Assembly: GCF_003336745.1 (NCBI RefSeq)
Contig: NZ_KZ851833.1
Location: 65,454-97,453, forward strand
Origin: Thermus caldifontis
GTDB lineage: Bacteria > Deinococcota > Deinococci > Deinococcales > Thermaceae
DNA length: 32,000 nt
Reading direction: 5' to 3'
The position numbers were made by a program, and so were the translations under genes. The notes under the pieces were generated by a model. That model searched no databases. It had not been told where the DNA came from and saw nothing but the letters and a program-made list of their open reading frames with translations. This document shows, piece after piece, positions 1 through 32,000 of this stretch (positions are counted from its first letter, which is position 1; the number at the start of each line of letters is the position of its first letter).

Positions 1-1609
<1,609 letters not shown>

Positions 1610-1640
1610 CTAGAAGGGGTTGGGCGTGGCGCTTACCCCC

Positions 1641-1783
1641 CTCTCTTATCGTCCCCGGGCGTTTCCCCCACCCGGGCCGGCCTTGGCACCAGCCCCACCC
1701 GCATCCGGCCATGGAACGGAAGGGATGGGAGGTTGCCGCGGTTTCACAGGGCCGTACCCTCCACCGCTCTGGATAAGAGAACG
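1641..1783 (-). promoter_or_regulatory. SAM-I (S-box) riboswitch in the metY-metX leader
   Basis: Minus strand reads CUCUUAUCCAGAGCGGUGGAGGGUACGGCCCUGUGAAACCGCGGCAACC...GGUGCCAAGGCCGGCC...GAUAAGAGAG. P1 halves are at 1772-1779 and 1643-1650. The GGUGGAGGGA, GAAACC..GGCAACC and GGUGCCAA consensus cores are all present. It sits upstream of methionine biosynthesis genes. Confidence 0.85.
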
Positions 1784-1853
1784 GGCTGGTTTTCGCCGCG
1801 CCCCGGCGCGGTTAAGGGTTAGTGTAGGAGGAGGGTTCTTTTCCGTCAACCCT

Positions 1854-1882
1854 TTGACCTTTTGGCCTTCCTACCCTATACT
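1854..1882 (+). promoter_or_regulatory. sigma-A type promoter for tRNA-Pro
   Basis: TTGACC (1854-1859), a 17-nt spacer, then TATACT (1877-1882). The -10 box ends 11 nt before the mature tRNA 5' end. Confidence 0.7.
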
Positions 1883-1893
1883 GATGGGCGCTA

Positions 1894-1970
1894 CGGGGAG
1901 TAGCGCAGCCCGGTAGCGCACCTCGTTCGGGACGAGGGGGTCGCTGGTTCAAATCCAGTCTCCCCGACCA
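1894..1970 (+). tRNA. tRNA-Pro (anticodon CGG), CCA encoded
   Basis: Cloverleaf folded by hand. Acceptor CGGGGAG/CTCCCCG, D stem GCGC/GCGC, anticodon stem CCTCG/CGAGG with loop TTCGGGA, T stem GCTGG/CCAGT with loop TTCAAAT, then discriminator A and CCA. Total 77 nt. Confidence 0.93.
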
Positions 1971-1973
1971 GAA

Positions 1974-1997
1974 GGCCGGCCCTAGGGCCGGCTTTTC
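1974..1997 (+). terminator. intrinsic terminator after tRNA-Pro
   Basis: GC-rich hairpin GCCGGCCC/GGGCCGGC followed by TTTT (1993-1996). Confidence 0.65.
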
Positions 1998-1998
1998 G

Positions 1999-2004
1999 TA
2001 TACT
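1999..2004 (+). promoter_or_regulatory. possible -10 box (TATACT) giving a leaderless transcript for the Na/Pi-cotransporter gene
   Basis: TATACT lies 6 nt upstream of the GTG start at 2011. There is no Shine-Dalgarno and no convincing -35. Confidence 0.3.
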
Positions 2005-2010
2005 CCTCCC

Positions 2011-3501
2011 GTGGGCTTTCTGGCGGGCCTTGCCCTTTTGCTCCTGGGGCTTCACCTCATTGGGGAAGGGCTTTCCTCCGTCAAGGGGAAGCGGTACCTC
2101 CTGGCGCGGGCGTTCTCCAAACCGGAGGGCCTTTTGCTTTCCGGTTTCCTGTTGGGACTTCTTTCGGGTAGCGGGACTGGCCTCTCCCTCCTGGCCCTGG
2201 GGCTTTTGGAAGGGGGGATCTTTTCCCTGGGGCAGGCCGCTCTCCTTTCCTTGGCGGCCACCGCCGGGGCTTCCGCCTGGGTGGGGGTGGTGGCCCTGGC
2301 GCAGCGGGAGGTGGCCGAGGCGCTCTTGGTCCTGGGCCTTCCCCTTTTCCTCTTCAGGGGAAGCCGGAGCGGGGGGCTGGTTCTCCTGGGGTTGGGCCTT
2401 CTTTTCCTGGGCTTTTTGCAGATGGGCCAAGGGGCCAAGGCCGTTGTGCCTCTTCTGAGCCTGTTGAACCCAGGTCCATGGGTCTTGTACCTGGTGGGGA
2501 TCCTGCTGGCCTTCCTTCTGGGGACTGCCAATGGGGTGGCGGCTTTGGCCCTGGCCCTTCTGCCCTTTTTGGGGCAGGAGGGGGGGATGGCCTTGACCCT
2601 GGGGGCAGGGGTGGGGGTTTCCGGGGTCCTTTTCCTGGCGGCCTTGGGGGGTAGGAGGGAGGCATGGGCACTTTCCGCGGTGCTCTTTGGGCATCGGTTT
2701 CTTCTCTCCTTGCCCTTCTTGTTCCTGCTTGGGCCCTTAGGGGGGCTGGGGGTGGTGGGGCTCCATCTGCTGAGCCATGGGGTCTACGCCTTGGGCTTTC
2801 TTCCTCTCCATGCCTTCTACTTGCGCTTGGCCCAGCGCCTGTTCCCCCGCCCCACCATTAGCCCCAAGTACCTTTCCCTCGAGACCCTGGAAACCCCAGG
2901 CCTGGCCTACGCCCTGGTGCGGAGGGAGCTGGGCCGGGTGGCGGATGCCGTGCGGGACATGTTGGCCAAGGCGGTGCGCATTCTGGCCCAGGAGGAGGGC
3001 GGCGAGGGGGAGCTTTCGGCCCTGGAGGAGAAGGTGGACCAGCTTACCCGGGAGGTGGTCCTCTACACCGCTGAGCTTTCCACCCGTACCCGGGACGAGC
3101 GGGCGGTTCGGTTCTTCGTGGCGGCCAGCGAGCTGGAGCACCTGGGGGACCTGGTGCGCCGGGTGGTACGGCAGGCGGAGAAGCTTTGGGCCCAGGGCTT
3201 GACCTTTAGCCCAGAAGGCAAGGAGGACCTTTTAGAGGCGGGGAGGCTGGTATTAGGCCGCTTGGAGCGCATGGCGGCGGCCTTGGCCACGGGGGACAAG
3301 GCTTTGGCGGAGGGGGTTTTGGCCGAGGAAGGGGAAGTGGCAGCTTTTTTGGATCGCCTGCGGCGGGCGCACCTAAGCCGCCTGGAAAGTGGAAGGGCGG
3401 AGAGTCGGGCCACCACCTTGGCCCACCTGGATCTCCTCATCACCCTCGAGGAGATTTCCAGCGGGGTGGACAGGCTTTGCCGCCTGGTCCGGGGGCTTTA
3501 A
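2011..3501 (+). CDS. Na/Pi-cotransporter family membrane protein with C-terminal PhoU-like domain
   Basis: ORF 2011..3501 (GTG start). The N-terminal ~280 aa are polytopic and Gly/Leu-rich. The C-terminal soluble helical part ([13 protein letters not shown]..., [12 protein letters not shown]...) is typical of the PhoU-like repeats of NptA/YjbB-type proteins. Confidence 0.6.
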
Positions 3502-3511
3502 GCTAGGAAGC

Positions 3512-4027
3512 GTGGTGAGGATCCTGGGCGGCAAGGCCAAGGGGGTTCCGCTGAAGGTGCCGGCTTCGGCCAGGCCCTCCCCAGTGCGCCTGAGAAAGGC
3601 CCTTTTTGACCTCCTTCGCCTCCGCTACCCCAAGCGGGGCCGGTTCCTGGACCTCTATGCCGGAAGCGGGGCGGTGGGCCTCGAGGCGGCCAGCGAGGGC
3701 TTTGAGGCTACCCTGGTGGAGAAGGACCAGGAAGCGGTGGCCCTTCTTAAGGAAAACCTCCGCCGCACCGGGCTAAGGGCTCGGATCGTTCCCCTTCCCG
3801 TGGAGGTTTTCCTGCCGGAGGCCAAGGCCCGGGGCGAGCGCTACACCGTGGCCTTCATGGCCCCTCCCTACCCCCTGGATCTCGTCCAGGCCTTCCAGGC
3901 CCTCCTGGAAAGCGGCCTGGTGGAGAAGGGAGGGCTTTATATCCTGCAACACCCTAAGGACCTGCACCTTCCCTTCGGGGAGCGGCGGGTATACGGGGAA
4001 AACGCCCTTACCCTGGTGGAGGCTTAG
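3512..4027 (+). CDS. rsmD: 16S rRNA (guanine966-N2)-methyltransferase RsmD
   Basis: VRILGGKAKGVPLKVPASARPSPVRLRKALFDLL, SAM motif LDLYAGSGAVGLEAASEG, and PPY motif FMAPPYP. In-frame GTG 3512 follows AGGAAG. Conserved rsmD-coaD pairing. Confidence 0.85.
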   Translation: MVRILGGKAKGVPLKVPASARPSPVRLRKALFDLLRLRYPKRGRFLDLYAGSGAVGLEAASEGFEATLVEKDQEAVALLKENLRRTGLRARIVPLPVEVFLPEAKARGERYTVAFMAPPYPLDLVQAFQALLESGLVEKGGLYILQHPKDLHLPFGERRVYGENALTLVEA

Positions 4028-4513
<486 letters not shown>

Positions 4514-4532
4514 AATCCCCTTGGAGGTAGCC

Positions 4533-6125
4533 ATGAAGGCTTTTCCCAGTAAGTACGGGAACGCCCTGGAGTTTGGGCATCTCATCGGCGGGGAGGAGGT
4601 TTACGAAGGGGAGGTCTTGGAGAGGCGGAATCCTGCGGACCTCGAGGACCTGGTGGCCCGCTTTCCCCAAGGTACCAAGGAAACCCTAAGGAAGGCTGCC
4701 CTCAAGGCGCGGGAGGCCTTTGGGGAGTGGAGCCAGACCCCAGCCCCCGTGCGGGGACAGGTGCTCTTCAACCTGGCCAAGATTCTGGAGAGGGAGAAGC
4801 CCACCCTGACCCGGCTCATGGTGCGGGAGGTGGGGAAGACCTTCAAGGAGGCGGGCGGGGATGTGCAGGAGGCCATCGACACCGCCATCTTCTTCGCCTC
4901 CGAGGGGCGGAGGCTTTACGGCCAAACCGTGCCCAGCGAGATGCGGAACAAGGAGCTTTTTACCTTCCGCAGGCCCTTGGGCGTGGTGGGGATGATCACC
5001 GCCGGAAACTTCCCCATCGCCGTGCCCAGCTGGAAGCTGATCCCCGCGGTCCTTACGGGTAACACCGTGGTGTGGAAGCCTTCCGACGACTCCCCCACCC
5101 TTTCCTATATCTTCGTCAAGCTTTTTGAGGAGGCGGGCCTGCCCCCCGGGGTCATCAACGTGGTCTTCGGGGGCGGGAAGGACTCCACGGGCCAGTGGCT
5201 GGTGGAGCTCATGGACGAGGGCCTCCTTAACAAGTTCGCCTTCACCGGCAGCACCCAGGTGGGGCGCTGGATCGGGGAGGTGGCAGGGCGGAACCTGATC
5301 CGGCCCACCCTGGAGCTTGGAGGAAAAAATCCCTTGGTGGTGATGCGGGATGCCGACCTGGATTTGGCGGTGGAAGGCGCCTGGTGGAGTGCCTTCGCCA
5401 CCGGGGGGCAGCGGTGCACCTCGGCGGGAAATATCCTCGTGGACGCACCCATTTATGACGAGTTCAAAAAGCGCTTCTTGGAAAGGACCGAGGCTACGGT
5501 GGTGGGGAACCCCCTTCTCCACCCTGAGGTCACCTATGGCCCCTTCATCAACGAGCGCCTATACCGCCGCTGGGAGGAGCATTACACCTGGGGAAAGGAG
5601 GACGGGGCCACCTTGCTCTTGGGCCAGGGGCGCATCACCCGGGAAAAGCCTTACCCCCGCTTCCGGGGTGACCCCGAGGCGGGCCTCTACGGCTGGCCTA
5701 CGGTCTGGGAGGCCAGGCCCGGGATGCGCCAGTTCGCCGAGGAGATCTTCGGCCCCACCATCAACCTGGTCAAGGTGGACGGCATTGAGGAGGCCATAGA
5801 GGTGGCCAACGCCACCCCCTACGGCCTGTCCAGCGCCATCTACACCCACCACCGCCACTGGGCTTACCTCTTCAAGGTGGGCATCCGGGCGGGGATGACC
5901 AGCATCAACAACGCCACCGTGGGCGCCGAGGCCCATCTGCCCTTCGGGGGGGTTAAGGCCAGCGGCAACGGGGCCCGGGAGTCGGGTATCTGGGTCATTG
6001 AGGAGTACACCTACTGGCATGCGGTGAACGAGGAGTACTCGGGCAAGCTCCAGCTGGCCCAGATGGATACCGGCTACGTAAGCCCCAAGCCCCCCACGCC
6101 CTGGGGAGAAATCCTGGGCTTTTGA
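4533..6125 (+). CDS. NAD(P)-dependent aldehyde dehydrogenase family protein (530 aa)
   Basis: ORF 4449..6125, start trimmed to ATG 4533 after GGAGG (4523-4527). ALDH catalytic motifs LELGGKNP (Glu) and GQRCTSAG (Cys). The substrate cannot be assigned from the sequence. Confidence 0.85.
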   Translation: MKAFPSKYGNALEFGHLIGGEEVYEGEVLERRNPADLEDLVARFPQGTKETLRKAALKAREAFGEWSQTPAPVRGQVLFNLAKILEREKPTLTRLMVREVGKTFKEAGGDVQEAIDTAIFFASEGRRLYGQTVPSEMRNKELFTFRRPLGVVGMITAGNFPIAVPSWKLIPAVLTGNTVVWKPSDDSPTLSYIFVKLFEEAGLPPGVINVVFGGGKDSTGQWLVELMDEGLLNKFAFTGSTQVGRWIGEVAGRNLIRPTLELGGKNPLVVMRDADLDLAVEGAWWSAFATGGQRCTSAGNILVDAPIYDEFKKRFLERTEATVVGNPLLHPEVTYGPFINERLYRRWEEHYTWGKEDGATLLLGQGRITREKPYPRFRGDPEAGLYGWPTVWEARPGMRQFAEEIFGPTINLVKVDGIEEAIEVANATPYGLSSAIYTHHRHWAYLFKVGIRAGMTSINNATVGAEAHLPFGGVKASGNGARESGIWVIEEYTYWHAVNEEYSGKLQLAQMDTGYVSPKPPTPWGEILGF

Positions 6126-6167
6126 AGGCCGGGAACGCCTTCCCCTTGGTCTTGGGATTCGCTCTGA

Positions 6168-6536
6168 CTACTGGGCGCTTTCCAGGTCGGGCCTGAGGCG
6201 CACGGCCTCCCGCAGATAGACATGGCGCACCTGGTCCTGGGGGGTGTCCGTGTTCCAAAGGGCCAGGACCCGGATCACCCGGGGCAGGCTTCCCGGGACC
6301 GGCACCTCCCGGGCGGAGAGAAGGGGGACCCGGTGCATGCCGATCTGGCGGGCGGCCTCGGCGGGGAAGGCGGAACTTAGGTCCTCCGTCACCGTGAAGA
6401 TGATGGCCGCCAGCTCCTCGTGGCTCTGGATGCCGTTTGCCTCCAGCATCTTGAGAAGGAGTTCCCGGGTGGCCTGGTGGATGGCCTCCGGCGTGTCCTC
6501 CTCCACGGTGATGGCGCCTCGGATGCCCCGGACCAT
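6168..6536 (-). CDS. aroH: chorismate mutase, AroH class
   Basis: 122 aa. MVRGIRGAITVEEDTPEAIHQATRELLLKMLEANGI... is the characteristic AroH-type monofunctional chorismate mutase N-terminus. Confidence 0.85.
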   Translation of the reverse strand: MVRGIRGAITVEEDTPEAIHQATRELLLKMLEANGIQSHEELAAIIFTVTEDLSSAFPAEAARQIGMHRVPLLSAREVPVPGSLPRVIRVLALWNTDTPQDQVRHVYLREAVRLRPDLESAQ

Positions 6537-6595
6537 AGTTGGGCTCCATGCTAAGGGGTTTTCTCCCTTGGGGCAAGGAGGGTAGGCTAGGGAGC

Positions 6596-7258
6596 ATGAA
6601 CCTGATGGCGGTGTTTGCCCATCCCGACGATGAGATCGGGGCTCTGGGCACCTTGGCCCTTCACGCCCGGCGTGGGGACCGGGTGCTTTTGGTTTGGATG
6701 ACCAGGGGGGAGTTGGCCAGCCAGTTCGGGGCCATGGAGGAGGCGAGGGTAGCGGAGATGCGGGAAGGGCACGGGGCCCATGTGGCCCAGCTGATCGGGG
6801 CCGAGTACCGTTTTCTCCCCTTTCGCGACACCTTTCTCACGGGGAGCCGGGAAGAGGCCCTGGCCCTGGCCCGGGTCATGGCCGAGTTTGGGCCGGATGC
6901 CGTCATCACCTGGGACCCTTGGGACGTGCACCCCGACCACCGGGCCACCCACCAGGCGGTGCTTTCTGCCCTGAAGCTTTGCCGCATCCCCAAACTGGTG
7001 GGGGAAGCGCACCGGAAGCCGGTTCGGCTGTACCACTACCCCAGGCGGGAGGTTTCCCGGCCTTATGTGTACGTGGATGTCTCCGCCACCCAGGAGGTGG
7101 CGGAGGCGGTGTTTGGCTTCTACCAGGCCTTCTACGGCTGGCCCGTTAGCCTCGAGGACTTTCGGGCCCAGCGGCGGCTTCGGGGCCGGGAGGCGGGGGT
7201 TCCCTTTGCGGAGGTGTTTCAGACGGACTCTCCTCCGGCGTGGCCGGCCCTTCCCTAA
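6596..7258 (+). CDS. PIG-L/LmbE family N-acetylglucosaminyl deacetylase (BshB-like)
   Basis: MNLMAVFAHPDDEIGALGT (AHPDDE metal motif) and HPDH further on. Start chosen at ATG 6596; ATG 6548 is also possible. Confidence 0.75.
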   Translation: MNLMAVFAHPDDEIGALGTLALHARRGDRVLLVWMTRGELASQFGAMEEARVAEMREGHGAHVAQLIGAEYRFLPFRDTFLTGSREEALALARVMAEFGPDAVITWDPWDVHPDHRATHQAVLSALKLCRIPKLVGEAHRKPVRLYHYPRREVSRPYVYVDVSATQEVAEAVFGFYQAFYGWPVSLEDFRAQRRLRGREAGVPFAEVFQTDSPPAWPALP

Positions 7259-8522
7259 GTCCCTCCTCGGGGTCGTAGGGAGGGGTGAGGACGTAGGCCA
7301 GCACCACCGCAGGTAGGACCAGGGGCAAGGTGGCGTACCCACCCCACTCTGTCGCCAGCAAGGTGGCGGCAAAGGGAGCCCGGGCCACCCCTGCCAGCAC
7401 GGCCACGCCTCCCGCCAGGGCCAGGGCTTCTGGGGGTAGGTCCAGGGGGCCTGGGAGGTGGGCCAGGAAGCTACCCAGAAGCCCGCCCAAGACCAAAGCG
7501 GGGGTATAGGGGGCGCCGTAGGCCCGGACCCCACTGGCCAAAAGGAGCAGGGCCAGCTTGGCCAGGATAAGGTAAAGGAGGGCCTTGGGTGGAATGAGGG
7601 GGGTGGTGGCCACGGCCACAAAGCCCAGGCCCGTACCCAGGGCCTCGGGGAGGAAAAGGAGGGCCAAGGCCAAGGCCAGGCCCAAGAGGCCGTGCCGCCA
7701 GGGAAAGGCCAAGGGGGAGAGGTACCTTTGCAGGAGGCGGGCGCCTTCCATCCAGAGGGTGGCCAGCATGGCGGCTGCCAGGCCCACCAGCGCCCCAGCT
7801 GGCAAGGCCCCTAGGTCCATGGGGGCGCTAAGGGGCAAGAGGGGAGTGTAGCCAAAGAAGGCCCCGTACACGGCGAAGGCCGAGAGGGCCCCGATGAGGG
7901 CTGGGGTTAGGGCCCGGGCCTCGAGGAGGAGGCTCCGGTAGAGGATCTCCGTGGCCAAAAGGGCCCCAGCTACGGGAGCGTGGAGGCTGGCCCCAAGCCC
8001 GGCGGCAAGGCCAGCAAAGGCGAGACCCCCGCCCAGACGGGGAAAGCGCCGGTCCAGGCCCCGGCCCAGCCAAAGCCCCAGCACCCCAAAGGGACCTTCC
8101 CGCCCCATGGGGGAGTAGAGGGAGAGCTGGAGCACCCCCCCTAAAACGGCCCGCAGGTGGGAGGAAGGGGGGCTTGGCCGGTCCTCCCGGGCCTGAAGCA
8201 GGAGAGCGGCAAGCCCCTGCCCCGTCCCCAGAAAGCTAGTGAGGGCGAAGAGGAAGGGAAAGAGGAAGGCGAGGGGCCAGAGGGAGGGTCCAGTGAAGGC
8301 CTGGGCCAGGCCTCCTTCCCCTGGGGGCTCGGGGGCCAGATAACCAAAGAAGAGACCAAAGGCTTCGGTCAAAACCCGAAGGAGCCCATTCAACAGAGCC
8401 ACTAAAAGTCCGGCCAGGGCCCCGGTGAAGGCGCTGTAGAGGATGAGGGGGCCGGTGTGCCGGATTTCCTCATCCCAAAGGGAGGGGAGGTTGAGCTGGG
8501 GGCCGCGGCCCAAGGGGCGCAT
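7146..8522 (-). CDS. ClC-family voltage-gated chloride channel / H+-Cl- antiporter
   Basis: 458 aa polytopic protein with the ClC signature GREGPFGVLG and a GxxxP-type third selectivity segment (GAPYTPAL). Its ATG overlaps the transposase stop (TGATG at 8520-8524). Confidence 0.8.
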   Translation of the reverse strand: MRPLGRGPQLNLPSLWDEEIRHTGPLILYSAFTGALAGLLVALLNGLLRVLTEAFGLFFGYLAPEPPGEGGLAQAFTGPSLWPLAFLFPFLFALTSFLGTGQGLAALLLQAREDRPSPPSSHLRAVLGGVLQLSLYSPMGREGPFGVLGLWLGRGLDRRFPRLGGGLAFAGLAAGLGASLHAPVAGALLATEILYRSLLLEARALTPALIGALSAFAVYGAFFGYTPLLPLSAPMDLGALPAGALVGLAAAMLATLWMEGARLLQRYLSPLAFPWRHGLLGLALALALLFLPEALGTGLGFVAVATTPLIPPKALLYLILAKLALLLLASGVRAYGAPYTPALVLGGLLGSFLAHLPGPLDLPPEALALAGGVAVLAGVARAPFAATLLATEWGGYATLPLVLPAVVLAYVLTPPYDPEEGLREGPATPEESPSETPPQREPPPPGPEAAAGPESPRG

Positions 8523-9463
8523 CAGACATTAACCTCCCCCTTGTCAAGCCCCCCCTTGACACACACAACCCACGCCGCACGAGCCAAGCGGTTAGCAAGG
8601 GCCACCAGAGCCACCTTTTTGGGCTTACCCCGAGCCATCAACGCTTCCACGAAAGACCTATGGAGGGACGACGACCGGTAGGCCGCCACAGCAGCCATAT
8701 AGTACGCACCACGCAGACCCGGCGGACCAAAACGAGAAATACGAGACGACTGGGGCATAACGCCAGATTGAACAATCCTAGGAGTGAGCCCAGTAAAGGC
8801 CGCATATGCACGAGCCGAGCGAAAGCGTCGCAAGTCCCCAGAATAGGCGAGTATCCGTATCGCCAACACCTGACCAATCCCAGGCAAGGACATCAGAGAC
8901 TCAACCCACGATGACAGAAGGTCATCCGAACCCACCACCTGAAGGGCCTCCCTCAGAACACGACGACGGAGCCCCTCCACACCAGCAGGAATATCCCGCA
9001 GAAGGTCAGCCAGCCCAGGGACAACATATTCCCACGCGTGCAAGCGGTTCAGCATACCGACATAATCAGACGTCAGACTATCCCACAAGCGGACTAAAAC
9101 ACCCAGGAGAACCAAAGAATCTTCGGACGGATAGTAAGGCGGTAACTGCTGCCACCTTTCAGCCACAAAGCGGGCAATCAGACGAGCATCCGCGCGATCC
9201 GTCTTAGCACGCCGGAGGAGGGAACGGCTGTAACTCTTCACCGCAAACGGATTTAGAACAACCACATGGAAACCCGCACGATAAAGGGCATAGGCAAGGG
9301 GACGATAATAGGTACCCGTGCCCTCCAAACCAACAACAGCACCAGACGGCAACCGCTGGAGCAAATCCGGAATACCCGCAGGATTAGCCACCCGGAGTAC
9401 CTCACCCTCTGGACCTAGGGCGACATCAAGCCACCTGGAACCAACATCCACACCCACAAACAT
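8522..9463 (-). CDS. IS110-family DEDD transposase/recombinase (313 aa from ATG 9463)
   Basis: MFVGVDVGSRWLDVA (first Asp). LEGTGTYYRPLAYALYRAGFHVVVLNPFAVKSYSRSLLRRAKTDRADARLIARF (DEDD_Tnp_IS110-type). PGIGQVLAIRILAYSGDLRRFRSARAYAAFTGLTPRIVQSG...ISRFGPPGLRGAYYMAA (Transposase_20-type C-domain). The ORF-track start at 9529 and an in-frame GTG at 9484 are alternatives. Confidence 0.9.
   Translation of the reverse strand: MFVGVDVGSRWLDVALGPEGEVLRVANPAGIPDLLQRLPSGAVVGLEGTGTYYRPLAYALYRAGFHVVVLNPFAVKSYSRSLLRRAKTDRADARLIARFVAERWQQLPPYYPSEDSLVLLGVLVRLWDSLTSDYVGMLNRLHAWEYVVPGLADLLRDIPAGVEGLRRRVLREALQVVGSDDLLSSWVESLMSLPGIGQVLAIRILAYSGDLRRFRSARAYAAFTGLTPRIVQSGVMPQSSRISRFGPPGLRGAYYMAAVAAYRSSSLHRSFVEALMARGKPKKVALVALANRLARAAWVVCVKGGLDKGEVNV
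8523..8527. repeat. left junction copy of the 5-nt CAGAC direct repeat (candidate recombination core)
   Basis: ...GGGGCGCAT CAGAC ATTAACC... at the point where the GC-rich host sequence switches to phage-like composition. The same pentamer is at 15179-15183. Confidence 0.5.
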
Positions 9464-9615
9464 ACGCAGAAAAGGGACGGGCACCCAAGGCACTCTTATA
9501 CGCGACCGCGTAGGGCCAACATTAACCACGCCAGGGATTTAGGCCAGTCTGACGCACGACCCCAAAAGGCCAGGAGTGTACACGGCCCGCCCGCCCAAAA
9601 GGAGTATAACCCAGC
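9464..9615 (-). ncRNA. candidate bridge-type guide RNA / structured 5' leader of the IS110-family recombinase
   Basis: A noncoding 152 nt between the TM/Cys ORF stop and the recombinase ATG. Minus-sense GTACACTCC (9581-9573) matches the prophage right end. GGTTAATGT (9527-9519) matches the left end. GCGTCAGAC (9555-9547) is complementary to core plus host flank GTCTGATGC. A TATACT -10-like box lies at 9608-9603. No structure was computed. Confidence 0.4.
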
Positions 9616-9855
9616 CTAACGCCTTAAGCGATAGACCCCACGCCGAGGGTCATACGGACATTGACGAAAAGCCACGTACCGACAATGGCGCTTATAGGCC
9701 TTGACTTGCAAAGCTAACCTATGAGGCATACCACACACAGAACACTTAGCCGGACCAGCTGACGCGGGACCAGTCAAACGCCTCCTCATCCGCAGATAAA
9801 GAAGGTACAGGGTCCAGAGGAGAACGATTAAGAGCATGAGGAGGAGCAGACTCAT
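9616..9855 (-). CDS. small membrane protein with TM helix and CxxC...Cx7C cluster (79 aa), overlapping the zot 3' end in the +1 frame
   Basis: MSLLLLMLLIVLLWTLYLLYLRMRRR (TM plus positive-inside) followed by CSVCGMPHRL...HCRYVAFRQCPYD. It may be the missing TM/periplasmic part of pI. Confidence 0.4.
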   Translation of the reverse strand: MSLLLLMLLIVLLWTLYLLYLRMRRRLTGPASAGPAKCSVCGMPHRLALQVKAYKRHCRYVAFRQCPYDPRRGVYRLRR

Positions 9856-10696
9856 GAGAAGAGACTACATCACCCCACTTCTCCCGTAAAACCTCATGGG
9901 GAGGAACCCCCCGGCGATATGCATCAGCGAGCTCGCGCATGGAGAGGAATGGCAACCCATCCGACGGACGGAAACGCCCCTGTAGGCGAGAAGCATCCCA
10001 CCTCAAACCCATCCGGTCCATGATGGCACGGCGTTTAGGGTCCAGTTCCCGTTGAAGCCGGACAATGGGGGGCTCAAAAATAGCGTGGGTATCATAGCAA
10101 CTAGCAGCCAGAGGGTCCAGGATAACGATGCTATTACGAGCCACGCCCTCAAACACGCCCCGGGTAGTGCGCTGCATTATGCCCAACGACTCATCCATGA
10201 TAGCGGTATAGCGCAGGACAGGACGACCACGAGCCCAGGGACGAAGGAGCAGACGCAACCAAAACGGTGCCGGACGAGCCCAGAAAACATTAGCAACGAG
10301 TTCCCGCACGATTGCATCGACAGAACCATACCGCTGGGTAGCTAAATATACGTCGACGCCGACCTTCCGATGTTGCGACCAGAACGCTATCACCTCCACC
10401 GGAATCAGGTCAAACTGCCTAGACGGCAACCACATATGGGCCTCATCAAACAGGAGAACCCCATCATGGACGTTCAACAACTCAGCATAATCCCGAATCT
10501 CACGGATCATGTCAGCACGCAAGACGGCGTCACGATGCGATAACCTAGCACGCCGACGGAGCCACAGATAAACACGCTCCGGAATCAGACCGAAGTTCGC
10601 ATAGACACGCCGACCCGCCTTAAGAGCCTCCAGACCCTTGATAACCAAGGCGTACGACTTGCCTGAACCGGGCACACCCACGAACGCCTCTATCAT
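9746..10696 (-). CDS. Zot / pI-like P-loop assembly ATPase
   Basis: MIEAFVGVPGSGKSYALV (Walker A at the extreme N-terminus, typical of the Zot family) and VLLFDEAHMW (Walker B). ATGA overlap with the upstream pVI-like gene at 10693-10696. Confidence 0.85.
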   Translation of the reverse strand: MIEAFVGVPGSGKSYALVIKGLEALKAGRRVYANFGLIPERVYLWLRRRARLSHRDAVLRADMIREIRDYAELLNVHDGVLLFDEAHMWLPSRQFDLIPVEVIAFWSQHRKVGVDVYLATQRYGSVDAIVRELVANVFWARPAPFWLRLLLRPWARGRPVLRYTAIMDESLGIMQRTTRGVFEGVARNSIVILDPLAASCYDTHAIFEPPIVRLQRELDPKRRAIMDRMGLRWDASRLQGRFRPSDGLPFLSMRELADAYRRGVPPHEVLREKWGDVVSSHESAPPHALNRSPLDPVPSLSADEEAFDWSRVSWSG

Positions 10697-11124
10697 CGGC
10701 CACCCCGGATGAAGGTAATGATGCGCCAAATAGCCATTAAGCCATAAAACGTACCCCAGAGGCTAAACGCCAGGATAGCATCGGAAACGGGCAGAATACG
10801 GTCAGCAACAGAAAACGCAGGCACGATAGGGTTGATGGCATCCAACAGAACAGTAGGAACAGGAGGAAGAAGAGAAGCCAGGAAAGTCAGAAGCTTTATA
10901 GGCAACACTAGAAGGACACCCAGGATGGAAAACAGAGCAGAGATAGCCCAGGTTAAAAACTCAATAAACCAGTTCCACGCAGTAGCCAGGACGGCGTCTA
11001 CGACAGACCACACCCACCGCAGAACGCCCGTAACAACAGCCCACAACCAGGCAAAAAAGCCAGCGACAGTACCGGCCAGCCACTGGAACAGCTCCAGGAG
11101 GCCCTCAACAATAGCCGCCATCAT
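10693..11124 (-). CDS. pVI-like multi-TM minor virion/assembly protein (143 aa)
   Basis: Very hydrophobic, Trp-rich, with 3-4 predicted TM helices. It sits between the pIII-like gene and zot, as gene VI does in Ff. GGGAGGTGG lies immediately upstream of ATGATG. Confidence 0.5.
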   Translation of the reverse strand: MMAAIVEGLLELFQWLAGTVAGFFAWLWAVVTGVLRWVWSVVDAVLATAWNWFIEFLTWAISALFSILGVLLVLPIKLLTFLASLLPPVPTVLLDAINPIVPAFSVADRILPVSDAILAFSLWGTFYGLMAIWRIITFIRGGR

Positions 11125-11163
11125 CCACCTCCCGACTAACCCCTTCCGCCCCCCACGGCCAGG

Positions 11164-11314
11164 GTACTGGGGGCGGGGACCCCGCCGTCAAGGGTGCAGA
11201 GCAGCCCGCGGGCTGCCCCTGCATGTCCAAACCCCGTCCTCCAACACCGGTAAACGTGCGTGATGGAGGGCAGCCCGCGGCCCAAGCCCTTGACGGCACC
11301 CCGCCCCAGAGTAC
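11164..11314. repeat. long imperfect inverted repeat (about 60-nt arms, 36-nt loop) in a GC-rich intergenic region of the prophage
   Basis: The left arm 11164-11225 aligns with the reverse complement of 11262-11314. Matching blocks are GTACT, GGGGCGGGG, GCCGTCAAGGG and CCGCGGGCTGCCC. The left arm contains the perfect palindrome GCAGCCCGCGGGCTGC; the right arm carries a related imperfect copy (GGCAGCCCGCGGCCC). 11161-11220 is 77% G+C. Confidence 0.75.
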
Positions 11315-11357
11315 CGAACAGTTAAGGGGGCGGAAGGGGAAGAAAGGGCTCATGGCA

Positions 11358-13022
11358 TCACCCCTGGACATCCAGACCACGACGGACCATGAGGAGGACG
11401 AAGGAGAGCCACAGCAACCCCGCCAGGATGGGGCGGAACGACTCGGCCGTCTGGAAAAAGGGCGTCTCGCACGGGCTAATCGTCGCCCGGACTGGACCGA
11501 GAGGGACATCAAACGTGCACTGGGCACCCTCCCGACTCACCGATACCCGGCTCAACGCCAACACGATACCAAACGGAAACTTATCCGCTAGGACCGATTT
11601 CAACTCACGGATAGCCTGCTGCCACCGCTGAACTACCTGCTCCTCCCAGGGTTGGAGCAAACGATCCAACTCAGGCAACGGCTGGCGCTCAACCTCCCTG
11701 GTAGGGAACTCCACCTCTTTCAAACCCGGGACAGGAGGACCGCCCGGCCATTGAGAGTCCTCAGGTTGCTCCTCCGGTTCAGCCTCAGGACGGCTCTCGG
11801 GAGAGTACGGGTCCGTACCCGACTCAATTTCCTTCCAATCGGGAACGCTATCTCCATCCGTATCCTGGTTATACGGAAGCTGATACGGGAACTCATTGGG
11901 GTTACTCGGGTCGGTACCCCGCTTTATCTCGTCGGCATCCGGCCAGCCATCCCCATCCGTATCCGTAGACGGTGCTGGCCGACGACTAGGATGACTGTTG
12001 GGGTCATAGGGGTTAGTCCCTACCTGGACCTCCTCCAGCGTGGTATACCCATCCCCATCAGGGTCCGCATAGGGGTCAGGATACTCATTCGGATTATTTA
12101 TGACGTCCGGCCACGGGACTCCGCGGCGATTCGCCTCCTCCCACTCCACCCAATCCGGGAACCCATCACCGTCCGTATCAATATCACGCCTAGTAAACGG
12201 GTTATCGGTCCACTGGTTAGGGTTTGGGACAGGGTCCAACTGCACGCCCGGCCATGGCTGTGCCATAGACGACGGCTCATGGGCATCCAGATAGCTCGTA
12301 ACCACGTTTTTGATACCCTCAGCTGCACTGGGTTGCTGCTGCAACCACTGATCCAAATCCGGTTTGTCCTCAGACGACACCAGGACATCCTCAGCCCATG
12401 AGAGGTCCTGCAAAAACCTCTGCTGGTCCTGGGACCGCACACCGTTCACCAACGACGACCTAGGCGGCACCCAAATATAATCCTGTGCCCAAACACCCAA
12501 CTGATTCTTCACATATCGGTGCGCATACGCCCTGGCATCCTCTGCAGGACACTCCACGGGTGTTTTAGACCACCCGTTAGGGCTATAGTGATCCACCCAG
12601 CCATCCGTCCTACCGGACACGTACAAGGAAAACCTAAACTTGTACTTACAGGAGTATACCGTCGACGACCCAGACCCCTGGGACACGGGATAGGCCTGAT
12701 ACTGGCCAGCAGCAGCCCAAACCGTGGGCGCCCAGTAATACCAATCATCCAATGGGGTACCCGTATCCCGACGCGCAATGTCATAAAACCAATGCAGAGC
12801 ACCCGACACCAACGCGGCACCCAGGAGCACGCCCCCCGTCCACCGCACATATCGGCCTACCGTGGCCTGACGGCGAAACTGACGGTTAGACCACTCAATA
12901 ATCTCATCCAGGGTCATGCCCTGGACCACGCCCTTCACGGCATCACGAAACTGTTGGGAGGCAAGGGCGGACCCCCCACCCAGCGAGACAGCCAATACCA
13001 GGAGGAAGATCCGCCCCCACAT
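11358..13022 (-). CDS. pIII-like adsorption/minor coat protein with signal peptide, four DxDGDG calcium-binding-type repeats and a C-terminal membrane anchor (554 aa)
   Basis: N-terminus MWGRIFLLVLAVSLGGGSALASQ. Repeats are DTDGDGFPDW.., DPDGDGYTTLEEVQVGTNPYDPNS, DTDGDGWPDADEIKRGTDPSNPNE and DTDGDSVPDWKEIESGTDPYSPES. C-terminus FRPILAGLLWLSFVLLMVRRGL. The ATG lies 1 nt after the coat-gene stop. Confidence 0.65.
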   Translation of the reverse strand: MWGRIFLLVLAVSLGGGSALASQQFRDAVKGVVQGMTLDEIIEWSNRQFRRQATVGRYVRWTGGVLLGAALVSGALHWFYDIARRDTGTPLDDWYYWAPTVWAAAGQYQAYPVSQGSGSSTVYSCKYKFRFSLYVSGRTDGWVDHYSPNGWSKTPVECPAEDARAYAHRYVKNQLGVWAQDYIWVPPRSSLVNGVRSQDQQRFLQDLSWAEDVLVSSEDKPDLDQWLQQQPSAAEGIKNVVTSYLDAHEPSSMAQPWPGVQLDPVPNPNQWTDNPFTRRDIDTDGDGFPDWVEWEEANRRGVPWPDVINNPNEYPDPYADPDGDGYTTLEEVQVGTNPYDPNSHPSRRPAPSTDTDGDGWPDADEIKRGTDPSNPNEFPYQLPYNQDTDGDSVPDWKEIESGTDPYSPESRPEAEPEEQPEDSQWPGGPPVPGLKEVEFPTREVERQPLPELDRLLQPWEEQVVQRWQQAIRELKSVLADKFPFGIVLALSRVSVSREGAQCTFDVPLGPVRATISPCETPFFQTAESFRPILAGLLWLSFVLLMVRRGLDVQG

Positions 13023-13023
13023 A

Positions 13024-13164
13024 CTAGCCCTTGAGGAACTTCTTCGCGTAGCGCCAAGCAGCCGCAAGACCGATCGTCAACGCCAACACGGCCGCGCCTG
13101 CACCCGCGATAGCCAGAATATACTGAGTAACCGTATTAGCCACCTCTGCTGGCTCGAATCCCAT
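13024..13164 (-). CDS. inovirus major coat protein (pVIII-like, 46 aa); not in the ORF track
   Basis: Hand translation gives MGFEPAEVANTVTQYILAIAGAGAAVLALTIGLAAAWRYAKKFLKG: acidic N-terminus, one hydrophobic helix, basic C-terminus. It is preceded by AAAGGAGGTGAGGT. From memory it closely resembles the 46-aa coat protein of Thermus phage PH75. Confidence 0.85.
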   Translation of the reverse strand: MGFEPAEVANTVTQYILAIAGAGAAVLALTIGLAAAWRYAKKFLKG

Positions 13165-13210
13165 ACCTCACCTCCTTTCTGGACCTCCACGGGGTTAGCC
13201 CCGATTGTCC

Positions 13211-13312
13211 CTAGAGCCTCCTGAGCAGGTTCCGGAGGAACGCAGCCACAACACCAGCCGCAACCCCCCACCAAAAGGCCGTATAGAGCTCGGCCACATC
13301 AAACCCCTCCAT
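13211..13312 (-). CDS. small coat-like hydrophobic protein (33 aa, pVII/pIX-like)
   Basis: Hand translation gives MEGFDVAELYTAFWWGVAAGVVAAFLRNLLRRL: acidic N-terminus, TM helix, basic C-terminus. Position matches genes VII/IX of Ff. Confidence 0.5.
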   Translation of the reverse strand: MEGFDVAELYTAFWWGVAAGVVAAFLRNLLRRL

Positions 13313-13403
13313 AGAGCCTTCCCATGTACCGGTACGCCGCTAACAGAGCGTACGGGATACTAGCCAGACCCAGGAACCACCCGAACCATTCAACAGGGTT
13401 CAC
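13299..13403 (-). CDS. small hydrophobic protein (34 aa, pVII/pIX-like)
   Basis: The GTG start overlaps the upstream stop (GTGA) and follows GGGAGGTGA. Translation (V)NPVEWFGWFLGLASIPYALLAAYRYMGRLYGGV. Confidence 0.45.
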   Translation of the reverse strand: MNPVEWFGWFLGLASIPYALLAAYRYMGRLYGGV

Positions 13404-13492
13404 CAATCACCTCCCGACAGAAGACCCGCAATAACACCCAGCCCAAACGCAAAAACCAGCAGGCTTTGCCACAACTCAGGAGGAAGGAGCAT
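13400..13492 (-). CDS. small hydrophobic protein (30 aa)
   Basis: MLLPPELWQSLLVFAFGLGVIAGLLSGGDW. The ATG overlaps the 3' end of the pV-like gene. Confidence 0.4.
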   Translation of the reverse strand: MLLPPELWQSLLVFAFGLGVIAGLLSGGDW

Positions 13493-13778
13493 TTTCCTTC
13501 TTACCAGGTACCACAGGAGCCACCAGCGTAGCCCCCGTCACCAACGGCCGCACCTCATTAGGACGGCCATAACCATTGGCCACCGGCAGGTCCATGTCAA
13601 GCTTGTAAATGCCCGGGAACACGCGCATGGTATCCGCCACCTCAGGCAACGCCTCTAGTTCAGCAACTGCCAGCCCCCTCTGATTCGGGTTACGAGGAGT
13701 AGAAGCTACCGTAACCCTAGCGCCATGCGTCCCGTCTTTCCGCTGAAAGATGCTCACACCCAAAACCAGAATCTGCAT
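13476..13778 (-). CDS. putative ssDNA-binding protein (pV-like, 100 aa)
   Basis: ORF 13476..13808 trimmed to ATG 13778, which follows GGAGGTGCAGC. Size and position (directly after Rep, before the small coat genes) match gene V. No diagnostic motif was recognised. Confidence 0.4.
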   Translation of the reverse strand: MQILVLGVSIFQRKDGTHGARVTVASTPRNPNQRGLAVAELEALPEVADTMRVFPGIYKLDMDLPVANGYGRPNEVRPLVTGATLVAPVVPGKKENAPSS

Positions 13779-13788
13779 GCTGCACCTC

Positions 13789-15153
13789 CTAACCAGGAAC
13801 ACCACCAAACGCCCACTTTTCCGGCATCAACCCAACAGCTGCTAGTTTCCGTTGCCACGACCTCGTGTATGCCACCGATGCCTCTTTAGCCAGTCTCTCC
13901 CTTTCGTCCATATCCGAGCCCAACGCTCTGAACGCTCCTACCCACCAGTCCCGAAAGCTGACGTTAAACTTCGCCGCAGCCACTAGCGCCGTCAGAAACG
14001 CACCCATCGCCTGCTTCGCTAGCGCCACCGGATCAACCCGCCTGAACAGCCTATCCCGCACCAGTTTTCTCCTATCACCCCCCTCCCCAAAGGCCCGTTG
14101 TACACGGACCCATACAGGATCAACGGGAACATCACGCAGACGCCCATATCTGTGCGCCCTGTCCCCATCCCGCAACACCAACCACGCTCCCGTCAAATAC
14201 GCCCACACGGACGGCAACGCCCACAGGAACGTATCCCAGTCCCGCAAATCTGTCCCATCGCCCTCCACAACCATCTCCCGAAGGGCCTCGGTAGTCAACT
14301 GAAACTCCACCCGGACCACTTCCCGAAGCGGCTCATCGCCAAGCTCCTCATACATAGCCAGCAAATATCTAGTGGCCGGTTTAACCGTAGCCTCAACCGA
14401 TTTGGAATAGACCCTCGCCATCAATGGACCACGACCAAAAACAAATCCCGACCACTGACGACGGTACACGAATGCCGATGCCTGCTCCAGACCCTCCACC
14501 CACGACCCCGGAACCTCCAGTCGCTTTTGGGGGGGCGTGTTACTCATGGGCCCCTCCTGGGGGGCGGGCCCGGCTTCGCCGGGCTCCGCACCCCCCAGGG
14601 AGTAGAACCCCCTCACATGACTCCTGGACGTGAACCGGTGCAGGTCCTCAATCTGGAACGTCCCAGGCTCCACATCTATATCCACAAACACATCAGCACG
14701 GGATACCTGAACACGCTCAGGACGAACACCAGTAAGATTCTCAGCCGCCCTCAGCACCCACTCCACAACGGCGTTAGCATCCCTATCCGCATACAGCATG
14801 TAGGTCCCCGTGAACTCCACACGCATGGCCGGAAAGTCCCTGCGCTGCGTAGTATCCTTCACGGAGCTAAGGCGGACGAACACCAACCCCCCAAAGGACA
14901 GCTGCCAGGCATAGTGCCTAGTAGGCTGCACCACTGCCGCCTCAAACAAACGGTCATGGTCCGACGGATTCGGCAACGGAAAATAGGCATCAATCCCCCA
15001 GAAAATCGCACCCTCGGGGTCCCGACGATACAACTCCTTCAGGCTATCTAGCGTGTCCTCAATATCATCCGGCAGCTGATACGCACCGTCCGGCCAATAC
15101 AGATTAACGACCAGGGTGTCTATGCCGTACCCCAGGACCCTAGGAGAGCTCAT
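13789..15153 (-). CDS. rolling-circle replication initiator (pII / Phage_CRI-like), 454 aa
   Basis: The N-terminus MSSPRVLGYGIDTLVVNLYWPDG resembles the fd gene II N-terminus (MIDMLVLRLPF...). It is the first gene of the inovirus module. The family assignment needs a profile search. Confidence 0.55.
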   Translation of the reverse strand: MSSPRVLGYGIDTLVVNLYWPDGAYQLPDDIEDTLDSLKELYRRDPEGAIFWGIDAYFPLPNPSDHDRLFEAAVVQPTRHYAWQLSFGGLVFVRLSSVKDTTQRRDFPAMRVEFTGTYMLYADRDANAVVEWVLRAAENLTGVRPERVQVSRADVFVDIDVEPGTFQIEDLHRFTSRSHVRGFYSLGGAEPGEAGPAPQEGPMSNTPPQKRLEVPGSWVEGLEQASAFVYRRQWSGFVFGRGPLMARVYSKSVEATVKPATRYLLAMYEELGDEPLREVVRVEFQLTTEALREMVVEGDGTDLRDWDTFLWALPSVWAYLTGAWLVLRDGDRAHRYGRLRDVPVDPVWVRVQRAFGEGGDRRKLVRDRLFRRVDPVALAKQAMGAFLTALVAAAKFNVSFRDWWVGAFRALGSDMDERERLAKEASVAYTRSWQRKLAAVGLMPEKWAFGGVPG

Positions 15154-15160
15154 GAGTCCG

Positions 15161-16273
15161 TTATAAGAGGGAGTGTACCAGACTTATGGGGGTTCCCCGG
15201 GTCAGGCGGGGGGTGGGAAGGCCCAGGGCCCGGTAGCCTCCCCGGGTTAGGGCCCGGACCAGGAGCCGGGGTTCCGCCTTCCCCCAGAGGGATAGCGCCT
15301 CGTTTTTCACGTCCAGGTCAGGGCTGCTGGCCCGGGAGTCCGTGCCCAGGGCCAGCTCTACCCCGTGGCGGGCGTAAAGCCCCAAGGGGGCTTCCCCCAC
15401 TTGGAGGTTCCCGTTGGACCGGGGGCATAGGACCACCTTGCTGCCCGAATCCGCCACCATCCGCACCTCTTCCTCATCCACGTGTACCCCGTGCACCAAA
15501 ACGGTATCGGGCCCCAGGACACCAAGGGTCTGGAGATAGCGCACGGGGGTGAGGCCCGGGGCCTTCCAGGGGGTTCGGCTAAAGCGCCGGTACACCCCGG
15601 CCAGGGGGCCTTCCCCCGTCCTCAGGAAGGCCACCTCCTCCCGGCTTTCCGCGGCGTGGACCATGAGGGGAAGGCCCTGGGTGTGGGCGTAGTGGGCTAG
15701 TTTCTGCAGGAGGGGAGGGCTCACCGAGTAGGGGGCATGCGGGGAAAGGCCTATCCTGACCCGCCCTTCCCTCTTGCGCCAGGCTTCCACCTTGGCCCTC
15801 ACCTTCTGGAACATCTCCTCCGCATCCTGGGGATCCGGGGCGAAGACCTCGTAAAAGGCTATGCCGGGCAAAGGGCTTTCCTGGAGGAGAAACTCCATCA
15901 CCTCGTCCTGGAAGACGATGTCCGCAAAGGCGCCCACCCCGCTTTGCACCAGCTCCTCGAGGCCCCTTTGCGCCGCCCTAAGCTCCCGCTTTTCCCGGTG
16001 GGCCACCACGTGGGGAATGAAGCCGGAAAAGGGCCCTTGATAAAGGGGATGCAGGGAGAGATCCAGGTGGGTGTGGGCGTTCACGGGGGGTGGGAAGAGG
16101 GCTTTTCCCTTGTGGATCACCTCCGCCTGGGGAAAGCGGGCCTTTAGTTCCTCCAGGCTTCCCTGGCCCACCACCGTGCCCCCTTGCACGGCGAGGGCTC
16201 CATGGAGCATGGGGGTGCCGAAGCCGGTGTACACCACTTCGGCGGTCCAGAGCTCAGTCTTTAGCCAGAACAT
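15161..16273 (-). CDS. amidohydrolase-superfamily metallohydrolase (ATZ/TRZ, nucleoside-deaminase-like subgroup), 370 aa
   Basis: VNAHTHLDLS (HxH), HAAES, VHGVH and LGTDS metal/catalytic motifs. Start trimmed to ATG 16273, overlapping the GNAT stop. The last ~8 codons and the stop are encoded by phage-like low-GC DNA. Confidence 0.7.
   Translation of the reverse strand: MFWLKTELWTAEVVYTGFGTPMLHGALAVQGGTVVGQGSLEELKARFPQAEVIHKGKALFPPPVNAHTHLDLSLHPLYQGPFSGFIPHVVAHREKRELRAAQRGLEELVQSGVGAFADIVFQDEVMEFLLQESPLPGIAFYEVFAPDPQDAEEMFQKVRAKVEAWRKREGRVRIGLSPHAPYSVSPPLLQKLAHYAHTQGLPLMVHAAESREEVAFLRTGEGPLAGVYRRFSRTPWKAPGLTPVRYLQTLGVLGPDTVLVHGVHVDEEEVRMVADSGSKVVLCPRSNGNLQVGEAPLGLYARHGVELALGTDSRASSPDLDVKNEALSLWGKAEPRLLVRALTRGGYRALGLPTPRLTRGTPISLVHSLL
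15179..15183. repeat. right junction copy of the CAGAC direct repeat
   Basis: ...GGAGTGTAC CAGAC TTATGGGGGTTCCCCGGG... The composition returns to GC-rich host sequence a few nt further on. Confidence 0.5.
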
Positions 16274-17008
16274 ACCGGTTGGGGTGCCGCACAAAGTCCA
16301 CCGCCCGAAAGCCCCGGGCAAAGTAGTGGCCGAGGACCTGGCGGCTGTGTTCCCGCCAGCTAAGGGCTAAGGTGGGATCCTCTTTTAGGATCCTCCCCCA
16401 GTCCTCGGGGATCTGGAAAAGGAGGCGGGGAGCCTCGAGGTCCAAGAAGGCTTCCTGGGGCCTATCCCCCTCCACCCGGTTGGCCTGGGGTAGCCCCTCT
16501 ACCTCGGCTTCGGGAGGAGGGGCGTAGATGCGGGTGTAGACCCTTTCCGAAAGGAGTTCCCACTCCGCCAGGAGCCGATCCGAAGGGGCTCCAGCGTTGA
16601 TGCCCGTCATGGGGCCATAGTGGTCGGGAAGGTAGGTCCTGGCCGTGGCCCCCAGCTTCCTCAGGTTGAAGTTGGCGTTCACCCCCCTCAAGGGATCAAA
16701 GGTCCAGACCACCTTCCTAATCCCCCGGACCAGGCACCAGTCCCGCTGGAAGCGCTTTAGCAGGAGGGCTGCCCCCGTGCCCCGGTAGGCTTCCAGGACC
16801 CCCAGCATGTGGGAGTGCTGGAGGGTGGGGTCCTGGGTGGGAAAGCCGAAGACGAAGCCCACCATCTTGCCTTCCCAGAAAGCCCCCGCCACCAAGCCCC
16901 CTTCGTCCTGGACGGCGATGAGAAGGCCTCTTGGCACCAGGTCGCTCTCCGCGCGGCCCCAGACCTCCCGCTGGAGCTCCACCACGGCCTCCATCTCCTC
17001 GGGTCCTC

Positions 17009-17036
<28 letters not shown>
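16254..17036 (-). CDS. GNAT-fold N-acyltransferase (260 aa)
   Basis: ORF 16254..17261 trimmed to ATG 17036 (MAEVHVRELRGPEEMEAVVELQREVWG). Acyl-CoA motif-A-like LEAYRGTGAALLLK. The ORF-track N-terminal extension is a Gly/Arg/Pro-rich artefact overlapping the upstream gene. Confidence 0.55.
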
Positions 17037-19649
<2,613 letters not shown>

Positions 19650-19675
19650 GTCCCGCATTTTACCTTGCGGAAGCC

Positions 19676-20419
19676 CTACGAAAGCCACTCGGCTAAGGCC
19701 CAGACCAAAGGGGCCAGGAGAAGGGCAGGGAGGAAGGAGCCCACCCGCACCTTGGTGAGGCCCAGGAGGTTGATCCCCACCCCTAGGACCATAAGCCCCC
19801 CCACCCCGGTCACCAGGAGGACCCGGGGGTCCTGGGCGGGGTCGGGGAGGACCTGGCTTAGGGTACCCGCCAGCAGGGCGATCCCTCCCTGGTAGCCCAG
19901 GATCACCAGGACGCTAAACCCCACGCCGATGCCGAAGGAGCTGGTGAGGGCGATGGCGGAAAGCCCGTCCAGGGTGGCCTTTAGGAGAAGAAGGCTGGGG
20001 TCACCCGTAAGGCCATTTTGGATGGAGCCAAGGAGGGTCATGGGCCCCACGCAGAAGAGAAGGCTTGCGGCCACAAAACCTTCGGTGAAGCTTCCGCCTC
20101 CCCGTACCGCCTGCTTGATCCTCTCCCCGATGCCCTCGAGGCCCTCCTCAATCCGCCACCACTCCCCCAAAAGCCCCCCCAGGACCAGGGCGATGAGCCC
20201 CAGGACAACCCCGTCCATGGCCCCACCCCTGGCTTTTCCCAGGGCGCCCGCCATGGAGAACCCGATGAAAAGGGTGGTGAGCCCCACCCCCTGGACCATG
20301 ATGCGGGCCATGCGCTCGGGTAGCCGGCCCCGTAACAAAAGACCCAACCCCGTGCCCAGGGTCACGGTGGCGGCGTTGGTCAGGGTCCCCGAGAGCTTGT
20401 CCAGAAGGCTGAGCTCCAT
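19676..20419 (-). CDS. DUF554-family integral membrane protein
   Basis: MELSLLDKLSGTLTNAATVTLGTGLGLLLRGRLPERM... Polytopic, ~247 aa. Start trimmed to ATG 20419. Confidence 0.65.
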   Translation of the reverse strand: MELSLLDKLSGTLTNAATVTLGTGLGLLLRGRLPERMARIMVQGVGLTTLFIGFSMAGALGKARGGAMDGVVLGLIALVLGGLLGEWWRIEEGLEGIGERIKQAVRGGGSFTEGFVAASLLFCVGPMTLLGSIQNGLTGDPSLLLLKATLDGLSAIALTSSFGIGVGFSVLVILGYQGGIALLAGTLSQVLPDPAQDPRVLLVTGVGGLMVLGVGINLLGLTKVRVGSFLPALLLAPLVWALAEWLS

Positions 20420-20437
20420 GGGGGGTATTCTACGGGA

Positions 20438-21091
20438 GTGGAGCCCCTTCTCACCCAGGATGGCACCCCTACCCTGTTCCACCCCGGCTATGGGGAGGCC
20501 TACCATCCCCGGCAGGGGGCCCTGCTCCAAGCCAGGCGGCTTTACCTGGAGAAGACCCTAACCCACCTGCACCCGGCCCCTAGGGTCCTCGAGGTGGGCC
20601 TGGGGCTTTTGGTAAACTTTCGCACCACCCTGGAAAGTGCCCTGGAAAGAGGGGTCTACCTCCGCTATCTGGCCGTGGAACGGGAGCCCCTACCCCGGGA
20701 CCTTTTAGCCCAGGTGCGCCTTCCCCTCCCCCGGGCGGAGGAGGTGTTTGCCGAGATCCTCAAGGGTTGGCCTCAGGCCTGTTTCCGGGGGCCTTGGGGG
20801 GAGCTTTGCATCCTCTTTGGGGAGGTGGAGGCGCTGGAACTTCCCCGGGATTGGGCCACGGCGGTTTACCTGGACCCCTTCAGCCCTCGGGCAAACCCAG
20901 GGCCCTGGTCTTTGGCTGTTTTGCAGAAGCTTCGCCGGGCCTTGCGGCGTGGTGGGAGGCTGGCCACGTACTCTGCCCAAGGGGGCTTCCGCAGGAGCCT
21001 TAAGGCGGCAGGGTTTGCCCTTCACCGGGTGCCGGCTTTGGGGAAGCGGGAGTGGACGGTGGGAATCGCCTTAAAAGCTCCTCCCGGCTGA
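20438..21091 (+). CDS. MnmC-type SAM-dependent methyltransferase domain protein (DUF752; tRNA mnm5s2U-related)
   Basis: GTG start. LLTQDGTPTLFHPGYGEAYH and VYLDPFSPRANPGPW are characteristic of the MnmC methyltransferase module. Confidence 0.7.
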   Translation: MEPLLTQDGTPTLFHPGYGEAYHPRQGALLQARRLYLEKTLTHLHPAPRVLEVGLGLLVNFRTTLESALERGVYLRYLAVEREPLPRDLLAQVRLPLPRAEEVFAEILKGWPQACFRGPWGELCILFGEVEALELPRDWATAVYLDPFSPRANPGPWSLAVLQKLRRALRRGGRLATYSAQGGFRRSLKAAGFALHRVPALGKREWTVGIALKAPPG

Positions 21092-22181
21092 GGTAGGCCA
21101 GCTTGGCCCAGGAGCGGTCGGGCTTGGGCACTTCCCCCCGGTACAGCCATAGGAACCAGGCGCTGCTCAGGGTGGCCAGGAGACGGGGCCAAGGGGGAAG
21201 GGAGTGGGTCTGAAACCCAAAGAGCCTGGCTCCTTGCGCCAGGTAGCTGTATCCGTAAATCAGGCGCACCTCCGGGTCTTCTGCCACCTTTTGGGCCACC
21301 TTCTTCAGGCTCTCCCGGGCGTAGCGAATGGCCTCCAGGGGGGTAAGCTCCATGCTTCGCTGGCTTTCCAGATGTAGCTCAAAGGCCGGGGTACCGCGGG
21401 GCAGGTCTTTAAGGTTGGGCCCAGGGAAGGGTTTCTTCTCCACCCGGAATAGGTCAAAGGGACCATATCCCGCCCGTGCCACCCGGTGCCTCGTGTTGTA
21501 CCGTTCCTCAAACCCTTGCAGGCCGCGGATGAGGGCCAGCCTGGGGGTGAGGGGCCTGGGGGTAAGCCCGTCCAGGGTGACCGGCTCGTATCCGAGGTGG
21601 AGCATCTGGGGCAGCACCCGTTCCAGGAGCTTGAGCGTGCGCTCTGGGCCATCGTGGAGAAGCACGATGGATCCGGGGCGCAGGTAGTAAAGCAGGCGTT
21701 CTGCCAGGGCTTCGGGAGGGAGGTCCAGCCAGTCCTTGCTTTCCAGGTCCCATAGGGCCACGCGTTTACCTAGAAGTCGAGCAAAAAGCCGGGTGAAAGG
21801 GGTGTGAAGCCCATGGGGTGGCCGGTAGTAACGGCCTGGATTTCGCCGCATGTGTTCCCATTCCAGCCAAGGTAGGAAAAGTTTCCAGGCTTGGTGCCAT
21901 TCCCCGTGGTCCTCTATCTGGTGTCCTTCCCGCCTTATGGCCTCCACCCGGTCGGGTCTAGCCCTGGCCCGTTCCCCGGTCAGGAAGAAGGTGGCCTTGA
22001 CCCCGTAGCGGTGCAGGAGCGCCAAGAGAGCCTCCGTCCTCTCGGAGGGGCCGTCGTCAAAGGTTAGGGCCACCTTGGGGGTGCGCCTCGAGGCGTGGGC
22101 GTAAGCCCCAAGACCCAAAAAGCGAAAGAGGAGGTCCGAGAGCCCATAGAGGAGGAGGATCAGGCCCAGGATCAGTTCCAT
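21000..22181 (-). CDS. polysaccharide deacetylase (NodB-homology) with N-terminal TM helix and an extra C-terminal domain
   Basis: MELILGLILLLYGL (TM). VALTFDDGPSERTEALLALLHRYGVKATFFLTGERA (NodB motifs 1-2). 393 aa. Confidence 0.75.
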   Translation of the reverse strand: MELILGLILLLYGLSDLLFRFLGLGAYAHASRRTPKVALTFDDGPSERTEALLALLHRYGVKATFFLTGERARARPDRVEAIRREGHQIEDHGEWHQAWKLFLPWLEWEHMRRNPGRYYRPPHGLHTPFTRLFARLLGKRVALWDLESKDWLDLPPEALAERLLYYLRPGSIVLLHDGPERTLKLLERVLPQMLHLGYEPVTLDGLTPRPLTPRLALIRGLQGFEERYNTRHRVARAGYGPFDLFRVEKKPFPGPNLKDLPRGTPAFELHLESQRSMELTPLEAIRYARESLKKVAQKVAEDPEVRLIYGYSYLAQGARLFGFQTHSLPPWPRLLATLSSAWFLWLYRGEVPKPDRSWAKLAYLSREELLRRFPPSTPASPKPAPGEGQTLPP

Positions 22182-23338
22182 CGCATTCTCCAGAAAAGGG
22201 TAGCGTAAAAGAGGCTAAGCAGAAAAAAGATAGCGCTACCTACCAGCAAGGGAGCCCTTATGCCGAAGGCCTCCCAGAGTATTCCCCCCACCGCCGGCCC
22301 CAGGGCTATCCCCAGGCCCTCCACGGTCATCAACCCCCCCCAGATGGCGGCCCGATTTTCCTGGGGCAGATTCTTGGCCAGGAAGCCATTCCAGCCAGGC
22401 AGGAAAAGGCTAAAGCCAAGGCCGCCCAGGGCGGCGAGCAGCAAAAGCTCCCAGGAGCTAGGGGCGAAGGCCAGGCGTGCCATCACCAAGGCCAGGAGGA
22501 GAAGCCCGCTCACCAGGGCGAAGCGGTAGCCCCGCCGGTCCACCTGCCGGCCGGTAAAGGGCAGGAGGCCGAAGGCGAGACCACCACCCAAAAGGAGGAG
22601 TCCGCCTAAGGCGATGGGCTCGAGGGCTAGCTCCTCCTTGGCAAAACGCAAGATGAACAGGGAAACCAGGGCGGGGGCGAAGGTCTGGCCGAAGGCGGCG
22701 GGAAGGAAAAGGAGAAGCCGTTGGAAGGGGTAGGGTTCCCGCGCAGTCTGGGGGATTGGGATGCGGAAGGGAAACAGACTCAAGGCGAGAAGCAGGACCA
22801 CACCCTGGGCCAGGATAAGGAGGGTAAGCGCGGCTTCGGATTCCTTCTGGGCCACTTGCCCTACGCCTACCAGACCAATCCCCACCCAAGGCATCACCAA
22901 GGTCAGGGTGAAGGATAGGGCCCTGGCTTCCCGGCCAGGCACGGCGATGCGGCTGGCTAGGGTCATAAGCCCGGGGTACAGGGTGGACATGCTCATCCCC
23001 CAAAGGATGGCCAGCCCCCATAGGACCCAGCCGGCGTGGGCCGTGGGGGTAAGGAGGAGGGTGAGGAAACCTATAAAGGCAGCCAGGCTTACCGTGCGTC
23101 CGAACCCCACCCTTTCCGCCAGCAGCCCTCCAAAGGTCTTGGAAAGGTTCTCGGAGAGCTGGTGGAAGGTAAAGGCTAAGGTGAAAGTGGCAGGACCCAG
23201 CCCCAGGTGCTCTGGGGCATAGAAGGGGAGGAGGCCAGCGAAAAAGCCGCTTCGTACCCCCTCCATCAGACCTACAGCTAGGACGAGGCGTAGGAAGACG
23301 AAAAGCCCCTCCTTGGCCCACGGTAGATAGCGAAACAC
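22172..23338 (-). CDS. MFS transporter (12-TM type)
   Basis: 388 aa, polytopic, with an MFS loop 2-3-like motif (GLLAERVGFGRT). GTG start at 23338. Confidence 0.7.
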   Translation of the reverse strand: MFRYLPWAKEGLFVFLRLVLAVGLMEGVRSGFFAGLLPFYAPEHLGLGPATFTLAFTFHQLSENLSKTFGGLLAERVGFGRTVSLAAFIGFLTLLLTPTAHAGWVLWGLAILWGMSMSTLYPGLMTLASRIAVPGREARALSFTLTLVMPWVGIGLVGVGQVAQKESEAALTLLILAQGVVLLLALSLFPFRIPIPQTAREPYPFQRLLLFLPAAFGQTFAPALVSLFILRFAKEELALEPIALGGLLLLGGGLAFGLLPFTGRQVDRRGYRFALVSGLLLLALVMARLAFAPSSWELLLLAALGGLGFSLFLPGWNGFLAKNLPQENRAAIWGGLMTVEGLGIALGPAVGGILWEAFGIRAPLLVGSAIFFLLSLFYATLFWRMRWN

Positions 23339-23343
23339 GCTAA

Positions 23344-23349
23344 AGTATA
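23344..23349 (-). promoter_or_regulatory. possible -10 box (TATACT) giving a leaderless MFS transcript, inside a 14-nt divergent intergenic region
   Basis: Minus strand reads GGGTATACTTTAGCGTG: TATACT, 5 nt, then the GTG start. No Shine-Dalgarno. The same hexamer is the -10 of the tRNA-Pro promoter. Confidence 0.35.
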
Positions 23350-23352
23350 CCC

Positions 23353-24036
23353 GTGCGCATCAGCGTGGTGATCCCGGCCCACAACGAAGAGACCCTATTG
23401 CCAGGAGCCTTGCAAGCGGTTTTGCAGCAAACCCTGCCTCCTTTTGAGGTGATCGTGGTGGACAATGCCTCCACCGACCGCACGCGGGAGGTGGCGGAGG
23501 CGCTTGGGGTACGGGTGGTGTACTGCGCCAGGAAAGGGGTGGCCTATGCCCGCCAGGCGGGACTACTGGCTGCCCGGGGGGAATGGGTGGCCATGACCGA
23601 TGCCGATTCCCTGCCCCTTCCCACGTGGCTTCAGAGCCTGGCCCACCGTGCGGAAGGCGCAGTGGCCCTTTACGGACCCTTGCGCTTTTATGGGGTGTCG
23701 CCTTGGGCGGGCGTGGTTTCCGAGTGGGGCTACCGGGCCTTCCTGAACCTGATGGCCTTCTTGGGAAGACCCAACCTGGCCGGGGCCAACATGATGGTTC
23801 TGAAGGAGGCCGCCTTGAAGGTGGGAGGCTTCCCGGAGGTGGAAGCCAGGGAGGATGTGCTTTTGGGTTGGAGGCTTCGCCAGATAGGAAAAGTGCGGTA
23901 TGTGCCCGAAGCCCTGGTCCTAACCTCGCCCAGAAGGTTAAAGGGGGGTTGGGGAAGGTTTTTGGCCCAACAGCTTAGAAATCTCTTGGGTGATTCTCGA
24001 GGGTACTTCGGGGAAGACGGGGGAAGGGAAAGATAA
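23353..24036 (+). CDS. family 2 glycosyltransferase (GT-A fold)
   Basis: (V)RISVVIPAHNEETLLPGAL...VIVVDNASTDRTREVAE and TDADS (DxD). Confidence 0.8.
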   Translation: MRISVVIPAHNEETLLPGALQAVLQQTLPPFEVIVVDNASTDRTREVAEALGVRVVYCARKGVAYARQAGLLAARGEWVAMTDADSLPLPTWLQSLAHRAEGAVALYGPLRFYGVSPWAGVVSEWGYRAFLNLMAFLGRPNLAGANMMVLKEAALKVGGFPEVEAREDVLLGWRLRQIGKVRYVPEALVLTSPRRLKGGWGRFLAQQLRNLLGDSRGYFGEDGGRER

Positions 24037-25186
24037 GCCTCTGGGGCTCCACCCGCAGAATCTCATTGGCTTCGTCGTACACCGCGACAATCTTCTCGGC
24101 GATTCGCTCCGCAGACCGCTCCATGGCCCAGGCCCGGGCTTGTAAGCTGAAATGCCGGCGTTTGTCCTCATCCCGCAGGAGATCCAAGGCCTTTTCCGCC
24201 AGGGCCCGGTGGTCGCCCGGAGGCACCAGGTACCCGGTTTTCCCCTCCACCACCCCCTCCAGGACCCCCTCGGCTCCCACGGCCACCACGGGTACCCCCA
24301 TGGCCTGGGCCTCCCAGATGACCAGCCCCTGGGTTTCGGTCTCGCTGGCGAACAGAAAGACTTCCGCCATCCGGTAGTACCCGCCGATATATCGGTAGGG
24401 CACGGTGCCCAAGAAGCGTACCCGGTCTTCTATACCCAACTGGGCCGCCAGGCGCTTTAGGCTTTCCAGTTCCGGCCCCTCGCCTATGTGCGCCAGGAAG
24501 ACGTCCTCTTCCCGGGCCATCTCAGCTACAGCCCTGAGGACCACATCAAAGGATTTTTCCTTGCCTAGCCGACCCACGGTGATGAGCCGCCTTTTGCCCT
24601 CCGGCCAGGGGGAGGGTGAGGGAAGGGGCGCTTCCTCCAGAATGCGGTTGTCAATCCCTGTGGGAATGACCCGAATGGGCCTTTGGATGCCGTAGCCCTC
24701 CGCCAAGCGCTTGACTGGCTCCGTGGGGGCGATGACCACCTCCACCCGGTTGTAAAAGGCTTTGGCGAGCCTAGGGATGATGCCCGTGTATTTGTCCAGT
24801 ATGGCTAGCCCGGGAACGTAATGGGCGTACTTCTCGTAGTGGGTGTGGAAGGTGGAAACATGGGGCAGGTTTTTGTTGCGGGCGATCCTTAGGCCCCATA
24901 CTCCCAGGGTTAAGGGGGTGTGGGTATGGATGAGCTCAAACTCCGTGGGCAGGTGGCGGGAAGAGGGTAGAGCGATCTGCTGCCCCTCGTAAAAGGGGTA
25001 AGCCACGGAGGGGACCCGGACCACGCCTTCTTCTCCTTCCGGAGCCTCCGGATGATGGGGAGCCACCACCCAGGCCTCGTGTCCCATTCGCCGGAGCTCC
25101 CTAAGGAGAAGGTAGACGCTGGTGGTCACTCCGTTGGGGTTGGGGAAGTAGACGTCGGTGAAGAGGCCTACGCGGTAGAGACGCAT
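23975..25186 (-). CDS. family 4 glycosyltransferase (GT-B; glucosyl-diacylglycerol synthase-like)
   Basis: 403 aa. MRLYRVGLFTDVYFPNPNGVTTSVYLLLRELRRMGHEAWVVAP... C-terminal ETQGLVIWEAQAMGVPVVA (EX7E-type motif). Confidence 0.8.
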   Translation of the reverse strand: MRLYRVGLFTDVYFPNPNGVTTSVYLLLRELRRMGHEAWVVAPHHPEAPEGEEGVVRVPSVAYPFYEGQQIALPSSRHLPTEFELIHTHTPLTLGVWGLRIARNKNLPHVSTFHTHYEKYAHYVPGLAILDKYTGIIPRLAKAFYNRVEVVIAPTEPVKRLAEGYGIQRPIRVIPTGIDNRILEEAPLPSPSPWPEGKRRLITVGRLGKEKSFDVVLRAVAEMAREEDVFLAHIGEGPELESLKRLAAQLGIEDRVRFLGTVPYRYIGGYYRMAEVFLFASETETQGLVIWEAQAMGVPVVAVGAEGVLEGVVEGKTGYLVPPGDHRALAEKALDLLRDEDKRRHFSLQARAWAMERSAERIAEKIVAVYDEANEILRVEPQRLIFPFPRLPRSTLENHPRDF

Positions 25187-25188
25187 GC
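25083..25188. repeat. 106-bp repeat, copy 1 (5' end of the intact GT4 gene)
   Basis: Direct comparison with 27600-27705 shows 103/106 identical. Mismatches are at 25114, 25130 and 25151. Confidence 0.9.
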
Positions 25189-25197
25189 AAGGCTAGT

Positions 25198-26040
25198 TTA
25201 CCAGGGAAGAGGTTTTAGGCCATCTTTTAAGCCCTTGAGGATTGTGTACCAGCCTCGCTTGCCTTGCCTGATGAGGTAGACTATGGCTTCGCCGGCAAAG
25301 TGAAGGAAAAGAAGAAATCGCCAAAATAACGGCAGGTTCTTAGAACGCATTATCCAAAGACGGTTACGAACCTGATAATAATACCGGCCGTCTTTAGAAT
25401 CCGCAGGCGTGTAGATGGCAGTGGTTTTGTGGACCACTATACTAGAGGGATTGAGAAACGCGTTACCAAGGCGAAGGAAGTATTCAACGTCATCATTCCA
25501 TATAAAGAATTCTTTTTTCGGCAGGCCTTTTTTAAAAATGGCTTCCCTTTTTATTAGTACCGAAACAAAACTTATCCAGACCACCTCTTTGAGTGCACAT
25601 GGGGTGGGGAGAAATCTTAATTTAGACCAAGGAGAGTTCATAGGGTGGACCTTACCGTTGGTCCAGAGAACTCTACTGCCTATTGCGTTTACGGCCCTTC
25701 CTTTTTGATTCAGACAGGCTGCCGCTTCTAAGAGCTTTTCAAGAGCGGACTCTCCAGGTATGGTATCGTCATCCATCACCCATATCCAGTCATACCCTGC
25801 TTCATAAGCCCGCTTCATCCCCTCATGAAAGCCTCCGGCACCCCCCTGGTTCTCCGGCAAGGCCAGGACCTCCACCTGGGGGAATTCTTCCTTGAGCATC
25901 TCCCGGGTCCCGTCGGTGCTGGCGTTGTCCACCACCAGGACATGGTCCGGGGGGCGGGTTTGGGATAGCACTGCCTGCAAGCACTCCCGCAGGAGTTCCT
26001 TGCGGTTGTAGGTTACGATCACCGCACACACCCTATCCAC
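25198..26040 (-). CDS. family 2 glycosyltransferase (GlfT/rhamnosyltransferase-like), compositional mosaic
   Basis: CAVIVTYNRKELLRECLQAVLSQTRPPDHVLVVDNASTDGT...WVMDDDT (DxD). Start set to GTG 26040, 4 nt after GAGGAGGTG; the ORF-track start is a TTG at 26055. Adjacent to glf. Confidence 0.8.
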   Translation of the reverse strand: MDRVCAVIVTYNRKELLRECLQAVLSQTRPPDHVLVVDNASTDGTREMLKEEFPQVEVLALPENQGGAGGFHEGMKRAYEAGYDWIWVMDDDTIPGESALEKLLEAAACLNQKGRAVNAIGSRVLWTNGKVHPMNSPWSKLRFLPTPCALKEVVWISFVSVLIKREAIFKKGLPKKEFFIWNDDVEYFLRLGNAFLNPSSIVVHKTTAIYTPADSKDGRYYYQVRNRLWIMRSKNLPLFWRFLLFLHFAGEAIVYLIRQGKRGWYTILKGLKDGLKPLPW

Positions 26041-27154
26041 GGGCCACCTCCTCAAACACCTTCAGGGCTCTTGCCACCGCCTGGTCCATATTGTAGTAGC
26101 GGTAATCGCCAAGCCTCCCGGCAAAGAGGACGGTCTTCAGCTTGGCCGCCTCCTTCTGGTAAAGCCTGAGCCGCTCCTCGTTCTCCTCCCGGGGAACCGG
26201 GTAGTAGGGCTCGTTCCTTCCCGTTTCGTAGGCCTCTGGGAACTCGTAGGCCACCGTGGTGTGGGGCAGGTAGGTTTGCCCGGTGAGGTGCTTGAACTCG
26301 GTGATCCGGGTGAAAGGCTGGTCGCCTGGGTAGTTCACCGTGGCCACCTCCTGGAACCAGGGCTTGGCATGGTGCTCCAGACGGAAGCGCAGGGAGCGGT
26401 AGGGCAGGGGGCCATGGAGGTAGCCGAAAAACTCGTCGATGGGCCCAGTGAAGATGAGGCGGTCAAAGCGCACCTCCCCCTCCACCTCCTTCCAGTCCGC
26501 CCCCAGGAGCACTTTGATGTGGGGATGGGCCAGCATCCTTTGGAAAAGGGCGGTGTACCCCTCCTTGGGCATGGCCTGATAGGTGTCCTGGAAGTAACGC
26601 TGGTCGTAGCTCACCAGCACGGGGACCCGTCCGGTGACCGTGGGGGAAAGATCCTCGGGCCTCAGGCCCCACTGCTTCAGGGTGTAGCCCTCAAAGACGT
26701 TTTTGTACACGTAATCGGCCAGAAAGCGGAGATCGGGGTCCTCCACCTCCTTGAGCTTGAGGATGGGGACCCGGGCCCCGTAGCCGAAGTGGGCGATGAG
26801 CTTTTCCTCTAACCTCTCGGCAAGCCTTTGGGAGAAAAGGGCCCGCAAAGAGGCCAGGCTGAAGGGGAGGGGGATCTCCTGGCCCTCCGCCACCGCCCGT
26901 ACCCGGTGGTAGTAGGGGCGCCACTCCGTGAATCGGGAGAGATAGTCCCACACCTTTTGGCTGTTGGTGTGGAAGATATGGGGACCGTATTTGTGCACCA
27001 GGACCCCGTTTGCATCGTACTCGTCGTAAGCGTTGCCCCCCACGTGCTGGCGGCGGTCCACCACCAACACCCTCTTGCCCAGTTCCTTGGCTATGCGCTC
27101 CGCCAGGGTGGCCCCGGTGAAACCGGCACCCACGATGAGGTAGTCTATTTTCAT
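26033..27154 (-). CDS. glf: UDP-galactopyranose mutase
   Basis: MKIDYLIVGAGFTGATLAERIA (FAD GxGxxG) ...HKYGPHIFHTNSQKVWDYLSRFTEW...YYPV...GRLGDYRYYNMDQ. 373 aa. Confidence 0.92.
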   Translation of the reverse strand: MKIDYLIVGAGFTGATLAERIAKELGKRVLVVDRRQHVGGNAYDEYDANGVLVHKYGPHIFHTNSQKVWDYLSRFTEWRPYYHRVRAVAEGQEIPLPFSLASLRALFSQRLAERLEEKLIAHFGYGARVPILKLKEVEDPDLRFLADYVYKNVFEGYTLKQWGLRPEDLSPTVTGRVPVLVSYDQRYFQDTYQAMPKEGYTALFQRMLAHPHIKVLLGADWKEVEGEVRFDRLIFTGPIDEFFGYLHGPLPYRSLRFRLEHHAKPWFQEVATVNYPGDQPFTRITEFKHLTGQTYLPHTTVAYEFPEAYETGRNEPYYPVPREENEERLRLYQKEAAKLKTVLFAGRLGDYRYYNMDQAVARALKVFEEVARG

Positions 27155-27703
27155 ATCTCCTCCAAAGTCTTAGAAAGCTGCTTGGCGCTAGCCTCCAGGG
27201 TGTGGTGGGCGAGGACATAGGTTCGCGCCTCTTCCCCCAGCTGTTTGGGTAGGTTCTGCAGGGCATAGGCTAGGGCGGAAGGACGAGGGGGTATGAGCAG
27301 ACCTGCTTTCCCATGGCGTATTACCTCCTTCTGTGCGGGGATCGGTGTGGTTACCACGGGGAGCCCTGAGGCCATGGCCTCGAGGGTAGCCAGGCTTTGG
27401 TTCTCTCCTAAAGTGGGCAGGAGCATGGCATCCACAGCCCGGTAAAGTTCAGGCATGTCGTTGCGGCGCCCGAGACAGTGCACATTTCTTAGGTTGAGGA
27501 GGCGGGTAGTGCGCTGCCAAAGCCCCATGAGTTCCCCTGTTCCCACCAGGAGAAAGTCTACCTCCTCTTGGCCCCGGAGGAGCGGCTAGGGCGCTGTGCC
27601 CCATTCGCCGGAGCTCCCTAAGGAGAAGGTAAACGCTGGTGGTCACCCCGTTGGGGTTGGGGAAGTACACGTCGGTGAAGAGGCCTACGCGGTAGAGACG
27701 CAT
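27151..27703 (-). pseudogene. disrupted GT4 glycosyltransferase: 35-codon N-terminus, foreign 31-bp filler, then a frameshifted C-terminal ~140 codons
   Basis: ORF 27449..27709 starts MRLYRVGLFTDVYFPNPNGVTTSVYLLLRELRRMGH and then degenerates. ORF 27151..27546 is in a different frame and carries only the GT4 C-terminal half (LGRRNDMPELYRAVDAMLLPTLGENQSLATLEAMASGLPVVTT). About 200 codons of a normal GT4 are missing. Confidence 0.8.
27565..27595. repeat. 31-bp exact copy of an internal mfd segment, at the breakpoint of the GT4 pseudogene
   Basis: CTCTTGGCCCCGGAGGAGCGGCTAGGGCGCT is identical to 30000-30030, same orientation. The flanking bases differ on both sides. Confidence 0.9.
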
Positions 27704-27705
27704 GC
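27600..27705. repeat. 106-bp repeat, copy 2 (5' end of the GT4 pseudogene)
   Basis: See copy 1. Same orientation, 2.5 kb apart. Confidence 0.9.
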
Positions 27706-27709
27706 CCAT

Positions 27710-28879
27710 CTAGCTTACCTCAGGGTTCTCCAGTTGGTTACGTATGTGTTGGGCAGTGCCGGTGATTCCGCCTGGGGGTCCGATGCGGCGTTTGCCTTCT
27801 TGGCTAGCCTGAACGTAGGCTTCCTGAGCGTTGAGTAGGAAAAGGACTTCCGCGGCTATCCTATGTGGGTCGGCTTCGGTCAGGCGAAGGGCTGGGCCTA
27901 AGAGCCTCTTTTGTCGGCGGGCGAAGGCCCGGGTGTATTGGGGACCGGGTGTGGGGAAACCTACGATGGGAATGCCCAAGCCTGCGGCTTGCTCGCTAGC
28001 GGTTCCCGCGGTGGATAGGGCGAGGACGCTGCGGTGGAGGATGGCGGAGAAGGACCCCCGAAGAACCCAGGCGACCTTACCCGCCTTGGTGAGACGGAGG
28101 GTGTAGGCATCTTCTTCCTGGGCCTGCCAACCGGGTAAGGGAGGAAGGGCGTTCCATGCCTTAGCCCAGGCCACCACAGGGGTCAAGGGAACGCGAAGGC
28201 TGGCTTCCAGCATAAGGGGTAGACTGAAACTTTCATCTCCACGAGTCCCCGGGATAAGGGCCATGACTGGAGCCTCGCCCACCAAAGGGTCGAGGTCACG
28301 CTCAGGGGGAGGCAAAAGATCCATGGCGAAGCTACCGTACCAATACGCATGATGGACCCCTAGGCTCTTAAGGCGTTCCAGGCTTTTTAGGTCACGCACG
28401 AAGACCGCCTTCACCGAGCGATGAAGAAGCCGTTCGTAGGGGGTGAAGTCGCTTCCTCCCCAGACTAGCGCTAACTCCAAGAAGGATGCGTTTTCCAAGT
28501 AGTATGTAGAAACAAGGGGATTGACGTGAAAGATGGGAGCGCCCTTTGCCGCCAAGAGGCCTACGGTTAAGGCGTACGCATCTCCTACTACTATCACTGC
28601 ATCAACCAAAAGGGAGCGCGCTGCACGCCACTGAGCAAGGGTCATGGAGATAAAACCTGCCTTGAGGTCTGCTAGGAGGTTTTGCCAACTACCGAAGAGG
28701 AAGCCACCCGAAGGCATCGATTTACGTGGCCCGAGGATTGCCTGGGCTATTCCCACGTATGCGTTCCCCTGACCCACTAGGGGTAAGGCTAAGATTTCCT
28801 TTCCTGAAGCCAGATGTTGGGCTATGCGGGCTCCGATGGCGTCCTCGGTGGGACCGTTGGAGACAAAAACTATTTTCAT
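27710..28879 (-). CDS. lipid-A-disaccharide-synthase-related (LpxB-like, GT-B) protein
   Basis: Trimmed to ATG 28879 after GAGGTGA. MKIVFVSNGPTEDAIGARIAQHL...PSGGF...VVGD..., a pattern I associate with the LpxB-related family found in Deinococcus-Thermus and cyanobacteria. The assignment is from memory and needs a profile search. Confidence 0.5.
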   Translation of the reverse strand: MKIVFVSNGPTEDAIGARIAQHLASGKEILALPLVGQGNAYVGIAQAILGPRKSMPSGGFLFGSWQNLLADLKAGFISMTLAQWRAARSLLVDAVIVVGDAYALTVGLLAAKGAPIFHVNPLVSTYYLENASFLELALVWGGSDFTPYERLLHRSVKAVFVRDLKSLERLKSLGVHHAYWYGSFAMDLLPPPERDLDPLVGEAPVMALIPGTRGDESFSLPLMLEASLRVPLTPVVAWAKAWNALPPLPGWQAQEEDAYTLRLTKAGKVAWVLRGSFSAILHRSVLALSTAGTASEQAAGLGIPIVGFPTPGPQYTRAFARRQKRLLGPALRLTEADPHRIAAEVLFLLNAQEAYVQASQEGKRRIGPPGGITGTAQHIRNQLENPEVS

Positions 28880-28999
28880 ACGGAGTTCACCTCGGTGTGG
28901 CTTGAATCTACTGAGGATCAGGGACCGTGTAGCCTTCCCCGTGGCAGGAACCAACACGTTGCCATTATAGGTCGGGCATTGCCTTTGACTTAGTATAAA

Positions 29000-29845
29000 A
29001 TGGCTCACATGGAACTAGGCCTGATCACCGATACCGCTGCGGACCTGTCCCCCAGGATCCTGGAGGAGGAGGCCGTGGGCTTGGTGCCCATCTATGTCCA
29101 CCTGGCGGGCAGAAGGTACAAGGACTGGCAGGAACTTACCCCGGATGCCCTCTACCAAGCCATGCGGGCAGGGGCCGAGCCTGTGACCGAGCCTCCAGGG
29201 GTGGAGGACTTTGCCGAGGTTTATGAGCGCTACCTCCAGGTATACGACCGCATCCTTTCCCTCCACGTTTCGGGGGAGCTTTCCAAAACCGTGGATAGGG
29301 CGCGGGAGGCCGCCCTCAAGGTGGCCCCCACCCGCATCCGGGTGGTGGACTCGGGGATGGTGTCCGCAGGGCTTGGGGCCATGGTGCTCAGGGGGGTGGA
29401 AATGCTGAGGAAGGGGGCGGAGGAGGAGGCGGTGGTGCGGGAGTGGGAGAGGCTTAAGCATTCCAGTCTCTACTTCAGCGTGGCCGACTTATCCCACTTG
29501 GCCCGGAATGGCCGCCTTCCCCGCTTCGGGGAGGTGGTGGGCAACCTCCTCGGCCTTCGCCCCATCTTGCGGATTGAGAAGGGGCATATACGCTTCCTCA
29601 AAGTGGCCAGGGAGGGTGCGGTGCCCGAGGTCCTTGCCCGCCTCGTCCTCCAGGAGCTCAAAGGACGGCCTGCCCGCATCACCATCGCCCATACCGACGC
29701 CAGAACCGAGTGGATTGAGGGCTTAAAGAAAAGCTTGGAGGGGGCTTTGCGCCTGGAAAAGGGGCGTATCACGCGAAGCGGGGCCACCATCGCCGCCAAC
29801 GTGGGCCTTGGGGCTATAGCGGTCCACGCCTACTCGCTAGAATAG
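29000..29845 (+). CDS. DegV-family fatty-acid-binding protein
   Basis: MELGLITDTAADLSPRILEEEAVGLVPIYVHLAGRRYKD... and ...HVSGELSKT. 281 aa. The second ATG at 29009 is an alternative start. Confidence 0.8.
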   Translation: MAHMELGLITDTAADLSPRILEEEAVGLVPIYVHLAGRRYKDWQELTPDALYQAMRAGAEPVTEPPGVEDFAEVYERYLQVYDRILSLHVSGELSKTVDRAREAALKVAPTRIRVVDSGMVSAGLGAMVLRGVEMLRKGAEEEAVVREWERLKHSSLYFSVADLSHLARNGRLPRFGEVVGNLLGLRPILRIEKGHIRFLKVAREGAVPEVLARLVLQELKGRPARITIAHTDARTEWIEGLKKSLEGALRLEKGRITRSGATIAANVGLGAIAVHAYSLE

Positions 29846-29897
29846 GCAAAGGGTGCCCCTCCGGCCCCAGGGCCAGGGGGGTAGGTGTTTCTTGCCC

Positions 29898-32000
29898 ATG
29901 GAGATCGCCCTGGAACGGGAACGCTACTACGGCCACCGCCTGGCTGTGCCTCAGGTGGTGGCGGCCTTGCTCTTTTCCCAGGAGAGGCCTCCGGCCGTTC
30001 TCTTGGCCCCGGAGGAGCGGCTAGGGCGCTACCGGGACCTTGGGGCCTTTGGTGGGCCCGTTTATGTGAACCCTGGCCTCGAGGCCTGGGAGGAGCGGGC
30101 CCTTTTCGTGATGAGTTACGGGGAGGCCCTGGCGCCCTTCCCTGAGGACCCCTCCGCCTGGCGCCTGGTGCTGGAGGTGGGGCGGAGCTACCCTCGGGGG
30201 GAACTTGTGGACCGCTTCTTGCGGATGGGGTACGCCCGGGATGAGGATTACCGGGTGTTGGGGGAGGTTTTGGAGCTGGGCGAGGTGCGCTTGGAGTTCT
30301 TCGGGGACGAGCTGGAGCGCCTCCGGGTGGCCGGGGAGGAAAGGAGGCGGCACGTCCTATTGCCCAAACCGGGAAAGGCGGAAGCCTTTTCCTCCAGGAA
30401 AATCCTCCACTTTCCGGGCCCCGTGTATCTGGACACCCCGGCTCTGGCCCCAAAGGAGGTTTGGCCCCTTTTAGGGGGGCGTCAGGTGGTGGCCCTAGGG
30501 GGCGGGGTGGAGCTTCCCCTCTGGGACCTGGGGGTGAGGCCTCTTTCCCCGTACCGGGGAAGCCTTAAGGCCTTGGAAAGGGACTTGGCCCGCTGGCTTG
30601 AGGAGGGGAGGCGGGTTAGCCTCTTCGTGGCCCACGAGCGTACCCTGGACTACCTGAAAAGGCGCCTTGCCCTCTTCCAACCCCAGGTGCTCCCGCGCTT
30701 TCCCGGACCCAAGGGCCAGCTTTCCCTGTTCCGGGGAGCCTTTGAGGGGGGAGGGGAGTGGGGGGAGGAGGTTCTGCTTACCGAGGCCTTGGTCTTTGCC
30801 ACGGGAGCGGTGCGGTCCAGGGTGCGGGTGGGGGAGGGTCTTGCCGACCCCGGGGCCCTTTCCCCTGGGGATTTCCTCATCCACCCTGAGCACGGCGTGG
30901 GCCAGTACCTGGGGCTGGAAACCCGGGAGGTTTTGGGGGTGAGGCGGGACTACCTGGTCCTCCGCTACAAGGGGGAGGGAAAGCTCTACCTTCCGGTGGA
31001 AGGGCTACCCCTTCTCAAGCGCCATCCCGGCACCACGGATGACCCTCCGGAGCTCTCTTCCCTGGGCAAAGGGGAATGGCAGCGGCTCAAGGAAAAGGCC
31101 AGGAAGGATGTGGAGGAGCTGGCGGCAAGGCTCCTCGTCCTTCAGGCCAAGCGCAAGGCTACCCCGGGCCGGGCCTTCCCCCCCTTGCCGGAGTGGGATC
31201 CCCTGATCGAAAGGGGTTTTCCCCACCAGCTGACCCCGGATCAGAAGCAGGCCTTAGAGGAGGTCTTGCGAGACCTCGAGGCCCCTTTCCCCATGGACCG
31301 GCTCATCTCCGGGGACGTGGGCTTTGGCAAGACGGAGATCGCCCTCAGGGCCGCCCACCGGGTGGTGGGACACGGGGCCCAGGTGGCCTTTTTGGTGCCC
31401 ACCACCCTCTTGGCAGAGCAGCACGGCAAGACCTTCCGCGAGCGCTTTGCTGGGCTTCCCCTGCGCATAGGGGTCCTTTCCCGCTTCACCCCGGTCAAAG
31501 AGGAGGAGGCCATCCTCAAGGGCCTCGAGGCGGGCACGGTGGACGTGGTCATCGGTACCCACCGCCTCCTCCAGCCCGACGTTCGCTTTAAGGACCTGGG
31601 GCTTCTCATCGTGGACGAGGAGCACCGCTTCGGCGTGGCCCAGAAGGAGCGGATCCGCGAGCTGAAGGCCGAGGTGGATACCCTTTACCTTTCCGCCACC
31701 CCCATTCCCCGCACCCTTTACTCCGCCCTGGTGGGCTTGAAGGATCTTTCCAGCATCAAGACCCCTCCTCCGGGCCGGAAGCCCATCCGCACCTTCCTCG
31801 CTCCCTTTGATCCCCTATTGGTACGGGAGGCCATCCTCCTGGAACTGGAAAGGGGGGGCAAGGTCTTTTACGTGCACGATCGGGTGGCCTCCATTGAGGC
31901 AAGGAGGCGTTACCTGGAAAATCTGGTGCCCGAGGCCCGCATCGGGGTGGTGCACGGCAAGATGCCCGAGGGACTTGTGGAGGAGACCATGCTCCTCTTT
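29898..32000 (+). CDS. mfd: transcription-repair coupling factor, N-terminal 701 codons (continues beyond the window end; absent from the ORF track)
   Basis: Hand translation from ATG 29898 is open to the window end. [16 protein letters not shown] (RNAP-interaction/CarD-like domain), [15 protein letters not shown] (Walker A), IVDEEHRFG (DEEH box), [10 protein letters not shown]. Confidence 0.9.
30000..30030. repeat. 31-bp segment inside mfd (codons ~35-45) that is duplicated at 27565-27595
   Basis: Exact match read directly from the sequence. Confidence 0.9.

Follow-up and report, generated by a model that had tools for sequence, protein, structure and literature searches.

A 2024 study reports that Thermus proviruses of the phiOH16/Zuza8 group are bounded by an endonuclease gene and an IS110 transposase gene, and proposes, from the example of Neisseria Nf, that the transposase mediates integration; its retrieved passages describe no filamentous-phage att sites, guide RNA or split promoter (PMC11437467). 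Neisseria Nf/MDA are reported to integrate into repeat elements (Kawai et al. 2005, as cited in PMC11437467 and PMC4763002). The best characterised relative is phiOH3 (NC_045425), for which virion proteomics and replication studies are available, and the genome of PH75 is not public, so that its coat alone can be compared (PMC4763002).

Here we analysed a window of 32,000 nucleotides of Thermus caldifontis (contig NZ_KZ851833.1). A first-pass annotation had placed in it an integrated inovirus of a kind it called barely characterised, a description that is outdated given the 2016 work on phiOH3 (PMC4763002) and the like Thermus proviruses of 2024. Indeed, the prophage is of a type already published (PMC11437467). 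With a probability that we put at about 85%, it represents the replicative-form genome, now integrated, of a temperate filamentous phage that belongs to the phiOH3/phiOH16/Zuza8 group (Paulinoviridae, Thomixvirus-like) and is equipped with an IS110/bridge RNA lysogeny module. We found no paper describing a bridge RNA in these phages.

An apparently intact filamentous-phage prophage

The prophage extends from 8524 to 15165 of the window (6,642 bp), with all features on the minus strand. The ends first given, 8522-15190, were close, and comparison with empty sites in 11 Thermus species corrects them. Its G+C content is 57.8%, vs 65.9% for positions 1-8523 and 62.9% for 15166-32000. An abrupt drop had been noted against the host line 7381-7440, which does reach 78.3% but lies at the extreme; a drop does exist, of about 6 points and not 20, since 60-nt lines average 57.8% within the prophage and 63.9% outside. 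The core of the first-pass annotation stands: an inovirus prophage with a PH75-type coat and without its own secretin lies between the amidohydrolase gene and the ClC gene, and in the ORF list all the ORFs it named are present in the order claimed. Inovirus family profiles matched (Pfam, PHROG and the PDB coat), PHROG profiles covering 8 of the 10 products. The gene list of that annotation omitted three features within its coordinates, namely the recombinase gene (8522-9466), the RNA gene (9474-9596) and a 79-aa ORF (9616-9855).

The first gene, gII (13789-15153, 454 aa), is assigned to a rolling-circle replication initiator (phrog_33635 "endonuclease", E=7.5e-164) and is 55-61% identical to gII of Zuza8, phiOH16, Zuza27 and OH3. 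Searches of Pfam, NCBIfam and PDB gave no sequence match, and the best PDB fold match of its AF2 model (pLDDT 79) was RepDE of the Rep_trans family (4cwc; E=1.6e-7, prob 1.0), suggesting a Rep_trans-like predicted fold. It is followed by gV, an ssDNA-binding protein (13476-13808, likely start 13778, 100 aa; phrog_38435, E=9e-30) that shares 54-70% identity with gV as annotated in relatives, and by the minor coat proteins gVII (13400-13492, 30 aa; phrog_35129, E=1.6e-9, and synteny) and gIX (13299-13406, 35 aa; phrog_38437, E=1.4e-15). A third small hydrophobic ORF (13211-13312, 33 aa) has no PHROG match and is unannotated in the GenBank phage records; by tblastn it is conserved at 12 related loci, which represent 10 distinct elements, and carries the motif AFWWGxGAGLVASFLRNxLRRL.

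The leaderless 46-aa major coat protein gVIII (13024-13164; phrog_33753, E=4e-21), whose sequence had been quoted correctly, aligns over residues 1-46 with the PH75 coat (PDB 1hgv; E=4.7e-16, 32 of 46 identical), as the first-pass annotation had proposed. Next come the adsorption protein gIII (11358-13067, likely start 13022; phrog_36046, E=2e-133), with signal peptide MWGRIFLLVLAVSLGGGSALA, TSP3_bac repeats (PF18884) and about 50% identity to gIII of relatives, and the multi-TM minor coat protein gVI (10693-11124, 143 aa; phrog_37052, E=2.7e-35). The Zot-type assembly ATPase gI (9746-10729, likely start 10696) matches both Pfam Zot, as had been supposed (PF05707, E=3.2e-16), and phrog_20922 (E=7e-138), and is 74-79% identical to its relatives, in whose GenBank records it is named "IV". 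Overlapping its 3' end in another frame is the 79-aa ORF, which has an N-terminal TM helix and a four-Cys motif (CxxCGMPHxLALQVKxYKRHCPYVAYGxCPYDPRRGxYRxRR); it is 67-85% identical in 10 related elements (tblastn) and matches nothing in Pfam, PHROG or NCBIfam. Profile searches of Pfam, PHROG and NCBIfam matched no product of the block to a secretin family, in agreement with the absence of a pIV gene noted earlier; particles would thus be exported through a host secretin.

Measured against cultured phages, all ten phage ORFs and the recombinase gene (tnp) have their full length. The block is a real and apparently intact filamentous-phage prophage of T. caldifontis, which may still produce virions. 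Only the Thermus filamentous phages Zuza8, Zuza27, phiOH16 and OH3 matched it in blastn, at 68-71% nucleotide identity across 35-48% of the query and with shared gene order; per-gene amino acid identity to these four ranges from 44 to 79%. Judged by this divergence (44-79% amino acid and about 70% nucleotide identity, the latter across under half of the genome), the prophage is a species distinct from its relatives in the group.

Insertion site and exact junctions

The uninterrupted site ...GGTACACTCCCTCTGATGCGCCCC... is found in 11 Thermus species, including T. altitudinis, whose ClC gene is 96% identical. Comparing the empty site, which reads ...CTCCCT[CT]GATGCG..., with attL and attR gives exact ends with a duplicated CT. 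At attL, the host left target (LT) GTACACTCC (15170-15178) lies at the 3' end of the amidohydrolase gene and is unchanged at the empty site in 8 of the 11 species. It is followed by one copy of the CT core (15166-15167) and by the first phage bases, the right donor (RD) TATAAC (15160-15165), which provides a new TAA stop for the amidohydrolase gene. At attR, the left donor (LD) GGTTAATGT (8526-8534) directly precedes the other CT copy (8524-8525), the last bases of the prophage, beyond which lies the host right target (RT) GATGC (8519-8523), including the ClC start codon and assigned from its pairing with the RNA described below.

An IS110 recombinase and a bridge RNA

The gene at the attR end (tnp, 8522-9466) encodes a 314-aa IS110-family bridge recombinase (PF01548 and PF02371) identical to WP_114311594.1 of T. 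caldifontis. It scores 195 bits against NF033542, "IS110 family RNA-guided transposase" (cut-off 140), and matches IS621 (8wt6, E=3e-34) and ISCro4 (9t56, E=7e-35) in the PDB; its GxDxG, ExT, TDxxDA and SG motifs line up in the ISCro4 alignment. Its TGA stop arises across the junction and overlaps the ClC ATG.

Just upstream lies a 123-nt bridge RNA gene (9474-9596), the single match in the window to covariance model R1 (111 bits); no Rfam 15 model matches it. The RNA, which we expect to be transcribed, folds into two hairpins that contain two internal loops of 10+10 nt, the whole being closed by helix P1 (9589-9596 with 9474-9482). Across 14 sequences, 97.4% of the cells of the structure are paired, a value reached by 0 of 500 shuffles, and 7 of the 9 P1 pairs show compensatory changes, P1 having been hand-aligned to the proposed helix, which favours that helix. 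Among related RNAs, the loop-adjacent stems are invariant and the loop strands hypervariable.

The loop strands match the host at its insertion site, GTACACTCC ... CT GATGC, and the phage at its ends, GGTTAATGT CT TATAACG. In the target-binding loop (TBL), LTG GUACACUCC (9573-9581, the 5' strand of the first internal loop) is identical to LT at 9 of 9 positions, and RTG with its handshake, GCGUCAGAC (9547-9555), pairs at 8 of 9 plus one G:T wobble (reverse complement GTCTGACGC; attR GTCTGATGC). In the donor-binding loop (DBL), LDG GGUUAAUGU (9519-9527) is identical to LD at 9 of 9, and RDG with its handshake, CGUAUAAGAG (9493-9502), pairs over 7 contiguous positions and then 2 more past a 1-nt skip. 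The handshake dinucleotides follow the IS621 rule (PMC11208158): AC of the TBL pairs with donor positions 6-7 (GT), and AG of the DBL with target positions 6-7 (CT). In the window, as in L054 and Thermus sp. PS18, the LTG match stops 4 nt short of phage DNA, so that 2 nt ahead of the core stay unpaired, while in T. caldilimi, C. timidus, L027 and L051 it continues into the core. Such a geometry could indicate left-target pairing that differs from that of IS621, or that works only weakly.

These matches bear on whether the locus is one element or two. A cultured relative, OH3, lacks the transposase, and IS110 elements are common in Thermus, so a transposase-less inovirus prophage might simply adjoin an ordinary IS110 insertion sequence. 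We consider this highly unlikely: the donor loop pairs with the two prophage ends, 6.6 kb apart, and not with the flanks of tnp; comparison with the empty site reveals one insertion of 6,642 bp, bounded by just one CT core pair; the cultured phiOH16, Zuza8 and Zuza27 circles contain both RNA and tnp, with attP between tnp and gII; and OH3 equals phiOH16 minus nt 100-937, a deletion that starts midway through the RNA gene and reaches into tnp. A single element thus remains the preferred reading, in which recombinase (DEDD/Ser) and bridge RNA would form an integration module explaining how the prophage arrived.

Guides and junctions co-vary among related elements

Own junctions (attP or attL/attR) match at the same loop positions in 13 related elements (Zuza8, Zuza27, phiOH16, L019, L021, L022, L023, L025, L027, L029, L051, L055 and L060), where own-pair guide scores are mostly 8-9 of 9 and cross-pairs average about 5.9. 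In L054, a phage 78% nucleotide identical to the window prophage in a T. scotoductus-like host, both the target guides and the junction are identical to those of the window. The empty site is present in T. scotoductus DSM 8553, whose ClC gene is 96.8% nucleotide identical.

The best known route of inovirus integration is by host XerC/XerD (cited in PMC4763002), at a dif-like site as for CTXphi and XacF1, and the IS110 gene would then be a passenger. But the insertion site is a two-gene overlap and not a dif site, the relatives sit at many loci (by PGM, hisA-like, IGPS and response regulator genes, and inside another prophage), each matching the target loop of its own phage, and the junctions bear the 2-nt CT core typical of IS110, making a XerCD origin extremely improbable. 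Insertion was most likely carried out by the IS110 bridge RNA recombinase, the RNA spelling out the phage ends and the host site.

Integration divides a conserved putative promoter

In the prophage, TTGACA (8542-8547), 18 nt before the core end, forms the -35 half of a putative junction promoter of which TATAAC is the -10 half. TTGACA lies at equal distance from the core in 16 related elements (TTGACG in L051), and in all elements a TAnnnn hexamer is found 17-18 nt away on the other side of the core. This hexamer is 6-11 nt before the gII ATG in all relatives and 6 nt before it in the window; it is weak in several relatives (TACACA, TACAAG), and the TATAAC of the window lacks the consensus final T. 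Integration thus cuts a conserved TTGACA-N17/18-TAnnnn arrangement that would act as a promoter upstream of gII, and the integrated copy has no consensus promoter with complete -35 and -10 boxes ahead of gII. As the integrated gII immediately follows a host gene of the same orientation, its expression could persist through read-through transcription.

A model for integration and excision

By analogy with IS621, the circular form would read ...TTGACA-N18(ending GGTTAATGT-CT)-TATAACGGACTC-ATG(gII), serving both as attP and as promoter of a nearly leaderless gII. The donor loop would pair with the bottom strand at GGTTAATGT and with the top strand at CT-TATA(A)CG, and the target loop with GTACACTCC and CT-GATGC at the amidohydrolase stop/ClC start overlap. 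The recombinase would exchange strands at the CT core, therefore leaving CT at both ends. Integration would part the -35 box, now beside ClC, from the -10 box and gII, so that phage replication should fall; the amidohydrolase gene would gain a new stop one codon later, and the TGATG stop/start overlap ahead of ClC would be rebuilt. The same complex would also excise the phage, re-forming attP and the promoter in a circle that carries the junction GGTTAATGTCTTATAACGG.

This predicted junction was not found in JGI metagenomes, which would also fit a fossil, integrated by IS110 in the past and now immobile or unable to make virions. Signs of decay can be cited: tnp has lost its own stop codon and stays open past the -35 box as far as the junction; the pairing of RTG with its site includes one wobble and that of RDG one skipped base; a T. 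caldilimi relative is clearly decayed, its gIII disrupted by an IS4-like element; and the attL core of PS18 has G instead of C. However, in the circular form tnp would just be two codons longer, stopping at the TAA within TATAAC, and the full-length genes, the four guides that still match, the fitting handshakes and the clean empty sites in conspecific or near relatives make a fossil unlikely. We favour a prophage that would still be able to move.

Comparison with known systems

phiOH16 (LC210520), Zuza8 (PP554188), Zuza27 (PQ109074) and the published proviruses likewise carry, in the same order, tnp, gII, gV, gVII, gIX, gVIII, gIII, gVI and Zot, share the size class (6.5-6.8 kb) and the IS110-family transposase, end in gII and tnp as prophages, and have the same bridge RNA fold upstream of tnp (R1 117 bits). 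Host, attB and attP differ, and in Zuza8 and Zuza27, unlike in the window, the donor site is inverted relative to tnp. phiOH3 has the same structural and replication genes but, through the deletion described above, has neither tnp nor the half of the RNA that holds the donor loop, and thus cannot integrate by itself. The PH75 coat (1hgv, 1hgz, 1hh0) is also leaderless and of 46 residues, with the common C-terminus AAW(K/R)YAK(K/R)FLKG; at 70% coat identity the window prophage is not PH75, and the earlier label "PH75-like" holds for the coat alone.

With the IS621/IS110 bridge systems (PMC11208160, PMC11208158), the locus shares a DEDD + Tnp-domain recombinase; an RNA encoded upstream of its gene, with two internal loops whose 5' strand reads as the left half-site and whose 3' strand is complementary to core and right half-site; a 2-nt handshake after each 3' guide; a CT core; a -35/-10 promoter that forms anew where the circle closes; and discontiguous RDG pairing. 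Unlike in IS621, about 5.6 kb of phage genes separate core and RNA gene, the promoter at the junction points towards the replication gene of the phage and not the RNA, the RNA is closed by the long-range helix P1 where that of IS621 begins with a 5' stem-loop, LDG pairs incompletely with the core, and the LTG register varies among clades, that of the window stopping 2 nt before the core. Finally, Neisseria Nf/MDA, as cited in PMC11437467 and PMC4763002, are also inoviruses thought to integrate via their own IS110-family (Piv-like) transposase at one prophage end, with phage genes and a host phylum unrelated to those of the window.

A filamentous prophage of the Thermus phiOH3 group

A compact set of genes, all running in one direction, occupies the minus strand between 8.5 and 15.2 kb, and the block that holds them (8524-15165) has a G+C content of 57.8% against 65.9% and 62.9% in its flanks. 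The first-pass annotation had called an inovirus prophage here, with an abrupt fall in composition. The fall stands; the 78% G+C host line chosen to illustrate it (7381-7440) was counted accurately but is extreme, the mean of the 60-nt lines outside the prophage being 63.9%. The prophage and its gene block had been read correctly, as borne out by profile matches and by synteny with four Thermus phages. PHROG matches were obtained for gII, gV, gVII, gIX, gVIII, gIII, gVI and gI (E 1.6e-9 to 7.5e-164), and the proposed Zot/pI ATPase is a Zot/pI-type morphogenesis ATPase (PF05707, E=3.2e-16, 59.8 bits for a cut-off of 20.3; phrog_20922, E=7e-138). No product of the block matched a secretin family in Pfam, PHROG and NCBIfam profile searches, in agreement with the earlier remark that a secretin gene is absent.

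When the block was compared by blastn with 50,697 phage records, only five matched, representing four phages, all of them Thermus filamentous phages: Zuza8, Zuza27, phiOH16 and OH3 (two accessions), at 68-71% identity over 35-48% of the query. Each of the nine annotated phiOH16 genes has a counterpart in the block, in the same order, and the annotation of Zuza8, Zuza27 and OH3 agrees. Per-gene amino-acid identity to these cultured relatives is 44-79%, indicating that the prophage is a separate species within this group (Paulinoviridae; Thomixvirus in the records); at 71% nucleotide identity across 35% of the query, it and Thomixvirus OH3 are clearly not one species. Judged on its genes, the prophage is a Tubulavirales inovirus of the phiOH3/Thomixvirus-like group. 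It had been likened to phage PH75, and the 46-aa gVIII product, a small alpha-helical major coat protein, does align end to end with the PH75 coat (PDB 1hgv, E=4.7e-16). Only 32 of 46 residues are identical, so that the likeness holds for the coat while the prophage is not PH75 itself. No PH75 genome is public, which makes a genome comparison impossible (PMC4763002).

The replication gene gII has no sequence match in Pfam, NCBIfam or PDB sequences. Twenty-six homologues are detectable, and all those with a source name come from Thermus. An AF2 model built on 20 of the 26 (pLDDT 79, pTM 0.70) gave as its only significant PDB matches RepDE 4cwc/4cwe (E=1.6e-7, probability 1.0, TM 0.49 per target), a Rep_trans-type rolling-circle initiator. 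At the level of the predicted fold, this supports both the earlier label of "pII-like Rep" and a role for gII as a rolling-circle replication initiator.

Two small genes are absent from some or all of the GenBank annotations. Firstly, a third small hydrophobic ORF (13211-13312, minus strand; 33 aa, AFWWGxGAGLVASFLRN) is found between gIX and gVIII; each of the 10 distinct relatives detected with tblastn (12 loci) has it, and none of the four phage records annotates it. Secondly, a 79-aa ORF (9616-9855, minus strand) lies in a different frame from the Zot gene and overlaps its 3' end. It encodes an N-terminal TM helix followed by a four-Cys motif (CxxCGMPH...CPYV...CPYDPRRG) and is 67-85% identical across 10 related phages and prophages; it is missing from phiOH16 and OH3 and unannotated in the Zuza8 and Zuza27 records. 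No TM helix was seen by eye in the Zot protein, and the 79-aa product could be Zot's membrane partner or a frameshift extension of it.

Exact ends of the insertion

Empty sites were sought by querying the ClC protein in one genome per species. The amidohydrolase-ClC site is uninterrupted at 11 loci (nine named Thermus species, two Thermus MAGs, one Thermaceae MAG), which supplies the empty site that the first-pass annotation had proposed as a check. The empty site reads ...GGTACACTCCCTCTGATGCGCCCC..., in which the TGA stop and the ATG start overlap. On the minus strand, the left junction of the prophage is ...GGTACACTCCCT-CT|TATAACGGACTCATG(gII) and the right junction ...TTGACAAGGGGGAGGTTAATGT-CT|GATGCGCCCC. 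A CT core is present at 15167-15166 and 8525-8524, and a single CT at the crossover position of empty sites. Comparison of the junctions with the empty site thus defines an insertion of 6,642 bp with CT at both ends. Host gene structure is closely kept: the insertion alters the amidohydrolase C-terminus from ...HSL* to ...HSLL*, adding one Leu and a phage-supplied TAA stop, and rebuilds the TGATG stop/start overlap before ClC, with the stop now provided by the recombinase gene (8520-8526, 15160-15167). A phage GGAGG sits 11 nt upstream of the ClC ATG. This group of thermophilic inoviruses thereby gains one species and precisely mapped attB, attP, attL and attR sites.

An IS110-family recombinase at the phage end

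The earlier gene list had overlooked the ORF at 8522-9466 (minus strand). It matches PF01548 (1e-19) and PF02371 (1e-20), corresponding to a RuvC-like DEDD domain and a Tnp domain, and NF033542, "IS110 family RNA-guided transposase", at 195 bits for a cut-off of 140. Its product, 100% identical to WP_114311594.1 of Thermus caldifontis, aligns with the solved IS621 and ISCro4 enzymes (E~1e-34); the ISCro4 alignment keeps GvDvg, lEgTg, kTDraDA and qSG (the GxDxG, ExT, TDxxDA and SG motifs), and the IS621 match spans the same residues. On these matches, the ORF is an IS110-family recombinase gene, hereafter tnp. In the circles of the cultured phages, tnp lies between the Zot gene and gII, which indicates that the prophage is such a circle opened in the 46-63-nt tnp-gII spacer. 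When metagenome and IMG/VR contigs were searched with protein seeds for relatives of tnp, only distant matches or none were returned.

A candidate bridge RNA matches both target and donor

IS110 recombinases work with a bridge RNA that has two internal loops, one pairing with target DNA and the other with donor DNA (PMC11208160); because of this, the spacer of about 200 nt upstream of tnp was compared with the junctions. The RNA deduced at 9596-9474 reads, in its 5' half, GGGCGGGC-G-GGCCG-U[GUACACUCC]-UGGCC-loop-GGUCG-U[GCGUCAGAC]-UGGCC and, in its 3' half, GCG-U[GGUUAAUGU]-UGGCC-loop-GGUCG-[CGUAUAAGAG]-UGC ... GCCCGUCCC. All four guide strands find their counterparts. In the target loop, the left guide (LTG) GUACACUCC equals the host left flank GTACACTCC at 9/9 positions, and the reverse complement of the right guide (RTG) GCGUCAGAC, GTCTGACGC, fits attR GTCTGATGC at 8/9 plus one G:T wobble. 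In the donor loop, the left guide (LDG) GGUUAAUGU equals the last phage bases GGTTAATGT at 9/9, and the reverse complement of the right guide (RDG) CGUAUAAGAG, CTCTTATACG, fits attL CTCTTATAACG as 7+2 with one base skipped; such discontiguous RDG pairing has a precedent in IS621. The strand logic is also that of IS621, with a 5' strand that reads like the left half-site and a 3' strand that complements the core and right half-site (PMC11208160). The 2-nt handshakes of the window RNA obey the rule given in PMC11208158: AC in the target loop pairs with GT at positions 6-7 of the donor, and AG in the donor loop with CT at positions 6-7 of the target. The ncRNA at 9474-9596 (minus strand) is a predicted bridge RNA, its loops matching the target and the joined ends of the element.

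The RNA matches no curated family (Rfam 15, 8300-15400, E<=1). At gathering thresholds, the whole window yields only a SAM riboswitch (1643-1779, minus strand; RF00162, 84 bits) and a tRNA, tRNA-Pro(CGG) (1894-1970, plus strand), both ordinary host features far outside the prophage. Folding the RNA region as a single sequence gave no useful signal (z=-0.13). With four sequences, RNAalifold found the target hairpin but paired the donor hairpin wrongly, and that structure was dropped; the structure finally used was drawn by analogy and tested by pair counting.

Guides and junctions change together across relatives

The same RNA lies upstream of tnp in phiOH16, Zuza8, Zuza27 and two IMG/VR contigs, in prophages of Thermus sp. 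PS18 (L019), T. albus (L023), T. caldilimi (L060), Thermus sp. LT1-2-5 (L022), Calidithermus timidus (L025/26), a Meiothermus MAG (L021), two contigs of metagenomic or MAG origin (L027, L029) and a Logan contig (L054), and in two distant inoviruses with Rep_1-type initiators (L051-53, L055). R1, a covariance model built from 12 of these RNAs, gives 98-124 bits for every Thermaceae copy and 55-60 bits for the distant copies; it has exactly one site in the window and finds none in the empty-site loci. Two loose DNA patterns run against IMG/VR returned 21 loci, only 2 of which were retained by the covariance model (L044, L045). In a 14-sequence alignment, 97.4% of proposed-helix cells are paired, a value reached in 0/500 shuffles and compared with 29-48% for slid controls. 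P1, the helix closing the RNA, shows compensatory changes in 7/9 pairs, statistics to be read with the caveat that P1 was registered by hand. The four short stems framing the loops are almost invariant; the most variable columns are the loop strands.

These variable strands follow the junctions. For every element, they match its own junctions mostly at 8-9 of 9 positions, against an average of 5.8-6.0 for the junctions of other elements, and this co-variation extends over 13 elements besides the window. The low place of L029 in the table of own and cross scores is due solely to its inverted donor site. Host loci differ between elements, and each fits the target loop of the element there: upstream of PGM, beside hisA-like, IGPS and response regulator genes, and inside another prophage-like island. 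The Logan-contig phage (L054) is 78% identical in nucleotides to that of the window in the shared part, has identical target-loop strands and sits at the same junction before ClC. Its host ClC gene is 96.8% identical in nucleotides to that of T. scotoductus DSM 8553, whose site is empty, so that the ClC site has been either used repeatedly or gained and lost precisely.

Several relatives depart from the common plan. The OH3 genome equals that of phiOH16 minus nt 100-937, a deletion that begins mid bridge RNA, after the target loop, and ends within tnp; OH3 keeps attP and half the RNA, on which R1 scores 50 bits. Having lost these parts of RNA and tnp, OH3 would be unable to integrate on its own. 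In T. caldilimi (L060, CP038452), an IS4-like DDE transposase gene (11353-12477) interrupts gIII, and this decayed prophage still has matching junctions and guides. Distant inoviruses (L051-L053, L055-L056) combine a Rep_1-type initiator and other structural genes with the same recombinase/RNA module and matching junctions, suggesting that the lysogeny module moves between unrelated filamentous phages; one (L055) has a secretin gene of its own.

Two variations in pairing geometry

In the window, L054 and PS18, the 9-nt LTG match ends 4 nt before phage DNA, 2 nt short of the core (window 15166-15178; L054 1840-1870; L019 2675-2700). The left target is GTACACTCC-CT-CT| in the window and L054 and GTACACTTT-AG-GT| in PS18. 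The match reaches the core in T. caldilimi L060 (GGGCTATC-CT|), C. timidus L025 (GGATAGT-CT|), L027 and L051. We considered that the offset was a one-off slip on the CTCT repeat of the window; this was rejected, as the L054 junction is identical and PS18 has the gap at an unrelated, non-repetitive site. In the window and in PS18, the donor-loop handshake matches both skipped bases. The PS18 attL core is GT, not CT, G replacing C. The PS18 left target (CP102606; L019 2664-2690) lies inside a perfect palindrome, CCTAAAGT-AC-ACTTTAGG, and the prophage inside another prophage-like island (S24 peptidase, tyrosine integrase, Rad52-like). A search of phage genomes for the PS18 empty site found only a 90-nt piece of phage MN1, 80% identical.

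The second variation concerns the clade of Zuza8, Zuza27, L029 and L045, whose donor site has the opposite orientation with respect to tnp: in the donor loop, the 5' strand complements the gII side, and the 3' strand has the same sense as the tnp side. The inverted site is nonetheless flanked by the same two boxes, -35 and -10.

Integration would split a predicted gII promoter

Joining the ends of the window prophage forms TTGACA-N18-TATAAC. In the four circular phages and in every prophage with its ends joined, 17-18 nt separate TTGACA (TTGACG in L051) from a downstream TAnnnn hexamer (TATAAC, TACAAT, TACTAT, TACCGT, TACCAT, TACAAG, TACACA or TAGTAT), with the CT core ending the spacer; the -35 box is at a fixed distance in 16 related elements. 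In the Thermaceae elements, the hexamer is 6-11 nt from the gII ATG. A candidate promoter would thus be reconstituted at the circle junction. Junction promoters are known from IS110 elements (PMC11208160); unlike those, this one faces a nearly leaderless replication gene. In the integrated block, consensus promoter sites are no more numerous than in shuffled sequence.

Integration parts the two boxes, the -35 box ending up next to ClC and the -10 box next to gII, and excision would give a circle junction ...CTTGACAAGGGGGAGGTTAATGTCTTATAACGGACTCATG... and a restored host site ...GGTACACTCCCTCTGATGCG... An exact search of JGI metagenomes for the predicted circular junction returned 0 matches. 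Because the crossover splits the two boxes of gII, integration and excision would form an on/off switch of phage replication; we infer that integration lowers replication and that excision switches it on. Read-through from the amidohydrolase gene, which has the same orientation, could make this switch less sharp in the window.

Discussion

We put at roughly 70% the probability that the whole phage genome behaves as a 6.6-kb IS110 bridge element, in which a phage-encoded bispecific guide RNA, rather than an att site read by protein, picks the site of lysogeny. For this phage group as a whole, the comparative case for bridge-RNA-guided lysogeny, drawn from sequences, is strong. Relatives would then have been retargeted to other host loci through about 18 changed loop nucleotides, one clade with an inverted donor site and the window's clade with a left-target guide set 2 nt back from the core, and the recombinases would be natural bridge recombinases of organisms growing at high temperature. 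A functional RNA would represent natural RNA-programmed viral integration and would bring a comparative series of guides and targets (10 or more different host sites), a promoter switch that is built in and heat-stable pairs of recombinase and RNA. Direct tests are possible with cultured phiOH16, Zuza8 and Zuza27 on T. thermophilus HB8 and HB27, for which the loops predict integration at CCAGTATA-CT-TTCCC (phiOH16), GGGGTAAG-CT-TTGGG (Zuza8) and TGGGTAAA-CT-CAAGG (Zuza27).

The prophage type itself has already been published, contrary to the earlier statement that integrated inoviruses of thermophiles are barely characterised. One report describes Thermus proviruses bounded by tnp and gII and proposes transposase-mediated integration by analogy with Neisseria Nf (PMC11437467). 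The integration module is the part for which no paper was found for these phages: a full-text search combining bridge RNA with filamentous phage, inovirus, prophage or lysogeny, of incomplete coverage and yielding absence of evidence only, returned no connecting paper. The IS621 papers leave phage-borne systems undiscussed (PMC11208160, PMC11208158), and a 2026 preprint reports that IS110 elements can bear large cargo, including phage-derived DNA, with inoviruses and Thermus unmentioned. In IS621, LTG pairing is contiguous and includes the core, whereas in the window, L054 and PS18 it is not, a geometry undescribed for IS621. This gap makes a geometry identical to that of IS621 less likely, but not the proposal that the RNA works like a bridge RNA.

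What the first reader, a model, noticed from the sequence alone, without database searches (positions are those of the whole stretch)
9464..9615. Recombinase leader carries guide-like 8-9-mers matching both prophage ends and the host flank: candidate bridge-RNA-programmed phage integration
The last prophage gene is an IS110-family DEDD recombinase, and its stop codon lies inside the junction pentamer. Between the preceding ORF stop (9616) and the recombinase ATG (9463) lie 152 noncoding nt with four matches, given here in minus (transcript) sense. (1) GTACACTCC (9581-9573) is identical to the first 9 nt of the prophage right end (15178-15170), directly abutting the GTCTG core. (2) GGTTAATGT (9527-9519) is identical to the last 9 nt of the left end (8534-8526), including GT of the core. 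(3) GCGTCAGAC (9555-9547) is complementary, with one G:T pair, to GTCTGATGC, which is the core plus the first 4 nt of host flank (8527-8519). (4) TATAAGAG (9500-9493) is complementary to CTCTTATA in the right end (15169-15162). A TATACT -10-like box (9608-9603) could start the transcript about 130 nt before the ATG, and the ATG has no Shine-Dalgarno. By my own rough estimate, an exact 9-mer shared between this leader (both strands) and a 30-nt end window is expected about 300*22/4^9, roughly 0.03 times per end. Two such matches that both abut the core are therefore unlikely by chance. IS110-family recombinases are known (IS621 work, 2024) to be programmed by a bispecific bridge RNA encoded in the noncoding end next to the recombinase gene. 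Neisseria filamentous prophages are known to depend on an IS110-like transposase. A whole inovirus genome acting as the donor of an RNA-guided recombinase, and in a thermophile, would be new. An alternative is that an independent ~1.06-kb IS110 copy (left end near 9582) merely sits next to the phage.
Basis: partly seen in the sequence, partly recalled or inferred. Interest (0 to 1): 0.9.

Follow-up and report, generated by a model that had tools for sequence, protein, structure and literature searches.

The report
Filamentous prophage integrated by bridge RNA
A 6.6-kb filamentous prophage of Thermus caldifontis carries an IS110-type recombinase and, just upstream of it, a roughly 120-nt structured RNA whose loops spell out the phage's own attachment site and the host insertion site, so the virus very probably integrates by an RNA-guided "bridge" recombinase.

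Summary
All four motifs are in the sequence at the stated coordinates. An empty site in two related Thermus genomes places the crossover in TCT, with a CT core. The prophage is 8527-15165 plus one TCT. GTACACTCC at 15178-15170 is host DNA, not the phage end, and GTCTG is not the core.

With the map corrected, the leader reads like an IS621-type bridge RNA. A closing stem encloses two stem-loops, and each has a 10+10-nt internal loop.
- Loop 1 carries GTACACTCC, identical to the host left flank, and GCGUCAG, complementary to CT plus the host right flank with one G:T pair.
- Loop 2 carries GGTTAATGT, identical to the phage left end, and UAUAAG, complementary to CT plus the phage right end.

The same scaffold with different guides precedes the recombinase in about 13 other Thermaceae inoviruses. 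Each element's guides match its own junctions. No stand-alone copy of the recombinase unit was seen.

attP lies inside a TTGACA-18-TAnAAn promoter in front of replication gene II, and integration splits that promoter.

No experiment backs this: neither transcription nor recombination was tested. One feature is unexplained: the spacing between the left-target match and the core varies between elements.

Verdict: interpretation supported, anatomy corrected; a new variant of a known kind.

The parts
8524..15165 (-). Inovirus prophage, a 6642-bp circle counting one TCT. Gene order: II (replication endonuclease), V, small coat genes, VIII, III, VI, I/Zot, small Zn-ribbon ORF, bridge RNA, IS110 recombinase.
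   Evidence: Empty-site BLAST gives host homology to 15166 and from 8526 with a TCT overlap. The DNA is 68-71% identical to Thermus phages Zuza8, Zuza27, phiOH16 and OH3. GC falls to about 0.56-0.59 with a strong skew.
9475..9596 (-). Candidate bridge RNA: closing stem P1 (9596-9589 with 9482-9475) enclosing two stem-loops.
   Evidence: RNAalifold consensus. 93% of cells are paired, against 34-52% when partners are slid; 6 pairs show compensatory changes. The covariance model scores 118 bits here and 76-128 bits at the same position in the other phages.
9541..9588 (-). Stem-loop 1, the target-binding loop: outer stem, 10+10-nt internal loop, invariant inner hairpin UGGCC...GGUCG.
9573..9581 (-). 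Left target guide, GUACACUCC.
   Evidence: Identical to host top strand 15178-15170. This is host DNA according to the empty site. It is the best LTG+RD composite match in the whole 32-kb window.
9547..9556 (-). Right target guide UGCGUCAGAC. GCGUC pairs with host GATGC (one G:T pair), AG pairs with core CT, and the terminal AC is a handshake guide complementary to GT at donor positions 6-7.
   Evidence: Handshake rule from PMC11208158.
9489..9532 (-). Stem-loop 2, the donor-binding loop.
9519..9527 (-). Left donor guide, GGUUAAUGU.
   Evidence: Identical to the phage left end 8534-8526, which abuts core CT. The 17-mer LDG+CT+rc(RTG) has its single best match in the window at this junction, 15/17.
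9493..9502 (-). Right donor guide CGUAUAAGAG. UAUA pairs with phage TATA, AG pairs with core CT, and the terminal AG is a handshake guide complementary to CT at target positions 6-7.
9603..9608 (-). TATACT, a -10-like hexamer 6 nt upstream of P1.
   Evidence: In the elements inspected, a TAnnnT hexamer lies about 4-6 nt before P1, read from the sequences. No -35 was found, and the promoter scan of the window found nothing. Weak evidence.
8522..9463 (-). IS110-family DEDD/Ser recombinase, 313 aa. Its stop codon TGA spans the junction.
   Evidence: Pfam PF01548 and PF02371. E 3.5e-34 to the IS621 transposase 8WT6 and 8.8e-35 to ISCro4 9T56. E47, D89, D92 and S233 are invariant in 23 relatives.
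8519..8534 (-). attR: LD GGTTAATGT (8534-8526), core CT (8525-8524), host RT GATGC (8523-8519; ATG 8522-8520 is the start of the ClC channel gene).
15160..15178 (-). attL: host LT GTACACTCC (15178-15170), host CT (15169-15168, positions 6-7), core CT (15167-15166), phage RD TATAAC (15165-15160).
8542..8547 (-). TTGACA, the -35 half of the junction promoter. In the circle it lies 18 nt from TATAAC (15165-15160), which precedes the gene II ATG at 15153.
   Evidence: The same arrangement in the circular phiOH16 genome scores 11/12 (TTGACA-18-TACAAT) and spans its attP core. TTGACA is conserved before LD in most elements examined (Meiothermus L135 has ATTGACAA).
9616..9855 (-). Conserved 79-aa ORF with a four-Cys motif (CxxC...C-x7-C) between Zot and the bridge RNA. 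Function unknown.
   Evidence: Translation. The same peptide is readable in the Zuza8, Zuza27 and PS18 leaders. No Pfam or PHROG hit. Not annotated in the phage records.

Best explanation
The window contains a temperate Thermus inovirus whose integration module is an IS110-type recombinase plus a cis-encoded bridge RNA of about 120 nt.

Proposed mechanism (inferred): in the double-stranded circular form, the RNA's second internal loop pairs with the phage attachment site GGTTAATGT-CT-TATAA. Its first loop pairs with the host site GTACACTCC-CT-CT-GATGC, which lies at the amidohydrolase stop / ClC start. The recombinase exchanges strands at the CT core.

attP sits between the -35 (TTGACA, just past the recombinase gene) and the -10 (TATAAC, which is the right donor arm) of the promoter in front of replication gene II. 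Integration therefore separates the two promoter halves, and excision would rejoin them.

Topologically the phage is an IS110 element whose long left end has grown to hold all the inovirus genes.

Shown here: the prophage boundaries, the conserved RNA structure, and guide/site matching with covariation across about 14 elements. Inferred: transcription of the RNA, RNA-DNA pairing, catalysis, and the promoter switch.
For: Boundaries and core.

Recombinase: homologous to the structurally solved bridge recombinases IS621 and ISCro4, with the catalytic residues conserved.

Structure: a closing stem with compensatory changes (GGGGATAG/CTATCCCC, GGGGCAGGC/GCCTGCCCC, GGGGTGAG/CTCACCCC and others) plus two stem-loops with 10+10-nt internal loops. 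93% of cells are paired against 34-52% for slid controls.

Specificity of the scaffold: the covariance model finds it only in front of (in L066, beside) the recombinase of this inovirus clade. It gave 0 hits in 800 kb of unrelated viral contigs, and at most 22.8 bits in 1.1 Mb of ordinary IS110 loci; the one stronger hit in that set (L066, 49.8 bits) turned out to be another inovirus.

Guides:
- A 17-mer built only from scaffold positions, LDG+CT+rc(RTG or RDG), has its single best match in the whole locus at the junction next to the recombinase in 10 of 11 elements. Identities are 15-17 of 17, against 12-15 for non-self guides.
- Three further elements (L106, L066, T. albus L149) also match, at 9-10 of 10.
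- LTG+RD composites find attL in 5 of 6 integrated elements.
- In Zuza8, Zuza27 and L136 attP is inverted relative to the genes, and the guides still match it.
- All 5 internal guide mismatches are G:T or U:G types.
- L106 and T. javaensis sit at the same host locus. Their RT is AGGGCC versus AGGACC, and their RTG changes to match.
- Handshake dinucleotides covary: window CT/CT, PS18 AG/AG, L066 AT/AT.

The strand rule and the guide lengths equal those published for IS621 (PMC11208160, PMC11208158).

Junction promoter.

No stand-alone copy of the recombinase unit was seen in any locus with context.
Against: - There is no expression or activity evidence of any kind.
- The single-sequence fold is no more stable than shuffles (z -0.13).
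- No Rfam family matches.
- Inside this window alone the motif sharing has P of only about 0.01-0.03.
- The left-target match is not in a fixed register. In the window and in PS18 it ends 4 nt before the crossover. In L137, L141 and L144 it includes the core. In L136 it is only 6-7 of 9, and a slightly better composite lies elsewhere in that locus.
- The handshake positions do not match in L137, L141 and L144.
- The elements are related to one another, so the roughly 14 cases are not fully independent.
- A promoter for the RNA itself is weakly supported: a -10-like hexamer only.
Confidence: 0.85

Rival explanations
1. An autonomous IS110 insertion sequence of about 1.1 kb (roughly 8524-9600) merely landed at the edge of an unrelated inovirus prophage. 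The phage would then integrate by some other route.
For: The recombinase and leader together have the size and layout of a minimal IS110. OH3, a close relative of phiOH16, lacks the recombinase and is still a viable phage (PMC11437467).
Against: The donor guides do not specify a junction around a 1.1-kb unit. They specify the join between the recombinase 3' end and the region upstream of gene II, 6.6 kb away in the prophage. No GGTTAATGT-CT-type end lies near 9600. Virion-derived circular genomes of three phages contain the module in the same place. All homologues with context sit after Zot in an inovirus. OH3 is a simple 838-bp deletion that still keeps loop 1 and attP.
Confidence: 0.03
2. 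The repeated half-sites in the leader act as DNA, not RNA. They would be accessory or arm-type binding sites or regulatory operators recognised by the recombinase protein, and the conserved fold would be an attenuator of recombinase expression.
For: Transcription is not shown. The closing stem is followed by a T-rich stretch just before the ATG, read from the sequence. Many phage attP regions do carry arm sites.
Against: A DNA-repeat model does not explain several observations. Copies of host flank sequence are carried in the phage and change with the insertion site. The 5'-side copies are always direct and the 3'-side copies always inverted, exactly as in IS621. All five internal mismatches are wobble-compatible. 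The half-sites fall precisely in the internal loops of a covarying RNA structure. The protein is homologous to recombinases solved in complex with bridge RNA.
Confidence: 0.06
3. The matches are chance similarities in GC-rich, low-complexity sequence near a prophage boundary.
For: The within-window shuffle test is only P of about 0.01-0.03. Non-self 17-mers reach 12-13 of 17 by chance.
Against: Ten of eleven independent predictions land on the correct junction at 15-17 of 17, and further elements do the same.
Confidence: 0.01

Closest known systems
IS621 / IS110-group bridge recombinase with bridge RNA (Durrant et al. 2024, PMC11208160; Hiraizumi et al. 2024, PMC11208158)
   Same: - A DEDD RuvC-like domain plus a Tnp domain with a catalytic Ser.
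- The RNA is encoded immediately 5' of the recombinase.
- The target loop comes first and the donor loop second.
- The 5' loop side pairs with the bottom strand over 9 nt, and the 3' side with the top strand over the core plus about 5 nt.
- A CT core, and handshake dinucleotides 3' of the core guides.
- A sigma-70-type promoter reconstituted across the core in the circular form.
- A long left end and a short right end.
   Different: - The donor is a replicating 6.6-kb virus genome, not a 1.3-kb IS.
- The RNA lies 5.6 kb from the junction promoter, which directly fronts phage gene II.
- The RNA is shorter (about 120-135 nt against 177) and is closed by a long-range stem.
- The left-target match can lie 4 nt away from the core.
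- attP can be in either orientation relative to the genes.
- The host is a thermophile.
- No sequence-level match to any Rfam model.
Thermus inoviruses phiOH16, Zuza8 and Zuza27 and their proviruses (PMC11437467; GenBank LC210520, PP554188, PQ109074)
   Same: Same gene order, 68-71% nucleotide identity and the same recombinase position. [quoted passage not shown]
   Different: That work describes no RNA, no attP or attB, and no core. The bridge-RNA scaffold, the guides, the junction promoter and the small Zn-ribbon ORF are unannotated in the records.
Neisseria filamentous prophages Nf/MDA, integrated by an IS110-like (Piv/irg) transposase (Kawai et al. 2005, cited in PMC11437467)
   Same: An inovirus with an IS110-family recombinase as its last gene, and site-specific integration without a tyrosine or serine integrase.
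   Different: No sequence relationship was tested here. Whether those phages carry a bridge RNA was not examined, and no paper stating so was found.
Expanded cargo-bearing IS110 loci (bioRxiv 10.64898/2026.08.14.744561)
   Same: IS110 recombinase plus bRNA mobilising many kilobases of extra DNA. LTG and RTG complementarity is used to validate the boundaries.
   Different: The cargo there is mainly resistance and plasmid-derived genes, with some matches to phage references. A complete, autonomous, virion-forming phage acting as the element is not described in the passages read.

Membership tests
IS110-group bridge-RNA recombination system | Recombinase with a DEDD RuvC-like domain (PF01548) and a Tnp domain (PF02371) with a catalytic Ser | tested here: met
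   (E 9.5e-20 and 8.2e-21). (IS621 8WT6, E 3.5e-34). E47, D89, D92 and S233 are invariant in 23 relatives. D6 lies in the MFVGVDVG motif.
IS110-group bridge-RNA recombination system | Structured non-coding RNA directly upstream of the recombinase gene with two internal loops | tested here: met
   (31 pairs, 93% paired, compensatory changes in the closing stem). (same position in all relatives).
IS110-group bridge-RNA recombination system | First loop matches the target and second loop the donor; the 5' side equals the top strand over 8-9 nt, and the 3' side is complementary to the top strand over 4-7 nt including the core | tested here: met
   compared with the rule stated in PMC11208160.
IS110-group bridge-RNA recombination system | CT core dinucleotide shared by donor and target and flanking the inserted element | tested here: met
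   The empty site and both junctions share TCT. Both 3' guides carry AG at the core position in all 13 tabulated elements. One attL has GT (PS18), which IS621 also tolerates (PMC11208158).
IS110-group bridge-RNA recombination system | Guides covary with their own donor and target across orthologues | tested here: met
   Self matches of 15-17 of 17 against 12-15 for non-self. RTG/RT covary between L106 and L148 at one host locus. Mismatches are all wobble types.
IS110-group bridge-RNA recombination system | Left target guide covers positions 1-9, including the core | tested here: inconclusive
   Met in L137, L141 and L144. In the window and PS18 the 9-nt match ends 4 nt before the crossover. 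L136 is imperfect.
IS110-group bridge-RNA recombination system | Handshake guides complementary to positions 6-7 of the non-cognate DNA | tested here: inconclusive
   The TBL handshake matches the donor in 10 of 14 elements. The DBL handshake matches the target in the window and PS18 only, out of 6.
IS110-group bridge-RNA recombination system | Promoter reconstituted across the core in the circular form | tested here: met
   phiOH16 has TTGACA-18-TACAAT, 11 of 12, spanning attP. The same halves are at 8547-8542 and 15165-15160 in the window. The difference is that the first downstream gene is phage gene II, not the RNA.
IS110-group bridge-RNA recombination system | RNA is transcribed, binds the recombinase and is required for recombination | not testable with these tools
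   No transcriptome or biochemical data are available.
Insertion sequence in the strict sense (ISfinder IS110 family) | Compact element of about 1.2-1.5 kb carrying only its transposition functions, present in multiple copies | tested here: not met
   The element is 6.6 kb and encodes a complete inovirus. There is a single copy in the window, and no stand-alone copy among the loci examined.
Rfam-curated RNA families | Score above threshold to any of the 4227 models | tested here: not met
   Searches (gathering thresholds; E up to 10): no hit in 9400-9700.
Thermus inoviruses (Paulinoviridae, Thomixvirus-like) | Gene order II-V-VII-IX-VIII-III-VI-I with homologous proteins | tested here: met
   (PHROG E values from 1e-21 to 1e-164).

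The most novel reading that the evidence does not exclude
This would be the first described virus family that uses an RNA-guided bridge recombinase for lysogeny. The phage genome itself is the donor, and the attachment site is embedded in the replication-gene promoter, so that integration and excision switch the lytic operon off and on. Natural retargeting to at least nine different host sites, often right at host start codons, happens by changing a few loop nucleotides. The system is thermostable, and its compact RNA tolerates either attP orientation and a variable spacing between the left-target match and the core. That spacing would be a geometry not described for IS621.
Probability: 0.55. 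Interest if true: 0.85.

Novelty: new variant of a known kind. Interest (0 to 1): 0.8.

Why it matters
Phage integration is textbook tyrosine/serine-integrase or XerCD biology. A phage that chooses its attB by base pairing would be a different solution, and it would explain how close relatives occupy unrelated host sites. It gives the Thermus inoviruses, and possibly the Neisseria Nf/MDA phages, a concrete and testable integration mechanism. It links IS110 elements and filamentous phages in evolution. It also offers naturally diversified, thermostable bridge recombinases (about 300 aa) with short RNAs (about 120-135 nt) and known cognate sites as material for genome engineering. The split promoter suggests a very simple lysogeny switch that needs no repressor.

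Tried and rejected
- The single genome-contig scan, run with a 23-sequence recombinase alignment, used generic IS110 peptide patterns. Only L066 was useful.
- Protein-based scans of metagenome contigs and viral contigs found nothing relevant.
- Two DNA-pattern scans of viral contigs gave mostly chance hits. Only L106 and the OH3 copy L119 were real.
- Look-up of P0134 failed.
- Rfam had no match.
- Single-sequence folding was uninformative.
- Per-guide best-match tests over 90-200-nt regions were too noisy and were replaced by composite 17-mer tests.
- I first proposed the model LT-CT-RT with attP GGTTAATGT-CT-CTTATA. The empty site carries CTCT, so I rejected it.
- A second LD-CT-like 15/17 match in L135 (10954) was not pursued.
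- I could not obtain empty sites for the other prophages, or search T. thermophilus HB8/HB27 for the predicted targets of the free phages.

Full report
**What is in the window.** Positions 8.5-15.2 kb on the minus strand have lower GC and a strong skew. They encode a complete inovirus: replication endonuclease II, ssDNA-binding protein, a 46-aa major coat protein, adsorption protein, protein VI, a Zot/protein I homologue, and finally an IS110-family recombinase. The DNA is 68-71% identical to the Thermus phages Zuza8, Zuza27, phiOH16 and OH3. The recombinase is identical to a Thermus caldifontis protein, and the host ClC gene maps to assembly GCA_030550655.1.

**Checking the observation.** A dinucleotide-shuffle test confined to this window is only moderately significant, with P about 0.03 for two shared 9-mers and 0.009 for five 8-mers.
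- Eight orthologues of the flanking amidohydrolase end in SLVHSL*.
- Two related genomes have the uninterrupted sequence GGTACACTCCCTCTGATGCGCC.
- BLAST of that locus against the window ends at 15166 and resumes at 8526, with a 3-nt TCT overlap.

The prophage is therefore 8527-15165 plus one TCT, and attP is GGTTAATGT-CT-TATAACGG. GTACACTCC at 15178-15170 is host DNA, and GTCTG is not the core.

**Anatomy of the leader.** With the map corrected, the leader has the architecture published for the IS621 bridge RNA (PMC11208160). A closing stem (9596-9589 with 9482-9475) encloses two stem-loops. Each has an outer stem, a 10+10-nt internal loop and an invariant inner hairpin UGGCC...GGUCG.
- Loop 1, 5' side: GUACACUCC, identical to the host left flank.
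- Loop 1, 3' side: GCGUC-AG, complementary to CT-GATGC (core plus host right flank, one G:T pair). It is followed by AC, complementary to the GT that precedes the donor core.
- Loop 2, 5' side: GGUUAAUGU, identical to the phage left end.
- Loop 2, 3' side: UAUA-AG, complementary to CT-TATA. It is followed by AG, complementary to the CT that precedes the target core.

These trailing dinucleotides behave like the handshake guides described for IS621 (PMC11208158).

**Comparative test.** The three sequenced phage genomes carry the same scaffold with different loop sequences. The same is true of prophages or contigs from:
- Thermus sp. PS18
- T. albus
- T. javaensis
- a Thermus MAG
- Meiothermus
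- Calidithermus timidus
- two metagenomic lineages
- an IMG/VR contig

A 17-mer assembled only from scaffold positions (LDG+CT+reverse complement of RTG or RDG) has its single best match in the entire locus at the junction beside the recombinase in 10 of 11 elements. Identities are 15-17 of 17, while guides from other elements reach 12-15. The exception, L144, differs by a 1-nt register. L106, L066 and T. albus match at 9-10 of 10. LTG+RD composites identify attL in 5 of 6 integrated elements.

In Zuza8, Zuza27 and L136 attP is inverted relative to the genes, and the guides still match it. All five internal guide mismatches are G:T or U:G types. L106 and the T. javaensis prophage occupy the same host locus. 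Its right flank is AGGGCC in one and AGGACC in the other, and the RTG differs accordingly.

**Structure statistics and specificity.** On 10 sequences, 93% of cells are paired against 34-52% when partners are slid, and six pairs show compensatory changes, mainly in the closing stem. A covariance model built from these sequences scores 76-128 bits at the recombinase leaders. It gave no hit in 800 kb of unrelated viral contigs, and among 1.1 Mb of ordinary IS110 loci it gave only weak hits (22.8 bits or less) apart from L066 (49.8 bits), which proved to be another inovirus.

**Is it an independent IS?** No. Every homologue with genomic context follows the Zot gene at the end of an inovirus. The sites differ between hosts, and none stands alone. 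The virion-derived circular genomes contain the module between gene I and gene II. The donor guides define the junction of the whole 6.6-kb circle. OH3, which lacks the recombinase, is phiOH16 minus nucleotides 100-937. It still has loop 1 and attP.

**Junction promoter.** In most elements examined a TTGACA follows the recombinase gene and precedes LD (Meiothermus L135 reads ATTGACAA). The right donor arm is a TAnAAn hexamer 18 nt further on. In circular phiOH16 this is TTGACA-18-TACAAT, 11 of 12, spanning the core, 11 nt before the gene II ATG. In the window the halves are at 8547-8542 and 15165-15160, and integration has separated them. The host sequence now upstream of TATAAC has no -35, by my reading. 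This resembles the RE-LE junction promoter of IS110 elements (PMC11208160), except that here it fronts the phage operon. That integration silences gene II is an inference.

**Unexplained.** The 3' guides and the LDG keep a fixed register, but the LTG does not.
- In the window and PS18 the 9-nt host match ends 4 nt before the crossover. Those 4 nt are the handshake dinucleotide plus the core.
- In L137, L141 and L144 the match includes the core, as in IS621.
- In L136 it is only 6-7 of 9.
- The handshake positions do not match in L137, L141 and L144.

Whether this reflects two functional geometries or a tolerance for offset half-sites cannot be decided here.

**Limits.** Nothing shows that the RNA is made or used. 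The single-sequence fold is not unusually stable. Rfam has no matching model. The RNA's own promoter rests on a TAnnnT hexamer that lies about 4-6 nt before the closing stem in the elements inspected.

**Novelty.** IS110 bridge RNAs are known (2024). The presence of an IS110 transposase in Thermus inoviruses, and its likely role in integration, was proposed in PMC11437467. Large cargo-bearing IS110 loci were reported in a 2026 preprint. Seven full-text searches found no paper linking a bridge RNA to a filamentous phage, a prophage attachment site or Thermus. Subscription literature is not covered. I rate this a new variant of a known kind, with confidence 0.85 in the mechanism and interest 0.8.

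Noticed in passing
window 9616-9855 (-): A conserved 79-aa ORF with a four-Cys motif (CxxCGMPH...C-x7-CPYDPRRG) sits between Zot and the bridge RNA. The same peptide is encoded in Zuza8, Zuza27 and PS18, but it is not annotated in the phage GenBank records and has no Pfam or PHROG hit. It could be an accessory or directionality factor.
   Followed up: partly
window 8542-8547 with 15160-15165; L001 1116-1145: The phage attachment site lies between the -35 and -10 of a strong sigma-70-type promoter in front of gene II. Integration therefore splits that promoter. The -10 to ATG distance in the window (6 nt) suggests a leaderless gene II mRNA.
   Followed up: partly
attR junctions: window 8519-8525; L133 9928-9950; L141, L148, L106, L149: In six elements the core lies 0-6 nt upstream of a host gene's ATG, often within its ribosome-binding sequence (CT-G-ATG, CT-ATG, CT-AGGACC-ATG, CT-AGGGCC-ATG, CT-AAGGC-ATG, CT-AGGGGT-ATG). 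The phage's last gene then reads into the host gene.
   Followed up: no
L119 (IMG/VR copy of phage OH3) 28-152; L001 100-937: Phage OH3 is phiOH16 with an 838-bp deletion. The deletion removes the donor loop and most of the recombinase but keeps the target loop, the recombinase 3' end and attP.
   Followed up: yes
L066 8992-10025: A Thermaceae MAG carries a more distant inovirus. Its recombinase is 36% identical to the window's and is inverted relative to the bridge-RNA-like element and the phage genes. The guides still match the junction (GTGGGGTAT-CT-ACCCC).
   Followed up: partly
L135 10954-10970: A second 15/17 match to that phage's LDG+CT+RTG composite (CATAGAGGTCTACACCG) lies inside a YebC/TACO1-family host gene, 9 kb from the prophage. 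It may be chance (about 0.002 expected) or a secondary site.
   Followed up: no
L136 14168-14182: In the Thermus MAG locus the best LTG+RD composite (TGGGCGAAC-TCCAAG, 13/15) lies 4.3 kb from the prophage rather than at its real junction, where the LTG matches only 6-7 of 9.
   Followed up: no
window 15179-15183 and 8523-8527: The GTCTG pentamer that looks like a target-site duplication is a coincidence. The right copy is entirely host sequence, present in the empty site. The left copy is GT (phage), CT (core) and G (host).
   Followed up: yes
window 1643-1779 (-) and 1894-1970 (+): A SAM riboswitch (84 bits) and a tRNA-Pro(CGG) gene.
   Followed up: no
window 24000-29000: A second low-GC stretch (0.53-0.61) encodes glycosyltransferases (GT1, GT2, GT4) and a UDP-galactopyranose mutase. 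It is a polysaccharide-synthesis cluster, not a mobile element.
   Followed up: partly
L079 and L080 8837-8912: In a Duganella IS110 (33% identical recombinase) the covariance model gives a weak hit (22.8 bits, E 0.03) just upstream of the recombinase. This hints at distant similarity to ordinary IS110 bridge RNAs.
   Followed up: no
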